From contig WRKW01000001.1 of assembly GCA_009777955.1 (NCBI GenBank), positions 21,986 through 85,985 of the forward strand: a stretch of DNA of 64,000 bases. Reading direction: 5' to 3'. Positions 1 through 64,000 of this stretch are shown piece by piece (position 1 is the first letter of the stretch; the number at the start of each line of letters is the position of its first letter). Position numbers and translations under genes: made by a program. This DNA comes from Alphaproteobacteria bacterium. GTDB lineage: Bacteria; Pseudomonadota; Alphaproteobacteria; Rs-D84. Under the pieces are notes generated by a model. It was not told the DNA's origin and did no database searches. It worked only from the letters and a program-made list of their open reading frames with translations.

Positions 1-177
1 GATTTGATTACAGAGTCAAAAGTAAAAAAGGGCAAGGAAGTCAAAGCCGAAGTAATAGAACCGAAAGTCAAGTCTGTCACGGCAGTGGCCGATTCTATAC
101 AAATTGATGCCGCATTAGAGCTATTGGAAAAAGCGCGGGCAGAGCTGTCCCAATCCCCAACCCCAAATATTTCATAG
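1..177 (+). CDS. C-terminal fragment of an unidentified protein (gene enters from the left edge)
   Basis: Frame 1 is open from base 1 to TAG at 175-177 (..DAALELLEKARAELSQSPTPNIS*). It is absent from the ORF track because no start lies in the window. No family recognised. Confidence 0.3.
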   Translation, partial: DLITESKVKKGKEVKAEVIEPKVKSVTAVADSIQIDAALELLEKARAELSQSPTPNIS

Positions 178-288
178 TTTCGCTTTATCCCGCACTGAAA
201 GCAGTCTTTTTTATTGCAAATTTAGCCTATGGATATGAAAGGCCTTGCTTTTTGTTTGTTAACGTTTTATAGTCGGGAAAGTTGTTAA

Positions 289-1356
<1,068 letters not shown>

Positions 1357-1548
1357 AACGCTTCGATTTCTTTGTTTTCAAAAGCAGTTTTGCATGCAAA
1401 TTTTTTAACGGCAACTTTGTTGCCGTTAAAGTTTGGCATTGACAAAGGTCGGGCGCGCCGATTAAGTCTTTTTATAATGTTTATTTCTTTACGCTTGCAC
1501 GGGGATTTTTTATGCTTTATATTTCACATGTGAAAAAAAGGAATAATT

Positions 1549-1752
1549 ATGGAACAAAATTCAACACCAGAACTTAGTTTTGAACAAGCACTTTCCCAGT
1601 TGCAGGAATTGGTAAAAAAAATGGAATCCGGGGCACTTCCCCTGGCCGATTCAGTAAAGGCTTATGAACAAGGAATAAAGCTGAAAGCATATCTGGAACA
1701 GGTCTTGAAAGAAGCGGAATTGAAGATAGAAAAAATAAATCCAGAAAACTGA
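1549..1752 (+). CDS. xseB: Exodeoxyribonuclease VII small subunit
   Basis: 67 aa helical protein. LSFEQALSQLQELVKKMESGALPLADSVKAYEQGIKL matches the XseB pattern (FE.al..Le.iv..lE.g.l.L..s...ye.G). AGGA-type SD upstream. Confidence 0.85.
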   Translation: MEQNSTPELSFEQALSQLQELVKKMESGALPLADSVKAYEQGIKLKAYLEQVLKEAELKIEKINPEN

Positions 1753-1861
1753 TTTCTGATTCAGGTGATATATGAAACGTGATAAGTGATGCTTACTTTT
1801 TCGGCAATTTTTAAACAATATCACTTTTTACCTATCTCTTAAAATCAGCAATAATACAAAG

Positions 1862-4324
1862 ATGAGCAAAGAGCAGAAACTTACCCCAGTCATGCAACAA
1901 TACCTGGACATGAAAGCCGAATGTCCCGGGACGATTTTATTGTTCCGTCTGGGCGATTTTTACGAAATCTTTTTCAATGACGCAATAGTGGCCGCGCGTG
2001 CTTTGGATTTGGTTCTTACCAAACGTGGAACCGATGCGGATGGTAACGATATCCCCATGTGCGGTATACCATGGCATGCATCTGAAAATTATATCGGTCG
2101 TCTTGTTCGCGGCGGATTTTCGGTTGCCATCGCGGAACAGCTGGAAACACCGGAAGAAGCCAAAGCACGTGGTCGCAAACAGATAGAACGCGGGATAGCG
2201 CGCGTGCTTACCGCCGGAACCCTGACAGATGAAAACCTTTTGTCGCCAAAAAAATCAAACTTTCTGTTGGCGGTGTTTCCGCAAAAAAGTACCAATCAAA
2301 TAGCGGGTTGTGATATTTCCACCGGCGAATTTTTTATTGGCGAATTGTCAGAAAGCTTGTTTGACGAATTGGCACGGATAAACCCGTCCGAAATAATTTA
2401 CCCAGAATCCACCGCCGAATTACCGGATATTAAAAAAATCCGTGACGCGTTCCGCACCAGTCCGGTATATGACCGTCTTTTTGAACGCGAAAACATAACG
2501 GATACCTGTCGCGCGATTTTCGGAATTGAATCGGCGCAAATTAATCCCGCGATAAGCTTGCTTGCCGGATATCTGGAACTTACCCAGCGCGGTGCGCATC
2601 TTTCATTCCGCGCGCCGTATCGTTTGGGTGGTGGCGCGCGTCTTTTGATTGATGCGGCAACTTGGAAAAGCCTTGAAATTGATGAACCGATACAGGCGGG
2701 CGGGGCGACTTTGTTGGATGTGCTGGACAATACTTGCACGGCGGCCGGGGCGCGCCGGCTTCGCGCTTACCTGCGTGAATTATCGGGCGATATATCCGAA
2801 ATCCGCACACGTCAGGAACATATCGGACATCTTTTACAAAATAACGATGTCGCGAAAGAACTTTGCGCGCTATTATCCAAAGGTTCCGACATAGGCCGCG
2901 CTTTGTCGCGTCTTTTGGCGGGACGCGGCAACCCAAGGGATTTGCGTGGCATAGCAGATTTTGCCGCAAAGCTTCCAGAATTTAAAATTTGCGGGCAAAA
3001 GCTGGATCCAGTGCTTTCCGCAAAATTCAAAGATATGCCGACACAAGATTTTTTGTCCGCGGAATTAAAGCTTGCATTGTCGGATGATATGCCCGCCTTT
3101 TTTCGCGACGGCGGTGTTATCCGCACCGGTTATGACAACGCGTTGGATAATATGAACAGGCTTGCGCACGGCGCAAAAGAGCTTATCGCCGGTCTACAGG
3201 CACAGCATGCGGGTGCGCTTGGCATCAGCACGCTTAAAATCAAATACAACAATATTCTGGGATATCATATAGAGGTTCCGTCCAAACAAGCCGATAAATT
3301 ATTTGCCGCCCCCGGCGAATATATACACCGCCAGACCATGGTGGGCAATGTACGGTTTACCACAAACCGTTTGATAGAACTGGATAATGAAGTCCGTGGT
3401 GCTGCGGAAAAAGCCGCCGCGATAGAATCCCAGATTATTGAAAAGCTTATAGAAATGGTGCGTTCTGTATCGGATGATTTGTTGCGTGCCGCGGATTTGA
3501 TTGCCGATTGCGATGTATGGCTGTCGCTTGCCAAATGTGCGGAAGAATACAAATGGACGCGGCCGAATCTTACAGAAGATCAAACATTCGATATCCAGGC
3601 GGGTCGTCATCCGGTGGTTGAATCAATTCTGCGTGCGCGGGGCGAAGCATTTGTAAAGAATGGCTGCCAACTTTGCCAAAAGCGTATCGCGCTTTTGACC
3701 GGCCCCAATATGGCCGGCAAATCGACATATCTGCGACAGAATGCTTTGATTGTCGTATTGGCGCATTTGGGATCTTTTGTTCCGGCGGATTCTGCTTTGA
3801 TTGGGATATGCGACCAATTATTCAGCCGTGTCGGTGCAAGCGACAATCTGGCAGCGGGACAATCCACATTTATGGTGGAAATGACAGAAACAGCAAATAT
3901 CCTTAACCGCGCCAGTGAAAAATCATTTATAATATTTGATGAAATCGGTCGTGGAACGGCAACTTTTGACGGAATGTCGATTGCCCGGGCGGTTCTGGAA
4001 TTTCTTTGCCGGATTCATCCGCGCACGTTGTTCGCGACACATTATCATGAATTGACCGTGTTGGCGGACAAGATGGAGAATATAAGATGCCTTACCGTTC
4101 AGGTTGCGGAACACAATAACGAAATTATATTCCTGCATAAAATAATGCCCGGTACTGCCGAATCATCATATGGAATTCATGTGGCGAAAATGGCGGGAAT
4201 GCCCGAAAGCGTGGTTATCCGGGCCGAGGAAATATTATCAGAGCTTGAAAATAAAAGCATCGCCCCAAAAAGTAGTGAAAAAGTTGCAGAGCCCCCGCCA
4301 AAATCCCAAATGTCGCTGTTTTGA
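1862..4324 (+). CDS. mutS: DNA mismatch repair protein MutS
   Basis: 820 aa. N-terminal TPVMQQYLDMKAECPGTILLFRLGDFYEIFFNDA, Walker A GPNMAGKSTYLRQ, and STFMVEM / FDEIGRGT / ATHYHEL motifs. Confidence 0.95.
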   Translation: MSKEQKLTPVMQQYLDMKAECPGTILLFRLGDFYEIFFNDAIVAARALDLVLTKRGTDADGNDIPMCGIPWHASENYIGRLVRGGFSVAIAEQLETPEEAKARGRKQIERGIARVLTAGTLTDENLLSPKKSNFLLAVFPQKSTNQIAGCDISTGEFFIGELSESLFDELARINPSEIIYPESTAELPDIKKIRDAFRTSPVYDRLFERENITDTCRAIFGIESAQINPAISLLAGYLELTQRGAHLSFRAPYRLGGGARLLIDAATWKSLEIDEPIQAGGATLLDVLDNTCTAAGARRLRAYLRELSGDISEIRTRQEHIGHLLQNNDVAKELCALLSKGSDIGRALSRLLAGRGNPRDLRGIADFAAKLPEFKICGQKLDPVLSAKFKDMPTQDFLSAELKLALSDDMPAFFRDGGVIRTGYDNALDNMNRLAHGAKELIAGLQAQHAGALGISTLKIKYNNILGYHIEVPSKQADKLFAAPGEYIHRQTMVGNVRFTTNRLIELDNEVRGAAEKAAAIESQIIEKLIEMVRSVSDDLLRAADLIADCDVWLSLAKCAEEYKWTRPNLTEDQTFDIQAGRHPVVESILRARGEAFVKNGCQLCQKRIALLTGPNMAGKSTYLRQNALIVVLAHLGSFVPADSALIGICDQLFSRVGASDNLAAGQSTFMVEMTETANILNRASEKSFIIFDEIGRGTATFDGMSIARAVLEFLCRIHPRTLFATHYHELTVLADKMENIRCLTVQVAEHNNEIIFLHKIMPGTAESSYGIHVAKMAGMPESVVIRAEEILSELENKSIAPKSSEKVAEPPPKSQMSLF

Positions 4325-4402
4325 CGGTTAAGTACGGATAGAAATTATTGACTTGCCCGTTTGCGGTGGTAATATCCGGATGACGGACAAAAGGGGCTTT
4401 CC

Positions 4403-4933
4403 ATGAAATCTTTATTGATACACCCACAGGTGTTTATAAAATTTTCTAATGAATATAATTATCTTGAAAAACACACAAAGGGCAAACTTGTAAAATCAAA
4501 GGCAGATGTCAGGCGTATTGTGAACGATCATAAATTTTACGACAAAGCTGAAATCGGCCGATTTCGAAGCCAGCAGCCACAATGGGTATTTTCGTTGGAC
4601 ATAGCCTATGCGTTCGATTTTAATAATATCGAAGCATACGATACATGGAGCAGTAGGGTTTTTACTATCGGGGATATTATAAACAAAGAACAGGGCATAT
4701 CCCATGGCTTTGTTCAGGATTGTTGGCTGGTAAACGAAGAATATAGCATTATAAAATATCCGAACGGATATATGGATATCATGGGCGACGACATAGTACT
4801 GAAACCCGGAACCTTGCGCCAGATGAACCCCGTAATAAAGACGCAAAAGGAATCAGAGCTGGACAAAGTATTTACAGAATGCAAAAAAGCACCGCTTTAC
4901 GAAATCCATGAAGTAAAGAAGAAAGTTCGGTAA
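4403..4933 (+). CDS. Hypothetical protein (176 aa), no signal peptide
   Basis: ORF fills the mutS-truB gap. Its stop overlaps the truB ATG (TAATGA at 4931-4936), suggesting translational coupling. No family recognised. Confidence 0.5.
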   Translation: MKSLLIHPQVFIKFSNEYNYLEKHTKGKLVKSKADVRRIVNDHKFYDKAEIGRFRSQQPQWVFSLDIAYAFDFNNIEAYDTWSSRVFTIGDIINKEQGISHGFVQDCWLVNEEYSIIKYPNGYMDIMGDDIVLKPGTLRQMNPVIKTQKESELDKVFTECKKAPLYEIHEVKKKVR

Positions 4934-5874
4934 TGAAATCCGGTTGGGTTATTCTTGACAAGCCGGGCGGCATTACATCCCGCACAGCGGGTGGCCGGGT
5001 CGCGCGCATGTTCGGAATTAAAAAGTTTGGACATTTGGGAACGCTTGACCCCATGGCATCCGGTGTGCTTCCCATTGCGCTGGGCGAAGCCACGAAAATG
5101 ATTCCGTATGTGGAAAAGTTTTGGAATGGAAAAAATATCAGTATGGAAAAATCCTATCTTTTTGGGGTGCAATGGGGATTTGAAACAGATACCGGCGATA
5201 TCACGGGTACCGTGATAAAAAAAAATGAAAAACCTTTTCCATGCCATTCCGAAATAAAAAAAACTTTTGGAAAATTGATTGGCGAAATAGAACAGATTCC
5301 GCCGGCATACAGTGCCGTTCATGTGAATGGCCGCCGTGCGTATGAACTTGCGCGGTTGGGTCGGTCGGTCAATATTCCGGCCAGGAAAATAAAAATTGAT
5401 TCATTGCATCTGGTGGAACCCGGCAAAGCCGAAAAGCGCGGGCAAAGGGATGTATTCTATGTAAATTGTTCCACGGGTACTTATGTCCGCAGCCTTGCGC
5501 GGGATATGGGTATTTTGGCGGGCGGGTATTTGGCGACAGTCGATATGATTCGGCGGACGCGGACACATTGTTTTTGGCTGGAAAATATCCCGCAACCAGA
5601 AAATAGTGCTGTTCCCCTTGATTTTCTTGAAAATCTGTATAATAATGACCCGGCTGGTGTACGGAAGTACCTGTACCCGGTGGATTTCGGACTGGACGAC
5701 ATTCTGGTTGCGGAATTGAAAGACGATGACGCGGCATTGTTTACAAACGGCGGCGTTATTATAACAAAAGATGATTCTGTTGGGTTTCGGCGGGTATATT
5801 CGGGCGGGCGGTTTATAGGAATCGGAATGAACGATAAATATGCCATGATGCCAAAGAGAATCGTAAATTATTAA
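4933..5874 (+). CDS. truB: tRNA pseudouridine(55) synthase TruB
   Basis: 313 aa. [13 protein letters not shown]...[24 protein letters not shown] contains the catalytic GTLDP motif. Canonical truB-rpsO adjacency. Confidence 0.9.
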
Positions 5875-5885
5875 AAGGAAAAACA

Positions 5886-6158
5886 ATGTCGATAACGAAA
5901 GTAAAAAAGACAGAACTTATAAAAACCTATAAATCGTCTGATAGTGATAATGGCGGATCGGCTGAATCCCAGGTTGCGGTCTTGACAGAGCGTATACGGA
6001 ATCTGACCGAACACATGAAAAAAATGCCAAAAGACGAACATTCAAAGCGTGGATTGCTTGTCCTGGTAAATCGCCGGAAAAAGTTGTTGGCCTATATCAA
6101 GGGTCGGAATCCGGAAGATTATGAATCCCTGATTAAAAAGTTGGGAATAAGGAAATAA
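5886..6158 (+). CDS. rpsO: 30S ribosomal protein S15
   Basis: 90 aa. [48 protein letters not shown] is the S15 signature region. Confidence 0.95.
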
Positions 6159-6159
6159 A

Positions 6160-6306
6160 GCATCGTGCGCTATGCGCACGATGCCTTATTAAATAGTAGA
6201 TGCCTGCGCCTTGTCGCGCCGGAGCGAAGGCGGAAGGCATGACGATGGTGTCGCGCTTTGCGCGACGCATTAATTATTCATTATTCACTATTCATTATTC
6301 ATTTAG
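6160..6306 (+). repeat. Composite intergenic repeat, 'family C'. Its first hairpin doubles as the likely rpsO terminator.
   Basis: Starts 2 nt after the rpsO stop with hairpin GCATCGTGCGC-tat-GCGCACGATGC. It continues as ..GGCGGAAGGCATGACGATGGTGTCGCGCTTTGCGCGACGCATTAATTATTCATTATTCACTATTCATTATTCATT. A near-identical copy lies in reverse orientation at 42956-43085, with shorter copies at 40441-40535 and 61283-61372. Confidence 0.85.
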
Positions 6307-6354
6307 TTGAAATCCACTGTTCAATAAGACATCGTACGCAAAGCGCACACCATC

Positions 6355-6450
6355 GTCATTGCGAGAAGCGGCGCGACGAAGCAATCCAGTTAATAAAGCG
6401 CGCATCTTATTTTACCGGATTGCCGCGCAAAATATTTTGCTCGCAATGAC
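6355..6450. repeat. Two facing copies of repeat 'family A' (GTCATTGCGAG-[GC-rich palindromic core]-CGAAGCAATC)
   Basis: 6355-6386 reads GTCATTGCGAGAAGCGGCGCGACGAAGCAATC. 6418-6450 is the reverse-orientation copy, GATTGCCGCGCAAAATATTTTGCTCGCAATGAC. Confidence 0.8.
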
Positions 6451-6543
6451 GGGTTTTGGTGTTTGGTCTGATATCTTAACACTTACCGATTTTTCACTTC
6501 ATTTTTTCTTGATTTTCTGATATACTTCTCTTTAAGAGAGAAT

Positions 6544-8556
6544 ATGAAGTTTAGCTTTCGCATTTTTGCCCTGTGCTCTGTACTTTCTATTTTTCGCGCC
6601 GATGGCGCGGTGCCTACTAATTCGCTGACACCCACGATTCAGGGTGGCGGAACCAATAATCTGACCGCGTTTACTGGAAATGTGGGCGCGATGAATAATA
6701 ATGCCTGGAATCAATCCATACAGGGGGATCGGGGTGGCGGCAACAGCGCGACTGCGGATTTTGGAAATTGTCGCGCCGTGATTTCAAGATGCGCTTCGCC
6801 GCGTTGCGGAAATGGCGGATGTACGGATTTTATGGTTGCGGCGGGAATTGTTAATGGTTGTGTACAGTCGAACGCATCTTGTCGACAGTATGGCGACGAC
6901 CTGGTGAATGCCATGGCTGCGGAACTGGTGGCTAATTCTACATCCCGGGCTAACCAGCAACAGGCACAGATGGCACAGCAACAGGCCGCGGCGGCGGCGG
7001 CATCCGATGCCGCGGCGGCGCAACAGATGGCACAGATGCAACAACAAATGGCCACCCAGATGCAGGAAATGCAGGCACAGATGGCCGCACAACAGGCAGA
7101 ATCCGCCGCACGGGTAGAAGCCGCACTGGCCGAACAACGTCAACAGGCCAGCCAGCCCCAGTCCGCACAGTCGGGTACGGATAACCAGCTGGCCCAGGCA
7201 TCTGACGCGGCCGCAAATGCCGCCGCGCTGGGGATTTCTGCGGATGTATTGGTACGTGAACAGGCTTCGGGTCAAATATTATCAAAATTGGATAATGTAA
7301 AGGCGGCGTTAAACCGCGCCAGGGCGGCGATGCAGGAAACTTTTGACTATGCCGGATGTAACAGACAGGGGGATCATTGCGCCGGTGTTCCGCGCGTATC
7401 GGCGTTTAAAGCAAAGGCACAGGCATTTTTCGAACCGTATGATGAAACCATAGATGAAGTATATGACGCATTAATAATGGCACAGGCATTGGGTGTGGAT
7501 ATAACGGATATATATATGATGTTGAATGGAAGCTGTCATGTATGGGGTCAGTATGCGTGTTCAAGCACTCAGGTAGTGAGATATGAATTGTCAGAAACTC
7601 TCGCAGAACGTGAAATTGTTGACGGAAGTTCCACGACGAAAACTAAAAATGGTCTTTGCAGGTGTGACTCAATACCACAAGGCTCTCCGGGGGCTGGTAT
7701 GATCGATATAAATAATTGTACGGATGCGTATGGAAATAAGTGTAAACCCGGTGCGGTTGTACCCATGAATGCGGGTGGGTGTCAATTGATGCAGATGCTG
7801 ACCGATACTTACACAGTGCAACAAAACTTTTTGGATTCATATACTGGAAGTAGCAGTGGTTCCAGAATTGAACTTGCATGTGCATCCGAAGCTCTAGAAC
7901 AGAACAAACTTTTTGCCCGTCGTAAAAAAGGTTCGAATATAGACATAGAATTATTGGAATATATGCTTGCGGTAGAAGCACCGAATTACCAACCGCGGAG
8001 TGGTAATCCAGCGGATAATTTCCAGTTCTGCTCTGCAAAAGATGTTGAAGTATTGCGCCGTGTTGTCCAGACCAAGAGATTGAATGAAAGAAATATATGT
8101 GTGGGGCAAAGTATGTTAAATAAAGGGCAAACCCTGGGTACAGTGGTTGCTGCCGCCCAGCCGATAAATATGATTGAAGTCGATGGGTTTTGTAAAAATT
8201 CGTGCATACAAGACGAAGAAAGTGGAGAATATAATGTAATTACAGATAATAGTGCTAAATTATATAGTGCTTTGCGAGATAATAGTTTTCATGGTGTGAC
8301 GGGAAATATAAGTAAGCTTTTGGGGGATGGTATAGATACCAAAGAAGACTGTGTAAAGGAATGTATTAAAGAAATGGAAAAAAAATTAAAGGACGATTGT
8401 CAGTCGGATGAGCATGGACCAAAAGGTACTTGGGATATTCTCCATTGTTCTTGTCCAAATAATTCAATTCATGTCCCGGACATTAGGGGTTGTAAATGCC
8501 CAACGAATCTTCCTGTTTGGGTAGGAACAGACGGTCCATGTGTGGCAAACGAATAA
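6544..8556 (+). CDS. Large secreted Cys-rich protein with a Gln/Ala/Met-rich coiled-coil-like linker (paralog of 40652-42838)
   Basis: 670 aa. Signal peptide MKFSFRIFALCSVLSIFRADG. Motif NCRAVISRCASPRCGNGGC. Low-complexity QQAQMAQQQAAAAAA..QMQEMQAQMAAQQ. 28 Cys by my count after the signal peptide. C-terminal CPTNLPVWVGTDGPC. AGAGAG SD-like sequence before the ATG. Confidence 0.75.
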   Translation: MKFSFRIFALCSVLSIFRADGAVPTNSLTPTIQGGGTNNLTAFTGNVGAMNNNAWNQSIQGDRGGGNSATADFGNCRAVISRCASPRCGNGGCTDFMVAAGIVNGCVQSNASCRQYGDDLVNAMAAELVANSTSRANQQQAQMAQQQAAAAAASDAAAAQQMAQMQQQMATQMQEMQAQMAAQQAESAARVEAALAEQRQQASQPQSAQSGTDNQLAQASDAAANAAALGISADVLVREQASGQILSKLDNVKAALNRARAAMQETFDYAGCNRQGDHCAGVPRVSAFKAKAQAFFEPYDETIDEVYDALIMAQALGVDITDIYMMLNGSCHVWGQYACSSTQVVRYELSETLAEREIVDGSSTTKTKNGLCRCDSIPQGSPGAGMIDINNCTDAYGNKCKPGAVVPMNAGGCQLMQMLTDTYTVQQNFLDSYTGSSSGSRIELACASEALEQNKLFARRKKGSNIDIELLEYMLAVEAPNYQPRSGNPADNFQFCSAKDVEVLRRVVQTKRLNERNICVGQSMLNKGQTLGTVVAAAQPINMIEVDGFCKNSCIQDEESGEYNVITDNSAKLYSALRDNSFHGVTGNISKLLGDGIDTKEDCVKECIKEMEKKLKDDCQSDEHGPKGTWDILHCSCPNNSIHVPDIRGCKCPTNLPVWVGTDGPCVANE

Positions 8557-8576
8557 AGGTTTTAAAGTTTAGATAT

Positions 8577-9428
8577 ATGAAAAAAATATTAATTTCATTT
8601 TTATCGATTTTATCCATTTTTCTGTTGGTGTTGGGTGGGTCACCGACTGTGGCATATTCCGCTTTATGTAATGTTGATATGTTGGAAGCGGATGGTACCG
8701 GGCAGCAATTTATAAACCCAGACTATGCTTTATGCAGTGTGCATGCGTATAACATTGGACTTGGCCAGAATCCAACAGATGCCGCAAATCAAGAATTGAT
8801 GAGAGAGGTCATAAGGCTTAAAGCCACCATCATCGCCCAGCAAATGAAAAAGCAGTATGACTTTTTGGATGTGACTATAAAAAGGTTTGAAACCCAGTTG
8901 CAAAAAGCCGTTTTGGTATCAAGGCTAGAGGCTGCGGGCGGTGCTTCTTCGGACAGAACCGGTGGTGGTGGCGGACAGTCGGGCAGCAGTTTACAGGGGG
9001 TAAACCAGAATTGTGGTGGCTCTGGGTTGGCCGCGCTTGATTGTTTGTTGTCTAATAACAGGGAAATGCTGAATATACTAAGTCGTGGCAGTGTCAATAC
9101 CCAGATGCGTGATCAAATGATGCGTGATTACAGGGTTTATAGTGGTATTAATAATGGTCTTGGGGGATATAGAATCCAAGATCTCCAGTTCACAAAAGAG
9201 AGGCCTTCTGGGGCATCGACAGGTTGCGAAGCCATATTAAATACGCGGACTAATAATCTCAGTACGTCACAGGCAAGGGAATGTTTACAATTTATGCAAA
9301 CAGATATTAATAATGTTATTAGGGCAGAAACGCGAGTCGATAATCAAGCTAGGGCGGGAGGAATGAGTTTCCAGCCGGTGTATAATCAGCGGAATCAGCA
9401 GCAGAATCAGCCGGAGTCGGATGATTGA
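8577..9428 (+). CDS. Secreted protein, 283 aa, 6 Cys, helical, Gln/Asn-rich tail; probably co-transcribed with 6544-8556
   Basis: The track ORF begins at 8496, but MKKILISFLSILSIFLLVLGGSPTVAYS, a typical signal peptide, starts at ATG 8577, 20 nt after the upstream stop. No family recognised. Confidence 0.65.
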   Translation: MKKILISFLSILSIFLLVLGGSPTVAYSALCNVDMLEADGTGQQFINPDYALCSVHAYNIGLGQNPTDAANQELMREVIRLKATIIAQQMKKQYDFLDVTIKRFETQLQKAVLVSRLEAAGGASSDRTGGGGGQSGSSLQGVNQNCGGSGLAALDCLLSNNREMLNILSRGSVNTQMRDQMMRDYRVYSGINNGLGGYRIQDLQFTKERPSGASTGCEAILNTRTNNLSTSQARECLQFMQTDINNVIRAETRVDNQARAGGMSFQPVYNQRNQQQNQPESDD

Positions 9429-9464
9429 GTTATTGCGAGCCGCAGTAAAAGCTTAACATTCAAT

Positions 9465-9650
9465 CCCGCTTTGCGCGACACCACCGTCATGCCTGTAAAA
9501 GTCAAATAATTCGTGGACATATTCTTAACGGCAACGAAGTTGCCGTCATTCCTGCGAAGGCAGGATCCACTGTTCAATAAGAAATCGTGTGCTTTGCGCA
9601 CGATACATATATTATTCATTATTCACTATTCATTTAAAAAATGTGTCTAT
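9465..9650. repeat. Mosaic of intergenic repeat modules (family C fragment, family B element, hairpin, TTCATTAT-type tail)
   Basis: CCCGCTTTGCGCGACACCACCGTCATGCC. Then TGTAAAAGTCAAATAATTCGTGGACATATTCTTAACGGCAACGAAGTTGCCGTCATTCCTGCGAAGGCAGGATCC. Then AATCGTGTGCTTTGCGCACGAT. Then ATTATTCATTATTCACTATTCATT. Each module recurs elsewhere in the window. Confidence 0.8.
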
Positions 9651-9792
9651 CAACGGAATTTTAATTTTCCCCTTGATTTGGGTATAAAAAATGTTTTATA
9701 CTAGTTTCCGCTTGATTTATCTAAATATTATGGTACCGTGCGCGGGATTATAGTGGCAATAAGGGGCGAATATCACGCAAAAACAGAGTTTT

Positions 9793-9866
9793 AGGGGCGT
9801 AGTTCAACGGTAGAATAGAGGTCTCCAAAACCTTTGGTGAGGGTTCGATTCCTTCCGCCCCTGCCA
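9793..9866 (+). tRNA. tRNA-Trp (anticodon CCA)
   Basis: AGGGGCG/CGCCCCT acceptor stem, anticodon loop CTCCAAA, T-arm GAGGG-TTCGATT-CCTTC, encoded CCA. Canonical position upstream of secE-nusG. Confidence 0.93.
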
Positions 9867-9886
9867 GTAAAACAAAAAATAAAGCA

Positions 9887-10066
9887 ATGAAAAAACTGTT
9901 CGAATATATCAAAGAAGTCCGCCGGGAATGGTTCAAAATAGTATGGCCCAGCCGTGACAACGTCGTCCGTGCCACTATTTTGATTTTCGTGGCCGCTGGA
10001 ATGGTCGCGCTGTTCCTGTTTCTGGTTGACAGCGTGTTGAACGCACTTGTGGGGTGGATATTTTAA
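9887..10066 (+). CDS. secE: Preprotein translocase subunit SecE (59 aa, below the ORF-track cutoff)
   Basis: Hand translation gives MKKLFEYIKEVRREWFKIVWPSRDNVVRATILIFVAAGMVALFLFLVDSVLNALVGWIF*. It has the E..KV.WP motif plus one TM helix and lies between tRNA-Trp and nusG. Confidence 0.88.
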   Translation: MKKLFEYIKEVRREWFKIVWPSRDNVVRATILIFVAAGMVALFLFLVDSVLNALVGWIF

Positions 10067-10143
10067 ATCGTGATACGTAAAGGCACTGTATATTCGCTTT
10101 ACGTCTTGTGTCTTACGCTTTACGGCGAACGAAGAGAGCAAAA

Positions 10144-10662
10144 ATGAATTGGTACATCGTCAATGTTCACACCGGTTGCGAAAACAAAGTCGCAAAGGAA
10201 CTGCGTGAAAAAATCGATACGGCAAAATTGAATCCGTTGTTTGGCGAAATATTGGTTCCGACACGCGAAATTACCGAAATCAAGGGTGGAAAGCGCGTCA
10301 AAACCGAAAAAAAGTTCTTCCCGGGATACATCGTCGTACAGATGACCATGACGAATGAAACATTTTCCCTGGTAAAACTGTTGCCCCAGGTAGTCATGTT
10401 TCTGGGACAGAAAAACCGGCCGGTTCCGATTTCAGAAGATGAAGCCCGGCGTTTAATGCGCCAGATGGAAGAAGGCCCGGTAACATCAGAAGCCGAATAC
10501 GAGGTCGGCCAGGAAATTCACATTATCGACGGTCCGTTCGCGAACTTTAATGGTGTAGTGGCAGAAGTCGATAATTTGAAACAAAAGATGACCGTGACAG
10601 TATTGGTTTTCGGTCGCGAAACAAGCGTCGGGCTGGATTTCAGCCAGGTCGAAAAAGTTTGA
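10144..10662 (+). CDS. nusG: Transcription termination/antitermination factor NusG
   Basis: The start is most likely ATG 10144 (MNWYIVNVHTGCENKV..), where the track starts at 10108. It has FPGYIVVQM and a KOW motif GQEIHIIDGPFANFNGVV, in the secE-nusG-rplK context. Confidence 0.92.
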   Translation: MNWYIVNVHTGCENKVAKELREKIDTAKLNPLFGEILVPTREITEIKGGKRVKTEKKFFPGYIVVQMTMTNETFSLVKLLPQVVMFLGQKNRPVPISEDEARRLMRQMEEGPVTSEAEYEVGQEIHIIDGPFANFNGVVAEVDNLKQKMTVTVLVFGRETSVGLDFSQVEKV

Positions 10663-10667
10663 TTGAT

Positions 10668-10699
10668 GTCATTGCGAGTCACAAAGTGGCGAAGCAATC
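10668..10699 (+). repeat. Repeat family A copy just after the nusG stop
   Basis: GTCATTGCGAGTCACAAAGTGGCGAAGCAATC. A degenerate reverse partner, AAGATTATTTCATCGCAATGA, lies near 10737-10760. Confidence 0.8.
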
Positions 10700-10873
10700 T
10701 TTTTAAGACGGGGAAAATATAAAATCCCGTATATGAAAAGATTATTTCATCGCAATGATAATAATCGAAATGTGATTGTGGAAGCGGTAGCCGCCGCGCA
10801 CCACGAACTCTAATACTGATGAAGATTTTGTTTTCTGAACAAATCAATCATCGGCAATCACACGGAGTGTAAA

Positions 10874-11308
10874 ATGGCAAAAGCAAAAGAAGTAAAGGGA
10901 TACGTTAAACTCGTAGTTCCCGCGAAACAGGCGACACCCGCGCCGCCGATCGGGCCGGCACTGGGTGCCAATGGCGTAAATATCGCAGAATTTACAAAAC
11001 AATTCAATGATGCGACCAAGGACAAGGAAGCCGGTATGCCGATTCCGGTCATAATCACGGTCTATACCGACCGCAGCTTTGAATTTATAATGAAGCTGCC
11101 CCCGGTATCGTATTACATAAAGAAAGCACTGAATCTGAAAACCGGTTCCAAAAAGCCCGGCCGTGATATGGTCGGAACATTATCCCCCGCCCAGGTGCGC
11201 AAGATAGCCGAAGACAAAATGCCGGATTTGAATTGCGATTCCATCGAAGCCGCGATGAAAATCGTCGCCGGTCAATGCCGTTCTATTGGCGTAAAGGTAG
11301 AGGGTTAA
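10874..11308 (+). CDS. rplK: 50S ribosomal protein L11
   Basis: 144 aa. VKLVVPAKQATPAPPIGPALGANGVNIAEFTKQFN is the L11 signature. Confidence 0.96.
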   Translation: MAKAKEVKGYVKLVVPAKQATPAPPIGPALGANGVNIAEFTKQFNDATKDKEAGMPIPVIITVYTDRSFEFIMKLPPVSYYIKKALNLKTGSKKPGRDMVGTLSPAQVRKIAEDKMPDLNCDSIEAAMKIVAGQCRSIGVKVEG

Positions 11309-11311
11309 GAT

Positions 11312-11983
11312 ATGAAAATTACGAAAAAAATGAAAACTTGGGCTGCTTTGGATACCGATAAGATATATACCGTGGCCGATGCTGTCGAAGCTTTGCGTGA
11401 ATATGCGTCAAAAAAATTCGATGAAACGCTTGAAATTGCGGTGCGGCTGGGCATTGATGTGACAAAGGCAGACCAGAATATTCGTCTGATGCTTTCATTA
11501 CCCCATGGCACCGGCAAAAAAGTTCGTGTTGCGGTTGTCACAGAAGATAAGGCAGAAGAAGCCAAAAAAGCCGGGGCCGATGTCATAGGCGGGGAAGAGC
11601 TGATTGATAAAATCGCGGGCGGATTTCTGGAATTCGACCGGGTTATCGCTTCGCCCGACATGATGCCGAAAATGTCAAAAGTCGCGCGCGTTCTGGGGCC
11701 AAAGGGTCTTATGCCGAATCCAAAGCTTGGCACCGTGACAAACAATATTGCAGATGGCGTTAAAACCGCCAAAGCGGGTCAGGTAGAGTTGCGTGCCGAA
11801 AAGAAAGGCATTGTACATGCCGGTGTCGGTAAAATGTCATTCGCGACCGAAAAACTGGCTGAAAATGCGGCGGCCATAGTTGATGCCTTGAAAAAAGCGA
11901 AACCGGCATCCAGCAAGGGTCAATATATCCTGGGCATTTCTGTGTCTACAACACAGGGGCCGGGGTTAAGGGTAAGTGCATAA
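11312..11983 (+). CDS. rplA: 50S ribosomal protein L1
   Basis: 223 aa. FDETLEIAVRLGIDVTKADQNIR and GPKGLMPNPKLGTVT are the L1 motifs. Confidence 0.96.
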   Translation: MKITKKMKTWAALDTDKIYTVADAVEALREYASKKFDETLEIAVRLGIDVTKADQNIRLMLSLPHGTGKKVRVAVVTEDKAEEAKKAGADVIGGEELIDKIAGGFLEFDRVIASPDMMPKMSKVARVLGPKGLMPNPKLGTVTNNIADGVKTAKAGQVELRAEKKGIVHAGVGKMSFATEKLAENAAAIVDALKKAKPASSKGQYILGISVSTTQGPGLRVSA

Positions 11984-12268
11984 GGTATGGGGACGCGGGA
12001 CGTAAAGGTTTATATTCGTCTTTTGTCCTGTGAACTTATGATTTACGAAAGCACGGCTTTGCCGTTTAAAGTAGATTTCTGTCCGAGACTGATGGTGTCC
12101 AAAGGGACTTAATCCCCATCATAGACAAAAGAGATAAAGCTCTTTTGGGACAAGAAAGAGCCCCGTCGGCTGAAAAAAGCAGGCGGAAAGTTAATTATAA
12201 TTGCTGGTATAGGATTTCTGATTTAAATCAAAAATCATAATCAGTAATAAAAAAGGGTATTGCAAAAG
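11984..12268 (+). promoter_or_regulatory. Long structured rplA-rplJ spacer; candidate L10 leader / autoregulatory region
   Basis: A 285-nt non-coding gap precedes rplJ. It contains several complementary segments, for example GGCTTTGCCGTTTAAAG and CCCATCATAGAC/..TGATGGTG. Assigned by position only. An L10(L12)4-binding leader upstream of rplJ is established in other bacteria. Confidence 0.3.
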
Positions 12269-12745
12269 ATGAAAAGAACTGAAAAATCAAATCTTGTTTC
12301 ATCATTGCACGAACTTTTGAAAGATGCGGGCGGTGTGTTCGTTATCGAAAATCACGGTTTGACTGTAAAGCAAACCGAAGATCTTCGCAAACAGCTGAAA
12401 CCAATCGTATCAGTGTTCAAGGTCATCAAAAACCGTCTTTTCAAACTGGCTGTCAAAGACACCGGTTTTGCGGGCGTGGCCGATATGATGAAACGTCCCA
12501 CGGCGGTTGCTATTGCGACCGATCCGCTGGCCGTGACAAAAGTATTGGCGAAATTTGCCACAGACAATCCAAAACTTTCCATCATTGGTGGAAAAATGGA
12601 TGGCGACCTGTTGGATGCAAAAGGTATCGAGCAATTATCCAAACTGCCATCTCTGCTTGAAATTCGCGGTACAATCGCACGCATCCTTATCGAACCGGGT
12701 GCAAGATTGGCACGGGTAAGTGCAGAGTATGGAAAGAAAAATTAA
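12269..12745 (+). CDS. rplJ: 50S ribosomal protein L10
   Basis: The track ORF starts at TTG 12260. ATG 12269 (MKRTEKSNLVSSLHELLKDAGGVFVIENHGLTVKQTEDLRKQLK) fits L10. The start is ambiguous by 3 codons. Confidence 0.93.
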   Translation: MKRTEKSNLVSSLHELLKDAGGVFVIENHGLTVKQTEDLRKQLKPIVSVFKVIKNRLFKLAVKDTGFAGVADMMKRPTAVAIATDPLAVTKVLAKFATDNPKLSIIGGKMDGDLLDAKGIEQLSKLPSLLEIRGTIARILIEPGARLARVSAEYGKKN

Positions 12746-12827
12746 TTTCTGATTATGATTTATGATTGCTGACTTAATTTGGCAAATCAGAAATCGGAAA
12801 TCAGAAATCAGCAATAAAGAGGAAAAA

Positions 12828-13193
12828 ATGGCTGATATTAAGAAACTTGTCGACGAATTGTCAAAGCTGTCGGTTATAGAGGCTGTGGAATTATCCAAAG
12901 CGTTGGAAGAAACATGGGGCGTTTCCGCCGCCGCCGCGGTTGCTGTGGCTGCCGGTCCTGCCGCCGCCGCCGCTGATGAAAAGACCGAATTCGATGTTAT
13001 CCTGGCAGAAGCCGGGGCAAACAAACTGGGCGTTATAAAGGTTGTCAAGGACGTGACCGGGTTGGGTCTTGGCGAAGCGAAAGCATTCGTAGAATCCGCA
13101 CCGAAAGCTGTCAAAGAAGGCGTATCCAAAGAAGATGCAGAAGCTTTGAAAAAGAAGTTAGAGGAAGCCGGAGCAAAGGTCGAAGTGAAGTAA
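12828..13193 (+). CDS. rplL: 50S ribosomal protein L7/L12
   Basis: True start is ATG 12828 after [111 protein letters not shown] is closely alphaproteobacterial in style. Confidence 0.96.
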
Positions 13194-13208
13194 GCACAAT
13201 GCGTTGGA

Positions 13209-13238
13209 CGTAAGGCGCAAGATAATATTCGCCTTACG
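13209..13238 (+). terminator. Hairpin 16 nt after the rplL stop; candidate rplL-rpoB attenuator
   Basis: CGTAAGGCG-caagataatatt-CGCCTTACG, a 9-bp stem, followed by CCCTTTAT (weak U-tract). Related hairpin modules occur after secE (10075-10104) and rplA (about 12001-12028). Confidence 0.4.
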
Positions 13239-13420
13239 CCCTTTATGTGTTAAAGTTTTGATTTCATCATCGACCAAAAGCCGCGTAATTTGAAAAAACA
13301 GATCAGAATTAAACAAAAATTAAAAATACACACCCCGGTATTACCATACTGGGTGTTGTCGCGTAAATAATTATTTTGATTATTGGTTTTGAAATCTGAA
13401 CCAATTATCAAAGTTGATAT

Positions 13421-13553
13421 GTCATTGCGAGCCACAAAGTGGCAAAGCAATCTTTTCAGATACGGGGTTTATGTTCCCAAATTTGTAAAGATTGCTTCGC
13501 GGTCTTTGACCGCTCGCAATGACACAGGGCATTCGCAGAATGCTCGCAATGAC
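13421..13553. repeat. Repeat family A: forward copy, reverse copy and a partial copy upstream of rpoB
   Basis: 13421-13452 is GTCATTGCGAGCCACAAAGTGGCAAAGCAATC. 13490-13523 is GATTGCTTCGCGGTCTTTGACCGCTCGCAATGAC. 13541-13553 is TGCTCGCAATGAC. Confidence 0.85.
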
Positions 13554-13666
13554 ACGAAAAAGATAAAAATAGCTTTTGTGATGACGGCGGACACAAAAGT
13601 TATTCATAAAAATTTATACATAACGCCGGCATTGAACCGAACACTGATACGAAAAAGGATGAACCA

Positions 13667-16600
13667 ATGGCAATCATTCAGAAACTTCGAAAATATTTTG
13701 GAAAAAGTTTTTTACAAACCCCGCTTCCCGACCTGGTCGAAATACAATACGATTCTTACCGCGATTTTCTTCAGGCGGATATAGAACCATCTGCCCGCAA
13801 AAACATCGGGCTTCAGAATGTATTCAAATCCATGTTTCCAATAAAGGACTATGCCGGTATCGCCGATTTGGAATTTGTGGAATACACTTTGGACAAGCCA
13901 CAGTATAACGTAAAGGAAAGCGTGCTGCGCAACATGACCTATGGTGCGCGTCTGAAACTTAAACTGCGCCTTATCATCTGGGACATAGCACCAGATGGTG
14001 GCAAGAAAACCCTGCGCGATATAAAGGAACAGGAAATATTCATGGGTGAAATCCCGCTTATGACCGAACGCGGAACATTTATCGCATCGGGTGTGGAACG
14101 TGTCGTAGTATCCCAAATGCACCGCGCCCAGGGTGTCGTGTTCGGTACTACCAAAGAATCGCGTGTTGCGGGAAATCCCACGACATATACTGCGCGCATC
14201 ATTCCAGAACGTGGTTCATGGATAGATTTTGAAGAAGCAAAAAGCATTGTGTACGTCCGCATTGACCGCCGTCGCAAGATACCGGCAACCGTTTTGATGC
14301 GCGCTTTGCCAACCGCCGAAGACGAAAAAAAGTGGGAGGGGGATAAGCGCAGGGCAAGCGTACGCGGGATGTCCGACACGGAAATTCTTTCCGCATTTTA
14401 TAAAAAGATTCCACTTTCTTTTGATGGAAAATACTGGGTTGGTGATATTGCTTCCTATAAAGATTTGGGTATTTATCGTCTTAATTATGATTTGTTAAAC
14501 CCGAAAGATCAGACTGTCATGGCAACAAAGGGTGAACGTTTAACCGCGAAAAAAATCGAAAAAATTTCCGCACAATCCAAAACATTTGCGATAGATAAAG
14601 AGCACTTGGTCGGCGAATATCTGTTTGATCCGGTCGTGCATCCGTCCGCAAATGGTAAAGTAGAGGCTCAAAGCGAAGAAGTACTGTTCGCATCCGCCGC
14701 CGAAATTACCGAAGAAGTTATTCGCGATTTGGAAAAATTGGGTGTCAAAGAATTATCTTTGATCGCCATCGATAATCTGTCGTATGGCGCGCACATGCGC
14801 AACACGCTTGCCGCGGACAAGACCAGTACCCGGGAAGAAGCGTTAATCGAAATATACAACGTGATACGTCCGGGGGAACGTCCGACGGTGGAAGCCGCCG
14901 CGAATCTTTTCATACACCAGGGATTCGACCATGCCTATTACGATCTTTCTGCTGTGGGTCGATTCAAGATGAACAAGCGTCTGAAAATCGATTCCGGAAA
15001 GCGTCCGGAAGACGAACGTCTTCTTACAAAGTCCGATATTATCATGACTTTGCAGACTTTGGCAAATATCATTGATCGTAAAGATACGGTTGATGACATA
15101 GACAATCTTTCCAATCGTCGCGTCCGCGCGGTTGGTGAATTGCTGGAACAACAGTTCCGTATTGGAATGGCCAGAATCGAACGTCTGGTGCGCGAGAGTT
15201 TATCCAGCCCAAACATAGTAAATATGAAGCCACAGGATGCCATCAATGCAAAGCCACTTATGGCATTGATATCGGAATTTTTTGGAACCAGCCCGCTGTC
15301 ACAGTTTATGGATGCGTACAATCCGCTTGCAGAACTGGAACACAAAAGATTGGTATCCGCGCTGGGACCCGGCGGTTTGAATCGCGAACGGGCAAGTATA
15401 GACGTTCGCGACGTTCATCCGACTCATTATGGCCGGCTTTGTCCGGTGCATACCCCGGAAGGTCCGAATATCGGACTTATAACCCATCTTGCTTCGTATG
15501 CCCGCGTGAATCCCTATGGATTTATCGAAACCCCTTATTATATTGTAAAGAACAGCAAGGTTACAGATGAAATAATATATCTGACAGCGGACGAAGAAGC
15601 GGGGCACAGAATCGCCCAGGGGAACAGCCCAACCACAGCGGCCGGAACATTGACCGAAGAATTGGTGACGGCGCGTGTCGATGGCGAATTCACAATGATA
15701 CCGCGTGAAGAAGTGACGCTTATCGACGTTGCCCCGCGCCAGATTGTGTCCATAGCAACCGGCCTTATACCATTTATTGAAAATGACGACGCAAACCGTG
15801 CCCTTATGGGTTCCAACATGCAGCGTCAGGGTGTGCCTTTGATTCGCAGCGACGCGCCACTTGTTGGTACGGGGATAGAGCGTGAAGTCGCACGCGACAG
15901 CCGCAGCGTAAAGATCGCGAAACATTCGGGCGTAGTCGAATCCGTCGATGCAAGCCGTATTGTGGTAAAGCGCATGAATTCGCGGGGTGTAGTGACCGGG
16001 GTCGATATTTACGATCTGGAAAAATTCGGCCGGTCAAACAGTGAAACGATTATCCATCAAAAGCCGCTTGTAAAAATAGGTGACAGGATCGCGGCGGGCG
16101 ACGTAATTGCCGATGGTGCGTCCACATGTTACGGCGAAATGGCACTGGGTAAAAATGTCATGGTCGCGTTCTTGCCATGGCGCGGATACAATTATGAAGA
16201 TGCGATCGTGATTTCCGAACGCATTTCCCGTGATGACGTATTCACCAGCATCAAAATCGTAGAAAAGGAATTCAAGGCGCGCGATACACAGTTGGGGCCG
16301 GAATCTTTTACCCGCGATATTCCGAATGTGGGCGAAGAAGCGTTGAAAAATCTGGACGAATCCGGAATCATCTATATCGGCGCGCATGTAAAACAGGGGG
16401 ATATTCTGGTCGGCCGCGTTTCGCCAAAGTCAGAAACATTGCTTACACCAGAGGAAGCACTTCTTCGCAACATATTCGGTGAAAAAGCACTTAGCGTGAA
16501 AGATACATCTTTGCGCGTTGGCCCGAATGAAGAGGGTGTTGTAATCGGGGTCAATGTCCTTACCCGTCATGGTGTGAAAAAAGACGAACGCACCCAATTG

Positions 16601-17836
16601 ATAGAGCTGCAAAAAATCGAAATGATAAACAAGAACCGCGAAGAAAAGATGGCAATCATGGAACGCGGTTTTGCCGATCAGATTTTCCAGCTTATCGAAG
16701 GTCATATAATAACGGGTGGTAGCGGAAGTATAAAGCCGTTCATAGGAAAGAAATTGTCCGATGAAATTGCAGAGGCCATTCGTCCGTTCGATGTCAAAAA
16801 GATTTCCGTCAAAAACGATGAAATCCAGTCGAAAGTGGACGAACTGCGCGAAGGACATCTGCGGGTGTTGAAAGAGCTTAACGACAGGGCTGATCATGAA
16901 ATCGAAAAGGTTCGCGAAAGCAATTCGCTGAATGCGGGCGTGTTAAAAGAAATCAAGGTCTATATTGCCCATAAAATGAAGCTGCAACCCGGTGATAAAA
17001 TGGCCGGTCGTCACGGAAACAAAGGCATAGTTTCAAAGGTTGTTCCGATTGAAGACATGCCACACATGGAAGATGGAACCCCGGTTGATATTGTTTTGAA
17101 TCCGCTGGGCGTGCCGTCACGTATGAATGTGGGACAGGTTTTGGAGGTTCATCTTGGCGCGGCAGCGCGGGAATTGGGGAACCAGATAGGCAGTGTTCTT
17201 GACGATATAAAGAACAAATGCGCCGTTACCGACGATCTGCGTGTTGTGATGGGTAAAATCTATGGCAAGGAAACGGCCGAAAAATTGGAAAAAATGACGG
17301 ATACAGATGTTCGCGCCCAGGCAGCGTTGCTTCGCGATGGCGTTCCTATGGCATCCCCGACATTCGACGGCGCGACAATTGAAGATATTCACAAGATGTT
17401 GAAAATGGCAAAATTGCCCGAAACCGGACAGGTAACCCTGGTAGACGGAATTACGGGGGAACCGTTTGCACGTCCAGTTACGGTCGGTATCATGCATATG
17501 CTGAAACTTCATCACTTTGTGGATGAAAAGATTCATGCGCGTTCAGTGGGCAGTTATAGCCTTGTCACCCAACAGCCGTTGTCTGGTAAAGCCCATATGG
17601 GTGGCCAGCGTTTCGGAGAAATGGAAGTATGGACGTTGGAAGCGCACGGGGCAGCACACTTGCTGAAAGAAATGCTGACGGTAAAATCAGATGATATAAC
17701 TGGACGTAACAAGATGTATGAAACCGTAATAAGCGGAAGCACCGATATCCAAACCGGCACGCCCGAAGCATTCAATGTATTCATGCGAGAGCTGCGTGGT
17801 CTTGGACTGGCGATGACACCGAAGAAAATTGATTAA
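13667..17836 (+). CDS. rpoB: DNA-directed RNA polymerase subunit beta
   Basis: 1389 aa. QLSQFMD.YNPLAELEHKRLVSALGPGGL, GRLCPVHTPEGPNIGLI, NMQRQ, and GDKMAGRHGNKGIVSKV. Confidence 0.98.
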   Translation: MAIIQKLRKYFGKSFLQTPLPDLVEIQYDSYRDFLQADIEPSARKNIGLQNVFKSMFPIKDYAGIADLEFVEYTLDKPQYNVKESVLRNMTYGARLKLKLRLIIWDIAPDGGKKTLRDIKEQEIFMGEIPLMTERGTFIASGVERVVVSQMHRAQGVVFGTTKESRVAGNPTTYTARIIPERGSWIDFEEAKSIVYVRIDRRRKIPATVLMRALPTAEDEKKWEGDKRRASVRGMSDTEILSAFYKKIPLSFDGKYWVGDIASYKDLGIYRLNYDLLNPKDQTVMATKGERLTAKKIEKISAQSKTFAIDKEHLVGEYLFDPVVHPSANGKVEAQSEEVLFASAAEITEEVIRDLEKLGVKELSLIAIDNLSYGAHMRNTLAADKTSTREEALIEIYNVIRPGERPTVEAAANLFIHQGFDHAYYDLSAVGRFKMNKRLKIDSGKRPEDERLLTKSDIIMTLQTLANIIDRKDTVDDIDNLSNRRVRAVGELLEQQFRIGMARIERLVRESLSSPNIVNMKPQDAINAKPLMALISEFFGTSPLSQFMDAYNPLAELEHKRLVSALGPGGLNRERASIDVRDVHPTHYGRLCPVHTPEGPNIGLITHLASYARVNPYGFIETPYYIVKNSKVTDEIIYLTADEEAGHRIAQGNSPTTAAGTLTEELVTARVDGEFTMIPREEVTLIDVAPRQIVSIATGLIPFIENDDANRALMGSNMQRQGVPLIRSDAPLVGTGIEREVARDSRSVKIAKHSGVVESVDASRIVVKRMNSRGVVTGVDIYDLEKFGRSNSETIIHQKPLVKIGDRIAAGDVIADGASTCYGEMALGKNVMVAFLPWRGYNYEDAIVISERISRDDVFTSIKIVEKEFKARDTQLGPESFTRDIPNVGEEALKNLDESGIIYIGAHVKQGDILVGRVSPKSETLLTPEEALLRNIFGEKALSVKDTSLRVGPNEEGVVIGVNVLTRHGVKKDERTQLIELQKIEMINKNREEKMAIMERGFADQIFQLIEGHIITGGSGSIKPFIGKKLSDEIAEAIRPFDVKKISVKNDEIQSKVDELREGHLRVLKELNDRADHEIEKVRESNSLNAGVLKEIKVYIAHKMKLQPGDKMAGRHGNKGIVSKVVPIEDMPHMEDGTPVDIVLNPLGVPSRMNVGQVLEVHLGAAARELGNQIGSVLDDIKNKCAVTDDLRVVMGKIYGKETAEKLEKMTDTDVRAQAALLRDGVPMASPTFDGATIEDIHKMLKMAKLPETGQVTLVDGITGEPFARPVTVGIMHMLKLHHFVDEKIHARSVGSYSLVTQQPLSGKAHMGGQRFGEMEVWTLEAHGAAHLLKEMLTVKSDDITGRNKMYETVISGSTDIQTGTPEAFNVFMRELRGLGLAMTPKKID

Positions 17837-17844
17837 TTACTGTT

Positions 17845-17881
17845 ATTGCTTTGTCCGTCTGATGGCGTGACCCGAAATGAC
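17845..17881. repeat. Degenerate family A repeat in the rpoB-rpoC spacer
   Basis: ATTGCTTTGTCCGTCTGATGGCGTGACCCGAAATGAC compared with GATTGCTTCGTCCGCCTGACGGCGTGACTCGCAATGAC at 22754-22791. Confidence 0.6.
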
Positions 17882-17913
17882 AGTAATCAGCAATTGAACC
17901 AAAGGAACGAAAT

Positions 17914-20900
17914 ATGAAAATGTTGCAAAAAATATTTGGTCAGATTGAAACAAAAGAACAGTTTGATGCGTTGCAAATCAAGATTGCGAGCCCGGAAGAA
18001 ATCATGTCCTGGTCGCGCGGCGAAGTCAAAAAGCCAGAAACAATAAATTATCATTCGTTAAAGCCGGAATCTGATGGTCTGTTCTGTCAGCAGATTTTCG
18101 GTCCCGTAAAGGACTATGAATGTGCATGTGGTAAATACAAACGTATAAAATTCCGCGGGGTAATTTGCGAACGTTGTGGGGTCGAAGTTGGAAGTTCTTC
18201 TGTCCGGCGCGAACGTATGGGTCATATTAAACTTGCGACACCGGTATCCCATACATGGTTCCTGCGCGAAGGAAAAATTGCCACCATGTTGAATAACCTG
18301 CCACAAAAAAAGCTGGAACAGGTTATCTATTATGACGCTTATATAGTGACAGAACCGGGTTTGACCAGTCTGAAACTGTATGATGTGATTTCCGAAGACG
18401 AATACCAGGCCGCGTTGGAAGAATTCGGTGCGGATGCATTCCGTGTCGGTATTGGCGCGGATGGGGTTCGTGATGTCATATCCGGGTTGGATATAGGTGA
18501 CGAACGCACGCGTCTGCGCGCAGAACTGTCGGAAACCAAATCCGAATCAAAGCGCAAGGGCATCGTCAAACATCTGAAGCTTGTCGAATCATTTATGGAT
18601 TCAAAGACCGAACCAGCATGGATGTTGCCGGATGTTTTGCCGGTTATTCCGCCGGATATGCGTCCGTTGGTAACGTTGGATGCCGGGCATGTGGCGGCAT
18701 CGGATTTGAACGATCTTTATCGCCGTGTGACTATCCGCAATAACCGTTTGAAAAAGCTGGTTGACCTGCACGCGCCGGAAATCATCATTCGCAACGAAAA
18801 AAGAATGTTACAGGAAGCTGTTGACGCATTGTTTGACAATGGACACAAGACGCGTCCGCTGGTTTCGCAAAACCGTCGTCCGCTTAAATCATTATCAGAT
18901 TCTTTGATTGGAAAAACCGGTCGTTTCCGTATGAATCTTCTTGGAAAGCGTGTAGATTATTCCGGTCGTTCCGTAATCGTGTCTGGCCCCACCCTTAAAC
19001 TGCATCAGATGGGACTTCCGAAAACCATGGCATTGGAATTATTCAAACCATTCGTGTTCGCACGCCTGTTGGCCGGCGATCATGCCAATACTTTGAAAAC
19101 AGCACGCAAGATGGTGGAAGTTGGCGAAGAAATCGTATGGGAAATACTGGATGAAGTTGTGCACCAGCATCCGGTTCTTTTGAACCGCGCACCTACGTTG
19201 CATCGTCTTGGTATCCTTGCATTTGAACCCGTGCTTATCGAAGGAAAGGCCATACGTCTGCACCCGCTGGTATGTAAAGGGTTTAACGCAGACTTTGACG
19301 GGGATCAGATGTCCGTGCATGTTCCTATTTCTTTGGAAGCGCAATTAGAAGCGCGCACGCTGATGCTGTCGACGAACAATGTTCTGTCGCCGGCAAGTGG
19401 CGATCCGATGATTGTTCCGACACAGGACATGGTTCTGGGCATTTACTATATATCCCTGATGGATGGAGAGCATACCGACAAATCCCCCCGCTTTGCGAAT
19501 ATGGACGAAGTCATGCTTGCTTTGCACAACAATGCTATAACATTACATACCCCGATTATCGCGCGATTTGACGATCATGATGGAATCAAGACAGTAAAAA
19601 CAACGGCTGGCCGCATGATGATTGGCGAACTTTTGCCGCGGAAACAGGGAATATCTTTCGAACTGGTAAATCAGTATATGGGAAAGAAACAAATAGAAGC
19701 ATTATTGTCCGCCATTTATGAAAATTGTGGTGACAAGGATATGATAATGCTGGCCGACAATTTGAAAAACCTGGGGTTTGAACAGGCGGCGCGAAGCGGC
19801 ATATCCATCGGATTTGGCGACATCGTGATCCCCGAAGAAAAACAGCGTATGATTGCCGATGCCGAAAAGCAGGTTGAAGAAATCGAAAGCCAGTATCAGA
19901 ACGGTCTGATATCCAACAGCGAACGGTATAACAAGCTGGTTGACATGTGGCAACACGTTACGAATAAAATCGGCGATCTGGCATTTTCGGGTTTGCGCAA
20001 AGCATCCGGGGCGAATTGGAATTCCATCATCATGATGGCTGACAGTGGTGCCCGTGGTTCAAAAACCCAGATTCAACAGCTGGCCGGAATGCGCGGTGTT
20101 ATGCAGAAACCGAATGGGGATCTTATCGAAGTTCCGATTATATCGAACTTTAAAGAGGGGCTTACCATGTCGGAATACTTTACTTCGACACACGGCGCGC
20201 GCAAGGGGCTTTCAGATACCGCGCTTAAAACAGCGGAAGCGGGATACCTTACCCGTCGTTTGGTGTCTATGGCGCATAATACTGTTATTACCGAACATGA
20301 TTGCGGTACCCGGGAATTTGTAACGGCATTGCCGGTATATACCGGAAGCGTATTGTCCGTATCGCTGGGCAGTGTTGTATTGGGTCGCACCGTTGCGAAA
20401 GATATTATTCATCCTATTTCGGGAAATGTAATAGTGAAAGACGGCGAAATCATAACGAAAGTGCTTGCGAAAGAAATCGATGCCAGCGGTTTGCCATCTG
20501 TTGATATACGCAGTGTGCTTACCTGTCAATCCGATGGTCTTTGCGCGAAATGCTATGGTATGGATTTGTCGCGCTCTGCGCTGGTTCATGTCGGCGAAGC
20601 CGTCGGCGTTATTGCCGGCCAATCGATTGGGGAACCGGGAACACAGCTTACACTTCGTACCTTTCACGTCGGCGGTGTCGCATCGGGCGGCGGCGCGGCG
20701 GGTCACTTTATAGAAACCCCTGTAAATGGCACTGTAAAGCTTGATGGGGTCAATACGATTGTGAATTCTGCGGGTCGTACGGTGGTATTATCCCGCAATG
20801 CAAGAATCGCGGTCATGGACAGCAAGGGTGTGGAATTGTTCAGCGAAAAACTGCCCTATGCATCGATGCTTGTGGTGACTGATGGTCTTGTTGTTGAAAA

Positions 20901-22041
20901 GGGCGCAAAGCTTGCAGAATGGGATCCATATTCCAATACCATCATTGCGGAAAAATCGGGCAAGGCTGTTTTCCAGGATCTTGTCGAAAATGTTTCGTAT
21001 TCCGAAGATCTGGATGCAACCACGGGAATTACAACACGTAAAGTCACCAATTGGAAAGCCGTGACCAAAAAGCCATTGAAACCATCAATAGCTTTGGTTG
21101 GCGAAGATGGAAAAGTTTTGCATCTTGGCGGAAAGAAAGAAGCGGAATATATGTTGCCCATGTACGCGGTATTGGCGGTTTCCGATGGACAAATGGTTCA
21201 TGGTGGTGATGTTCTTGCGCGTATTCGTGTCGAAACAAAAAAGACAAGCGATATTACCGGCGGTCTGCCGCGTGTAAACGAACTGTTGGAAGTACGGCGT
21301 TCTTCCCGTCCCGCGATACTTGCAGAGATAGATGGTGAAATCGAAATCATAGACGAGGGCAAGGTAAAGATCATAGTTCGCATATTGCCGACAGACGGTA
21401 CGGCACCGGTAGAATATGCCGTGCCAAAGGGCGTGAATTTGCTGGTGCGTGCGGGCGACATAGTGAAAAAAGCCGAAATGCTGGTTGATGGCGACCCGGT
21501 ACCCCAGGATATTTTACGCATACTTGGGCAAAAAGAATTGGCACAGTTTATGGTGGAACAGATTCAACAGGTTTATCGTTTGCAGGGCGTTACAATCAAT
21601 AACAAGCATGTTGAAATCCTTATCCGTGAAATGACGCGCCGCGTCGAAATAGTGAATCCGGGTGATACATCGTTCCTTACCGGGCATGTAATTGACCGGG
21701 TTGTGTTCGAAGAAGAAAACGAACGCGTAATAAAAGACGGCGGAAAGCCTGCGGAAGCAAGCAGGATTCTGGTCGGCCTTACACGCGCATCGCTTACCAG
21801 CCGGTCGTTTATATCGAATGCGTCGTTCCAACAGACTACAAAGGTTCTTGTGGATGCGGCTATTTCCGGTGCGACGGACAAGCTGGTCGGTATTAACGAA
21901 AACCTGATGGTTGGGCGTTTGATTCCGGTCGGCACTGGTGCGTATGTCCGCCGCGTGCGTGAAATCGCGAAAGACGAAGAACGTGCAGAACAGCTGGCGC
22001 GGGATAACGCCGGGGGCGAACAACAGATGTTGGCGATATAA
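17914..22041 (+). CDS. rpoC: DNA-directed RNA polymerase subunit beta'
   Basis: 1375 aa. Zn finger [23 protein letters not shown], catalytic [12 protein letters not shown], and [12 protein letters not shown]. Confidence 0.98.
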
Positions 22042-22043
22042 GA

Positions 22044-22066
22044 ATGCGCCGAAAGGCGCATTTTTA
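22044..22066 (+). terminator. Rho-independent terminator after rpoC
   Basis: ATGCGCC-gaaa-GGCGCAT followed by TTTTT, starting 3 nt after the rpoC stop. Confidence 0.8.
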
Positions 22067-22083
22067 AATTAAGGAATAAATTA

Positions 22084-22482
22084 ATGAACAAAAAACCAGC
22101 TATTTTTTGCGACATTGACGGGGTGGTTACGAAAAAATTCGCACTGCCCGATTGGGACAGATTCGGGGAACCCAATCAACCCATGGTTCGCATTTTGAAA
22201 ACTCTTGCGAAAGACTTTATGATAATATTTATTACCGGTCGTTGGGCAATGGGACAAGAAAAGGTAACGGCGTATATAAAATCATTCTTGCCGGACATAG
22301 ATTGTCGAATATTTTGCAAACCGCATGATTATCCGGGCACTACCGCTGAATACAAGCTGGCGAAGATAAAGGAACTGGAATCGGAAGGATACGAATTCTT
22401 TATGGGTTTTGATGACCACAGTGCTGTTATCGGTCTGTTACATAATCACGGAATGTTCGTGGCAGAAGTAATCGCAGATTAA
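22084..22482 (+). CDS. Small HAD-superfamily phosphatase-like protein
   Basis: 132 aa. The N-terminal IFCDIDGVV is HAD motif I (DxDx[TV]), and GFDDH is a possible motif IV. Specific substrate unknown. Confidence 0.55.
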   Translation: MNKKPAIFCDIDGVVTKKFALPDWDRFGEPNQPMVRILKTLAKDFMIIFITGRWAMGQEKVTAYIKSFLPDIDCRIFCKPHDYPGTTAEYKLAKIKELESEGYEFFMGFDDHSAVIGLLHNHGMFVAEVIAD

Positions 22483-22567
22483 GCATGGGGCGATATTCTA
22501 TATAAATTCTAACGACTAGCTACTACCGACTACCGACCGGCTCTGTTTACGGGTCTCGGCCTTTAAT

Positions 22568-22840
22568 GTCATTGCGAGTCGCGTCACCGCTTGCGGTGAC
22601 GGACGAAGCAATCGTTTCCGATATTTCGTGTCATTGCGAGTGGTCAAAGACCGCGAAGCAATCGTTTCCGATATTTCGTGTCATTGCGAGCCACAAAGTG
22701 GCGAAGCAATCTTTTCCAACAAAGGGAAGTATAAGAATTCCATCGCCTGGAAAGATTGCTTCGTCCGCCTGACGGCGTGACTCGCAATGACACGGAATGC
22801 TGGAAAGATTGCTTCGCGGTCTTTGACCGCTCGCAATGAC
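22568..22840. repeat. Cluster of five family A repeats: three head-to-tail forward copies, then two reverse copies
   Basis: Forward copies at 22568-22613, 22630-22663 and 22680-22711, the first two followed by the 16-nt spacer GTTTCCGATATTTCGT. Reverse copies at 22754-22791 and 22807-22840. Termini GTCATTGCGAG / CGAAGCAATC are conserved and the cores differ. Confidence 0.9.
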
Positions 22841-22890
22841 AAGAAATGTTATAAAAAATTGTCTTTTGAAATTTTCGGGGTAACAGATCT

Positions 22891-23337
22891 TTAACCTATC
22901 TTAAAATTCGGTCGGGATGCACGCAGTGCGGCCAGGGATTTTTCCTGGGCCGCTTTGAACGCGCCCGGTTCCCATATCTGAAAAGAATTGCCACGGCCAA
23001 CAAATACTGCCTTGTCCTTTATTCCCGCGTGTGTCAAAAGATCTGTCGGAATCACTACGCGGCCGGTAACATCAAACAAAAGCGGGCGGGCATCAGCAAA
23101 CAACATCGCGGATAGATCGTCCAGCTCTGCATCAAAAACACCCATCTGATCGGTAGCTGTTGCCATTTTTTCCATACGTGACATCGAAAGGCCTTCTATG
23201 CAGGGGGCTGTAAATGAACGATAAAGGACTATGCCGGAAAAATTTTCTTGATTAACAGACGAACGGAACGGGGCCGGTATTGAAATTCGACCCTTTGTAT
23301 CCAGGTGATTTTCATAAGTGGAGAGAAATAATGGCAT
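22891..23337 (-). CDS. mraZ: Transcriptional regulator MraZ
   Basis: 148 aa. MPLFLSTYENHLDTKGRISIPAPFRS, then a second repeat FDVTGRVVIPTDLLTHAGIKDKAVFVGRGNSFQIWEP, giving the two SpoVT/AbrB-type half-domains typical of MraZ. Confidence 0.9.
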   Translation of the reverse strand: MPLFLSTYENHLDTKGRISIPAPFRSSVNQENFSGIVLYRSFTAPCIEGLSMSRMEKMATATDQMGVFDAELDDLSAMLFADARPLLFDVTGRVVIPTDLLTHAGIKDKAVFVGRGNSFQIWEPGAFKAAQEKSLAALRASRPNFKIG

Positions 23338-23481
23338 GTCCGTTCCGATTCGTCCCTTTATTTATATCATGGCAAAAACTGGGTGTCAATGACAATCTGT
23401 AATTATTTTATGGGATTTTATGGTTTGTATATATAAAAACGATAAAAATTTAATAAAGTTGAAATAAAATTAACTTTTTAC

Positions 23482-23511
23482 TTGACTGCCGATTCGTTTT
23501 TTTATTAAGAT
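23482..23511 (+). promoter_or_regulatory. Candidate sigma70-type promoter for 23593-23928
   Basis: TTGACT (23482-23487), an 18-nt spacer, then TAAGAT (23506-23511), about 80 nt upstream of the ATG in an AT-rich divergent region. Pattern match only. Confidence 0.25.
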
Positions 23512-23592
23512 TTGTATATACAAAGCGGATGAAAGCGATAAATTCGCAGAAATCTGGGGAAAAATTAACAATAACTAACCAAGGAGAGTGGG

Positions 23593-23928
23593 ATGTCGAA
23601 AAATTTAAAGGAAATAATGGCGGCGTTAGACAAAGTTCTTAATACGACCGTCTGGGTCAATACCGATCGCCAGATTGTGTCCCTTGCGGACGAACTGAGT
23701 GTCGGTGCGGGCAATAGTCCCCGGACTATAGAAGATTTGTCACGCGCGTCGCTTACCGGCGCGTATGTTTCTTTGCAGATTCGCAGCGATAACTTCAGCG
23801 TTGCGGCCGAAGGTTTGGAAACCACCGATCTGGCCGCGCGTGTAAAAGATATGGTCTTTGTGGAAGCCAAGAAAATACTGGATGAAGCATCCGGTGTGAC
23901 GACCGAAAAAATTGCTATGGCGGCATAA
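23593..23928 (+). CDS. Hypothetical protein (111 aa)
   Basis: ORF preceded by AAGGAGAG SD 5 nt upstream and followed by a strong terminator. No family recognised. Confidence 0.55.
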   Translation: MSKNLKEIMAALDKVLNTTVWVNTDRQIVSLADELSVGAGNSPRTIEDLSRASLTGAYVSLQIRSDNFSVAAEGLETTDLAARVKDMVFVEAKKILDEASGVTTEKIAMAA

Positions 23929-23979
23929 TATATCTTTGTCGCATTAAAAGTTTCCGGTATAACCGGAAGGAAGGGAGAA

Positions 23980-24010
23980 CCCGCAGAATGTAAAATTCTG
24001 CGGGATTTTT
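23980..24010 (+). terminator. Rho-independent terminator
   Basis: CCCGCAGAAT-gtaa-AATTCTGCGGG followed by ATTTTTGTT. Confidence 0.8.
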
Positions 24011-24052
24011 GTTGCTTGCAAATTCAGGAAATGGAATATAAAATGGCGCGTC

Positions 24053-24128
24053 GTCCCCATAGTTCAATTGGATAGAACAAGTTCCTCCTAAGAATTAGAT
24101 CCTGGTTCGATTCCGGGTGGGGACGCCA
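24053..24128 (+). tRNA. tRNA-Arg (anticodon CCT)
   Basis: Acceptor GTCCCCA/TGGGGAC, D-arm GTTC-AATTGGATA-GAAC, anticodon loop CTCCTAA, T-arm CCTGG-TTCGATT-CCGGG, encoded CCA. Confidence 0.9.
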
Positions 24129-24147
24129 CCAAATACCCCCGACGGCA

Positions 24148-25395
24148 TCAAAACTGTGACGGACTGACGCTGGATATGATTTTTACCCCGGGGGTTGGCG
24201 CGTTATTCCACACCGGCGCACATCGTTTTCGCACGAACAATAACGACCATAATCCAATGATTGTAACCAGCGTGCCCATTATTGCAACGCTGGCCCACCA
24301 TCCACCTATGAACGCACCGAATCCGACGATTCCCGCCCCGGCCGCATAACAGATCTGATTTGATATGGAAAACAGCGACAATGCCACCGGTCGGTATTGT
24401 TCGGGGACGGATTCCTGGAACTTTGCATAGGTTGCAACATCGATAATGGAAAACATTGTGTATGCCACGCCCAATATTGCCAGTGCCCAAATAGAATACA
24501 GCCATGCGAATGCAATAAACGTCAGACCCGCGACCATGATCATACCGTACAGATATACATCGCGCAATTTGTACATCTTGTGCGCGACCATCTGCCCGGC
24601 TATTTTGCATATCATCAGGAATATTGTCAGACCCCCGACATATTCGATTGGCACGCCGATATCCAATCCCATGGGGCCGAAATAATCGTCCAGATATGCC
24701 AGATTTCCGACCATGGTGCATAACAGTGTCATATATACAACGCATGGATTTCTAAGAACCATCTTGGATCCGATGGTCAGCGTCTTCCAAAATGCGACCC
24801 CGGCCGATTTAACGCGCTGTTTAACCGGATTACATTTTGCCCGAATTTTTATCCGCGATATAAAATATAAACTGGCCGCCAGTGGCACCAATGTCGCGAA
24901 CAATATAAAATCATATCCGATATACAATAACAGCGAACCCGCCGCGGACAGTCCGCCGGCCATCGTCGTTATTGCCATCCTGTGTCCCAGAACCTTGGCG
25001 TAAACGGCCTTGTGTTTTCGCGCGGCCAGCTCGTCATACAATAAACTTTCGTATGAAATATTATATATGGCACCCTGTACCCCCCACATTACCATACCCA
25101 ACGCAAATCCCCAGTATGTCGGCCAAACGAACCACAACACAAATGAAAACATTTTTATGAATTGCCCGATTGCGATCGCCCACTTTTGACCCGCCTGCCG
25201 GTTCAGCCATACGGACGGAAGTTGCGCGGCGACTACACCGACGGCCCACATCATGAATATTGTGGTCAATGCGACATCCGATACACCGTTCTCTTGGAAA
25301 AAGATGGCATAGACCGGCATCAAGACCATCAGCGCGTTAAAAAATGCAAAAAAATATATATTACGCACAAAACTGCGCAGGTCGGATTTTTTCAT
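24148..25395 (-). CDS. MFS-type transporter (about 12 predicted hydrophobic segments)
   Basis: 415 aa, highly hydrophobic throughout, with the periodic TM pattern and short basic loops typical of the major facilitator superfamily. Substrate unknown. Confidence 0.65.
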   Translation of the reverse strand: MKKSDLRSFVRNIYFFAFFNALMVLMPVYAIFFQENGVSDVALTTIFMMWAVGVVAAQLPSVWLNRQAGQKWAIAIGQFIKMFSFVLWFVWPTYWGFALGMVMWGVQGAIYNISYESLLYDELAARKHKAVYAKVLGHRMAITTMAGGLSAAGSLLLYIGYDFILFATLVPLAASLYFISRIKIRAKCNPVKQRVKSAGVAFWKTLTIGSKMVLRNPCVVYMTLLCTMVGNLAYLDDYFGPMGLDIGVPIEYVGGLTIFLMICKIAGQMVAHKMYKLRDVYLYGMIMVAGLTFIAFAWLYSIWALAILGVAYTMFSIIDVATYAKFQESVPEQYRPVALSLFSISNQICYAAGAGIVGFGAFIGGWWASVAIMGTLVTIIGLWSLLFVRKRCAPVWNNAPTPGVKIISSVSPSQF

Positions 25396-25555
25396 CAGTG
25401 CATTATATCATAAACCGATACTATAATAAATATAAGTAAAGGCTATGGGCTTTTTGGTTTGCCCCGCTTTTACCCTGTGATATCTGGCGGATAAATTTCA
25501 TAAATACCCTATTTAATAGTTGATTTTTGTGTAATTTTCTTTTTAAGTAGGTCAC

Positions 25556-26119
25556 ATGAAAAAAATAGTTTCGTTTTTGTTAGCAACAATCGTATATAGC
25601 GGCTATGCGCATGCGGATATTTACAACCCTTTCTTTGGGGAACATCGGCATCAGGTGGCGTTTGGCCTGGGTACGGGTGTGGATACGGGGTTTATAGTTC
25701 CGCCCCCGGCCAGGTTTGTGCCTTTTACAGAGGCTCATATTCAATATTCTATACCATCAACAATGTTTTATTTGCCGTCGCGCTTTTCTTTTAATATTTC
25801 CCATACAATCGGATTTGGCGAAAGATACGGTTGGGAATGGCAGCGGTTTTCCATTCCGATTATTTATTTGACCGAAGATGTCGCCTTGCTTCACACCAAA
25901 CGCTGGTACTTTGGCGCGGGGCCGGGGATGGGATTCCAGATGCATGAAAATATACGCATCGGATCAAAGCTGGTTTTTACATTGAAAGTTTTCACAGGAT
26001 ACAGATTCACTGAATCATTTGGTATGGAAATTTATGCGAAACATTTTTCAAATGGAAACACAGCACCTGAAAACAATTCTTATGCTTTTTATGGATTGTC
26101 GGCTACATATAGTTTCTGA
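25556..26119 (+). CDS. Outer-membrane acyloxyacyl hydrolase / lipid A 3-O-deacylase (PagL)-like beta-barrel
   Basis: 187 aa. Signal peptide MKKIVSFLLATIVYSGYAHA, alternating beta-strand pattern, HFSNG near the C-terminus (the His-x-Ser catalytic motif of the PagL family) and terminal ..SATYSF. Confidence 0.6.
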   Translation: MKKIVSFLLATIVYSGYAHADIYNPFFGEHRHQVAFGLGTGVDTGFIVPPPARFVPFTEAHIQYSIPSTMFYLPSRFSFNISHTIGFGERYGWEWQRFSIPIIYLTEDVALLHTKRWYFGAGPGMGFQMHENIRIGSKLVFTLKVFTGYRFTESFGMEIYAKHFSNGNTAPENNSYAFYGLSATYSF

Positions 26120-26178
26120 ATATGTGCGCCTTTATATATTTTGCTTGCTCAAAGTTTTTCATGGTGTAGAATACAGGC

Positions 26179-26301
26179 ATGAAAAAATTATTTATATTTT
26201 TTGTTTTTTGTTCTTTGTTTTTCGTCGCGGCATGCGGCGTAAAGTCAGAATTAAATCATCCAGATGGTAAAAGCTTTCCGCGAAAGTATCCGGTTTATTA
26301 A
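26179..26301 (+). CDS. Small lipoprotein (40 aa; below the ORF-track cutoff)
   Basis: Hand translation gives MKKLFIFFVFCSLFFVAACGVKSELNHPDGKSFPRKYPVY*, with a lipobox FVAAC. Confidence 0.5.
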   Translation: MKKLFIFFVFCSLFFVAACGVKSELNHPDGKSFPRKYPVY

Positions 26302-26310
26302 GCATAAAAA

Positions 26311-26388
26311 TGGGGCGAATGACGGGATTTGAACCCGCGACTTCCAGTACCACAAACTGGCGCTCTAACCAACTGAGCTACATCCGCC
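26311..26388 (-). tRNA. tRNA-His (anticodon GTG) with genomically encoded G-1
   Basis: The reverse complement is G-GCGGATG-TA-GCTC-AGTTGGTTA-GAGC-G-CCAGT-TTGTGGT-ACTGG-AAGTC-GCGGG-TTCAAAT-CCCGT-CATTCGC-C-CCA. The extra 5' G lies opposite discriminator C73. Confidence 0.9.
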
Positions 26389-26488
26389 GTAACCCGCATA
26401 TTTTATATTCGTACAACTTAAAAGTCAAATTTAATTTCATATTGAACAAATGTGCCGGTTATGTAATTATGCGCAAAAGGAGATCTTT

Positions 26489-27391
26489 ATGAAACCAACA
26501 CTTTTTATTCTTGCGGCGGGCATGGGATCCAGATACGGCGGTTTGAAACAGCTGGATGGCGTTGGGGTCGGCGGCGAAACCATAATGGACTATTCCGTGT
26601 ATGACGCGGTAAAGGCCGGATTCGGCAAAGTCGTATTTGTTATCGGAAAGCATTTCGAGAACGATTTTCGACAAAAAGTGTTAAGCAAATACCAAAACCA
26701 TGTTGAAACTGTGGTTGTATTCCAATCTATTGATATTTTACCGGACGGTTTTGCTGTGCCGGTTGGACGTGAAAAACCATGGGGGACAAATCATGCTGTC
26801 ATTATGGCAAAGGATGTTATAAAAGAACCGTTTCTGGTAATTAATGCAGATGATTTTTATGGATATGATACTTTCAAAAAGGCCGCTGAATTCTTGTCCG
26901 GGGATCTTCCGGGCAACGAATATTGTATGATCGGGTTCAAACTGTGCAACACTTTGTCTGAAACCGGTGCTGTATCGCGCGGGGTATGCGAAGTCGGCAC
27001 AGATGGATATTTGAAAAAAATTACGGAACGCAAAGAAATTATAAAATCGGGCGATACAATACAATTCAAAGACGAAAACGGGGGCATGCATCCTGTGCCC
27101 AGCGATGCGATTGTATCGATGAATGCATGGGGCTTTACAAAAGATTATTTTGAACATTCAGAAAAATACTTTCGTGATGTGTTTCTGCCAAAGAATATGG
27201 AAAATCCAAAGTCGGAATTTTTTATCCCGCTTATGGTGGATGATTTGATAAACAGCGGCACGGCGACTGTTCGGTGCATTGATACCGATGCGGATTGGTT
27301 CGGGGTGACATACGCCGAAGATCGTCCCAGCGTGGTTCAAAAACTGAAAAATCTGGTTGATAGCGGGGAATATCCGAAGAAGTTGTTTTAG
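26489..27391 (+). CDS. Sugar-phosphate nucleotidyltransferase family protein
   Basis: The likely start is ATG 26489 (MKPTLFILAAGMGSRYGGLKQLDGVG), after AAAGGAGA SD. The LAAGxGSR(F/Y)GG motif is the NTP-transferase P-loop. The track ORF starts at 26450. Confidence 0.75.
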   Translation: MKPTLFILAAGMGSRYGGLKQLDGVGVGGETIMDYSVYDAVKAGFGKVVFVIGKHFENDFRQKVLSKYQNHVETVVVFQSIDILPDGFAVPVGREKPWGTNHAVIMAKDVIKEPFLVINADDFYGYDTFKKAAEFLSGDLPGNEYCMIGFKLCNTLSETGAVSRGVCEVGTDGYLKKITERKEIIKSGDTIQFKDENGGMHPVPSDAIVSMNAWGFTKDYFEHSEKYFRDVFLPKNMENPKSEFFIPLMVDDLINSGTATVRCIDTDADWFGVTYAEDRPSVVQKLKNLVDSGEYPKKLF

Positions 27392-27461
27392 AGATTGGGT
27401 ACCTGCGTTCCAGCTTTTTATTTGACTTTCATTGTGGTTGATTATAAAATGCGGGCTCAGT

Positions 27462-27538
27462 GGGGTTGTAGCTCAATTGGTTAGAGTACCTGCATGGCAT
27501 GCAGGGGGTTGTCGGTTCGAGTCCGATCAGCTCCACCA
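27462..27538 (+). tRNA. tRNA-Ala (anticodon GGC)
   Basis: Acceptor GGGGTTG/CAGCTCC with the G3:U70 alanine identity pair, anticodon loop ATGGCAT, T-arm GTCGG-TTCGAGT-CCGAT, encoded CCA. Confidence 0.88.
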
Positions 27539-27710
27539 TTTATAACTGCGGCACCAAAAAGGTGCCGTTTTTCATATCTGCCTTATCTTTGGGTTAGTTC
27601 GATTTTAAATTTTTTCAAAAATCGCTGCTTTTCATTCAATATCGAACTAAAAATTAAATTTTCTATAAAAACTAAGGCTGTTATGATATAATCGCTCGAA
27701 AGGAGAGATT

Positions 27711-28040
27711 ATGAAAATTATCTTATCGACACTTATCGCAACAATAATTTCAGTTCCTGTTATGGCAGAAATCATTAATTTAAGATGTCTTGCATCTGTA
27801 AATGACGGCCCATTTGATGTTTCTGTAAGAATGTTAGACAATATAGCTCTGTTAACCATTGATGGAAATGAAATTGGCCTGAGCAGAGATGACCAAGCAA
27901 ATGATTATATTGCGTTTTATCGTTTTGATCCTTGGTATAGGTTGACGATTGACTGGCCACAATTTGCACCGCAAAGATATATGCTGGGAATACCAACCGA
28001 TGGTGACTCAGCTTTTTATGCAAATTGTGAAGAAATATAA
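27711..28040 (+). CDS. Small secreted protein (109 aa)
   Basis: Signal peptide MKIILSTLIATIISVPVMAE, GGAGAG SD upstream, two Cys. No family recognised. Confidence 0.5.
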   Translation: MKIILSTLIATIISVPVMAEIINLRCLASVNDGPFDVSVRMLDNIALLTIDGNEIGLSRDDQANDYIAFYRFDPWYRLTIDWPQFAPQRYMLGIPTDGDSAFYANCEEI

Positions 28041-28328
28041 TTGTTCTTAAAGTTTTTGATTTTATTTGCTAAAATCTGAAAGTCGGTGGAGTTATTAGTT
28101 CGATACTCGTTCAGAATCTCCCACCACCAATTTTCACCAAGCGAAGCGAGGGCTGAAAATTGAGTGCCAGCCATAGCCCGCAGGGCAAAGGCTGGGCAAT
28201 TTTTCATACCAGTCTTATCCCGCGTCCATTTCAAAATCAAGTAAACAAAAAACTGGCATATTTCATCCAGTTTCGATAACAACAGCCATGTACCCAACGT
28301 CATTTAAATACAAGAACATTTTAAGTCT

Positions 28329-29405
28329 TTAAACAACCGCGTTTTCAATTATTGAAACTGTTTTTTCGGTTGTGTTTATTTCAACCATCGCGCCAAAAGG
28401 CAATATCAGCTGTGGTACAGTATGCCCAAAATCCATATTGGTTACAATTGGAATATCTGTGCATTCATATTCTTTGCAAGCTCGTAATAATACCTTGTCA
28501 TATTTTTCATAATCAGCAATCCATTTTTCTGATGCGTCTTTATTCTCGATCGGAAACTCTCCACCGGGTCGTGCAAATAATATTCCGTTAATACGGTTCA
28601 AAATTCCTTGGGCTCCGAAATTACGCAACCAGAACAGCACTTGTTCCGGCGATGGCATACCTTCTGCGGTCTCTAAAAATAAAATAACATCATTCCATTC
28701 ATCAATATCTGGCCAAATGTTTGTCCCGTTTATCATATCCAATGATTCTATACAGCCACCAAGTAAGCGTCCTTTGGCTGTTTTGTTACCTTGAATATAT
28801 CTGTGTCCAGAATTTTTAAATCTTGGTCTTGGGATATTATTCTCTGTGGCCCAATCCAATCGGTTTATCATGAATTCGTCACTTGCAGACAAAACGCCAA
28901 TAGGCTTAGTTTCAAATAATGTTTTTTTTGTGTTTTCAATTATGAATTTTGGAATGCCACAGTTTTCAGCATAGCCATACATCAATGAAGGGCTATAAAA
29001 CGATGCTATGCCGGCATGAAAGCACATAAAGTGATTTGCTGTTGTATCCGACATACCTAGAAATATTTTTGGATTATTTTTAATAATTTCAAAATGTTCT
29101 TTATTCATATGGCGCAACAATCGAATAGTATCGTTACCGCCAATATTGGTCAGGATAGCTTTTATATCTGGATTTTTGAAAGCTTCCATAAGGTCGTTCA
29201 ATCTCCATTCTGGATTTTCATATAATTCGGAAGGAGACTTTAAAGTGTTTGTCATTTCAACAATTTTTACGCCGAAAGCATCCTGGAATTGTTTTTTGCC
29301 CTGTTCATATCTTTCGTGTAAAAGACCGGCCCCACCCCAGGATAAAGACACGGTCGCAACCAAGTCATTTTTTTTCAAAGCAGTTGGTTTTATTAGAGAT
29401 TTCAT
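28329..29405 (-). CDS. S66-family LD-carboxypeptidase (LdcA / MccF-like)
   Basis: 358 aa. LKKNDLVATVSLSWGGAG at the N-terminus, nucleophile elbow FLGMSDTTANH (G-x-S-D), and C-terminal NMDFGHTVPQLILPFG (catalytic His). Confidence 0.8.
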   Translation of the reverse strand: MKSLIKPTALKKNDLVATVSLSWGGAGLLHERYEQGKKQFQDAFGVKIVEMTNTLKSPSELYENPEWRLNDLMEAFKNPDIKAILTNIGGNDTIRLLRHMNKEHFEIIKNNPKIFLGMSDTTANHFMCFHAGIASFYSPSLMYGYAENCGIPKFIIENTKKTLFETKPIGVLSASDEFMINRLDWATENNIPRPRFKNSGHRYIQGNKTAKGRLLGGCIESLDMINGTNIWPDIDEWNDVILFLETAEGMPSPEQVLFWLRNFGAQGILNRINGILFARPGGEFPIENKDASEKWIADYEKYDKVLLRACKEYECTDIPIVTNMDFGHTVPQLILPFGAMVEINTTEKTVSIIENAVV

Positions 29406-29535
29406 ACTTATATCCTTTGGGTAAATTATAATAAGGTTTGTATAAAAGTCCAGGAATTTAATGTCTGGCGTAACAGTGTATAGAAATTAAAAAGTCGTTG
29501 AAAATAATATGCAATATTACGCGTTGACGATTAAA

Positions 29536-30867
29536 TTAAGTTCCGCGTTGCTTATTACGTTTGTTATTCTGGAATTTGCCCCCGGTTATTCTATTATTGC
29601 CTTTTGATTTGTGACTGTATGGCACGGTTTTTTTCAAAAGATCGATCTCTTTTTGCTTGCGCTGTCTCCACTTATAGTCTTTTAATTTATCAATCATCTT
29701 TTCATGTTCGAATTCTTCAAGGCTGTATTTCATCAGTGCCAGATTTTCGTTCTTCATCGTTACAGAACCCTCGGATGCAAGTAAAAGGCCTTTTGCCGAT
29801 TGGTGCAGCCGCGCCAGCATGCCCGGTTGTTTCATAATATCATTGGCGACCACTTTCGTATAGCTGGTTGTCATTTTAACAATATAATCTAAAATATGTT
29901 TTTCCGCATTTATTCCCATACAGGAAAGTTCATCAGCGATTTTTTCTGGAAACTTGTTTTGGGAAAGGGGTTCCCTTTCCCCGGAAGCCAAAGGAACCAG
30001 AACCATGTTGTTCGCAAAATTAAACGCAAGCGATGTGACCGGAATATTTTTCAGTTGTTCGAAACTATCATTGTTTTCTATCTGGGCATTAACGCATTCT
30101 TGCAGACATTCGACAAAATGTCCGCAAGACGGCACGATTTTTTCAACGAAAGTCAGCATAAAAGAAACAGCGTCATTTGCACTTTCATGCGCTGCGGTAT
30201 TGTAATAATGGGAAAGCCATTCCAGTGCGTCGGTTTTTAAAAGACTGCTGGGTTCTTTCATCAACAATTCCTTTAAGGGTTCGTTCTTTTCAAATGCTTT
30301 TTGTTCATTGTATGTGATTTCCATCTCTTGTGAATTATCCAGATAGTCGTCTATATAAATGCTTAGCGAAAAGTATATGTCTTCCAAATCCCTGATATCC
30401 GGGGTATAAAGTTGATTTTCTTCGGCGGTTATGGCAAGTTCTTCCAAACGATCTATGCTGGGTGGATTCTTTGAAAAATTCACAGGCTTTGCAAAGGAAA
30501 GCACTTTATGCCCCTGGCGTATGGCATTCAGTATTATTGCGGCATCGCTGGCCGTATAGTAAATGCCAAGGGATAGCGGCGGCGCATAATATAATTCTTC
30601 ATCGTTCATAACTTGAAATACCGTTTCTATGACATTCCGGTAATTGTACGCGCTTTTGTATGTCATATTGGCCCAGGATTTAAACGTATGGGCCAGTACT
30701 TCACGAATTGGGTATTTATTAAGATTGTGTGATTCGTAATCTGTCACGCATGGTTTCATTATCTTATAAAACGCTTTGTCGCGCTCTGTTCCATGTATTT
30801 TTACAAATTGTTTGGTAAGATTAGATCCCAGATATTTGTGTAATTCTTGTTCTGTGAAATATGGCAT
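29536..30867 (-). CDS. Hypothetical cytoplasmic protein (443 aa) with a strongly basic C-terminal tail
   Basis: The track ORF starts at 30915. ATG 30867 (MPYFTEQELHKY) is preceded by AGAGGA SD. There is no signal peptide, and the tail reads ..KWRQRKQKEIDLLKKTVPYSHKSKGNNRITGGKFQNNKRNKQRGT. No family recognised. Confidence 0.55.
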   Translation of the reverse strand: MPYFTEQELHKYLGSNLTKQFVKIHGTERDKAFYKIMKPCVTDYESHNLNKYPIREVLAHTFKSWANMTYKSAYNYRNVIETVFQVMNDEELYYAPPLSLGIYYTASDAAIILNAIRQGHKVLSFAKPVNFSKNPPSIDRLEELAITAEENQLYTPDIRDLEDIYFSLSIYIDDYLDNSQEMEITYNEQKAFEKNEPLKELLMKEPSSLLKTDALEWLSHYYNTAAHESANDAVSFMLTFVEKIVPSCGHFVECLQECVNAQIENNDSFEQLKNIPVTSLAFNFANNMVLVPLASGEREPLSQNKFPEKIADELSCMGINAEKHILDYIVKMTTSYTKVVANDIMKQPGMLARLHQSAKGLLLASEGSVTMKNENLALMKYSLEEFEHEKMIDKLKDYKWRQRKQKEIDLLKKTVPYSHKSKGNNRITGGKFQNNKRNKQRGT

Positions 30868-30976
30868 TTTGAATCCTCTTGGTGTTGAATTTAGCAAAAT
30901 GGTTAAGTTTGTCAATAAGAAATATTATGTTGTTTTTTTGTTCCGTCGTTGTTATTATTTTTAAAAGGAGTTTGAC

Positions 30977-31537
30977 ATGGATTATGCCATTATAAAAGCG
31001 GAAGCTGAACAAAAAGCTTTGGCCACCATTGAAGTATTAAAGGGCGAATATAACGGTCTGCGTACGGGGCGCGCATCAGTGCATTTGCTGGATGGGGTTC
31101 GCGTTCCTGCATACGGGGCAGAAATGCCCATAGACCAATTGGCAACGGTCAGTACGCCCGAAGCCCAGGTAATATCTGTATCTGTTTGGGATATATCAAA
31201 TGCGGCCGCGGTTGAAAAAGCAATCCGGGAATCCGGACTGGGGCTGAATCCCATGACTGCGGGTGGTGTAATACGCCTTAACCTGCCGCCGCTTACCGAA
31301 GAACGCCGCAAAGAGATTGTAAAGGTTGCGAAAAAATATGCCGAAGAAGCACAGATCGCATTACGCAATGTACGTCAAGATTTAATGCAGAGAATAAAAC
31401 GCGCTGTCACGGACAAGGAAATTTCCGAAGATGATCAAAAGCGTTTCTCCGAAGATCTGCAAAAAGTCTTTGATGCAAAAAGCGATGACATAGATGCCGT
31501 TGCGAAACAGAAAGAAAGCGATATAATGAGCGTATAA
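30977..31537 (+). CDS. frr: Ribosome recycling factor
   Basis: 186 aa. LKGEYNGLRTGRASVHLLDGVRV.AYG....IDQLATVS.PEA, LNLPPLTEERRKEIVK and ALRNVRQD. Confidence 0.95.
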   Translation: MDYAIIKAEAEQKALATIEVLKGEYNGLRTGRASVHLLDGVRVPAYGAEMPIDQLATVSTPEAQVISVSVWDISNAAAVEKAIRESGLGLNPMTAGGVIRLNLPPLTEERRKEIVKVAKKYAEEAQIALRNVRQDLMQRIKRAVTDKEISEDDQKRFSEDLQKVFDAKSDDIDAVAKQKESDIMSV

Positions 31538-31585
31538 GAAACGCCCAAGTTATCTTTTACCAAATTAATATCTATTTGTCACCCT

Positions 31586-31658
31586 TGTAAAAGTCAAAAA
31601 TTTCGTGGATAAATTCTTAACGGCAACACAGTTGCTGTCATTCCTGCGCAGGCAGGAA
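31586..31658 (+). repeat. Repeat 'family B' element
   Basis: TGTAAAAGTCAAAAATTTCGTGGATAAATTCTTAACGGCAACACAGTTGCTGTCATTCCTGCGCAGGCAGGAAT. It is near-identical to 9494-9568. Partial copies occur at 1405-1432, 35763-35800, 40535-40590 (reverse), 53388-53425 and 56318-56350. Confidence 0.85.
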
Positions 31659-31696
31659 TACATATTATCGTGAATCGTAATGCTTGATACTATGAT

Positions 31697-32593
31697 TTAT
31701 GTTTCGCGGGTTACCATATAATCCATTAATTCGCGCAAGTTATCTGCGCGATTGTCGAATATGGATAATGCGTTCTTTGCCCTGTCAGACAATTCCCGTG
31801 CCTTTGCACGCGCGCCTTCAACCCCGTATAACGAAACATAAGTGGCCTTGCCGGACGCACCAGCCGCCGCATCTTTGCGAAGGGTTTTTCCGACTTTATC
31901 CTGATCTCCGACAGCATCCAGAATATCGTCTGTGATTTGAAAACACAAACCCATCGCATCAACAAAGTCATCCAACGCAAGAATTTGTTCGTTTGATGGT
32001 TTTTCTTTGGCCAGGATTGTTCCAAATCTTATGCAGGCCCAAAATATTTGACCGGTTTTTAAAGCCTGGATTTCATTTACTTCTGATTCTGTTTGAAATC
32101 TGCCGGATTCCGCCTGTATGTCCATCCATTCCCCAAGCAACATGCCGTTGGTTGCAGAAGACAGGGCTTTTATCAGCATTATTCTTTGTAAATAATCCGG
32201 TGCAATCCGCGAATCGTCGGCCAGGATTTTATATGCATGATTCAACAGAAAATCCCCGGCAAGAACCGCGTTGCTTTCGCCATATTTTGCCCATACGCTG
32301 GGTCGACCGCGGCGAAGAGTGTCGTTATCAATACAGGGCAGGTCGTCATGTATAAGCGAAAAATTATGGACAAGCTCTATTACCGCGCCCGCCCGCAAAG
32401 CCGCATCGTATGAAACATCGAACAAACCGGCGGCCTGGACGGTCAAAAATGTCCGAAGCCTTTTTCCCGCATCCAACGTAGCATATCGTGCCGCGTCGGT
32501 TGGTGCACCGCTATGTTCCTGTCGGGGCAACATTTCATCCAGGACTTTTTCCACATCCGCTGCGATGCGCGATAATTCTTGTTTGAACGGCAT
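31697..32593 (-). CDS. ispA: Polyprenyl (farnesyl/geranylgeranyl) diphosphate synthase
   Basis: 298 aa. First Asp-rich motif LIHDDLPCIDND, second FQITDDILD. Chain-length specificity cannot be told from the sequence. Confidence 0.85.
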   Translation of the reverse strand: MPFKQELSRIAADVEKVLDEMLPRQEHSGAPTDAARYATLDAGKRLRTFLTVQAAGLFDVSYDAALRAGAVIELVHNFSLIHDDLPCIDNDTLRRGRPSVWAKYGESNAVLAGDFLLNHAYKILADDSRIAPDYLQRIMLIKALSSATNGMLLGEWMDIQAESGRFQTESEVNEIQALKTGQIFWACIRFGTILAKEKPSNEQILALDDFVDAMGLCFQITDDILDAVGDQDKVGKTLRKDAAAGASGKATYVSLYGVEGARAKARELSDRAKNALSIFDNRADNLRELMDYMVTRET

Positions 32594-32709
32594 TATACTC
32601 TCCTTTGTATCAGGCCGGATGATATTTTATAAAAATTGAAAACGCAAGAACAAACCCCTTGAATTTGTATATGTGCCGGTGCTATTATGCAATTCTGAAA
32701 AGGAATGTC

Positions 32710-33429
32710 ATGTTTGGTTTTATGAAAAAAACGTCCGCTGTCCCTGCTGTTGTCCCCGCGCACATCGCATTTATTTGCGATGGCAACCGTCGCTGGGCCA
32801 AGATGCGTGGTATGCCGTCAATGGAAGGCCATCGCGAAGGCGCGAAATCTGTGGATAAAACGGTAGAACATCTGTTGGCTTTGGGTGTCAGTACCATGTC
32901 TTTTTTCGTTTTTTCCACCGATAACTGGGGGCGTGAAAAGCGCGAAGTTGATTTTTTAATAAACTTTGTCCTTACTGAAATGCCAAAACGGAAAAAAATG
33001 GCGATGGAAAAAAACGTGCGAATAAAGTTTATCGGTCGTCGTAATGTATTGCCACCAAAGATAATAAAAATGTGCGAAAAGCTGGAATACGAAACTTCGG
33101 AAAATACCGCCGGAACAATATGTTTTGCTTTCGATTACAGCGGAACTGATGAAATTGTTCGCGCAGCCCGCGCAGCAATTGAATCCGGCATCGCGCCCGA
33201 TGCATTGGATCGCGAAACTTTTGAAACATTTTTGGATTCTGGTGAATTGCCCCCGATAGACCTGGTTGTGCGCACCAGTGGGGAATCGCGGATATCGGAT
33301 TTTATGCTTTGGAAACTTGCATACGCGGAATTATCTTTTGTTTCAGATTTATGGCCCAGCATGAATCCGAAGATTCTGGACAGGGTTCTTGCCGACTATG
33401 GCAAAAGAAAAAGAAGGTTCGGGAAATGA
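32710..33429 (+). CDS. uppS: Undecaprenyl diphosphate synthase (cis-prenyltransferase)
   Basis: The likely start is ATG 32710 (MFGFMKK..PAHIAFICDGNRRWA). It has DGNRRWA, VRTSGE.R.SDF.LW and AYAEL motifs. The track ORF starts at 32659. Confidence 0.92.
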   Translation: MFGFMKKTSAVPAVVPAHIAFICDGNRRWAKMRGMPSMEGHREGAKSVDKTVEHLLALGVSTMSFFVFSTDNWGREKREVDFLINFVLTEMPKRKKMAMEKNVRIKFIGRRNVLPPKIIKMCEKLEYETSENTAGTICFAFDYSGTDEIVRAARAAIESGIAPDALDRETFETFLDSGELPPIDLVVRTSGESRISDFMLWKLAYAELSFVSDLWPSMNPKILDRVLADYGKRKRRFGK

Positions 33430-34085
33430 GCAACAATACAAAAAAAAGAATACTGGTTGCCGGTGTGATGGTAATGGTCGCGGGTATCGCAGTGTTATTA
33501 GAATATTTGAATATTCCCGCCGTGCGATGGCTGGCGGTTGCGGTGGCATGCGGAATGGTGGCTGAATTTGCATTGTGCGTGCGCAAAGGAACAAAGAACA
33601 AAGACAAGAGTATAAAAAAATTCGCATCCAGAACGATCTGGTTCTTGGTTCCTTATTCCATTCTGCTTGTTATGGCGGCTTATTTTGTCGGCACGCGGCC
33701 TTGGATAATTCTGTTGATGTTACTTGTAATATCTGCGGCGGACATAGGCGCGTGGTTTTTCGGACGGCTTATCGGCGGTGATAAAATGTGGCCTGAATTG
33801 TCGCCCGGTAAAACATGGTCCGGGCAAATTGCCGGAATCCTTTGCGGAACCATGGCTGCGGTACTGTATGGTCTTTTGGGCACCGACAGATTCATGCCCC
33901 AGCTGATGTGGATAGGAATGTCCGTAGCACTGATGTCGCAATACGGGGATCTTACCGCGTCGTGGTTAAAGCGACGGTTTGGTGTAAAAGACTTTTCAAA
34001 TATATTGCCTGGCCACGGCGGCATTGTCGACAGGTTTGATGGCTGGATCTATGCTTTGCCAATAGTGTGGCTGGTTTTATTATAA
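33426..34085 (+). CDS. cdsA: Phosphatidate cytidylyltransferase
   Basis: The likely start is ATG 33426, overlapping the uppS stop (ATGA). Signature SWLKRRFGVKDFSNILPGHGGIVDRFD. Multi-TM protein. Confidence 0.9.
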   Translation: MSNNTKKRILVAGVMVMVAGIAVLLEYLNIPAVRWLAVAVACGMVAEFALCVRKGTKNKDKSIKKFASRTIWFLVPYSILLVMAAYFVGTRPWIILLMLLVISAADIGAWFFGRLIGGDKMWPELSPGKTWSGQIAGILCGTMAAVLYGLLGTDRFMPQLMWIGMSVALMSQYGDLTASWLKRRFGVKDFSNILPGHGGIVDRFDGWIYALPIVWLVLL

Positions 34086-34101
34086 TAAAAAGGAATAAAA
34101 A

Positions 34102-35151
34102 ATGTTTTGGACAATCGCCGGATTTTTAATTGTTCTGGGCATCGTTATAATAGTGCACGAACTGGGGCACTATTGGGCTGCACGTATTGCGGGGGTACGG
34201 GTCAGGACTTTTTCCATCGGTTTCGGAAGGGCGATTGTAAAATGGACTGCAAAGGGTGGTACAGTTTGGAAAATCGCGTTGTTGCCCCTTGGCGGATATG
34301 TTTCGCTTTATGGCCACGAAGATATATTCGACCGTAAAAAATTTGAATCCTTGCCCCCAGAAAAAAAGAAAGGACATTATCTTTCGGCTTCGGGATGGAT
34401 GCAGGCAATGATTTCCGCCGCCGGTGTCATATTGAACTTTGTATTGGCCTTTGTGATTTATACTGTTCTGTCCATAGGATGGCCGCGTCAGGTACAGCTT
34501 CCAGTTATAGGCCAGGTTATCCAAAATTCGGTCGCGTATAATGCCGGTGTCCGCGCGGGCGATGTAATTGCGCGTATAGATGGTGCGAAAATTGGAAACT
34601 GGGGTGACATAATAATTGCGAAAGAGCTGGCCGCGAGCCGCGATGCAAAAATAGCGATTATTCGCGGTGAAAAACTGGTACAGGTGCAGCTTTCTCCGGC
34701 AGAACGCTGGGGGCTGATCGCCGATGGTGCGAAAACAGAAATGCAAAGAAAAAATATCTGGACCGGGATACGCGCCGGTGCCAGAGAAGTATGGATTCAA
34801 ACCAAGACAATCATTACCGTGTTGAAACAAATAATTACGGGGGAAAGATCTTCAAAACAGCTGGGATCTTTCATACTTATCGCACAGATGTCGGGACAGG
34901 CATTGGCAGCGGGGATTGCCGCCCTGTTATCACTGACGGCGTTGTTGTCCATCAATCTTGGGATACTTAATCTTTTGCCTTTGCCGGTTTTGGATGGCGG
35001 TCATCTGTTGATTCGTGGAATAGAAGGGATTACACGCAGAAAGCTGCAAGGCAAAGCGATGGAATATATATTTATATCCGGCTGGATATTTATCGGACTT
35101 TTGTTCATTATGACCATGAAGAATGATATATTCAGGGTGCTTGGTTGGTAA
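34102..35151 (+). CDS. rseP: RIP zinc metalloprotease RseP (site-2 protease)
   Basis: 349 aa. HELGHY at the N-terminus, a central PDZ-like GDVIARIDGAKI segment, and C-terminal NLLPLPVLDGGHL. Confidence 0.92.
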   Translation: MFWTIAGFLIVLGIVIIVHELGHYWAARIAGVRVRTFSIGFGRAIVKWTAKGGTVWKIALLPLGGYVSLYGHEDIFDRKKFESLPPEKKKGHYLSASGWMQAMISAAGVILNFVLAFVIYTVLSIGWPRQVQLPVIGQVIQNSVAYNAGVRAGDVIARIDGAKIGNWGDIIIAKELAASRDAKIAIIRGEKLVQVQLSPAERWGLIADGAKTEMQRKNIWTGIRAGAREVWIQTKTIITVLKQIITGERSSKQLGSFILIAQMSGQALAAGIAALLSLTALLSINLGILNLLPLPVLDGGHLLIRGIEGITRRKLQGKAMEYIFISGWIFIGLLFIMTMKNDIFRVLGW

Positions 35152-35152
35152 T

Positions 35153-35500
35153 ATGAAAAAGAATGCACACCGGTCTGGACTTTTCGCCGAATGGCTGGCG
35201 CGGCAGTACCTGTATCTGCATGGGTACAAAATCTTAGAATCCAGATTTGTTACCGGACGGCATACGGGCAGGGCAGAGATAGATATAATCGCCCGCCGCG
35301 GAAATACCATTGTGTTTATAGAGGTTAAAAAACGTCCTGATGCAGCCGTGGGGTTGCGCGCGGTAACATTTGGCCAGGGTGTACGGCTTCGCCGCGCTGC
35401 TGATACTTTTCTGACCCGCATGCGTTGGACTGGTAATGCCCGGTTCGATATTATCATAGTTTCGGGTTTGCGGATAAGATGGTTCAAAAATTCTATTTAA
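35153..35500 (+). CDS. yraN: YraN-family (UPF0102) endonuclease-like protein
   Basis: The likely start is ATG 35153 (MKKNAHRSGLFAEWLARQYL..). AEIDIIARRGNTIVFIEVKKR is the family core. Confidence 0.8.
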   Translation: MKKNAHRSGLFAEWLARQYLYLHGYKILESRFVTGRHTGRAEIDIIARRGNTIVFIEVKKRPDAAVGLRAVTFGQGVRLRRAADTFLTRMRWTGNARFDIIIVSGLRIRWFKNSI

Positions 35501-35566
35501 TCGTTTGACAATCAAATCGTCCATTGATAAAATTGGGTTCAGGTTCAAACCAAAAAGGAGACCCTT

Positions 35567-35704
35567 ATGAAAAAATTGTTACTATTGGGCTTTGCTGTCC
35601 TGACATTGGCTGCTTGCACCGGTTCTTATAAAGACGGAAAGTGCGACTATGATTATCTGTTGCATCCGAAAATTTCGGTAACCCGCGTTGTCGGATGTTC
35701 ATAA
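35567..35704 (+). CDS. Small lipoprotein (45 aa; below the ORF-track cutoff)
   Basis: Hand translation gives MKKLLLLGFAVLTLAACTGSYKDGKCDYDYLLHPKISVTRVVGCS*. AAGGAGA SD 7 nt upstream, lipobox LAAC. Confidence 0.55.
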   Translation: MKKLLLLGFAVLTLAACTGSYKDGKCDYDYLLHPKISVTRVVGCS

Positions 35705-35857
35705 TAAGTGCCGCGAAAGCGGCATTTATTATGACTGAAAGTCGGTAGTCGATGGAATTTCTAATTATTTAACGGCAACGCAGTTGCCGTCATTTCTGCC
35801 TTTGGTATTATAATCTTATAAATTGTTATAATCTGTCCTTTTTGTTATAATGTTTTT

Positions 35858-36865
35858 ATGAGGAAATTTTTTACATTCGCTTTCATCGCCATATTTTTTT
35901 GTTATTCCGGAACTTCTTTCGGCGACATGGGTGGAATCCGTATAGAATATTTTTCCGCAATTACCGGCGCGCAAATAGGATTTCCCGGCATATCAAGGTG
36001 GGAACTGGACAGATTGCGCCGTCAGGAATATACCAAATATCTTGAATTTATAAAAAGACGCGCTTTGGAACAAGATGATTCCACGGATCCGGTAATAGAA
36101 CCGGCACCTATGCCAAAATCGGATATGCCGCCGCCCCACATAGATTTTCCGGATGATCTTCCCCCTGTACCCCAACCATTGCCCCCGGCGGATATAAAGC
36201 CAATAGTTTATAAATCATATGAATGGTTGAAAATAAAAACTGATGAAAAACTTAACAATAAATCACCAAGAGAAGAAATAAAGCGTGCGGTTCTGGAAGT
36301 CGCTAGATTTATCAGCTTTTCTACAAATTATGCCGACGGATTGGCCACCGGCGATGACAGCTGGGCTATGCAGGGCATGCGTGAAGTATGGGTTGGTATA
36401 AAGCCCAAAGATGTAGAAGCCCGTCTTACCGAAGATACAAAAAGAAAAGTCGAAGTGTTGCGGGATTATGCTTTTAATCGCGGCGAAATGGTGTGCGCAG
36501 GCTATGCGACAGTGCTTTGGCAGGCTTTGCAGGAAAAGTTTCCCAATCTGCGGATAAGTTATATCACTAATAATGAACATGCATGGTTGCGTGTTACAGA
36601 GACCGCAATAGATATAGAACCCACGCTGAATTTTTATTATGTGAATATTGATGATAAAAGCGATCAGCCTGATTTGATAAAAAAGTATGAAGAAAATTTA
36701 TTCAGCAGGGAAGATGAAAGGCACAGCCGGAACATATTTGAAGATAAAGCACCCAGCGATGTCCAGCTTTATATTTATTCCGGGGTTCTTGATGCAATGA
36801 CACGGGATACCGGATTTTGGAAATCACGCCGCGATACCAGGTACAAGATGGCGAACGATAATTAA
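35858..36865 (+). CDS. Secreted transglutaminase-like (Cys-His-Asp fold) protein with a Pro-rich linker
   Basis: 335 aa. Signal peptide MRKFFTFAFIAIFFCYSGTSFG, linker PAPMPKSDMPPPHIDFPDDLPPVPQPLPPADIKP, and the core motif order GEMVCAGYATVL ... NEHAWLRV ... IDIEPT, which is the C / HAW / D-P-T arrangement of the transglutaminase-like superfamily. Confidence 0.6.
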   Translation: MRKFFTFAFIAIFFCYSGTSFGDMGGIRIEYFSAITGAQIGFPGISRWELDRLRRQEYTKYLEFIKRRALEQDDSTDPVIEPAPMPKSDMPPPHIDFPDDLPPVPQPLPPADIKPIVYKSYEWLKIKTDEKLNNKSPREEIKRAVLEVARFISFSTNYADGLATGDDSWAMQGMREVWVGIKPKDVEARLTEDTKRKVEVLRDYAFNRGEMVCAGYATVLWQALQEKFPNLRISYITNNEHAWLRVTETAIDIEPTLNFYYVNIDDKSDQPDLIKKYEENLFSREDERHSRNIFEDKAPSDVQLYIYSGVLDAMTRDTGFWKSRRDTRYKMANDN

Positions 36866-36963
36866 TAACTATCAAGTATCTGGGGCAATCAGTATTTTGT
36901 TATTGAATTTAGAAACTCTCTTGGCTAGAATCTGCCTTGGAGAGACTACAAAAAGGCGATAAT

Positions 36964-38184
36964 ATGTCTGACAAATATGCAAGTCTTGGGGTGTCATCTT
37001 CCAAAGAAGCCGTTCACCGGGCAACCAGAAATAACAGCAAAGGGTTGTTTCCCTATGCGTTTTGCAAGATAGATTCTTATGATTATTCCCCCAAATGGCT
37101 TAATAATATCGCCAAATTATTCGGACATCGCCAGGTTGGGATTTCACATGCCGATGGTGCGGGAACAAAGACATCGCTGGCATATATTTACTGGAAAGAA
37201 ACCGGTGATATGTCTGTATGGCGTGGTGTAGTGCAAGATTCCATCGCAATGAATATAGATGATGTTGCGTGTGTCGGCGGGTTAACCGGGCGGATGTTTT
37301 TAACATCCAGTATAGACCGCAACAGCCATCGGATTCCAGATGAAGTTATTGCCGAACTGATTAATGGCGAAAATATATTTCTTGATATGCTGCGTGCATA
37401 CGAAATCGACATAACCGGTCAATCCGGGGAAACCGCGGATGTATCTGATCTGGTACGGACTGTTACTGTGAATAATTCCTTGTTCTGTCAGATGCCATAT
37501 AAGAATGTAATCGACAATGCGAATATAAAGCCGGGTAATTTTATTGTCGGACTTTCTTCGGATGGTTGCGCGCTATATGAAAGCAAATACAACGGTGGTA
37601 TGGGCAGCAATGGATTAACACTTGGCCGGCATGGGGTATTTGCGCCGGAATACCGCAAAAAATATCCGGAAAGTTTTGAATCTTTGATAGATGCCGGTTC
37701 AAATGGCGTACAATCATATACCGGAACAAAAAAGCTTGATGAAAAGGTAAACGCATGGGGTGTTTCATATGGAGAAATGGTATTATCGCCGACACGTACG
37801 TATGCGCCGGTAATTAAAAAATATCATGATTTGCATCTTGATCGCGAAATTTCCGGCATGGTGCATTGCAGCGGTGGCGGTCAGACAAAGGTTTTAAATT
37901 ATCTATCCAACCCGATGACCGTAACAAAGTATGATATGTTCGATATACCGCAATTATTTAATATCATACAAAAAGAGTCGGGTCAGCCCTGGGAACATAT
38001 GTACAAAACATTTAATATGGGACATCGTATGGAGATCTATACTCCGTCAAAAGATGCGGCGGAAAAAATGATAGATGTTTCAAAGTCATTCGGTGTTGAG
38101 GCAAAAATTATCGGATGTGTAGAACGCGGGGCAAAAAGACTGTTGATTAAAAGTCCGCATGGCAGGTTTGAATATTCGCGATAG
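36964..38184 (+). CDS. purM: Phosphoribosylformylglycinamidine cyclo-ligase (AIR synthase), long Bacteroidetes-like form
   Basis: The likely start is ATG 36964 (MSDKYASLGVSSSKEAVHRA..GLFPYAFCKI...HADGAGTKTSLAYIYWKETGD.SVW....QDSIAMNIDD). It also has GGMGSNGLT, LSPTRTYAPVIKK, MVHCSGGGQTKV and FNMGHRMEIY. The track ORF starts at TTG 36937. Confidence 0.75.
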   Translation: MSDKYASLGVSSSKEAVHRATRNNSKGLFPYAFCKIDSYDYSPKWLNNIAKLFGHRQVGISHADGAGTKTSLAYIYWKETGDMSVWRGVVQDSIAMNIDDVACVGGLTGRMFLTSSIDRNSHRIPDEVIAELINGENIFLDMLRAYEIDITGQSGETADVSDLVRTVTVNNSLFCQMPYKNVIDNANIKPGNFIVGLSSDGCALYESKYNGGMGSNGLTLGRHGVFAPEYRKKYPESFESLIDAGSNGVQSYTGTKKLDEKVNAWGVSYGEMVLSPTRTYAPVIKKYHDLHLDREISGMVHCSGGGQTKVLNYLSNPMTVTKYDMFDIPQLFNIIQKESGQPWEHMYKTFNMGHRMEIYTPSKDAAEKMIDVSKSFGVEAKIIGCVERGAKRLLIKSPHGRFEYSR

Positions 38185-38229
38185 GGGTAATTTAGTCGAA
38201 AGTCGATAGAAATTCTATTTGCTTTCGAC

Positions 38230-38622
38230 TTATTTGCTGTTTGAAAAAATCTGCAAGATAAAATAGCTGCCCGCCCCCTTAAAGGTAACTCTTCCGCCTT
38301 CTTGTACATCAATTCCGGCTTGTTGGAAATGTTCCCGCATTCCTCTGGAAAAAAGGATTCGATTAGTATTTGGTTCTACATTTACTGGAAAAATTTTTTC
38401 CGCTTTTGTTTCGCCGTTCTGTTTCAGATAATTTTCAATATAAGCATACGGCCGAACCTGTATAATATTTTCATTTTCTATAAATATGAATATATTTTCC
38501 AGGCTCCAGCCAGAAGCCTTTATCCAAACCATAAAATCTTCTGGAATGCGTACGCGGTATTTATGATCGATTTTTGCCGTTAATGATCCGAAGAAATTGA
38601 ATTGGCGCGGTAACGTGTCCAT
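38230..38622 (-). CDS. Divergent MraZ/AbrB-like two-repeat protein
   Basis: 130 aa. First half FFGSLTAKIDHKYRVRIPEDF, second half VNVEPNTNRILFSRGMREHFQQAGI..GRVTFKGAGSYFILQIF. This mirrors the MraZ architecture (xLDxKGRxxIPxxFR ... GRIxIPxxLRxxAGL..vxxvGxxxxfEIW). It starts 17 nt after the yidC stop. Confidence 0.55.
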   Translation of the reverse strand: MDTLPRQFNFFGSLTAKIDHKYRVRIPEDFMVWIKASGWSLENIFIFIENENIIQVRPYAYIENYLKQNGETKAEKIFPVNVEPNTNRILFSRGMREHFQQAGIDVQEGGRVTFKGAGSYFILQIFSNSK

Positions 38623-38639
38623 ATTATATTCTTTATTAA

Positions 38640-40346
38640 TTACGCGTTTCGACTATTGTTTCTTTTTATCATCCACATTTGCCCTATGCCAAACAGATTG
38701 GAAACTGTCCAGTACAGGACCAGTCCCGCCGGCATCCAGGCAAACATTACGGTAAATATCAACGGCAACCATTTCATCATCTTTTGCATTTGTGCCGCTG
38801 GATTCGAAGAGTCTGTGTTGGCGGCAGTTATCTGTAAATGTTGTTGCAGCCACATGGTTGCACCCATAGCTATGGGCAGCACAAAATACGGATCCATTAC
38901 CGACAAATCGGAAATCCAAAGAAAGCCCGCCTGCCGCATGGGTACCGATATCAGCAATGCTTTATACAGCGCGAAGAATATCGGGATTTGCAAAAGCATA
39001 GGCAAACAGCCGCCCATGGGGTTGGTCTTATTGGTTTTATACAGATTCAGCATTTCCGCCTGCATACGTGTTTTATCGTCTGCGTATTGTTTTTGAATCC
39101 GTTGCATTTCCGGTTGCATTTTTTGCATGGCGGCCATGGAAGAAAATGATTTTTTGGTAAGGGGCCACATGAACATACGCAGTATGATTGTAAGTATGAT
39201 TATCGCAACACCATAGTTTCCAACCAGATCATGCAAAGCGTTAAGTGCCCAAAGAAAAGGTCGTGCCAAAAACCAAAACCATCCGTAATCAATTGTTTCT
39301 TCTATGCCTGGGATAAGATGCGCAGCGGCAGAAAGGTCGGATTGATTCTTTGGCCCTGCATAAATAATGGATGTCCAGCTGTATTCTGTACCTGGCTGTA
39401 TGGCATAGGTTTCTATGACATTATCCGCCTGGAACATTCCGTCGGAACGTTGACGCATGCGCAGGGTCTGATCCTGGCCATCGGGGGTCATTATGCGGAC
39501 AATTGTTTGCCAGTACTGATCCGTGAATCCGACAAACCCATCGCTGGTATGAAAGCTGTGTGGTTTTTTGGTCAGTGATTTCCAGCTTTCACGTTCTATT
39601 TCGCCATTTGCACGGGCAATTCCGCCCGTTTCAACCATCATTTGCGGGGTTTCGCCCGCATTGCGGACTATGCGCGCGTACTGGCCGACTGAAACCGGGG
39701 TTTTGCCATGATTTACAACGGTATCATGGGTCGATATGACATAGTTGGTTGATATGGATATACTGCGCCTGAATTCCACGTTTTCCGGCGATTTCCATGA
39801 CATTTCAATGGGATTGCCAGATGTTGCGCGGTTAATTTTCCACAGTGTTCCGGGCAGGGGAACAGATGTGCCGGTTCCCAAAAATCCGATTTCCAAAAAT
39901 TCATTATCATCGGAAAGAAGAATCATGTTAAAGGTATCATTCCCGGGGGATTGAGTTTGCGTAAAATTATCTGGAATATTTTCTATTTCCTTGTCCTTTC
40001 CAGATTCCGGGTTCGCGCCTTGCGCGCCCCGGAATGACATATCTGCTTTATAATTTTTTAATTCTATGTTTGAAATTCGCAATCCTTGGACTTTTGCTGT
40101 AACTTTTTCGCTGATCAGGGATTGTGCCGGAACGTCCGCAACGTTATCTGTTTTGGTTGTGACATTTGGTGTTTGGTTCTCGTTTTTTGATTCATTGCCC
40201 GGTACCAGCCAGCCAGAAATCAGCCAGCCACAAAGCAAAGCAATAGCAACCCAGATAAAGATACTTCCCTTGACGGGCTTTTTGGCATCACGTGCAGCCA
40301 TAAATTGTTGAAACCCGGAACCACCGTTATTCATATACTGTACCAT
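38640..40346 (-). CDS. yidC: Membrane protein insertase YidC
   Basis: The likely start is ATG 40346 (MVQYMNNGG..), preceded by AAAGGAGA. It has an N-terminal TM, a large periplasmic domain and a C-terminal core GNYGVAIIILTIILRMFMWPLTKKSFSSMAAMQKMQPEMQRIQKQYADDK...NPMGGCLPMLLQIPIFFALY. The track ORF starts at 40442. Confidence 0.93.
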   Translation of the reverse strand: MVQYMNNGGSGFQQFMAARDAKKPVKGSIFIWVAIALLCGWLISGWLVPGNESKNENQTPNVTTKTDNVADVPAQSLISEKVTAKVQGLRISNIELKNYKADMSFRGAQGANPESGKDKEIENIPDNFTQTQSPGNDTFNMILLSDDNEFLEIGFLGTGTSVPLPGTLWKINRATSGNPIEMSWKSPENVEFRRSISISTNYVISTHDTVVNHGKTPVSVGQYARIVRNAGETPQMMVETGGIARANGEIERESWKSLTKKPHSFHTSDGFVGFTDQYWQTIVRIMTPDGQDQTLRMRQRSDGMFQADNVIETYAIQPGTEYSWTSIIYAGPKNQSDLSAAAHLIPGIEETIDYGWFWFLARPFLWALNALHDLVGNYGVAIIILTIILRMFMWPLTKKSFSSMAAMQKMQPEMQRIQKQYADDKTRMQAEMLNLYKTNKTNPMGGCLPMLLQIPIFFALYKALLISVPMRQAGFLWISDLSVMDPYFVLPIAMGATMWLQQHLQITAANTDSSNPAAQMQKMMKWLPLIFTVMFAWMPAGLVLYWTVSNLFGIGQMWMIKRNNSRNA

Positions 40347-40440
40347 GAAATCTCCTTTGTACCGGGGAAGTATAACAGGAAATGGCATAGTGTAAAGGGA
40401 ATTGTACATGTCAAAAATTTCGTGAACAGAATTATAACCC

Positions 40441-40590
40441 AAACGGCTCTTTTAAAAGAGCCGTCATGCTTTCCGTTTTTTTGAATGAATAATTAATGCG
40501 TCGCGCAAAGCGCGACACCGACATTGTTATGACGGTAACTGCGTTGCTGTTAAGAATTTGTTTATGGGATTATTGAATTTTACAGTAATA
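40441..40590 (-). repeat. Mosaic repeat (hairpin, family C core, family B fragment) between the Cys-rich gene and yidC
   Basis: AAACGGCTCTTTTAAAAGAGCCGT hairpin. Then ..TTTTTTTGAATGAATAATTAATGCGTCGCGCAAAGCGCGACACC... Then GACGGTAACTGCGTTGCTGTTAAGAATTTG. All are matched elsewhere (43000s, 61300s, 9500s). Confidence 0.8.
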
Positions 40591-40598
40591 ACACATAT

Positions 40599-40628
40599 AA
40601 CAAAACTGCGCGGGGTTGCCGCGCAGCT
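40599..40628 (-). terminator. Rho-independent terminator of the 40652-42838 gene
   Basis: On the minus strand: CTGCGCGGC-aacc-CCGCGCAG followed by TTTTGTT, about 25 nt after the stop. Confidence 0.75.
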
Positions 40629-40651
40629 GTTTTAAATTTTATTAATTCAAG

Positions 40652-42838
40652 TTACTGTGTGATTGTACATGTACTACCAACCCATGTGCCGCTTTTATTT
40701 TGACACCACATTTCATCCATAAAATTGTCTTCGCTTGCACTATTACTTGTTACTGTACCTCTAGTGACGCTTAAACAGGTTTTTGAAATAGATCTGCATG
40801 CATCTCTTGCGATAGATTGGGGGCGCGCATCATCTTGTTTCCCGCCACTATTCTGGTTTAAACATGTTATAACATCCATGACGCAGTTTTCAGCATGACT
40901 TGCGATTACTTCATCTTGTTTAGTTTTTATTTGAAAAAATACACGTTTCAAAAATTCTTTTGTTCCCATGTTATCTGGCTTGAATACTCTTCTGTTTGCT
41001 GGACCTCTAAATGATACATTTTGGCATTTATTCAATACGGATATGCACATGCCATGACTTTTTCCATCTTTCTCGTTTACCCAACCAATTTTGTTCATCA
41101 TGGAAACCAACAACACAGATGCTTGAGGAATGTGAGGGTCAAACCCTTTAGCAGGATCCGATGGAGTAAGCTCATTAAGTTTATCCAACATATCATCTAT
41201 AGTACCAGCACCGTTTCCGCTTAGCCAAGGATTGGCAGATGTTCTACTTGTTCCATAACTCCAGACTTTATAAATTCCTTCGCTGGCAGGCGATGTAACA
41301 GTATCAAAATTACCTGGCATACTTCCCGGCACAAGAGCTCCATTAACTATGAATTTACCTGTCGGATCAAGGCAGTTTTCATAATCGCTGCCACAAACGA
41401 AATCATTCTGCATACAGGCATCAAGTGCGTTTACACAACCTTTCATATCATACATATTCTTGCTTTGTGCAACTGCAAGACGTGCGCGTTCCAATACTGT
41501 CTTTGCATTTTTTACAGTCCGGCGCATATTGGTGTTCGCATCGTCCAGACTGCGTTCGTATACTATGCATTGGCGGTCGATTTCAAGATCGTACGAATTG
41601 GAAAGTATTGTAGTGTCGACACCCTGGCGGCGACAATTTTCAAGAACAGACCGTTTGCATTGGGTAGACGCGCTTTTGTACAGTTCCGCCCCGCGCATAT
41701 TTATAATGTTGCCCCCCCCGCCGAAATTAAACAAAGAGCCAAGGTCGAAACCAAAATCAGAATCAAACGACATCTCAAAATCCAGTGACAGACCTTCGTC
41801 TGAAAATGTCGCGCTGGTCGGCTTTAAATCAAGAACCAACCTTCCAATGCGTGCTATATCGGCCGCATTCTGTGTGGAATCCACGGTGCCGGCCATTGCT
41901 GCTTCGGCTTCTGTTGCGCTGAACAGACTTATGACTTCATCTTTGGTAAGGCCGATATATTGTATTTTACGCGCAACATCTTGTAATTCTTCGGTGGCTT
42001 GTTTAAGGGTACTTTCCAGATTTCTGTATTTTGTTACGCTGGCACTGCATGAACAACGACCCTGGTTGTCATCAAGCACCGCGCAGTATCCATCCATACA
42101 TGAAAAATATTGTGCCCGACAGAAATCTGACAGCTGTGCAATTTCTTCCATTGTGGGTCCGGACATCTGCATTTGTCCCTCTGCACTGCGTGCAGTGCTA
42201 TTGCCAAGGCTGCCGCCGCCTATGCTGCTGTTCCTGCGTATCGGTGTGCCGCGGGCAATCCCACTGCGTTCAGTATTTGCCGGGGTATAAAGAGATCCGC
42301 CGGCGGCTTGGGTAACACCGGAACGCGCCGTATTTACGTTTTGTATTGGTTGTCTGGGGGTGGTTGCCTGTGCCGTTGGTGCGTTTTGCGCCGGTACAGC
42401 CTGTGCCCCGCCGGCCGCACTGCGCATGGCGGATGCAGATCCGCCCGTTGCCATTGCACGGGATGTTTGGGCACCCGAACCCTGGGCATTTATTATATTT
42501 CCAGCGGTAGTTACAGGAACCGCAGAACGCGAAGCCACAGCACGTGTTTGTACTGTGTTCCCCGATCTATCCGCTGGGCGTGTCGCACCCTGAACACCGG
42601 GCACCGCACCGCCACCCCGTGCCACATTGCGATTGATTGTCGCACGTGGATTAATATTTACAGGTTTTGCCGCAACCGGGGCAGTGGATGTTGATGCAGA
42701 TTCAAGCTCTGCCGTTTCTTCTATGGGTTCAACTTCGTCCGCGTATTCATCGGCATACCCGAAATATTGGGCGGGCGAAATCTCTGCAACCGCAGGAAAT
42801 GCAAGCAGTCCAAGCATAGCGAACAAATATTTTTTCAT
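40652..42838 (-). CDS. Large secreted Cys-rich protein with an Arg/Ala/Gly/Ser/Thr-rich N-terminal linker (paralog of 6544-8556)
   Basis: 728 aa. Signal peptide MKKYLFAMLGLLAFPAVAE, about 200 aa of low complexity, then FCRAQYFSCMDGYCAVLDDNQGRCSCS, helical segments, KGCVNALDACMQNDFVCGSDYENC, and C-terminal WCQNKSGTWVGSTCTITQ. 20 Cys by my count. Confidence 0.75.
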   Translation of the reverse strand: MKKYLFAMLGLLAFPAVAEISPAQYFGYADEYADEVEPIEETAELESASTSTAPVAAKPVNINPRATINRNVARGGGAVPGVQGATRPADRSGNTVQTRAVASRSAVPVTTAGNIINAQGSGAQTSRAMATGGSASAMRSAAGGAQAVPAQNAPTAQATTPRQPIQNVNTARSGVTQAAGGSLYTPANTERSGIARGTPIRRNSSIGGGSLGNSTARSAEGQMQMSGPTMEEIAQLSDFCRAQYFSCMDGYCAVLDDNQGRCSCSASVTKYRNLESTLKQATEELQDVARKIQYIGLTKDEVISLFSATEAEAAMAGTVDSTQNAADIARIGRLVLDLKPTSATFSDEGLSLDFEMSFDSDFGFDLGSLFNFGGGGNIINMRGAELYKSASTQCKRSVLENCRRQGVDTTILSNSYDLEIDRQCIVYERSLDDANTNMRRTVKNAKTVLERARLAVAQSKNMYDMKGCVNALDACMQNDFVCGSDYENCLDPTGKFIVNGALVPGSMPGNFDTVTSPASEGIYKVWSYGTSRTSANPWLSGNGAGTIDDMLDKLNELTPSDPAKGFDPHIPQASVLLVSMMNKIGWVNEKDGKSHGMCISVLNKCQNVSFRGPANRRVFKPDNMGTKEFLKRVFFQIKTKQDEVIASHAENCVMDVITCLNQNSGGKQDDARPQSIARDACRSISKTCLSVTRGTVTSNSASEDNFMDEMWCQNKSGTWVGSTCTITQ

Positions 42839-42955
42839 GAAAACCCTTCCTGATGTAATCTATTTTATCACAATAGCGATGAAAATAAAAGCGAAAAGGT
42901 AACTTTTGGAAATTATAGTGGAATATCGCGGTTTATGATATCTATTAAGGGTCGT

Positions 42956-43085
42956 TATGCCTTTCGTTTTTTTGAATGAATAATGAATAGTGAATAATGA
43001 ATAATTAATGCGTCGCGCAAAGCGCGACACCATTGTCATGCCTTCCGCTGTATGATAAGGCATCGTGCACATAGCGCACGATACA
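42956..43085 (-). repeat. Family C composite repeat (reverse orientation). Its hairpin doubles as the likely tig terminator.
   Basis: The reverse complement begins 6 nt after the tig stop with GTATCGTGCGCTATGTGCACGATGC. It continues GGAAGGCATGACAATGGTGTCGCGCTTTGCGCGACGCATTAATTATTCATTATTCACTATTCATTATTCATTCAAAAAAACGAAAGGCAT, almost identical to 6160-6306. Confidence 0.85.
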
Positions 43086-43090
43086 AAGTT

Positions 43091-44365
43091 TTAGTTTTTT
43101 TGTTTAAAAAGCTCTTCGGGATTTACGTTTTTTTCTTTGTGACGGACATGGTTAAGCATTGCGTCCAAAGCTTTTTGTTCAAACAACATTCCGCGAACCA
43201 ATGACATAGCATTGCGGTTCTTGTTATAGAAATCAAACACCTGTTGCGGATTTGGATGACGCGATGCTTCGGCCCATACAGCTTTTTGAAGATCTTCATT
43301 CGTAACATTCACACCGTTCTGGTTGCCCCATTCCGCCAGTATCAATCCAAGTTTTACACGGCGTTCTGCATCCTTTTGCTCTTTTTTTTCATCCCACTTT
43401 ACGTTATGTTTTTCGGCCTCGGTTTTTGCCATTTCAAGTTCCTGTGACACCAAATTTTCGGGCAGATCCAGCTTTATTTTTTCGGCCAGGATATCAAGAA
43501 GTTCGTTCCGCATTTCACGCTTTGATGCTTCTTCATATTGTTCGGCCAGGATTTTTGCAATATGCCCGCGCAATGCCGTCATATTTTCCATACCCACCGA
43601 TTTTGCAAGATCATCATTAAGTTCGGGCAGTATGGGACGGCGGATTTCATGAATCTCGATTTCAAACCTGGCTTTTTTTCCGACCAGTTTTTCAGAATGA
43701 TATTCTTTTGGAAAAGTTGTTTCTATATCGAACTTATCACCGGCTTTATGTCCGATAATTTTTTCTTCGAACCCGGGAATAAATGATCCGCTGCCCAGAT
43801 TCAGATGATGTTTTTTCGCTTCGCCGCCTTCGAATGCTTCGGTTCCCAAAAAGCCTTTGAAGTCTATAACCGCGATGTCCCCATCTTGCGCTTTGCAATC
43901 GGCTTCTTGTTTTTCGGCCTGTGCCCGTGATTTACGCAAATTTTCAAGAGATTTTTCAATTTCGGATTCGGGAACTTCCGTAAGTTTTTTTGTGACTATA
44001 AAGCTATCAAGATTAATTTTTTGCAATTCGGGCAATATGTCGAATTCCAGGGTGTATTCTATATCCTGACCCATTTCGAACTTTGCAACTTCCGCCTTTG
44101 GGGCACCGGCCAGTCTTAACTTTTTCTCTTTCGCGAATTTGTCCATATCCGTGTTCATAAGGTTGTCCACAGCCTCGCTAAGTGCGGCGGCACCATATCT
44201 TCTGCGTAATTCCGAAATCGGAACATGCCCCTTGCGAAATCCCGGAATCGAAACTTTTTCGCCATGGCGGGTCAAAATTTTATCTGCCGCTGTTTGTATT
44301 TCATCTGCCGTCAAGACACCTGTAACCGAATAATGCAAATCTTTGATTTTTTCTTTTTTGAACAT
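43091..44365 (-). CDS. tig: Trigger factor
   Basis: 424 aa. N-terminal ribosome-binding GFRKGHVP motif, a central FKBP-like segment DGDIAVIDFKGF..GG and a C-terminal helical arm. Confidence 0.93.
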   Translation of the reverse strand: MFKKEKIKDLHYSVTGVLTADEIQTAADKILTRHGEKVSIPGFRKGHVPISELRRRYGAAALSEAVDNLMNTDMDKFAKEKKLRLAGAPKAEVAKFEMGQDIEYTLEFDILPELQKINLDSFIVTKKLTEVPESEIEKSLENLRKSRAQAEKQEADCKAQDGDIAVIDFKGFLGTEAFEGGEAKKHHLNLGSGSFIPGFEEKIIGHKAGDKFDIETTFPKEYHSEKLVGKKARFEIEIHEIRRPILPELNDDLAKSVGMENMTALRGHIAKILAEQYEEASKREMRNELLDILAEKIKLDLPENLVSQELEMAKTEAEKHNVKWDEKKEQKDAERRVKLGLILAEWGNQNGVNVTNEDLQKAVWAEASRHPNPQQVFDFYNKNRNAMSLVRGMLFEQKALDAMLNHVRHKEKNVNPEELFKQKN

Positions 44366-44463
44366 AGCAACCCCTTTTTTCAGCCCGGTAATTATATCCG
44401 TGTTTTTCCGTAATGCAAATATTTTTGTTTACATAACGGCCTGTTTTGCGCTAGATTGCCTTT

Positions 44464-45558
44464 ATGAGAAAATTGTTGGCATTATTTGCCCTGTGTCTTG
44501 CGCCATATGCCCTGTCCGCTGCGGAATACAGTGCCGCGCTGGTTGCAGATATGGATACGGGAACGGTGCTTTTCAAAGACCGCGCAGATGATTTGAATTA
44601 TCCGGCCAGCCTTACCAAAATAATGACACTTTACCTTACGTTCGATGCATTAGAGCATGGGCGGCTGAATCTGAACGATCATTTGATAGTATCTGTGGCC
44701 GCAGCAAGTGCAAAGCCGGTAAAACTGGGACTTTCTGCGGGTTCTAAAATTTCAGTAGAAGATGCGATAAAGGCCGTTGCGGTTCATTCTGCCAATGATG
44801 TTGCGCGGGTTTTGGCCGAAAATCTGAAAGGTGGCAAAGAAGGAAATTTCGCATCGCTTATGACCGATGTCGCAAGGCAAATAGGCCTTTCAAAAACCAA
44901 TTTCGAAAATGCGTCGGGTCTGCCGGATGAAGATCATCTTTCCAGCGCGCGCGATATCGCATTGCTATCAATGGCGACGTACAAACATTTTCCACAATAT
45001 TGGAAGTATTTTGGATTGAAAAGCTTTACCTATGGCGGCAAGACATACAGCAACAGCAATAAACTTTTGGGCGTTTATCCCGGTATGGATGGAATGAAAA
45101 CAGGCTTTACAAATAGTGCCAAATATTGTCTGGTTGCTACTGCAAAACGTGACGGGCGGCGCATAATGGCGGTGGTTTTGGGCGCACCGACCAGGGAAGC
45201 GCGAAGCAACGCGGTACGTCGGTTGTTGGACAGGGGATTCGGAAGAGAAAATAATTTGGCCGCAGTTGAAAATCCCGCACCCGCGCCAACGCCATCGGTA
45301 CAAAAACCGTCTGTCATAGTGGCGAAAAATAACGATGGCGGTGGCAAATCGGGTGTACAGTTCGGCGCATTCGGATCAAGGAATGCTGCGGAAACCCAGG
45401 TTAAGAAAGTACAGACTGTGTTCGGATTAAAACCCGTGATAGAGCAATCATCCAACAAAATGTTCCGTGTACGGGTTGGTGGGATGTCTTTGGGTTCGGC
45501 GCAACAGATAGCGTCGCAATGCAAGTCAAAGGGAATAGACTGTTTTGTGTTCAGATAA
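44464..45558 (+). CDS. D-alanyl-D-alanine carboxypeptidase (PBP5/6-like, S11) with a C-terminal SPOR domain
   Basis: 364 aa. Signal peptide; SLTK (SxxK), SAND (SxN) and KTG motifs. The C-terminus GVQFGAFGSRNAAETQVKKV...MFRVRVGGMSLGSAQQIASQCKSKGIDCFVFR fits the SPOR pattern. Confidence 0.88.
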   Translation: MRKLLALFALCLAPYALSAAEYSAALVADMDTGTVLFKDRADDLNYPASLTKIMTLYLTFDALEHGRLNLNDHLIVSVAAASAKPVKLGLSAGSKISVEDAIKAVAVHSANDVARVLAENLKGGKEGNFASLMTDVARQIGLSKTNFENASGLPDEDHLSSARDIALLSMATYKHFPQYWKYFGLKSFTYGGKTYSNSNKLLGVYPGMDGMKTGFTNSAKYCLVATAKRDGRRIMAVVLGAPTREARSNAVRRLLDRGFGRENNLAAVENPAPAPTPSVQKPSVIVAKNNDGGGKSGVQFGAFGSRNAAETQVKKVQTVFGLKPVIEQSSNKMFRVRVGGMSLGSAQQIASQCKSKGIDCFVFR

Positions 45559-46145
45559 TGAATTCTAAGATTGAAAAACTTATCAAACAATTTGCAAAGT
45601 TGCCCCGCGTCGGGGGGCGTGCCGCACAACGCATTGTTCTGGCTTTGTTACAGGACAAGACCGGGCGTGCCGCGATGCTGGCCGCGGCACTTATCGATGC
45701 TGCGGAAACAATAAAGCCTTGTTCTATATGTGGGTGCCTTGCGGATTCTGATGTTTGCGAATTCTGCCGCGATATGTCCCGCGCAGATGGCCGACTTTGT
45801 ATAGTACGCGATCTGGGTGATGTATGGACAATTGAAAAATCTGGTGTGTTTCGCGGTCGGTATCATATTATCGGTGGTCTTTTGTCTGCCGCTGCTGGTA
45901 CTATTCCCGAAGATCTTAATATCTCTAATATTCCCGCACGTATAGCGGACGAGAAAATTGCAGAAGTAATTTTTGCACTTCCCAATACTGTTGAAGGAAA
46001 AACCACACAACATTTCATCATAAACAAAGTACAGGGTATAGCGCGATTTTCCGAACTGGCAAGTGGTGTGCCACTTGGCGGGGATCTGGACTATATCGAC
46101 GATGGTACATTGTCGATTGCATTCGATGAAAGAAAGCAGATATAG
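45558..46145 (+). CDS. recR: Recombination protein RecR
   Basis: The likely start is ATG 45558, overlapping the upstream TAA (TAATG). LPRVGGRAAQRI (helix-hairpin-helix), Zn finger CSICGCLADSDVCEFC and a Toprim segment LCIVRDLGDV. Confidence 0.92.
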   Translation: MNSKIEKLIKQFAKLPRVGGRAAQRIVLALLQDKTGRAAMLAAALIDAAETIKPCSICGCLADSDVCEFCRDMSRADGRLCIVRDLGDVWTIEKSGVFRGRYHIIGGLLSAAAGTIPEDLNISNIPARIADEKIAEVIFALPNTVEGKTTQHFIINKVQGIARFSELASGVPLGGDLDYIDDGTLSIAFDERKQI

Positions 46146-46199
46146 GCACAAGGCGCAAGTGCTTTAAGCAAATTTAGTTGCGTGTTTTAATTACAGTAT

Positions 46200-46709
46200 C
46201 TAACGTTTATGCACAAATTTATTCCCGGCCGCTTTTTTAAGCCGATAATATTCATACGCCGCATGTGCCGATATGCCACCGGTTAACGCGGTTACGGATC
46301 CAAAAAGTATACATGCCAGTGGTACGTCTATAATATCCCTTGCCACTGTTGCCGCATAAACGATGATAAAGGCACCCAATATGGTTGGTATCGCGTATAC
46401 CATTGCTTTGACTTTGCAACTATACATATCGTTTTCATAGAATATATGGAATCTTTCATAATACTTGTCTTTCCATTCCCGGTTCTGGTTCATATATGCT
46501 TCGCGGACGGCAAATTCATCAAATCCGTCTTTTGATGGCGAATGCTTGCACAGGAAATTCATCGCATCCCCCAATTTCTGAAATTCTTCTTTGCTTCCGC
46601 CGTGATCAGGATGGTGAATTTTCGCTTTTGTGCGATATGCTTTTTTAAGATCTTTTAACGATGCGTCGCGTGACAGTCCCAAAATATCGTATGCTTCTAT
46701 ATAGTTCAT
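46200..46709 (-). CDS. J-domain protein with two C-terminal transmembrane helices
   Basis: 169 aa. YDILGLSRDASLKDLKKAYRTKAKIHHPDHGG contains the HPD motif. The C-terminal hydrophobic stretches are AMVYAIPTILGAFIIVYAA and LACILFGSVTALTGGISA. Confidence 0.75.
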   Translation of the reverse strand: MNYIEAYDILGLSRDASLKDLKKAYRTKAKIHHPDHGGSKEEFQKLGDAMNFLCKHSPSKDGFDEFAVREAYMNQNREWKDKYYERFHIFYENDMYSCKVKAMVYAIPTILGAFIIVYAATVARDIIDVPLACILFGSVTALTGGISAHAAYEYYRLKKAAGNKFVHKR

Positions 46710-46805
46710 GTTATTTCCTTTTTACAGGAATATTATATGTCTAAATTATCCTTTGTCAAGTTATTTACGGTGGAAAAATATTATGGATTCAAGCATAATG
46801 TGATT

Positions 46806-47693
46806 ATGGCTGAAAAATTAAATTCTTTACCACCAGTTGCGGAAATGATGCGCGGCGCGGGTCTGGAGCCCAAAAGGCAGCTGGGGCAGAATTTTCTTTT
46901 CGACCTTAACCTTACCCTGCGTATCGCGCGCGCGGTGCCGGATATAGAAAACACAACTGTAATAGAAGTCGGTCCAGGACCGGGCGGCCTTACCCGCGCG
47001 TTGTTATCTTTGGGTGCAAAGCGTGTCATTGCAATTGAAAAAGATAAAACGACTGCGTCCATTCTTGAACAGATTTCGGCGGCAAGCGATGATCGGTTGG
47101 AAATTATTTTTGCAGATGCATTGAAGTTATTCGAGCCATTGCAAGAAGAGTGTGGTAAGGGGGTATTTCACGTGTCTGAAAAGATTGCTTCGTCCGTCAT
47201 CGCAAGCGGTAGTGCGACTCGCAATGACATTCATAATAAATACGCCATTTGTTCCAATCTTCCATATAATATAGGGACAGAGCTATTAATCCGCTGGCTA
47301 CGCATGGATAATATTTCATCCATGACATTGATGTTCCAGCGTGAAGTCGCACAGCGTATAGTTGCAAAGGTTGGCAATCCACAGTATGGACGATTGTCAG
47401 TGCTGACATCATTAACCGCAGATGCAAAAATTTTATTTGATGTTCCGAATACGGCTTTTGTTCCGCGTCCCAAAGTTCAAAGTGCGGTTGTCCAAATTTT
47501 TCCCAGATCCAGGATTGAATGTATAACGAAAGTTGAAAGGCTGACCGCGAAACTGTTCGGCCAAAGGCGCAAGATGATACGCGGAATAATGCCGGATATA
47601 AATTGGCCGGAATTTGGATTAACCGGACGGGAACGCGCCGAAGAACTGTCACCTGAAAAATTTGCCGAAATCGCCGCCAAGATTATGATATAA
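46806..47693 (+). CDS. rsmA: 16S rRNA (adenine1518/1519-N6)-dimethyltransferase RsmA/KsgA, carrying an in-frame repeat insertion
   Basis: GQNFLFD, VIEVGPGPGGLT (SAM-binding) and SNLPYNIGTELL. The likely start is ATG 46806 (MAEKLNS..), where the track starts at 46737. The segment ..SEKIASSVIASGSATRNDIH.. is encoded by a family A repeat. Confidence 0.9.
   Translation: MAEKLNSLPPVAEMMRGAGLEPKRQLGQNFLFDLNLTLRIARAVPDIENTTVIEVGPGPGGLTRALLSLGAKRVIAIEKDKTTASILEQISAASDDRLEIIFADALKLFEPLQEECGKGVFHVSEKIASSVIASGSATRNDIHNKYAICSNLPYNIGTELLIRWLRMDNISSMTLMFQREVAQRIVAKVGNPQYGRLSVLTSLTADAKILFDVPNTAFVPRPKVQSAVVQIFPRSRIECITKVERLTAKLFGQRRKMIRGIMPDINWPEFGLTGRERAEELSPEKFAEIAAKIMI
47178..47230. repeat. Family A repeat inserted in-frame within rsmA
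   Basis: GAAAAGATTGCTTCGTCCGTCATCGCAAGCGGTAGTGCGACTCGCAATGACAT. Its reverse complement matches copy 22568-22613 (GTCATTGCGAGTCGCGTCACCGCTTGCGGTGACGGACGAAGCAATC) with 3 core mismatches. Confidence 0.85.
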
Positions 47694-47714
47694 TGTCGTC
47701 AAACGGAGAAAAAA

Positions 47715-49421
47715 ATGAATACTTCCATTCTTATATTCCTGGGCATAGCTTTCGCGCTTGTATATTTTCTGCGTATGGCGCGTATCGGTACATTACTTGC
47801 ATTCCTGATCGCCGGATTCATTGCTGGGCCGCATGGATTAAAGCTTTGGGAGATAACAGAAATATGGTCGTTTCTTGGCGAAATTGGAATCACATTTCTT
47901 TGGTTCGGAATGGGGCTTGAACTGAATGTACGTCGGCTATGGCAAATGCGAACCACAATATTTGGGTTTGGTGCCGGCCAAGTGCTTATGGTTGCGGCAA
48001 TGTTGTTTCCGATACTGTTCGGCATTGCCCCATGGACGATACTTGGGACGGTGATGGTCTGTCTTTTGCTTTCGATGTCATCCAGTTCTGCCGATTTGGG
48101 CATACTTGCCGATAGGAATGAATTGCAAACCAGTCTTGGCAGACAGACGTTTTCCATACTGTTGTTTCAAGATCTTCTGGCGTTGCCGCTTCTTGCCATG
48201 ATTCCGATTTTTTCAGGCCGTTCTTTCAGTCTGGGTGCGGAAATCATAGATATTCTGGTAATGTCCGCCGGTCTTTTACTGGGTGTTGTGGTGGTTGGGC
48301 GGTGGCTTTTGAACCCGTTGATGAAGCGTGTGTCACGTATGAAATCCAAAGAAGCGTTCCTGATGGCGGTTCTTTTGAATCTGGCGTTGTGGGCGGTTGT
48401 TGCGGAACTTGTCGGGCTTCCGCCGGCAATCGGCGCATTCCTTGCCGGTATGCTTTTATCCGAAACCGTATATCGCCACCAGGTTCAGGCAGACATAGAT
48501 CCATATCGCACTTTGTTCCTTGCATTCTTTTTCATCGCGCTGGGCATGGGTATGAATCTGCCACTTTTGGCATTGAATTGGTGGGTGGTTATCGCGGGCG
48601 CAATCGGATTGGTAATTATAAAATTCTTTGCGATATTTATTGTCGCGCGCGTACGCAAAGTTCCATCGCGTGAAGCGTCGCTTATCGCGCTTATTCTGGC
48701 ACAGGGGGGGGAATTCGGTCTTTTGGTACTTCAAACCATGAAGTCAACGGGTATAGAGGCAATACCGCTTCCGCATTCCGAAATACTTATGGCTGTTATT
48801 ATTCTATCCATGATGACCACGCCGATTTTGCTGGCCATTTATGATCGGTTGTATGAATCCGGGAAACTTGTGTCAAACACGCGCGCGAAAAAGATTAATA
48901 TAAAAAAAGCCGATAAAAATTCCGAAGTTATTATATGTGGATTCGGACGGGTAGGGCAGACCATAGCAAGAATGCTTGAATCGCAAAATATTCCGTATGC
49001 GGCAATTGATATGAATGTTGATCAGGTAGTTCGTGGCCGGTCAGAAGGTTTCAACGTGTTTTATGGGGATACGACCAAAAAGGCGGTATTGGCGGACATA
49101 GGCCTTGTTCCGCGTCGTGTCCGTGCGGTTGTTATCGCATTGGATAATGCACATATCGCGAAAAGTACGGTACGCGCTGTGCGCGCATTGACACCCGGGG
49201 TTCGAATATTCGCGCGCGCAAGAAATCTGAACGAAGCTTCGATATTAAAGAAAGAAGGCGCAAAACTGGCTTTACCCGAGACTATAGAATCGTCATTCAT
49301 GCTGGGGGAACAGGTGTTGAGTAACCTTGGCGTAAATCGGGACAAGATTGATATCCTTATGTCGCGCATGCGCGGGAATAATTACGAAACATTATCAGGA
49401 ATTTTAAACAGGAATAAGTGA
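47715..49421 (+). CDS. Kef-type (CPA2) monovalent cation:proton antiporter with a C-terminal RCK/TrkA-N domain
   Basis: 568 aa. About 12 TM segments, then VIICGFGRVGQTIARML (a Rossmann GxGxxG motif of the RCK domain). Confidence 0.85.
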   Translation: MNTSILIFLGIAFALVYFLRMARIGTLLAFLIAGFIAGPHGLKLWEITEIWSFLGEIGITFLWFGMGLELNVRRLWQMRTTIFGFGAGQVLMVAAMLFPILFGIAPWTILGTVMVCLLLSMSSSSADLGILADRNELQTSLGRQTFSILLFQDLLALPLLAMIPIFSGRSFSLGAEIIDILVMSAGLLLGVVVVGRWLLNPLMKRVSRMKSKEAFLMAVLLNLALWAVVAELVGLPPAIGAFLAGMLLSETVYRHQVQADIDPYRTLFLAFFFIALGMGMNLPLLALNWWVVIAGAIGLVIIKFFAIFIVARVRKVPSREASLIALILAQGGEFGLLVLQTMKSTGIEAIPLPHSEILMAVIILSMMTTPILLAIYDRLYESGKLVSNTRAKKINIKKADKNSEVIICGFGRVGQTIARMLESQNIPYAAIDMNVDQVVRGRSEGFNVFYGDTTKKAVLADIGLVPRRVRAVVIALDNAHIAKSTVRAVRALTPGVRIFARARNLNEASILKKEGAKLALPETIESSFMLGEQVLSNLGVNRDKIDILMSRMRGNNYETLSGILNRNK

Positions 49422-49422
49422 T

Positions 49423-49941
49423 ATGAAAAAAACGTTCAAAATTATAGCAATAATTTCCGGTATACTTTTGGTCGATCAAGTGACAAAGGGATATATGTTG
49501 TATTTGCTTACCGGTGGGATTCCTTTGGCTGGCCGTGCATTTGATCTGGTACCGCATCCATATATCATGATGCGGGTTACGGATTTCTTTAATATAGTTT
49601 TCACTTGGAATCCCGGAACATCTTTTTCCATGTTCCGATCATTGGGTGAAACCGCGCCGCTGGTTCTTATAATTATCACGGGAATAATAATCGGCTTTTT
49701 CGGTCATATGCTGTTTTTCAAGACGCGGGATAATCTTGAAAAATTGGGGCTTAGCTTGATAATCGGCGGGGCTGTTGGGAACCTTGTCGATCGCGTGCGT
49801 TTTGGTGCGGTAATTGATTTTCTGGATTTTTATTGGAAAGCATTGCATTGGCCGGCGTTTAATATCGCAGACATTTGTATCACTGTCGGGGTTGGGTTGT
49901 ATATCTTTGCAATTATTTTGCAAAAACTTCGATCACGGTAA
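49423..49941 (+). CDS. lspA: Lipoprotein signal peptidase (signal peptidase II)
   Basis: 172 aa. NPGTSFSM, GGAVGNLVDR and FNIADICITVG. It starts 1 nt after the upstream stop. Confidence 0.9.
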   Translation: MKKTFKIIAIISGILLVDQVTKGYMLYLLTGGIPLAGRAFDLVPHPYIMMRVTDFFNIVFTWNPGTSFSMFRSLGETAPLVLIIITGIIIGFFGHMLFFKTRDNLEKLGLSLIIGGAVGNLVDRVRFGAVIDFLDFYWKALHWPAFNIADICITVGVGLYIFAIILQKLRSR

Positions 49942-49986
49942 ATATTGTTTTATGCATCATCACGACTTGTGCGGAAGATAAAATTG

Positions 49987-50484
49987 CTATTGTTTATTCG
50001 TATCCATTATTGCGGTAAATGTCGCTTCAGAGACTTTTTTTCCACCGACCAGTGCGACACCATGGAATTTATACAGTCTCATCTTGCTCATCAATAATTC
50101 CACATGCAGTTCCAACGTGTCACCTGGCTTTACCATGTGATGAAATTTGATTTTTTCCATAGTTGTAAAATAGCCCAGGGTTTTGCCGTCTTCTACCCCC
50201 ATCGATTTCAATGCTATAAAACATGCGGTTTGTGCCATGGCCTCTACTTGCAATACCCCCGGCATAATCGGACTGTCTGGAAAATGTCCCGCGCACCAGA
50301 ATTCGTCCGGACGAACATGGCGGATACCCACGCCGCTTGTGTCATGGTATTCGCGAATTTCGTCTATCAACAACATGTTGCCGCGATGCGGAATTACTTT
50401 TTCGATACCTTTTCTATCAACCACCTTTTCACTCCTTATAAAAGACCTATGCGATTTTATGTTTTCAACTGTTTTTTTACCCAT
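49987..50484 (-). CDS. fabZ: 3-hydroxyacyl-ACP dehydratase FabZ
   Basis: 165 aa. IPHRGNMLLIDEI and GHFPDSPIMPGVLQVEAMAQ. It lies immediately downstream of lpxD and overlaps it by 28 nt. Confidence 0.93.
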   Translation of the reverse strand: MGKKTVENIKSHRSFIRSEKVVDRKGIEKVIPHRGNMLLIDEIREYHDTSGVGIRHVRPDEFWCAGHFPDSPIMPGVLQVEAMAQTACFIALKSMGVEDGKTLGYFTTMEKIKFHHMVKPGDTLELHVELLMSKMRLYKFHGVALVGGKKVSEATFTAIMDTNKQ

Positions 50485-51500
50485 GCGTGCATACGCATGC
50501 TGAATATCGCGCTTTCTGCGGGGTATCCGAATACCCTTTCGCCCGGGGGAATATTACGGAATACACCGGAAAGGGCACCCATTTCAGCATCATCGCCTAT
50601 TTTGATTCCGTTGGTAATGCCGACTTTGCCGCCGAACATCACCCGATCGCCGGCAACCACGCCGCCCGCGACTCCGACACCAGATGCCATAAAGCATTCT
50701 TTTCCTATAATCACTCCGTGCGCTATCTGAACCAGATTGTCTATCTTTGTTCCTTCGCCTATGACGGTATCTGCTATCATTCCGCGGTCGATACAGCTGT
50801 TTGCGCCAACAGAAACCCGGTCGCCCAAAATTACTCGTCCTGCGTGGGGAATAAAAACATTTTTGCCTTTTTGTTTTGTAAATCCAAACCCGTCTTTTCC
50901 AATGGCTGCACAGGCATAAATCACACAGTCCGCACCCAATGTAGCGTTGTCGATAAAAGCGTTCGGTCCTATGGCAGTGTTTGCGCCAATAATAGCTGTA
51001 CCGCCGATAAATGCGCCGGATTCGATTTTAACGTTTGGTTCTATGACTGCCCCGCTGCGGATAACAGCATTCGGAGCCACATAAACAGATTTTCGATCAC
51101 GGAAAAATACCCCACGTTCAATTATGGCACGGCGGCTTATACCAATACGCGTTGGCGGTGCATATATATCTCCGATTATTTTTACCATGGCACTGCGCGG
51201 GCTGTCGGTAATCAAAAGGGTTGCTCCGCGTGGGGCTTTGTCCGCATTTTCAGGTTGAACCACTATTACGGATGCCTTTGTTTTTTGCAGGGTTTCAATA
51301 GGCAAAATTCGGAACACAGAAACATTTGTTTCCGTAGAATAGAATGTAAGATGACCGGATGTGGCATCCGCAATCGGTGCGATGCCGCTTATTACTGTAT
51401 CGCCATTACCGCGCAGTTCCATGCCGAATTTTTCGGCCAAAGCTTTGGCAGTTGTCTTTGTCGCCTTTGGGGCGAATAAAAATTGAAATATCTTTTTCAT
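50457..51500 (-). CDS. lpxD: UDP-3-O-acylglucosamine N-acyltransferase LpxD
   Basis: Hexapeptide-repeat (left-handed beta-helix) body, N-terminal ..LAEKFGMELRGNGDTVISGIAPIADATSGHLTFYS. The likely start is ATG 51500 (MKKIF..), where the track starts at 51518. Confidence 0.88.
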   Translation of the reverse strand: MKKIFQFLFAPKATKTTAKALAEKFGMELRGNGDTVISGIAPIADATSGHLTFYSTETNVSVFRILPIETLQKTKASVIVVQPENADKAPRGATLLITDSPRSAMVKIIGDIYAPPTRIGISRRAIIERGVFFRDRKSVYVAPNAVIRSGAVIEPNVKIESGAFIGGTAIIGANTAIGPNAFIDNATLGADCVIYACAAIGKDGFGFTKQKGKNVFIPHAGRVILGDRVSVGANSCIDRGMIADTVIGEGTKIDNLVQIAHGVIIGKECFMASGVGVAGGVVAGDRVMFGGKVGITNGIKIGDDAEMGALSGVFRNIPPGERVFGYPAESAIFSMRMHAWVKKQLKT

Positions 51501-51539
51501 AAAGGGATTATAGAGCAAAAAATAACAAATAGCAAATTT

Positions 51540-52547
51540 TTACGGACATGTGGAAAGCAGGTGTATAACCGTCGCAACATCATCGCGTATGGATACGGTT
51601 CTTTCGCGACGTAATCCGTCGTAATAAGTGTAATTCAATGGTTGTTCTTCAAATTCAGGCGTGGCATGCGCTATCTGGGCAAATGGTGCAAGCATGGCAT
51701 CAAAAAATTTGCGGCTTCGGCACAGACAGGTGTCGCGGACGCTTGCGACAAGCTCTGCCGTTGTCTGGTCGGGGGCATGTTCGTACAGATAGTTATCCTG
51801 CATCATCAGGCATCTTTCACTGAAATGAAAAAAGTTGGCATCATCCAAAATGAATTTATATATAAAATCGTTTGACGCGCCAGCACGTTTTAACTGGTAC
51901 ACAATACCATCCATGCAGCAAGCGCGCGAACTTGCCATCAAAGTCTTGTATCTGTTCAGCAGGGGTCTGACACCCGGTGCATTCGCGTCGATTTCTTGTC
52001 CGGCTTTTGAGAACGATGATAATGCCATCACGCTTCCAGAATCTATTTTTCGGGGCATTGGCGCGACAGTTTCGCGAAAGTGCGGTTTTGTTTTCCAAAT
52101 CGTACATTCCGTTTCAAATTCAAAAGGACAACCATCGGTTCGTGTAAAAGTTTTGTTTCCATCCGTGTCAAAGAATTCACCGGTTTTTACTTCCATTATT
52201 CCAAACCGGCTGCCACCGTGTTGTCCAGTGGCCAAAAGCTCCTCTATCAGACGTTCTGTTTCAAAATCGCGATTTTCCAGCCTTAGAATTTTTTCACGTT
52301 TTTCGGGCAGGCTTGTTATCCGAACGGCTTTTGGTGTCTGGTCGTTTTCAGACAGAGAGATATTTGAAAGTTCAGATGATTCCTGAGTGTCGTCGTGATA
52401 AAATTCTCCGCGGGACCAAAAATCCCAATCGTCCGATGCATAAGCGGACACAACCGGGAACAGATAAAAAATAATATAAAAGGAGAACAGCCCGCAACTT
52501 AATGAACGGGCAAAAGGATGAAAATTTTTATTATCAGCCGCATTCAT
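51540..52547 (-). CDS. Hypothetical exported/anchored Cys-containing protein inserted between the Skp-like gene and lpxD
   Basis: 335 aa. N-terminal hydrophobic segment GLFSFYIIFYLFPVVSAYA. Motifs DGCPFEFETEC, SSRACCMDGIVY and RDTCLCRS. No family recognised. Confidence 0.6.
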   Translation of the reverse strand: MNAADNKNFHPFARSLSCGLFSFYIIFYLFPVVSAYASDDWDFWSRGEFYHDDTQESSELSNISLSENDQTPKAVRITSLPEKREKILRLENRDFETERLIEELLATGQHGGSRFGIMEVKTGEFFDTDGNKTFTRTDGCPFEFETECTIWKTKPHFRETVAPMPRKIDSGSVMALSSFSKAGQEIDANAPGVRPLLNRYKTLMASSRACCMDGIVYQLKRAGASNDFIYKFILDDANFFHFSERCLMMQDNYLYEHAPDQTTAELVASVRDTCLCRSRKFFDAMLAPFAQIAHATPEFEEQPLNYTYYDGLRRERTVSIRDDVATVIHLLSTCP

Positions 52548-52612
52548 GAATTATTAATATATTTTACTATTATTTGATTCTTGCGGGTCATGCCCGCAAG
52601 AATTGTAAAATC

Positions 52613-53269
52613 TTAAAAGCCCTTTGGCTTTGCCATTTGATATTTTGACACTTTTTTATTCATAGAACTGATCACATCAGAAGTAACATCCAGTTCAGCC
52701 GGTGCGTTTTCCGACACGCGAGCAAAACGTCCGTCTATGACCAGCGAAAGATTCTTTCTTGCTATTATGCCTTCGATAATTGGATCCAAATCACGTTTTT
52801 GGATTTCGTTAAGGGCCTTTTGGAATTCCATCTCTATCGATTGGGCGCGTTCTGTAACATCGCGTTGCAGATTGTTAACTTTCTGTTGGTATTCCGTGAC
52901 GCGGCGGTGCAGGGCTTCGCGTGACAGCACTTCTTGGGATTTTTCTATTTCAGCTTTTTCTTTTTCAAGCGATTTTTGTGTCTTGGTCAGTTCGTCGCGC
53001 AAGCGGGATTCAAAGGATTCTTTTTGTTTGCGCAAATCGACAAGAACATCCGCATTTGCCTGTATTTCGTCCATGCGTATGACCGCGATGCGAAGATCCG
53101 CCGCAGATACCGCGCCGGTTGATATACCGGACAACGCGCTTTCAAGGGAAGCACCGCTGCGCATCGAAGATATGCCCCACGCACCCAATGCTGCGACAAC
53201 CACGACCGCACCGGCAATGATGCCCATTTTTACATAATTTTTTTGCGTGAATTTATTTTCTTTTGACAT
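52613..53269 (-). CDS. Skp/OmpH-like periplasmic chaperone (coiled-coil)
   Basis: 218 aa. N-terminal anchor/signal segment, then a long heptad-like region (LRKQKESFESRLRDELTKTQKSLEKEKAEIEKSQ...). It sits upstream of lpxD-fabZ as in the canonical skp-lpxD-fabZ arrangement. The call rests mainly on context and architecture. Confidence 0.55.
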   Translation of the reverse strand: MSKENKFTQKNYVKMGIIAGAVVVVAALGAWGISSMRSGASLESALSGISTGAVSAADLRIAVIRMDEIQANADVLVDLRKQKESFESRLRDELTKTQKSLEKEKAEIEKSQEVLSREALHRRVTEYQQKVNNLQRDVTERAQSIEMEFQKALNEIQKRDLDPIIEGIIARKNLSLVIDGRFARVSENAPAELDVTSDVISSMNKKVSKYQMAKPKGF

Positions 53270-53496
53270 GTTTTGTCCTTTTGGTTTTGCTTAGAAAAAT
53301 TATAGCGTAAAAAATATTGCAAAGGCAATGATTATTTTTCCAGTTTATCCCCGATTATAGCATGCAGATTAAGGTGCGAAACGAACATTTTCTTAACGGC
53401 AACTGCGTTGCTGTCATTCCCGCTTCAATGTTTATATAAGCCGTTTGCGGGCAAAGCCCGCGAATACAAATATGTCGGTGTGTTTATTACACAGTA

Positions 53497-54123
53497 TTAT
53501 CTTGTCACAGGAGAAATTCTTATTTCAACACGACGGTTCATAAGTCGTCCTATGTTCGTCTGATCTGATATAGGCCGTGCGCTGCCCCTTCCCACAACGA
53601 ACATGCGGACTGGTTTTACTTTGTGTTGAGCCATGAATAAAGCCACGCGTTCCGCCATGTCAAAACTGAACGCGATTGCAGAGTTTTGATCGCGCATGGC
53701 ATCGGAATAGCCAGCTATTTCAATATAAGTCCGGTCGTATTTCGCCAGGACTTTGGAAAGTTGGTTCAGGGTGTCGGCACCGTCACTGGAAATATCCGGA
53801 TGATCAAGCGACATGAATGCGTCGCGCACCATGACAACCAACGCGTCTCCGCCTATGCGGGTAATCTGAATCCCCGGTTTTCGTAAAGAATCCGAAAGTT
53901 CTATTTCCAATGCGGACATATAGGTCGCGACTTCTTGCTGTTCAAGTGTTTTGCCGCCGGCACCCAAATAAATAGGTTTTTTTGCTACCTTTGATGTTTC
54001 CGTCATTGCCCCAAAGCTTGCGCCTTTTAAGATGGTATCCCAGGTTCCGCGTTCCGGTGTTTTGTATCCGCCGCAAGAGCAGAGCATGGTTAACAAAGCA
54101 CAGAGTATAGATATTTTTTTCAT
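53497..54123 (-). CDS. OmpA/MotB-domain peptidoglycan-associated lipoprotein
   Basis: 208 aa. MKKISILCALLTMLCSCGG is a lipobox-like sequence. The C-terminal IEIAGYSDAMRDQNSAIAFSFDMAERVALFM....VGRGSARPI......RLMNRRVEIRI is the OmpA-C-like motif set. Confidence 0.8.
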   Translation of the reverse strand: MKKISILCALLTMLCSCGGYKTPERGTWDTILKGASFGAMTETSKVAKKPIYLGAGGKTLEQQEVATYMSALEIELSDSLRKPGIQITRIGGDALVVMVRDAFMSLDHPDISSDGADTLNQLSKVLAKYDRTYIEIAGYSDAMRDQNSAIAFSFDMAERVALFMAQHKVKPVRMFVVGRGSARPISDQTNIGRLMNRRVEIRISPVTR

Positions 54124-54124
54124 T

Positions 54125-54619
54125 TTATTTCACCACGAATGTTACTTTGTTTTTTTCATCACGCTTGCAATTTTCGGCGGGCAGTCCTTCGTAAAAGTCG
54201 TTTATCCGGATGTCTGTGACCCAATCGAAATGTTGTGTCGCAGCCCAAGAGCAGTCGGCAAAGCTGACACCATGAAGATTAATTTGAAAAACACTGCCCT
54301 CCTGTTCGGGAAAAAGGTCGAATTCACTTGCTATGGATATCGCGGCACCAGTTTTCAGCGCGCCCATTTTTATAAGATAACCGACAGATATTCCAGTATA
54401 GTTGTTTTTTCCGGCGAATAAAAGTCGGCTGTTGCGCGCGATATCTTTAAGATCTTCTGCTGCTATCATACGATCCTTGCGAACCTGTACAGATTGATAC
54501 ACTTGGAATGTTCCGGCAATCATAATCGCACCCAGAGCCATGACACCAACAACTTCTATCAAAGATCTGCCGCTTTCAGCTGTATGAGATGTAAAGCGTG
54601 ATATATTGTTTTTAATCAT
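54125..54619 (-). CDS. Type IV pilin / pseudopilin-like protein (atypical prepilin leader)
   Basis: 164 aa. Leader MIKNNISRFTSHTAESG, then RSLIEVVGVMALGAIMIAGTF with Glu at +5 after the Gly. This is followed by an amphipathic helix, a beta-rich body and a C-terminal Cys pair (..FADCSW....AENCKRD) resembling a pilin D-region. The stop lies 1 nt from the next gene's start. Confidence 0.5.
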   Translation of the reverse strand: MIKNNISRFTSHTAESGRSLIEVVGVMALGAIMIAGTFQVYQSVQVRKDRMIAAEDLKDIARNSRLLFAGKNNYTGISVGYLIKMGALKTGAAISIASEFDLFPEQEGSVFQINLHGVSFADCSWAATQHFDWVTDIRINDFYEGLPAENCKRDEKNKVTFVVK

Positions 54620-54657
54620 TATCTTATACTCCCTTTATAAAAAATTTGGTTTATAAT

Positions 54658-56214
54658 TTATGATGTTTTTACTATTTCCGCACCTTCAAACAAACCCAGC
54701 GCGCCCGCAACCAAAGGATCTGCCGCCGCTGTGGCTATTGATTGTTCTTTGGCAGAAGGCAGTCCCGTTGATTCCGTAATTTGTTCAAGCTGCCATTGTT
54801 TACCCGTGTTATCAAACAGCCATTTGCCTAATTTTATTGCAAAATCTTTATCGCCTTTGCGATTAAAAAACTTAATGCGGCCGTTCACGAATTCAGAAAT
54901 TTCGATATTGTTGTTAAAATCCGACAACAACAGTATCTCTTTTGCAATATCCAGTGCTGTGGCAAGATCAGCGGCAGAATTAATATTGGCAAGATTATTG
55001 GTCGTCAAACTTTCGGTTCCGATATCATTTGGTTTTGTATCTTTATTTGCAATGATTTTTGTTTTGCTTTCTTCGCTTTGTTGTAACAATGTTGCTATTG
55101 GTGGCATATCCGCGATATGCATAAGACGTACTACCAGCATATCAAAGCATTGTTTCTGGTTTCCTGACTTTTGCATTTCTTCGACAGATGCGACCATAAC
55201 CTGCCACAGGCGTGACAAGGTGTTCAATGATACTTCAGCACACAGGCTTTGCATCTGTTCGCGATGATCTGCGGAAAAAGGTGCGCTTGCAATGCTGCCC
55301 GCACGAAGACTTGGGTGCATACGTGTGCACCAGTGTGTCCATTCCATCATATCGCCAAGCAACAATGATAAATCCGCCCCGTTTGCATAAAGAGTATCTG
55401 CTTTCGCAAGTGCCGCCGCAGTGTCATTTGAAAGCAGAGTCTTCATGAAATCCACAACCACGCCGCGATCTGCGCGCTTTAACATGTCCAATACTGCCGT
55501 GCGGTCAACCTTGCCGCCCGTTTGTGCAATCGCTTGGTCAAGAAGCGACAATCCATCGCGGACGGAACCATCCGCCGCGCGTGCAATCAGTTCATTTGCA
55601 TCTTCGGATAATTCGACTTTTTCCTGATCCGCAATCCATGCAAAATGTTTTTTCAATGTTTCAACAGCCACACGAACCAGATCAAACCGTTGGCATCGCG
55701 ACAAAATTGTTACCGGCACTTTTCTTATTTCTGTTGTTGCGAGTATGAATATGATGTGTGCTGGTGGTTCTTCCAATGTCTTCAACAGGGCATTGAATGC
55801 AGATGTCGATAGCATGTGGACTTCGTCTATGATATATACTTTGTATCGTCCGTTGGTCGGGCGATATTGCGCCGCATCCAATATGTCGCGCATGTTGTCC
55901 ACACCCGTATGCGAAGCCGCATCGATTTCCAGCACGTCGATATGCTGACCCGCCGCGATTGCAAGACAATTTTCGCAAATACAGCAGGGACTTGCGGTCG
56001 CTTTTGCACCGGAAAGACAGTTCAGGGCTTTGGCCAGAATGCGAGCCGTAGATGTTTTTCCAGTCCCGCGAATTCCAGTAAATATATATGCATGTGCAAT
56101 GCGGTCTGTGTTTATTGCAGTGGTAAGTGTTTTTACCAGAACATCTTGACCCATCAGAGTGTTGAAATCTTGGCTGCGGTATTTCCGCGCGAGTACGGTG
56201 TAATTTTCGCTCAT
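54658..56214 (-). CDS. dnaX: DNA polymerase III subunit gamma/tau
   Basis: 518 aa. Walker A GIRGTGKTSTARILAK, Zn module CLSGAKATASPCCICENC, and the DEVHML and SRCQRFDL motifs. Confidence 0.93.
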   Translation of the reverse strand: MSENYTVLARKYRSQDFNTLMGQDVLVKTLTTAINTDRIAHAYIFTGIRGTGKTSTARILAKALNCLSGAKATASPCCICENCLAIAAGQHIDVLEIDAASHTGVDNMRDILDAAQYRPTNGRYKVYIIDEVHMLSTSAFNALLKTLEEPPAHIIFILATTEIRKVPVTILSRCQRFDLVRVAVETLKKHFAWIADQEKVELSEDANELIARAADGSVRDGLSLLDQAIAQTGGKVDRTAVLDMLKRADRGVVVDFMKTLLSNDTAAALAKADTLYANGADLSLLLGDMMEWTHWCTRMHPSLRAGSIASAPFSADHREQMQSLCAEVSLNTLSRLWQVMVASVEEMQKSGNQKQCFDMLVVRLMHIADMPPIATLLQQSEESKTKIIANKDTKPNDIGTESLTTNNLANINSAADLATALDIAKEILLLSDFNNNIEISEFVNGRIKFFNRKGDKDFAIKLGKWLFDNTGKQWQLEQITESTGLPSAKEQSIATAAADPLVAGALGLFEGAEIVKTS

Positions 56215-56362
56215 AATCTATTCTCTTTTTTATCTGGAAAATGATAGCAGATAAAAAGAAAGTGTAAAGTGAAAAAGTGGAAAACTGTCAGGTTATTAGA
56301 CCAGATGCCAAAACCCGTCATAGCTTCGTCGTCGTTGTTGTAAAAGTCAATTAATTATAAAC

Positions 56363-56390
56363 CAAACGGCTCTCTTAACGAGAGCCGTTC
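56363..56390 (-). terminator. Hairpin terminator after the VirB10-like gene
   Basis: On the minus strand: AACGGCTCTCG-ttaa-GAGAGCCGTT followed by TGGTTTAT, about 35 nt after the stop. The same hairpin module occurs at 40441-40465 and 61353-61372. Confidence 0.6.
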
Positions 56391-56423
56391 AGGTTATAAT
56401 TCTGTCTGACAGTATCGGGACAA

Positions 56424-58901
56424 TTACAATATCGGTGGGAAGCAGTCGCCGTCGCCGGATGCAGGACAGCAAGAACCAGTGGGTGAATCGGGGCTGGTAA
56501 CGCTTGGGTCGAATACTTCACCCATGCTTGCACAACAGCCTTCATGATCCGGTGGGCTTCCGTCATCACAGCTTATACCCATAGAAACAGCGGGTGGTGG
56601 CGGTGGTGGTTTTTCAAATGGGTTTTTCAGCATGGTGCCGGCATCATTATATTGCAGTCCCAAAATCTGTTGATTATATTCCTGGGAACTCGGGGCCAAT
56701 ATTTGACCGCTTTGTGTGGTTATTCCGCCACGATTGCTTAAATCTTGCCAATAAGTGTTATATGCGGCTTGGGTTCTGCCCTGGTACATGTTTGATTTGC
56801 ACCAGAATTCCGCAGCCCGATAATCCAGGCCTTTTGCTTGTAATTGAGCTGCATCAAGTGCAACTTCGCCGGTATTGTTGCCATTATTATCTGTTTCACA
56901 AACGCCTTGCATGCTGGTGGTAAACGCGCGAACCTGTCCCATCCATTCTTCGGGGTTGTTTGACATTTTCAGTTGGTTGCTTGGATTTACATAAGGTCTG
57001 TAAAATTCGCTGGGGGCATGGATTGCACATTTTTTATTTTCGATACCTTCCTCGCCGCATGTTACTACCAGATCGGTTGGCGAAAATACTGTTATTCTGG
57101 TTCCGGCTGCGATAGAGAATGGCGGGGTGGTATTTTCCAACATATCCATGGTAAGTTTTTGCACAACCTTGTTCCAGGTGGATATTATTTCCTGTTTTGC
57201 AAGTTCGCTGGAACGAACTTGTCCGGACTGTGTCACTGTATTGTTATCAAGATCAATCTGATTCACGAACCTGTCCGATATAGGCGCGATAAGGTTAACG
57301 GCCGCAGGAACCACAGCTGTTATCATGGGCATAAGCATACTTTCTATATAGTCTGTGGTTCCGTATCCTGGCACTCCGGCACGACCCTGGCTGTCGGCGG
57401 AAAACGGTTCTTGATCGCCTGCAAAATTAAATTCCACGCCATCCGGTCGTACAAATCGGTACCATTTTATATCCATTCGTCCTATGGATCTGTATGGCCC
57501 TGGCAGTTCGCCCGTCATGAAACCCAACATCATGGTTCCGGCCGGAACTATTATTGTGCGGCCGTTATCGGAATATACGTGGCGATCGACAGTTGCTGTG
57601 ACCGGCAGATGCGACATGCGCTTTGGATCCGCGCGAATTTCTGAAACGATTGTCGCCGGTATAGGCTTGAACTGGCGCAGGACAAATGTACGGTCGTGTG
57701 GAACGCTGGATACGGTCGCTTCGGCACCTATGGAAGATGGCAAAAGACTGCTGACTGTTCTTTGTTCTCTCATTTCTATACGGGTGGCTTCGCCTGCCGC
57801 CGGGGTTGGGGCTGATGATTGTTGCGCCCTGTTTATTGTGCGACCGCTTCTTGCGCTGGAAAGATTTGGCAGGGCAAGATTTGCAGTAACACTGCGTGCA
57901 CCGATACGTTCTGAATCAGAGCCGATTGTCTTTGATTTATTCTTTATGTCATAAATCAGACCAGTATCCGGATTGTATTCGCCCGTGGGATTATTGCAAT
58001 CTCTGTCACTGAACGGATGGTACATATACCGACCGCCGTCTGCACGAATCCATCCAGAATGTCTTCCAGATAAATTATATCCAGCAAATGCGAATTCGTA
58101 ACACAGCTCTGCCGCTGGTGTAGCATCAATGATTACATCATTGGAAACTGGGGCTTGGGGACGGGGTTCCGGCACAGGCAACGGTTCTGGTTCGAATTCG
58201 GGTTCAAATTCTTGTTCGTACTCTGGTTCGAAAGGCAAATCTTCTTCAAAAGTAAGATCCGGTTCCAATGAATCAAAAACAGGGTCGATTTCTTCAAAAA
58301 TAAATGTTGGTTCCGGTTCTGTTATGCTGAACGGTTCTGTGTTTTCTATATTCGTTAATGTTTCCGGTTGGCGGGCGGGTATATTTTCATTTTTTGATTC
58401 TTTCGCCGATAACAGAACTGGTAACTTTTCCATTTCCGACATGCTTGCCGGTTGGGTTGCCGAATGATATATTATCTGGATTTCCGCACCAGTATCTTTC
58501 AGCGGAACATCCGGTTTGAATTCCAATGTTATGTTGCATGGAACTTTTGGCGAAATTACCCCCATGTTAGTGCAAGTGGAACGCTGGGTCAGCCCATGAG
58601 AATCGGGATCTTCCAATCCGGCGATTTTAACATCTGCAATCTTTACATCCGTTGTTGCTGAAACTTCGATTCTTTGGGTTCTGGTATCGCCGACCGTGAC
58701 ATCGCGCCATTCTATTTCAGTCGTATCCAGCACAATACCGATTTTTACAGCGGTGGTTGTTCTTTGCGTTTTTTTCGGACTGGATAATACTAGCAAAAGT
58801 AAAATCACTACTACCAGAAACGCCGCGAACAAAAGCAACCATTGCACATGAACAGGCAACTGTTGTCTAAGATTTGTGAAAAATTCTTTAAGTTTGCTCA
58901 T
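56424..58901 (-). CDS. virB10: VirB10/TrbI-family type IV secretion core protein with an extra N-terminal module and a Cys/Pro-rich C-terminal extension
   Basis: 825 aa. N-terminal TM WLLLFAAFLVVVILLLLVL, acidic/Pro-rich EPEFEPEPLPVPEPRPQAP, and TrbI-like core IPATIVSEIRAD..VTATVDRHVYSDNGRTIIVPAGTMMLGFMTG...GRMDIKWYRFVRPDGVEF...SQGRAGVPGY...AGTRITVFSPTDLVV. A tail of about 212 aa with 10 Cys and PPPPPP follows. Confidence 0.8.
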   Translation of the reverse strand: MSKLKEFFTNLRQQLPVHVQWLLLFAAFLVVVILLLLVLSSPKKTQRTTTAVKIGIVLDTTEIEWRDVTVGDTRTQRIEVSATTDVKIADVKIAGLEDPDSHGLTQRSTCTNMGVISPKVPCNITLEFKPDVPLKDTGAEIQIIYHSATQPASMSEMEKLPVLLSAKESKNENIPARQPETLTNIENTEPFSITEPEPTFIFEEIDPVFDSLEPDLTFEEDLPFEPEYEQEFEPEFEPEPLPVPEPRPQAPVSNDVIIDATPAAELCYEFAFAGYNLSGRHSGWIRADGGRYMYHPFSDRDCNNPTGEYNPDTGLIYDIKNKSKTIGSDSERIGARSVTANLALPNLSSARSGRTINRAQQSSAPTPAAGEATRIEMREQRTVSSLLPSSIGAEATVSSVPHDRTFVLRQFKPIPATIVSEIRADPKRMSHLPVTATVDRHVYSDNGRTIIVPAGTMMLGFMTGELPGPYRSIGRMDIKWYRFVRPDGVEFNFAGDQEPFSADSQGRAGVPGYGTTDYIESMLMPMITAVVPAAVNLIAPISDRFVNQIDLDNNTVTQSGQVRSSELAKQEIISTWNKVVQKLTMDMLENTTPPFSIAAGTRITVFSPTDLVVTCGEEGIENKKCAIHAPSEFYRPYVNPSNQLKMSNNPEEWMGQVRAFTTSMQGVCETDNNGNNTGEVALDAAQLQAKGLDYRAAEFWCKSNMYQGRTQAAYNTYWQDLSNRGGITTQSGQILAPSSQEYNQQILGLQYNDAGTMLKNPFEKPPPPPPAVSMGISCDDGSPPDHEGCCASMGEVFDPSVTSPDSPTGSCCPASGDGDCFPPIL

Positions 58902-58940
58902 TTTTCATAAGGCGCAATATGACAAGTCTGTCATATTGCG

Positions 58941-60437
58941 TTATTGTATTCTTACCACATGACAGGCGACCGATTGGAACTTTTGCAATTGGTTGCAAAG
59001 CGTCTGAGCCTGATCTATGCCCGCCAACGGGCCGATACGCAGACGGTACAGTCGGGCAGAGCTGTTACCACCACCCAAATCGCCAACACCTTGTTCATCT
59101 ATTGCGAAGAACACTTTATCCCTGTAAGGAGTCAAGATTCCCGCGCCCTCATCACCGCTGAACTTTGCAAGCATCGTAGTCCAGTAATCATTAAGTGCCT
59201 TTACCGATGTGTCGGATCGCAATTCTACCGCGACACCAGCCTGATTGCTTGTAATCAGCGGTATGTTTGTTTGTGGCAGATATGATCCCGCAGTATTGCG
59301 TTGTTGTGGTACCATGTTCAGACCCGGGCTGCCCAAAGGCATAGTTGTTGGCGCACCGTGCATTTGTTGCATCGGCATCATCGGAACTTGTTGCATTCCG
59401 TACATCTGCTGCATCTGCATCATTCCACCATCCATCACAGGCATGCCAAAATAGCCAACATTGTTAAGTGATTGGGACGAATGCATGCTGCGTGCGACAT
59501 TTGCTTCTGCCAGGGCCATTACGCTTGCGGTATCTGCGATCAAGAATGGCTTTTCACGTTTCTTGATGCATACAAGCCGTTGACCGCTGCGCAGAACCAT
59601 ATCGCCGACCGCTTCGACGATAAGCAGGCGACCGTGTTCTCCATCAGTCCTGAACCCTACTGGACTTTCACCGCCTTCGATCAATATTGATACAACGGGT
59701 CGCTGTGTCATAGCGATGACTTTGTCTCCGAAATCGATATAGGTGAATATGCGGTCGCGCCATACGCGTTCCGGGGCAATAACATAATCGTCGGGATTTG
59801 GAACGAATATATCCAGATCGAACCGGAATTCTGATGGATCTATTTTCATTGTTTTTATCCAGCCATAATCTTCGCCGTCTGCCCCAATTGTATTGGTTCC
59901 GGCACCACTTTTTCTGGGAAATATTGAATTCATTCCGCCGCCGCTTGTTTGTCCGGCAGATGCAAAATTAACGGGCATGCTTGAATTGCCATCCAGTACA
60001 ACATCGACCTGGGTATATGTGATTTCCGATGAATTCGATGGTTCGGATCGCAAATAGAACAGGTATATGTTCCCGGATTTTCCGGTGACGATAAGGTTTG
60101 TGTCAGACCCCATATTATTTTCCAGCGGGGATATAAGCATTGTGCGACTGCCTTTTTGGACATCAAACTTGAACAGGCCATCACTTCCAATATCCCCCGC
60201 TTCAATCGCTTCCCCCTGGGGCAGATTTACCATGGTAACCATTCCAGTGCGCAGTTTTATTGGCAAGATTGTGCCAGAGCTCCAGGTAAGCCTTGCATAT
60301 CCGGGTTTCAGTGAACCGGCGGCCATGTTGGCTTCTGGGTGATCCCATGCCTCTTGGATATTTGCGTGCGCCTTTCCGATAAATATGGAAAAGCAAAACG
60401 CAAGGCACAAGGCGCAAAGCATAGATAGTTTTTTCAT
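58941..60437 (-). CDS. virB9: VirB9/TrbG/CagX-family type IV secretion core protein fused to a Met/Gln-rich linker and a SPOR-like domain
   Basis: 498 aa. Signal peptide MKKLSMLCALCLAFCFSIFIGKAHA. N-domain ..LPIKLRTGMVTMVNLPQGEAIE...TNLIVTGKSGNIYLFYL. C-domain IAPERVWRDRIFTYIDFGDKV..RPVVSILIEGGESPVGFR..LLIVEAVGDMVLRSGQRLVCIKK. Then MMQMQQMYGMQQVPMMPMQQM, and finally ..LYRLRIGPLAGIDQAQTLCNQLQKFQSVACHVVRIQ. Confidence 0.8.
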   Translation of the reverse strand: MKKLSMLCALCLAFCFSIFIGKAHANIQEAWDHPEANMAAGSLKPGYARLTWSSGTILPIKLRTGMVTMVNLPQGEAIEAGDIGSDGLFKFDVQKGSRTMLISPLENNMGSDTNLIVTGKSGNIYLFYLRSEPSNSSEITYTQVDVVLDGNSSMPVNFASAGQTSGGGMNSIFPRKSGAGTNTIGADGEDYGWIKTMKIDPSEFRFDLDIFVPNPDDYVIAPERVWRDRIFTYIDFGDKVIAMTQRPVVSILIEGGESPVGFRTDGEHGRLLIVEAVGDMVLRSGQRLVCIKKREKPFLIADTASVMALAEANVARSMHSSQSLNNVGYFGMPVMDGGMMQMQQMYGMQQVPMMPMQQMHGAPTTMPLGSPGLNMVPQQRNTAGSYLPQTNIPLITSNQAGVAVELRSDTSVKALNDYWTTMLAKFSGDEGAGILTPYRDKVFFAIDEQGVGDLGGGNSSARLYRLRIGPLAGIDQAQTLCNQLQKFQSVACHVVRIQ

Positions 60438-60511
60438 ACTCTTTCCTTTAACAAATGTTTCAAGAGAGTTTCAGACATCCGGTATATACGGAAATTTATG
60501 CCTTTTGCTCT

Positions 60512-61192
60512 CTAAAAATCCAGCGGATCCCTGCCACCTTCAACCGTATATTCCGACACAAATATACCCAGCGGGTTTTCAAGACGACTTGCCCATTTTA
60601 TGGTATTATCGTCATTACGGTTAATTTTGAAATCTATTCCTATGATAATTGTATAATCTTTTCGGCCTATTTGTAAAGCATTATCCTCGCAGAAATATTT
60701 GAAATTTACTTCGTATGTCGAATTTCCCCTTTCGCCGCGTTTCAAAAGACTTACGGGGCGATCCGCAAATTCGACCCGGCACACCAGCCTTGAATCCGGC
60801 ACGTTGGTCATTATCGACTGGAACATCCTTGTCTGTGTGAATGCGTTATAGACTTCGGAACTGGACCATATGTTGACCATTCCGTTTTCACCCGTCCACC
60901 ATTTCCGTCGCATGACATTGATATTTGGTATGATTTCATTGCGGACTTTTATATATTCCCTTACAAAGTTTTCCTTGAATTCTTCGATATTCGCATCATT
61001 CGGAAAATAAGATCGCACGGTTATATGGCTGTCTGCGCGTGGTTCAGTGGTAAGAATGAAAATTTGGGTTTTCGACAGGGGCAAAATGTTGGACAAAGTC
61101 ACGACCAGTGCGACAACGGTCGCGAGCGCGGTCGCGAACACGAATGTCAGGATTCTGGACATTAAAATAGGCGGTTCTATGGTATTCATCAC
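60512..61192 (-). CDS. virB8: VirB8/TrbF-family type IV secretion inner-membrane protein
   Basis: 226 aa. Single N-terminal TM ILTFVFATALATVVALVVTL, FVREYIKVRNEI (family-typical F...Y...re.y) and C-terminal ENPLGIFVSEYTVE (NPLGF.V..Y motif). Confidence 0.7.
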   Translation of the reverse strand: MMNTIEPPILMSRILTFVFATALATVVALVVTLSNILPLSKTQIFILTTEPRADSHITVRSYFPNDANIEEFKENFVREYIKVRNEIIPNINVMRRKWWTGENGMVNIWSSSEVYNAFTQTRMFQSIMTNVPDSRLVCRVEFADRPVSLLKRGERGNSTYEVNFKYFCEDNALQIGRKDYTIIIGIDFKINRNDDNTIKWASRLENPLGIFVSEYTVEGGRDPLDF

Positions 61193-61282
61193 TCCCCCAT
61201 GCGGGGAGTGTAGTAAAAACCACTAACCCTTGGCAAGTGCTTTTTTAATTGCCGGATGTGCTTCAAATCATAATCCACAGCG

Positions 61283-61372
61283 GCAGGCATGACGATGGTG
61301 TCGTGCTTTACGCGACGCATTAATTGTTCATTCAAAAAAACGAAAGGCATGATGGCTCTCTTGCGAGAGCAG
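61283..61372 (+). repeat. Family C repeat plus hairpin between the giant repeat-protein gene and the VirB8-like gene
   Basis: GGCAGGCATGACGATGGTGTCGTGCTTTACGCGACGCATTAATTGTTCATTCAAAAAAACGAAAGGCATGATGGCTCTCTTGCGAGAGC. Confidence 0.8.
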
Positions 61373-61383
61373 TTCGGGTTATA

Positions 61384-64000
61384 TCATGTCAATTGTTTAT
61401 CGATCATTTGGATTTGTTTACTAACTTCTTCCTGCTCTTTAATAGATTGCTTTTGGCTAGTTTTCTTTTCTTTTTTCAACTTATTAATTTTAAGTTGTGA
61501 TGCCTTGGCAGCTTTGGCTTTTTCGGCCTTTTCTTTTTTGATTTCTGCTTCTAATTCGTCGTCTTTTTTCGTTCCTTTCTCTTTTACTATTTCCATCTTT
61601 TGTGTCAGCCTTCTTTTCGCTTCTTTGATAAGTTCCTCTTTATGCTTAGACACTTCTTTTTTAACAATGTTTTTCGATGCTTCGATGTTGTATCTGGCAC
61701 TGTCGTTATCCATTATCTGTTTAATAGTTAAGCTTTTAGCATGGTTGATTCCCGGTTGATGTTTTTTTAGTTCCGTAATTGTTTTTGGATCTGTTACCCG
61801 CATCCTTTGTTCAGCAAGTTGGTTGATCATTTCAGGGGTCGGATTTTGACCCAGCATCTCTAACAATTCGTTCAGAAGTTTTTCAACAGTCTGAAAATTC
61901 TTTACATTATTTAATACTTCCATTAAGTTTCCGGCTTGTTTTATCTGTTCCAGCGTAAGGCTTTGGATATTTACACCATCTATATCCAATGTCTTTTTTA
62001 ATTTATCCAGTGTTTCTCTTTCATTGTCCGAGAATTGTCCTATACCAAATAATTTCCTTAACTTTTCGGCGCGTTCAGATTCTTCTTTCGAAAGATTCGG
62101 GTCGTCTTTCATGGCAAGTATGTTTTTTAATGCTTCCGATATATTTGCGGCTTTTTTACGATCCCAGTCCCCATCTCTCAGTTGAATTTTTAATTCTTCA
62201 GCGTGTTTCAGGTCTTCTGATGTAAGAGATCCAGATATGCTTCCTTTATTCAGTATTCCTTTTAATTCTTTTTTTACCGTTTGTTCAAAATCATCTAAAT
62301 GATGCTCGCTTAATTCATTTCTTAATTTTTCGGCATCAATTTCAACACGTTGAAGTTGCTTCGGTGTAAGGCCGGATCTGTTCCCTTTTCTTAAAACTTC
62401 TTCCAATTCTTTCAGTTCTTTTAATTTTTTGTCCAGCTGTATTTGCTTAATGCGATTGTTTTCTTCGATAGATTCCCTTTTGGGATCATCCAGGATGGGT
62501 TTTTCATCTGGGTTATCTATATCTGGGGCATCAACCCTGTCATCTGGTGTTAATGGCTCATCTTCGGATATTTCACTTTGGCTATCTATATCGTCGGATT
62601 TATCGGTGCCCGGTTCTGGCATACCGTCTATATCTGGGGCATCAACCCTATCATCTGGTGTTAATGGCTCATCTTCGGATATTTCACTTTGGCTATCTAT
62701 ATCGTCGGATTTATCGGTGCCCGGTTCTGGCATGCCGTCTATATCTGGGGTATCAACCCTGTCATCTGAGATTATAATAGGGATAGATGAGTCCCCACTA
62801 TCATTTGAGATTACAATAGGAATAGGTAATGGAACAGGTGGTTCTTTATCATTATCGGTTTCAACGTTTACGTTTTTTCTCCATATCTCAGAAAATTTTT
62901 GGATTTTTGTTGTCTTATAAACTTTTTCTTTTTCCTCTTCTGAAAGTTGCGCAAAGGCAGTTTCATAAATTTTTCCGATTTCAGGATTCAGATCTTTACC
63001 CATATTCGCAAAATTTTCAATATAATCTTTATCATCAAAAGCATCCTCTCCTATAAGATGATCGAATAGCATTGGTTTGTTATTTACCATTGCGCATATG
63101 TCATCAATGTAATATCCGAATTTGTCGTTATATAAGATGATAATATCTTTCCAATCTTTCGAAAGTTCCGGTTCAGCAGTTTTTTCCACACTTTTTTCCC
63201 AAAAATATTCGGAATCAAAAAGTTTGTTCTTTTTTTCGATCTCTTTTTTCAAATTCTCGATAGCCTTTTTGTCACCGGCCATTGCATCATCAAACAATTC
63301 TTTTGCAGATTTATTTTTGCCGGGATTATCGAAAAATTTCTTTATCTCGGCGGCTTTATCTTTTAACTTGTTACCAATTTTTTTGGCTTCATTTATACCC
63401 CTATCAATTAAACCGTCGGGTTGTTTTTTTTCTGTTTGATCATGCTGAGAGTCCTCTTCGTTTGTTTTGTCGTCTATGTCTCCGGGGCCTATGCGATATT
63501 TGTTATTTTCTGGGTCTTTGGGCCATTTATTCACACTGGTCATTATCATGTTAAAAAATTGCTTAAATTCTTTTTTTTCAGATTTTTCAGATGCATCGTC
63601 TTCTGCACGCCAGCTTTTCAGAAAACGGTGAATTCTATTGTGGTTGCTGGTTATCTGTATCGCACCGTTAAATACTTCGTATCCATAGTCATCCCCAGAG
63701 AAATTTATATATATAGCATTGGGATAAATATGTATTTCTGATTTTTTATCTTTCAAGTCAGATTTTAATTGATTCATAAACTTTTGATAAGGAATATTTT
63801 CGTAATGTTTTTGAATCTTTCTATCGGTATCATCTTCTTGGCGAACTTTTTCCATAATTTTATAAAGATCAACATTGCCATCTTTTTGGGCTTCCAAAAC
63901 TTTTTGTATAAAATCCCTTGTTCGCCCGGGGGCAAAAGTCAATTTTTTTCCGGAAGTTTTGGCTTCTAAATGTGTGCATATTGATACGACTTCGTCAAAA
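61384..64000 (-). CDS. Very large Lys/Glu/Asp-rich repeat-containing protein (N-terminus probably outside the window)
   Basis: The track ORF is 852 aa from TTG 63942, but the frame stays open to base 64000 (..FDEVVSICTHLEAKTSGKK-LTFAPG..). There is no TM or signal peptide in the visible part. It has acidic 37-aa tandem repeats, recurring '(K/T)(P/L)EQ..(L/I)xxAExL' helical units and a poly-Lys/Glu C-terminus. Confidence 0.7.
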   Translation of the reverse strand, partial: FDEVVSICTHLEAKTSGKKLTFAPGRTRDFIQKVLEAQKDGNVDLYKIMEKVRQEDDTDRKIQKHYENIPYQKFMNQLKSDLKDKKSEIHIYPNAIYINFSGDDYGYEVFNGAIQITSNHNRIHRFLKSWRAEDDASEKSEKKEFKQFFNMIMTSVNKWPKDPENNKYRIGPGDIDDKTNEEDSQHDQTEKKQPDGLIDRGINEAKKIGNKLKDKAAEIKKFFDNPGKNKSAKELFDDAMAGDKKAIENLKKEIEKKNKLFDSEYFWEKSVEKTAEPELSKDWKDIIILYNDKFGYYIDDICAMVNNKPMLFDHLIGEDAFDDKDYIENFANMGKDLNPEIGKIYETAFAQLSEEEKEKVYKTTKIQKFSEIWRKNVNVETDNDKEPPVPLPIPIVISNDSGDSSIPIIISDDRVDTPDIDGMPEPGTDKSDDIDSQSEISEDEPLTPDDRVDAPDIDGMPEPGTDKSDDIDSQSEISEDEPLTPDDRVDAPDIDNPDEKPILDDPKRESIEENNRIKQIQLDKKLKELKELEEVLRKGNRSGLTPKQLQRVEIDAEKLRNELSEHHLDDFEQTVKKELKGILNKGSISGSLTSEDLKHAEELKIQLRDGDWDRKKAANISEALKNILAMKDDPNLSKEESERAEKLRKLFGIGQFSDNERETLDKLKKTLDIDGVNIQSLTLEQIKQAGNLMEVLNNVKNFQTVEKLLNELLEMLGQNPTPEMINQLAEQRMRVTDPKTITELKKHQPGINHAKSLTIKQIMDNDSARYNIEASKNIVKKEVSKHKEELIKEAKRRLTQKMEIVKEKGTKKDDELEAEIKKEKAEKAKAAKASQLKINKLKKEKKTSQKQSIKEQEEVSKQIQMIDKQLT
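62516..62768. repeat. 111-bp tandem repeat (2.3 copies) inside the giant gene
   Basis: Units start at 62516, 62627 and 62738 (TCTATATCTGGGGCATCAACCCT..), differ by a few substitutions and encode DRVD(T/A)PDIDGMPEPGTDKSDDIDSQSEISEDEPLTPD on the minus strand. Confidence 0.9.

Follow-up and report, generated by a model that had tools for sequence, protein, structure and literature searches.

The VirB10/TrbI-family protein encoded in the window, the 64,000-nucleotide stretch of DNA analysed here, continues for 212 residues beyond its beta-barrel domain. This tail is conserved in related uncultured gut Alphaproteobacteria and its cysteines occur in pairs. It ends in a small six-Cys module that is shared with other extracytoplasmic proteins. 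Neither the tail nor the module belongs to a known family.

The VirB10 gene and the end of the barrel

In type IV secretion, VirB10 couples the energy source at the inner membrane with the pore in the outer membrane. By its Pfam and NCBIfam scores, the protein is a divergent member of the VirB10/TrbI family. The gene, its parts and its neighbors are as follows.

56424..58901, minus strand: the VirB10/TrbI-family ORF of 825 aa, stop codon included, assigned through Pfam and NCBIfam; an identical ORF is annotated in a second assembly
58782..58844, minus strand: putative N-terminal inner-membrane anchor, about aa 20-40 (WLLLFAAFLVVVILLLLVL), read from the sequence and nearly invariant in homologs
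57066..57698, minus strand: VirB10 beta-barrel domain, aa 402-612, from NF038091, PF03743 and sequence matches to CagY and ComB10 in the PDB
56427..57062, minus strand: C-terminal extension (tail), aa 614-825, from the sequence and homolog alignments
58941..60437, minus strand: VirB9/CagX homolog with a C-terminal SPOR (peptidoglycan-binding) domain, the upstream partner gene, from Pfam
58953-59054, minus strand: SPOR stretch of VirB9, aa 462-495, from Pfam
60512..61192, minus strand: VirB8 homolog, with which the conserved virB8-virB9-virB10 triad begins

The Pfam TrbI model (PF03743) matches aa 413-611 with model positions 7-186 of 188, at 59.8 bits against a cut-off of 35. The NCBIfam model T4SS_VirB10 (NF038091) matches aa 402-612 with positions 5-190 of 197, and its score, also 59.8, lies below the equivalog cut-off of 220. 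Residues 46-231 of 246 in the ComB10 crystal construct (2bhv) align to aa 412-612. Since all three stop at aa 611-612, the conserved VirB10 domain ends at about aa 612. VirB10 proteins usually end soon after the barrel; here 212 residues follow model position 186 of 188, and residues 614-825 lie outside every VirB10 model. The earlier note had described an extension of about 212 aa at this place, and its coordinates proved correct to the nucleotide, with T614 beginning at nt 57062 and the stop codon at 56424-56426. Alignment with VirB10 homologs and models, which it had proposed as a check, revealed no conserved part of VirB10 that covers the tail. The best PDB sequence match of the barrel was the C-terminal domain of CagY (residues 1686-1812 of 1927). 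Searching the PDB with the full-length profile gave no gain in sensitivity over the single sequence.

The bitopic topology of VirB10 can be read from a hydrophobic segment (aa 20-40) and a region rich in E and P (about aa 175-250), both of which are conserved in homologs. A very conserved hydrophobic helix-loop-helix stretch, at about aa 517-590, is a candidate for the two-helix antenna. The same anchor, acidic/Pro-rich periplasmic region and C-terminal barrel are found in the canonical proteins, A. tumefaciens VirB10, pKM101 TraF, X. citri VirB10, and H. pylori ComB10, and their gene also comes right after virB8-virB9. The canonical proteins end about 2-15 residues past the barrel models, whereas here 212 more residues follow, and these contain five conserved pairs of Cys. 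A further difference is the presence of additional conserved periplasmic regions ahead of the barrel.

CagY of the Cag T4SS and DotG of Dot/Icm are likewise core-complex subunits that have grown by lineage-specific additions. Those additions are N-terminal to the VirB10 domain, which stays C-terminal, and the position of the CagY match fits this. In the protein described here the addition is C-terminal. A precedent is found in X. citri-type systems, in which VirB7 (N0 domain) and VirB8 (AQGP-rich) bear lineage-specific C-terminal extensions on core or periplasmic subunits of the T4SS (PMC6536674), but these are other subunits of another lineage and have no Cys-rich module.

The virB8-virB9-virB10 order is retained in 74 of 80 related loci. 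A C-terminal SPOR domain was found on VirB9 in 78 of 78 loci; with the SPOR model (PF05036), the window's VirB9 scores 20.2 bits, just under the gathering cut-off of 21, and all six homologs that were tested pass at 21-31 bits. Thus, this T4SS has acquired at least one bona fide wall-binding module. SPOR fusions are known from FtsN and DamX, and the likeness to them lies in VirB9; the VirB10 tail has no SPOR similarity. A VirB7 gene is not present in the triad. Within 10 kb of the triad, neither this genome nor Enterousia L007 has genes for VirB4, VirB11, VirD4, VirB2, VirB3, VirB5, VirB6, or VirB7.

The tail was found in 117 of 117 full-length homologs. A genome scan with an alignment of 16 full-length VirB10 proteins gave 293 species-level genomes with a relative, and all 80 related loci fetched from these encode the tail. 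The carriers are uncultured gut Alphaproteobacteria with genomes of less than 1 Mb (Candidatus Enterousia/order Rs-D84 and termite-gut relatives). In a word-index search for homologs, the tail alone matched one protein and the full-length sequence matched 802, so the single match indicates a limit of sensitivity and not rarity. The search of sequencing runs returned one termite-gut DNA run with 6 % of the words and no match among RNA runs. A genomic study of the lineage makes no mention of secretion systems (PMC12306168).

The earlier note had also considered that the tail might be a separate downstream ORF. A separate gene, joined to virB10 by a frameshift or a misassembly, has practically no chance of being the explanation. 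The ORF is uninterrupted in the 117 full-length homologs and at the 80 GTDB genome loci, so the same architecture is seen across many independent studies, in more than 117 proteins and in 80 genomes. A second ENA contig is 100 % identical over 15,060 nt and has an intact virB10 ORF. A search for stand-alone tail genes recovered solely N-terminally truncated fragments and members of a small secreted family. The artefact explanation is refuted by these intact homologs, loci, and second contig.

Cysteines and anatomy of the tail

The tail contains 10 Cys in 212 aa, and the preceding 613 aa contain 4 (binomial P 2e-5 for the tail, with a background of 0.88 % Cys in 14 other genes of the window). 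It has CC pairs at 789/790 and 811/812 and a PPPPPP run at 765-770; the earlier note had listed ten Cys, two CC pairs, and a poly-Pro run. The conservation of the cysteines in relatives was explored as well. Each of the ten is 95-100 % conserved among the 117 full-length homologs. The number of Cys per tail is always even (117 of 117): 6 (n=1), 8 (n=5), 10 (n=91), or 12 (n=20). C615/C625 and C668/C701 are each lost pairwise across homologs. These even counts, together with the pairwise loss and gain, suggest that the tail cysteines form disulfide bonds, and the disulfide-type character that had been proposed for the tail is borne out in this pattern. An even Cys count is reportedly the classic disulfide signature in exported proteins, a point attributed to Dutton et al. 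in 2008.

The Cys-rich composition had also been said to echo that of two ORFs in the window, 6544-8556 and 40652-42838. This holds for composition only. Both gave BLASTP E-values >2 against the tail, and the module profile matches neither, so homology was rejected. The two ORFs are at best marginally alike to each other (E = 0.043). Besides VirB10, the window encodes several exported proteins that are rich in Cys.

Metal sites often contain vicinal cysteines, and the CC pairs could instead bind Zn, Cu, or Fe if the anaerobic host is unable to oxidise thiols. The hosts are anaerobic fermenters for which respiratory chains are reported to be absent (PMC12306168). A search for Dsb/thioredoxin-type CxxC motifs found no Dsb-like protein in the window or in about 2 Mb of related flanks. 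Metal binding is nevertheless very improbable, given that the cysteines are even in number in every tail and are gained and lost as pairs. The tail also has no conserved His, and the window has genes for several other exported Cys-rich proteins.

The tail has two parts, a stalk of about 160 aa that closes in a Pro-rich linker and a terminal six-Cys module of 48 aa. Its features are given in order from the barrel.

57027..57059, minus strand: first Cys pair, C615...C625, a short loop right after the last barrel strand; both Cys are 99 % conserved
56922..56945, minus strand: W-x-G-Q-V-R-[SA]-F motif, aa 653-660; G655, Q656, and R658 are invariant
56736..56921, minus strand: middle subdomain with C668...C701, then a Q/N-rich helix, aa 661-722; the Cys are 95 % conserved
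56616..56681, minus strand: Y-N-x-Q-x-L-G-L-x-Y ... N-P-F motif, aa 741-762, from the homolog alignment
56571..56615, minus strand: Pro-rich flexible linker, aa 763-777 (EKPPPPPPAVSMGIS), from the sequence
56427..56570, minus strand: terminal six-Cys module, aa 778-825, with the pattern C-x10-CC-x20-CC-x7-C-F-P-P-I-L

C615 and C625 are missing together in P0038, the sole 6-Cys homolog in the set, and C668 and C701 are jointly absent from the 8-Cys variants. In the second motif, Y742, N743, L747, G748, Y751, N760, and P761 are invariant or nearly invariant among homologs. The linker is P/A/E-rich in homologs and differs in length. The length of the stalk varies as well (182-226 aa), and some lineages can do without its middle subdomain. 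The module copy in the window represents the less common variant, which has an insertion between its CC pairs.

Structure prediction for the tail, another check that had been proposed, was carried out with AF2 on single chains. The pLDDT was 85-95 for the six-Cys module and 89-92 for aa 662-701, the C668-C701 subdomain, and both are predicted to be folded units. The linear motifs had lower values; with the tail modelled alone, the W-x-G-Q-V-R-[SA]-F motif was a helix of low confidence (pLDDT ~60).

The six-Cys module on other proteins

The module had no match in Pfam, NCBIfam, or PDB, and it is an undescribed domain family. It resembles granulin and the LDL-receptor class A domain in its size of about 45 aa, six Cys, CC pairs, Gly/Asp/Pro content, and modelled short beta-hairpins, but it belongs to neither. 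When 33 modules were searched against Pfam up to an E-value of 10, a single one matched Granulin (E = 2.5), and there was no other hit. No granulin fold was among the Foldseek matches, for which the best TM-score was 0.34. Both identities were rejected.

The module also terminates three other extracytoplasmic families, almost always at the extreme C-terminus. The tail profile matched 281 cluster representatives. Among the 147 listed representatives that had not already been fetched, there are 25 VirB10 proteins, 28 bitopic proteins with an inner-membrane anchor, 43 signal-peptide proteins with 1-3 modules, 41 proteins of 130 aa or less, and 8 others. The module of one bitopic protein, P0159, is 82-88 % identical to the VirB10 modules of Enterousia genomes, and the remainder of the protein is unrelated. 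In the bitopic family, a stretch of about 200 aa that is rich in P, E, and A lies before the module, as a P-rich leash does in VirB10. The P0159-like family and VirB10 thus have the design of TonB and TolA, with an anchor, a long P-rich spacer, and a small C-terminal domain. This is an analogy of design only, and no relation to TonB or TolA in sequence or fold was detected for the module proteins. In some mini-proteins the module directly follows a membrane anchor or signal peptide, so the outer membrane is not the only place where its partner could be.

A search of the window with the module profile gave no further copy, nor did any of 80 genomes have one less than 10 kb from virB10. In the loci examined, the other module-bearing genes are not adjacent to T4SS genes. 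Nothing, therefore, ties the module specifically to secretion. Its presence on inner-membrane-anchored and Sec-secreted proteins that are not part of a T4SS argues for a general envelope module and not for a part of the channel.

The module could also be a tag that sorts proteins to a given envelope site, or attaches them there covalently or otherwise, by a logic like that of the T9SS C-terminal domain or PEP-CTERM-type signals. Its position is almost strictly terminal. In 143 of 145 module-bearing proteins of the four architectures, seven residues or fewer follow the last module, and in 100 of the 145 there is at most one. The end motif C-F-P-P-[IL]-x is invariant among modules, which are common to unrelated secreted and anchored proteins of one lineage. 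However, P0141 has three modules and P0158 has two, and such internal copies argue against a pure tag. The module is in addition a putative folded disulfide domain and neither a transmembrane helix nor a short signal, the destination of VirB10 is already defined, and no sorting enzyme that would act on the module is known or was detected. We regard a tag as improbable.

Probable location and possible function of the tail

In canonical VirB10, the chain goes back to the periplasmic side past the two antenna helices that cross the outer membrane. Because of this return, the default location of the tail is periplasmic, and by analogy with the canonical topology the tail is probably found there. 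A VirB10-msfGFP chimera formed periplasmic foci and retained killing (PMC7286519), so an appended globular domain can be tolerated at VirB10.

The reading that we favor, with slightly less than an even chance, takes the tail to be a periplasmic appendage of VirB10, specific to this lineage and stabilised by disulfides, whose module serves as a tethered docking unit for a shared envelope partner. Docking is suggested by how the various module-bearing proteins are built. The stalk, with its Cys-clamped loop, two conserved linear motifs, optional C668-C701 subdomain, and Pro-rich leash, would carry the terminal module. The latter would be a portable envelope domain of reduced-genome gut Alphaproteobacteria, and it is also fused C-terminally to an inner-membrane-anchored family, a Sec-secreted family, and mini-proteins. 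With the usual 14 VirB10 subunits, 14 copies of the module would hang from the outer-membrane core complex. They could bind a partner common to the other module-bearing proteins, and candidates are an envelope protein, the cell wall or the inner face of the outer membrane, or other copies of the module. Docking of this kind may hold the T4SS in place within the envelope or help to arrange it there. The VirB10 module would then parallel the SPOR peptidoglycan-binding domain gained at the C-terminus of the neighboring VirB9.

It is rather unlikely, but conceivable, that the 14 tails are packed against one another and against VirB9 and VirB10, as an additional ordered layer of the core complex or as a plug of its chamber. 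This would be akin to the extra layers of Cag or Dot/Icm, reached by domain accretion, and the module would serve as a structural building block that binds no external ligand. The W-x-GQVRSF and YNxQxLGL...NPF motifs are invariant and have moderate AF2 confidence in the lone tail, as would be expected of interfaces. With two conserved linear motifs of low AF2 confidence, much of the tail could pack onto the core complex as a ring and not hang as a leash. The triad has no VirB7, and the stabilising role may therefore now sit in VirB9 and VirB10. Fourteen tails of 23 kDa also amount to a large mass. Such packing does not agree well with the presence of the module on non-T4SS proteins, tiny secreted ones included, with the variable stalk and its dispensable middle subdomain, or with the flexible P-rich leash before the module.

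The earlier note had suggested that the appendage could be surface-exposed or could plug or extend the channel. In the surface reading, the module would reach the outside and touch another cell, a host or a partner on which these bacteria presumably depend. Small disulfide-rich domains fit an extracellular setting, and there are mini-proteins that may be cleaved into free modules of 45 aa. The small secreted module family is encoded downstream of a MacB/FtsX-type ABC pair in 31 of 34 loci, and MacAB-TolC-type transporters can expel periplasmic peptides. A life at the expense of other cells is presumed for the lineage (PMC12306168). A surface position is still decidedly unlikely. All sequence past the antenna helices is periplasmic in the canonical topology, and fourteen tails of 212 aa cannot pass through a channel that is built of their own subunits. 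The module also sits a few residues past inner-membrane anchors in other proteins, and no export signal or machinery was identified for it.

To our knowledge, no VirB10 family has a conserved C-terminal domain past the barrel, and the tailed VirB10 would qualify as one. At least 293 species-level genomes encode it, and they belong to an abundant uncultured gut lineage whose genomes are smaller than 1 Mb. The variability of VirB10 has been described as N-terminal (PMC6536674). Taken together, the tail, the SPOR domain of VirB9, and the extra regions before the VirB10 barrel suggest that this core complex was enlarged by domain fusion and not by added subunits. The six-Cys module marks a set of envelope proteins that would be worth studying jointly. 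It is conceivable but quite unlikely that the module is the plug-in of an unrecognised Rs-D84/Enterousia envelope network, a C-terminal domain for attachment or adhesion throughout the lineage. It would join the T4SS core with an inner-membrane-anchored spanning protein and secreted module proteins, and it might be displayed at the surface, where a partner cell could be held and fed upon. If so, the VirB10 tail would couple the position of the secretion channel with cell-cell contact.

The VirB10 tail and its conservation

The VirB10/TrbI protein of the window carries a tail that lies wholly beyond the conserved domain. The Pfam model TrbI covers aa 413-611 (model positions 7-186 of 188), the NCBIfam model T4SS_VirB10 covers aa 402-612 (5-190 of 197), and residues 46-231 of 246 of the ComB10 crystal construct, 2bhv, align with aa 412-612. 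Since three independent models end the barrel at about residue 612, the tail that the earlier note had placed after it is confirmed. Its described composition was also found to be correct, with 10 Cys, two CC pairs and a poly-Pro run of six residues. There are 10 Cys in these 212 aa versus 4 in the first 613 aa (binomial P = 2e-5 for the tail against a background of 0.88 % Cys in 14 other window genes). The parts of the gene and its tail are as follows.

Table. The VirB10 gene and the anatomy of its tail
56424-58901, minus strand: VirB10/TrbI ORF, 825 aa
57062-56427 plus stop codon, minus strand: tail, T614 to L825, the stretch marked in the earlier note
aa 612-626: (a) C615 and C625 clamp a short loop right behind the last barrel strand
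between (a) and (c): (b) variable linker
aa 653-660: (c) W-x-G-Q-V-R-[SA]-F motif with invariant G655, Q656 and R658
aa 661-722: (d) C668...C701 subdomain, then a Q/N-rich helix
aa 741-762: (e) nearly invariant Y-N-x-Q-x-L-G-L-x-Y...N-P-F motif
aa 763-777: (f) Pro-rich linker
aa 778-825: (g) terminal module, C-x10-CC-x20-CC-x7-C-F-P-P-I-L

A whole-protein search identified 802 relatives. Among the best 120 of these, the complete proteins have 749-905 aa, and query coverage is 100 % in most. A post-barrel tail of 182-226 aa is present in all 117 full-length sequences, and a second public contig, identical over 15,060 nt, contains the same 825-aa gene without interruption. A frameshift or a separate ORF, which had been raised as a possibility, was therefore not borne out, and there is virtually no chance that the tail is an artefact.

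The ten tail Cys are 95-100 % conserved in the alignment: C615 and C625 in 99 %, C668 and C701 in 95 %, and the six of the module (C778, C789, C790, C811, C812 and C820) in 100 %. Their number is even in 117 of 117 sequences, with 6 (1 sequence), 8 (5), 10 (91) or 12 (20). Tails with 8 Cys lack both C668 and C701, the tail with 6 lacks C615 and C625 as well, and the tails with 12 have two extra Cys, both within the middle subdomain. Because Cys are gained and lost pairwise with strict even parity, they probably form intramolecular disulfides. That the module instead binds metal is highly improbable.

The tail was modeled with AlphaFold2 from a 32-sequence alignment (mean pLDDT 77.7, pTM 0.37). 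The pLDDT is 89-92 at aa 662-701 and 93-95 at aa 782-815, about 60 at aa 612-661, and 71-78 in the segments between. These values indicate confident pieces whose mutual arrangement is undefined. The module folded alone (pLDDT 84.9, pTM 0.63) has two short hairpin strands and is otherwise made of loops. Pfam and NCBIfam scans gave no match within the tail. A Pfam scan of 33 module sequences at E up to 10 gave a single Granulin match (E = 2.5), the tail profile matched only an antibody (E = 0.54) among all PDB sequences, and the top TM-score in a structure comparison of the module alone was 0.34. The tail and the module are thus without detectable relative. Small disulfide-rich domains are hard for such tools, so these results leave a new fold unproven.

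Other proteins that carry the module

The terminal module is a portable domain. The tail profile was compared with 1.84 billion cluster representatives (E up to 1e-3), and 281 matches were obtained. The 147 listed representatives beyond those already collected were classified: 25 are VirB10 proteins, whole or as fragments, 28 belong to a bitopic family of about 700 aa, 43 to a small secreted family of 160-325 aa, 41 have 130 aa or less, and 8 are other proteins. Some of the 41 short proteins consist of a hydrophobic N-terminus joined directly to the module; the others are probably fragments. The last module lies within 7 residues of the C-terminus in 143 of 145 module-bearing proteins. The module is very unlikely to be a sorting tag. 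The window's copy is of a less common type, in which the CC pairs are separated by a longer insert, FDPSVTSPDSPTGS in place of YTDMGxQGFN. No second module was found inside the 64-kb window, nor any other module-bearing gene within 10 kb of virB10 in 80 genomes.

Members of the bitopic family have a conserved cytoplasmic domain at the N-terminus, then a coiled coil, a single transmembrane helix near aa 500-560, a P/E/A-rich region of about 200 residues, and the module. The family has at least 775 relatives and no Pfam domain; its annotation in Alphaproteobacteria MAGs goes no further than hypothetical protein. Its module is 82-88 % identical to those of Enterousia VirB10 proteins; the rest of the proteins cannot be aligned. 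In one genome the gene (L081/L082:10001-12022) is found beside gcrA, amid housekeeping genes. A cluster with a prepilin peptidase and a GH108 lysozyme-like gene is close by. The JGI label CdvB/Snf7-like on a few relatives probably stems from the coiled coil.

Proteins of the small secreted family carry a signal peptide and contain one to three modules as well as one or two helical hairpins bracketed by Cys. Their gene lies directly 3' of a conserved same-strand block (L083-L116, e.g., L087:5869-10597) that encodes an unknown 455-aa protein, an FtsX/MacB-type permease (MacB_PCD), an ABC ATPase and an unknown 225-aa protein. Of 34 metagenome loci, on contigs as long as 0.94 Mb, 31 keep this layout. 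The transporter genes share 77-100 % identity from locus to locus, versus only 27-68 % for the last two genes.

Carriers and the secretion genes

A scan of GTDB, with one genome per species, identified a relative in 293 genomes. The best 80 are all metagenome-assembled and stem from the guts of humans, mice, chickens, ruminants, horses and termites; complete chromosomes (0.72 and 0.96 Mb) are among them. They are labeled Candidatus Enterousia, Alphaproteobacteria or "Rickettsiales", and a few records are evidently mislabeled bins. In all 80, VirB10 ends in the terminal module. The window's VirB10 is at most 57 % identical to those of GTDB representatives; its closest relatives are ENA proteins (61-64 %), and among sequencing runs a metagenome from termite gut comes nearest. 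Enterousia is a member of the order Rs-D84, which is reported to have genomes below 1 Mb, no respiratory chain and incomplete glycolysis, and probably to depend on a partner; secretion systems go unmentioned in that genome paper (PMC12306168). A literature search found no paper that joins Rs-D84 with type IV secretion.

The virB8-virB9-virB10 triad is conserved in 74 of 80 loci. Housekeeping genes surround it, among them dnaX, an OmpA-like gene, skp and lpxD in the window and nusG, rplA and yidC in an Enterousia chromosome. No T4SS ATPase gene or virB7 was found within 10 kb of the triad. VirB9 and VirB10 contain further additions.

Table. Further regions of VirB9 and VirB10 (all minus strand)
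58941-60437: VirB9/CagX homolog with C-terminal SPOR domain (SPOR part 58953-59054)
58506-58736: VirB10 pre-barrel region 1, aa 56-132, pair C110/C122
57852-58124: VirB10 pre-barrel region 2, aa 260-350, pair C267/C302
about 57135-57350: presumed VirB10 antenna helix-loop-helix, aa ~517-590

In VirB9 the addition consists of an M/Q/P-rich linker plus a peptidoglycan-binding SPOR domain. It is conserved in 78 of 78 related loci, and the SPOR domain scored above the Pfam cut-off in all six homologs tested. To our knowledge, no SPOR-fused VirB9 has been described. An Enterousia D-Ala-D-Ala carboxypeptidase (L007:19340-20458) likewise ends in SPOR, so this lineage seems to have employed such fusions more than once. 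Both pre-barrel regions of VirB10 are periplasmic, the Cys pair of each is conserved, and neither is represented in Pfam. The first is conserved and has a weak match to the Ig-like Cep192_D4; the second is a highly conserved FAFxGYNLSG...GWIR...HPFSD..C..PTG.YNPD.G segment. Together with the VirB9 SPOR domain, they indicate that the machine was enlarged by domain fusion onto standard subunits. The antenna loop of canonical VirB10 is described as variable and disordered (PMC6536674), whereas the presumed antenna here, including the loop FVNQIDLDNNTV, ranks with the most conserved VirB10 stretches; its conservation sufficed for it to provide the pattern of the genome scan.

Other proteins of the window are listed here.

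Table. Other proteins of the window
6544-8556, plus strand: exported Cys-rich protein
40652-42838, minus strand: exported Cys-rich protein
51540-52547, minus strand: exported Cys-rich protein
61384-64000, minus strand: very large K/E/D-rich protein, directly upstream of virB8
54125-54619, minus strand: 164-aa ORF with type IV prepilin-like N-terminus (G/RSLIEVVGVMALGAIMIAG), weak PilS match
53497-54123, minus strand: OmpA-family lipoprotein-like gene, after the prepilin-like ORF

The exported Cys-rich proteins have no Pfam match, and the 670-aa one has 29 Cys. The proposed kinship of the VirB10 tail with the window's Cys-rich proteins found no support, as the sequences are unrelated; among themselves the exported proteins are at best marginally related (E = 0.043). 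Tail and exported proteins suggest heavy disulfide use in the organism's envelope. The K/E/D-rich protein (972 aa in L117:6136-9054) has a 37-aa unit (DDRVDAPDIDGMPEPGTDKSDDIDSQSEISEDEPLTP) in 2.3 tandem copies, long coiled-coil-like sequence, a gene of low G+C (0.36), and no Pfam or NCBIfam match. It is not conserved across the 80 related loci and could be a surface protein or an effector-like one. The prepilin-like ORF and the OmpA-family gene are both just downstream of dnaX and virB10.

Possible action of the tail

From its inner-membrane anchor, canonical VirB10 spans the periplasm, and the two helices of its barrel cross the outer membrane and return (PMC6536674). As everything after these helices is on the periplasmic side, a periplasmic tail would be the parsimonious reading, and its paired cysteines fit that compartment. 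Exposure of the tail at the surface is quite unlikely.

The module is shared by VirB10, an inner-membrane-anchored protein with a very long spacer, and soluble exported proteins. Its terminal position, Pro-rich leash, several hosts and equally tight sequence constraint in each suggest a docking domain. It is possible, though short of probable, that this domain ties the core complex into an envelope network. The main rival, an unlikely one, holds that the tail for the most part packs against the complex and makes up an additional ring or plug; it is favored by the low stand-alone model confidence of the two invariant linear motifs. A docking domain would recognize a single shared envelope partner or else further copies of the module. 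Fourteen VirB10 modules, if the machine has the usual 14 copies, would tie the core complex into the partner network, and would act beside the wall-binding SPOR domains of VirB9. In Xanthomonas, a VirB10-msfGFP chimera, for which no fusion site is stated, forms periplasmic foci and killing is kept (PMC7286519). An appended globular domain is thus compatible with VirB10 function.

The finding, first made on a single gene, extends to an architecture found throughout the lineage and to a domain family not described before, with relevance to T4SS architecture and to the biology of Rs-D84 bacteria.

What the first reader, a model, noticed from the sequence alone, without database searches (positions are those of the whole stretch)
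58941..59450. VirB9-like protein ends in a Met/Gln-rich linker and a SPOR-like peptidoglycan-binding domain
After the VirB9 C-domain (..RLVCIKK) the protein continues for about 190 aa.
- First comes a linker, ..PVMDGGMMQMQQMYGMQQVPMMPMQQMHGAPTTMP..
- Then comes a segment, GVAVELRSDTSVKALNDYWTTMLAKF....LYRLRIGPLAGIDQAQTLCNQLQKFQSVACHVVRIQ. It follows the beta-alpha-beta-beta-alpha-beta SPOR pattern (x-V-x-L-x-S ... A ... W ... L ... YRLRxGP ... A ... LC ... L ... C-x-VV).

The same pattern closes the PBP5-like protein at 44464-45558. SPOR domains bind denuded septal glycan. I do not recall a SPOR domain fused to a T4SS outer-membrane core subunit. Such a fusion would tether or target the complex to peptidoglycan, possibly at division sites.
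Basis: partly seen in the sequence, partly recalled or inferred. Interest (0 to 1): 0.7.

Follow-up and report, generated by a model that had tools for sequence, protein, structure and literature searches.

The report
VirB9 secretion subunit with variant SPOR tail
A structural protein of a type IV secretion machine in a tiny-genome gut bacterium really does end in a cell-wall-binding-type (SPOR) domain. The fusion is common in its relatives, and its key sugar-binding glutamine is always a glutamate, so it probably does not read the cell wall the way textbook SPOR domains do.

Summary
ORF 58941..60437(-) encodes a 498-aa VirB9/TrbG protein: signal peptide, VirB9 domains, a conserved helix, a 48-aa Met/Gln-rich linker and a C-terminal SPOR-like domain (res 400-498).

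SPOR homology is supported by:
- Pfam: 23.2 bits for the isolated tail against a cutoff of 21, and 44/44 homolog tails hit.
- Profile-profile comparison with bona fide SPOR domains: 99.1%, E 1.8e-18.
- A beta-alpha-beta-beta-alpha-beta AlphaFold model whose best PDB matches are the DedD and RlpA SPOR domains.

The fusion is not rare. It sits in the VirB8-VirB9-VirB10 triad of all 80 related species genomes retrieved (Rs-D84/'Ca. Enterousia' gut Alphaproteobacteria). It is also in a second large clade and in several deep lineages. No paper in the searchable library describes it.

The main twist is the hallmark SPOR glutamine (RlpA Q270, FtsN Q251). It is Glu in 120/120 and 119/119 members of the two clades. 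Non-VirB9 SPOR domains recovered by the same profile have Gln. In FtsN, Q251E is the classic mutation that reduces denuded-glycan binding.

Best reading: a periplasmic cell-wall tether with altered specificity. Septal targeting is unsupported. New variant of known kinds; moderate interest.

The parts
58941..60437 (-). virB9/trbG-like gene, 498 aa including the C-terminal SPOR-like module
   Evidence: ORF. PF03524 CagX 67.3 bits and weak PF05036. More than 1300 full-length homologs at 62-73% identity.
60363..60437 (-). Probable Sec signal peptide (res 1-25, MKKLSMLCALCLAFCFSIFIGKAHA, cleavage after AHA). No lipobox.
   Evidence: Read from the sequence. No signal-peptide predictor was run.
59994..60299 (-). 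VirB9 N-terminal beta-sandwich domain (res 47-148)
   Evidence: AlphaFold pLDDT about 90. Foldseek match to R388 TrwF/VirB9 NTD 7o3t_B: E 6e-10, TM 0.80, rmsd 2.1.
59559..59855 (-). VirB9 C-terminal (O-layer) domain region (res about 195-293). It is the most conserved part of the protein.
   Evidence: Covered by PF03524. Near-invariant in 120 homologs. AlphaFold confidence is low, about 30.
59460..59552 (-). Conserved segment after the VirB9 CTD (res 296-326, KPFLIADTASVMALAEANVARSMHSSQSLNN), with a predicted helix at 303-319
   Evidence: Conservation. Helix in the AlphaFold model.
59301..59444 (-). Low-complexity Met/Gln/Pro/Gly linker (res 332-379), predicted disordered
   Evidence: Translation. 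13 Met and 9 Gln of 48 residues. Variable length of 34-64 aa in homologs. pLDDT about 32.
59241..59300 (-). Conserved pre-domain segment (res 380-399, RNTAGSYLPQTNIPLITSNQ). The 'LP....PL(I/V)' motif is shared with distant VirB9-SPOR proteins.
58944..59240 (-). SPOR-like domain (res 400-498): b1 401-409, a1 412-427, short helix 436-441, b2 442-447, about 15-aa loop, b3 463-471, a2 474-487, b4 493-497. It ends exactly at the protein C-terminus (..VVRIQ).
   Evidence: Pfam. AlphaFold models. Foldseek hits to DedD 6ztg and RlpA SPOR 6i09/6i05. hhalign 99.1%.
59223..59225 (-). Codon of Glu405, which occupies the position of the hallmark SPOR glutamine (RlpA Q270 / FtsN Q251)
   Evidence: Translation. 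Column equivalence from hhalign and hmmsearch alignments to FtsN 1uta and RlpA 6i05. E in 120/120 and 119/119 homologs.
59037..59045 (-). Codons of Arg465-Leu466-Arg467 in strand b3 (YRLRIGP), equivalent to the RlpA R309/R311 basic patch
58962..58997 (-). Span from the Cys481 codon (58995..58997, helix a2) to the Cys492 codon (58962..58964, start of b4). This invariant pair is a candidate periplasmic disulfide.
   Evidence: Invariant in all alignments. The same pair is present in 8 of 9 canonical SPOR domains of alignment A2. The disulfide itself is inferred.
60512..61192 (-). virB8 homolog immediately upstream
   Evidence: PF04335, 37.4 bits. Syntenic in 80/80 loci.
56424..58901 (-). virB10/trbI homolog immediately downstream (825 aa, with long N- and C-terminal extensions)
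   Evidence: PF03743, 59.8 bits, res 413-611. Syntenic in 80/80 loci.
45346..45552 (+). Comparator: canonical SPOR domain (with Gln, VQFGAF) at the C-terminus of the PBP5-like D,D-carboxypeptidase 44464..45558
   Evidence: PF05036, 37.8 bits. Sequence.

Best explanation
**What it is.** This is the VirB9 outer-membrane-core subunit of a chromosomal, vertically inherited P-type (VirB/Rickettsiales-vir-like) type IV secretion system. The host is a reduced-genome gut alphaproteobacterium of the order Rs-D84 ('Ca. Enterousia' group).

**How it is built.** After Sec export, the VirB9 N- and C-terminal domains build the core complex with VirB10. From the C-terminal (outer-layer) domain run a conserved helix and then a 34-64 residue disordered linker. 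The linker lets a SPOR-fold domain hang into the periplasm.

**What the tail most likely does.**
- It most likely tethers or positions the outer-membrane complex on the peptidoglycan sacculus.
- By analogy with solved VirB9 rings, about 14 copies would surround each machine.
- It would use the canonical beta-sheet groove, where Glu405, Arg465 and Arg467 are conserved across all lineages and are flanked by small residues.

**Why it is not a textbook SPOR domain.** The hallmark Gln is invariably Glu and the Phe is lost. The domain is therefore a distinct, VirB9-specific SPOR subfamily. Its glycan preference is probably changed or weakened relative to the denuded-glycan specificity of FtsN, DamX or RlpA.

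**Shown:** the architecture, the homology, the fold, the conservation and the distribution.

**Inferred:** periplasmic location of the tail, peptidoglycan binding, copy number and altered specificity.
For: **VirB9 identity**
- PF03524 at 67.3 bits.
- N-terminal domain fold match to R388 TrwF/VirB9: TM 0.80, E 6e-10.
- VirB8-VirB9-VirB10 synteny in 80/80 loci.

**SPOR homology**
- The isolated tail scores 23.2 bits against a cutoff of 21, and 44/44 homolog tails hit PF05036.
- A profile of the tail searched against 1.8 billion representative proteins retrieves bona fide multi-SPOR proteins. Eight of the ten scanned carry PF05036 at 81-117 bits, and one more at 25.8 bits.
- hhalign gives 99.1%, E 1.8e-18 over the whole domain.
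- The AlphaFold topology is beta-alpha-beta-beta-alpha-beta.
- The best PDB matches are DedD and RlpA SPOR domains, probability 0.99-1.0, TM 0.67-0.73 normalised to the SPOR domain.

**A functional groove is retained**
- Across domains only 26-40% identical, the near-invariant positions are E405, R465, L466, R467, G469, W419, L415, C481, C492 and Q498.
- Alternate strand positions facing the ligand side are small (A/S403, A/G407), as in the canonical xQxG motif.
- RlpA R309/R311 equivalents are kept (roles of these residues from PMC6895207).

**Strong selection on the module**
- The tail has 81% mean column identity while the linker is free to vary.
- It is kept in genomes of less than 1 Mb (PMC12306168).

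**The cell has peptidoglycan and a canonical SPOR protein**
- PBP5-SPOR, an LD-carboxypeptidase and an OmpA-like protein are in the window.
- RodA, MreB and MrdA are reported for the lineage.
Against: - No binding data exist, and the organism is uncultured.
- Glu at the Gln position is the substitution that reduces denuded-glycan binding and septal localisation in FtsN. Glycan binding may therefore be weak or lost.
- The Phe274-equivalent is not aromatic.
- Glu405 could simply salt-bridge Arg465/Arg467 and plug the lactyl-carboxylate pocket.
- The Pfam match covers only the second half of the model (positions 42-75 of 76).
- The Foldseek E-values are weak (4e-3 to 1e-2).
- Sequence profiles of the tail do not find solved SPOR structures directly.
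- The periplasmic (rather than surface) location of the tail was not tested.
- The rest of the T4SS gene set was not seen in the window.
Confidence: 0.5

Rival explanations
1. The tail is a canonical SPOR domain that binds denuded septal glycan. It thereby recruits or deposits the T4SS at division sites, so that machines end up at new poles.
For: - True SPOR homology and fold.
- The basic Arg pair that holds the MurNAc lactyl carboxylate is conserved.
- Many SPOR-glycan contacts are made by main-chain atoms (PMC6895207), so some denuded-glycan affinity could survive.
- About 14 copies per machine would add avidity (inference from solved VirB9 rings).
Against: - The single most conserved glycan-contacting side chain (Gln) is Glu in 120/120 and 119/119 sequences and in all deep lineages except one, which has Asp.
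- FtsN Q251E reduces denuded-glycan binding and septal localisation.
- Non-VirB9 SPOR domains found with the same profile have Gln (15), Asn (1) or His (1) and never Glu. The change is therefore a family-specific specialisation, not drift.
- The aromatic residue (RlpA F274) is absent.
Confidence: 0.18
2. The SPOR fold has been co-opted as a protein-protein or structural module of the secretion machine. For example, it could form a ring under the core complex, or dock on the greatly extended VirB10 or on VirB8. It would have no peptidoglycan binding: Glu405 pairs with Arg465/Arg467 and fills the former sugar pocket.
For: - Glu is strictly conserved next to the conserved Arg pair.
- The domain occurs only with VirB9.
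- A conserved pre-domain segment and the absolutely conserved C-terminal ..VVRxQ-COOH suggest extra interaction surfaces.
- The neighbouring VirB10 proteins carry unusual long extensions that could be partners.
Against: - The small residues flanking Glu405 on the sheet face, like the canonical Q-x-G, keep a groove open.
- A long, variable, disordered linker is typical of a tether to a distant target rather than of a fixed subunit contact.
- No partner has been identified.
Confidence: 0.2
3. The tail is exposed on the cell surface and acts as a lectin or adhesin for the cell wall or glycans of the partner cell on which these metabolically dependent bacteria are proposed to live.
For: - The lineage is predicted to be partner-dependent (PMC12306168).
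- Surface exposure of parts of the VirB9 C-terminal domain has been reported for other systems (my own recollection, not checked here).
- The Gln-to-Glu change would fit a different ligand.
Against: - In solved core complexes the VirB9 C-terminal domain lies under the outer membrane (established knowledge; fold matches).
- No transmembrane or beta-barrel element follows it.
- The invariant Cys pair fits a periplasmic, Dsb-oxidised domain as well.
Confidence: 0.07
4. The SPOR resemblance is fortuitous: a generic ferredoxin-like fold or compositional pattern, with no homology.
For: - The full-length protein falls 0.8 bits below the Pfam cutoff, and only half of the model is matched.
- Sequence profiles of the tail do not hit solved SPOR structures.
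- Many ferredoxin-like folds appear among the lower Foldseek hits.
Against: - hhalign E 1.8e-18 over 83 columns.
- Reciprocal retrieval of strong SPOR proteins from 1.8 billion sequences.
- SPOR domains are the top three structural hits.
- 44/44 homolog tails hit PF05036.
Confidence: 0.02

Closest known systems
VirB9/TrbG/TrwF/CagX outer-membrane core complex subunits of P-type T4SS (e.g. R388 TrwF, PDB 7o3t/8rt6; X. citri VirB9, 6gyb)
   Same: - Signal peptide.
- N-terminal beta-sandwich (TM 0.80 to TrwF NTD).
- The CagX Pfam domain spans both VirB9 domains.
- The gene lies between virB8 and virB10.
   Different: - About 205 extra C-terminal residues: a conserved helix, a disordered linker and a SPOR-like domain.
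- It scores far below the NCBIfam VirB9 equivalog cutoff (41.5 against 217.7 bits).
- tblastn of the tail (E limit 0.01) found no match among 72,556 plasmid records.
SPOR domains that bind denuded peptidoglycan glycan (E. coli FtsN, DamX, DedD; P. aeruginosa RlpA, PDB 6i05/6i09; B. subtilis CwlC)
   Same: - Beta-alpha-beta-beta-alpha-beta RNP-like fold.
- YRxRxGP strand with the Arg pair.
- C-terminal position behind a flexible linker.
- A Cys pair, as in many alphaproteobacterial SPOR domains (FtsN also needs a disulfide).
(PMC6895207)
   Different: - Hallmark Gln replaced by an invariant Glu; the Phe is lost.
- An extra short helix, and an insertion of about 15 residues between b2 and b3.
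- Conserved ..VVRxQ C-terminus.
- Found only on VirB9.
- Ligand untested.
FtsN(Q251E), the engineered SPOR mutant
   Same: The same residue change at the same structural position as the natural Glu405.
   Different: In FtsN it is a loss-of-function lesion. Here it is the conserved wild-type state in thousands of sequences, which implies that it is functional in its own context.
Peptidoglycan-binding modules attached to other envelope-spanning machines: the OmpA-like DotK in the Legionella Dot/Icm core complex, TagL/TssL of T6SS, GspA/ExeA of T2SS, LysM proteins TsaP/FimV of type IV pili, MotB and Pal
   Same: The concept is the same: a cell-wall-binding domain anchors or positions a trans-envelope machine. 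DotK is a listed Dot/Icm core-complex component. Its OmpA-like, peptidoglycan-binding nature and the other examples are from my own knowledge.
   Different: Those use OmpA-like, PG_binding_1 or LysM folds, usually on accessory proteins. Here a SPOR-type fold is fused in cis to the conserved VirB9 core subunit.
Rickettsiales vir homolog (rvh) T4SS
   Same: - Chromosomal, scattered T4SS genes among housekeeping genes.
- Duplicated virB8 in the second clade.
- Host-dependent alphaproteobacteria with reduced genomes.
(rvh features from my own knowledge)
   Different: I know of no SPOR tail on RvhB9 proteins. This was not tested here because no Rickettsia sequences were retrieved.

Membership tests
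VirB9/TrbG/CagX (PF03524) | Pfam CagX domain above the gathering score | tested here: met
   67.3 bits against a cutoff of 34.2, res 50-293.
VirB9/TrbG/CagX (PF03524) | N-terminal beta-sandwich fold of VirB9 | tested here: met
   AlphaFold pLDDT about 90. Foldseek 7o3t_B (TrwF/VirB9 NTD): E 6e-10, TM 0.80, rmsd 2.1. Also matches X. citri VirB9, DotH and CagX.
VirB9/TrbG/CagX (PF03524) | C-terminal O-layer domain fold | tested here: inconclusive
   The region is covered by the Pfam match and is highly conserved, but the AlphaFold model has pLDDT about 30 there.
VirB9/TrbG/CagX (PF03524) | Gene context virB8-virB9-virB10 | tested here: met
   Present in the window and in 80/80 related loci. Also in clade 2 and deep lineages.
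VirB9 equivalog (NCBIfam TIGR02781) | Score above the curated equivalog cutoff | tested here: not met
   41.5 bits against 217.7. It is a divergent VirB9, not the Agrobacterium-type equivalog.
SPOR domain (PF05036) | Pfam score at or above the gathering score | tested here: inconclusive
   Full protein 20.2 bits, below 21. Isolated tail 23.2 bits, above 21, and 44/44 homolog tails hit. The match covers only model positions 42-75 of 76.
SPOR domain (PF05036) | Homology over the whole domain to bona fide SPOR domains | tested here: met
   hhalign A3 against A2: probability 99.1%, E 1.8e-18, 83 columns. The profile retrieves proteins carrying PF05036 at 81-117 bits.
SPOR domain (PF05036) | Beta-alpha-beta-beta-alpha-beta RNP-like fold | tested here: met
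   AlphaFold models. The top Foldseek PDB hits are DedD 6ztg and RlpA SPOR 6i09/6i05, TM 0.67-0.73 normalised to the target.
SPOR domain (denuded-glycan binders) | Conserved Gln in strand b1 (RlpA Q270 / FtsN Q251) that hydrogen-bonds MurNAc lactyl and GlcNAc N-acetyl | tested here: not met
   Glu405 in the window. E in 120/120 and 119/119 homologs, with one Asp in a deep lineage.
SPOR domain (denuded-glycan binders) | Basic patch on the sheet (RlpA R309/R311, FtsN R285) | tested here: met
   R465 and R467 are invariant or near-invariant.
SPOR domain (denuded-glycan binders) | Preferred aromatic residue four positions after the Gln (RlpA F274) | tested here: not met
   Asp409 in clade 1. The position is variable and small or polar in the other lineages.
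SPOR domain (denuded-glycan binders) | Binding to amidase-processed (denuded) glycan and septal localisation | not testable with these tools
   This needs sacculus pull-down, ITC and localisation experiments.

The most novel reading that the evidence does not exclude
The VirB9-attached 'Glu-type' SPOR domain is a natural specificity switch. It would recognise a peptidoglycan feature other than ordinary denuded glycan. Candidates are de-N-acetylated sugars (whose amine could pair with Glu405), or the strand ends lining the hole through which the machine passes. It could even recognise the wall of a partner cell. This would define a second ligand class for SPOR domains and a previously undescribed way of coupling a T4SS core complex to the cell wall in a large, uncultured group of host-dependent gut bacteria.
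Probability: 0.25. Interest if true: 0.75.

Novelty: new variant of a known kind. Interest (0 to 1): 0.5.

Why it matters
- **For T4SS biology.** How T4SS core complexes are positioned relative to the sacculus is poorly understood. Here the conserved core subunit itself carries a cell-wall-type module. It does so in thousands of sequences from reduced-genome gut Alphaproteobacteria that probably depend on other cells.
- **For SPOR biology.** This is a natural, strictly conserved version of the classic Q-to-E 'binding-dead' mutation. Either SPOR folds can read another ligand, or they can be recycled for a non-glycan role. Both are directly testable with a small soluble domain.
- **For annotation.** These proteins are currently named only 'TrbG/VirB9 family', and the tail sits at or just below the Pfam cutoff.

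Tried and rejected
- phmmer of the full protein against PDB sequences gave no hit.
- Profiles of the tail (A1, A3) against PDB sequences gave only noise; CwlC reached E 1.3. The link to solved SPOR domains had to go through an intermediate alignment of canonical SPOR domains and through fold comparison.
- A word-indexed search with the alignment of divergent tails returned only 13 mostly fragmentary proteins and added little.
- tblastn of the tail against 72,556 plasmids gave no match. Conjugative plasmids in that set therefore do not carry this module.
- BLASTP between the two SPOR tails of the window is marginal (E 0.045). The 'same pattern' is family-level, not close kinship.
- I looked for a VirB7-like lipoprotein ORF beside virB8 in the window and found none. 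Clade 2 does have one.
- I looked for other T4SS genes in the window and found none among the ten large ORFs scanned.
- The taxonomy of the second clade and of the deep lineages could not be resolved beyond 'Alphaproteobacteria/Rickettsiales bacterium' labels.
- 'Not a SPOR domain' and 'N0-like or other ferredoxin-like fold' were considered and rejected.
Full report
**1. What is in the sequence**

The finding lies in ORF 58941..60437 on the minus strand, 498 aa. Pfam places a VirB9/CagX domain at residues 50-293 (PF03524, 67.3 bits, cutoff 34.2). It also gives a weak SPOR match at residues 462-495 (PF05036, 20.2 bits, cutoff 21).

The flanking genes on the same strand are a VirB8 homolog (60512..61192) and a VirB10/TrbI homolog (56424..58901, 825 aa). 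The linker has 13 Met and 9 Gln in 48 residues. The PBP5-like protein at 44464..45558 does carry a clear SPOR domain (37.8 bits).

**2. Is the C-terminal module a SPOR domain?**

Several independent lines agree.
- The isolated tail (res 378-498) scores 23.2 bits, above the Pfam cutoff. All 44 non-redundant homolog tails hit PF05036, best E 3.7e-07.
- A profile of the tail searched against 1.84 billion representative proteins found 52 proteins at E up to 0.001.
  - Apart from VirB9-type proteins and fragments, these are classical SPOR proteins. Of the ten non-VirB9 hits I scanned, eight carry PF05036 at 81-117 bits and one (P0148, a 179-aa fragment with the Glu-type tail) at 25.8 bits.
  - The tenth is a leucine-rich-repeat false positive.
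- Profile-profile comparison of 19 divergent VirB9-attached tails (A3) with nine canonical SPOR domains (A2) gives probability 99.1%, E 1.8e-18 over 83 columns, which is the whole domain.
- AlphaFold2 predicts beta-alpha-(short alpha)-beta-beta-alpha-beta. Confidence is pLDDT 68.6 for the tail alone and 75-88 for the tail within the full-length model.
- Foldseek against the PDB ranks DedD (6ztg) and the RlpA SPOR domain (6i09, 6i05) first for the tail model: probability 0.99-1.0, TM 0.67 normalised to the SPOR domain. It finds 6i09 again in the full-length model, with TM 0.73, rmsd 3.1 A and 18% identity.

The weak points are these.
- The Pfam alignment covers only the second half of the model.
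- The Foldseek E-values are modest.
- Direct profile searches of PDB sequences fail.

The domain also carries an extra short helix and a loop of about 15 residues between strands 2 and 3.

**3. Is the N-terminal part a real VirB9?**

Yes. The N-terminal domain is modelled with pLDDT of about 90. It superposes on R388 TrwF/VirB9 (7o3t_B, E 6e-10, TM 0.80, rmsd 2.1), X. citri VirB9, DotH and CagX.

The C-terminal VirB9 domain is the most conserved stretch but is poorly modelled. The protein scores far below the NCBIfam VirB9 equivalog cutoff, so it is a divergent member.

**4. Distribution**

- **Main clade.** The full-length protein has more than 1300 homolog clusters. The 120 best cover 95-100% of the query at 65-73% identity, and sources name them only 'TrbG/VirB9 family'.
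  - A scan of one genome per species returned 80 loci. All come from gut, rumen or termite MAGs labelled Candidatus Enterousia, Alphaproteobacteria or Rickettsiales bacterium.
  - All 80 have VirB8-VirB9(+tail)-VirB10 in this order.
  - GTDB order Rs-D84/Enterousia has genomes mostly under 1 Mb, lacks most biosynthetic pathways, and is proposed to depend on a partner cell (PMC12306168).
- **Genomic setting.** The triad sits among housekeeping genes: dnaX here, and secE-nusG-rplK in another species. No other T4SS genes lie in the window.
- **Second clade.** A second large clade (P0142-like, 55-87% identical to P0142 among the 120 best hits, 1108 proteins at E up to 1e-10) has the same architecture. 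Its operon holds two VirB8 genes, a 58-aa lipoprotein, a giant VirB10 of 2274-2354 aa and VirB11.
- **Deep lineages.** Several deeper singletons (P0128, P0131, P0134-P0137, P0163) also combine CagX with the tail.
- **Database visibility.** The protein collection's precomputed Pfam column already lists PF05036 together with PF03524 for part of both clades, so the fusion is visible in databases.
- **Literature.**
  - No paper in the searchable library contains both 'SPOR domain' and 'VirB9'.
  - Two contain the separate words 'SPOR' and 'VirB9'. In the one I opened, VirB9 occurs only in the reference list; the other was not read.
  - A 2025 comprehensive T4SS review has no occurrence of SPOR.
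- **Plasmids.** The tail has no tblastn match in 72,556 plasmids.

**5. The twist: a Glu where SPOR domains have their hallmark Gln**

- In the hhalign alignment, the strand-1 motif I-A-V-E-L of the VirB9 tails lies on W-V-Q-L-G of canonical SPOR domains.
- The same Gln column aligns to FtsN ..VQCGSF (Q251) and RlpA ..LQVGAF (Q270).
- The RlpA-glycan crystal structures show that Q270 hydrogen-bonds the MurNAc lactyl group and the GlcNAc N-acetyl group, and that it is the only highly conserved side-chain contact. R302/R309/R311 form the basic patch and F274 stacks on a sugar (PMC6895207).
- In the window protein these positions are Glu405, Arg465/Arg467 (both kept) and Asp409 (not aromatic).
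- Glu occupies the Gln position in 120/120 clade-1 proteins and 119/119 clade-2 proteins. It also does so in every deeper VirB9-linked sequence except one, which has Asp.
- Non-VirB9 SPOR domains picked up by the same HMM have Gln (15), Asn (1) or His (1), and never Glu.
- Across tails only 26-40% identical, the near-invariant residues are E405, L415, W419, R465, L466, R467, G469, C481, L484, C492 and the C-terminal Q498. The sheet-face neighbours of E405 are small (A/S403, A/G407).

The canonical groove therefore looks preserved and under selection, but with a different key residue.

**6. How it most likely works**

*Shown:* a secreted VirB9 whose outer-layer domain is followed by a conserved helix, a variable disordered linker and a conserved SPOR-fold domain that ends the protein.

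*Inferred:*
- In solved core complexes the VirB9 C-terminal domain sits just under the outer membrane, in about 14 copies.
- A 34-64 residue flexible linker could let the tails reach the peptidoglycan layer.
- There the conserved sheet groove would hold glycan strands and fix or position the complex in the sacculus.
- Given Glu405, the ligand preference is probably not that of FtsN or RlpA.

I give this altered-specificity peptidoglycan-tether model about 0.5. The rivals are:
- A fold recycled for protein contacts, with Glu405 plugging the Arg pocket: 0.2.
- A surface-exposed lectin for a partner cell: 0.07.
- Chance resemblance: 0.02.

**7. Comparison with what is known**

It is a member of the VirB9/CagX family, though divergent. 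It is a homolog of SPOR domains, but it fails the defining Gln test, so it should be filed as a distinct VirB9-specific SPOR-like subfamily and not as a denuded-glycan binder.

Functionally, the nearest concept is the peptidoglycan-binding accessory module of other envelope machines: DotK in Dot/Icm, TagL in T6SS, GspA in T2SS, TsaP/FimV in type IV pili. Those use other folds and separate proteins. This comparison is from my own knowledge, except that DotK's membership of the core complex is supported.

**8. Verdict**

- The fusion is real, conserved and apparently undescribed in papers.
- It is common in its lineage and already visible in domain databases.
- Its key residue argues against the simple septal-glycan story.
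- Novelty: new variant of known kinds. Interest is about 0.5. It would rise to about 0.75 if the Glu-type domain proves to read a different cell-wall ligand.

Noticed in passing
window 56424..58901 (-): The VirB10 homolog is 825 aa, but its TrbI domain covers only res 413-611. It also has:
- weak Ig-like hits at res 48-131 (Cep192_D4, choice-of-anchor D);
- an acidic EPEF/EPEP repeat (12-nt tandem repeat at 58185..58232);
- a C-terminal extension of about 210 aa that ends in a poly-Pro run and a Cys-rich tail (..CCASMGE..SCCPASGDGDCFPPIL).
In the second clade VirB10 is giant, 2274-2354 aa.
   Followed up: partly
window 61384..64000 (-), continuing beyond the window end: - A Lys/Glu-rich protein lies directly upstream of virB8. 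It is 972 aa on the full contig.
- It has no Pfam domain.
- It holds a 111-nt tandem repeat of 2.3 copies at 62516..62768 (97% matches).
- tblastn found no relative next to the triad in any of the other 80 loci.
- It could be a lineage-specific T4SS-associated or secreted protein.

   Followed up: partly
window 44464..45558 (+): This PBP5-type D,D-carboxypeptidase (Peptidase_S11, 188 bits) carries a canonical C-terminal SPOR domain (37.8 bits) that keeps the hallmark Gln (VQFGAF) and FRVRVGG. The same genome thus has both a Gln-type and a Glu-type SPOR domain. The ortholog recurs near the T4SS triad in other species.
   Followed up: partly
L086 6887..8471 and L087 4795..6508: In two metagenomic loci the SPOR-like module is called as a separate ORF of 156 or 167 aa. 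It lies immediately after, or overlaps, a 364 or 415 aa ORF that follows virB8. This is either a frameshift or assembly error in the low-complexity linker, or a genuinely split gene.
   Followed up: no
window 59508..59972 (-) (protein res 156-310): AlphaFold2 gives very low confidence (pLDDT about 30) to the VirB9 C-terminal domain, although it is the most conserved part of the protein in 120 homologs. Perhaps it folds only with VirB10/VirB7 partners, or perhaps the alignment was too shallow.
   Followed up: no
L088 8976..9152 and L084 1395..1571: In the second clade a 58-aa ORF lies between the two virB8 copies. The L088 copy, which I translated, has a lipoprotein signal (..LSVAAC) and is likely a VirB7-like lipoprotein; the L084 ORF was not translated. 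No equivalent small lipoprotein ORF lies beside virB8 in the window.
   Followed up: partly
window 6544..8556 (+), 8496..9428 (+), 29536..30915 (-), 40652..42838 (-): Four sizeable ORFs (670, 310, 459 and 728 aa) have no Pfam family at E up to 1e-5, in an otherwise housekeeping-rich stretch of a reduced genome.
   Followed up: no
window 53497..56214 (-): The T4SS triad is followed directly by dnaX, a 164-aa protein with no Pfam hit and an OmpA-family (Pal-like) protein. In other species the triad sits beside secE-nusG-rplK instead. The triad therefore moves as a unit among core genes, without the other T4SS genes.
   Followed up: partly
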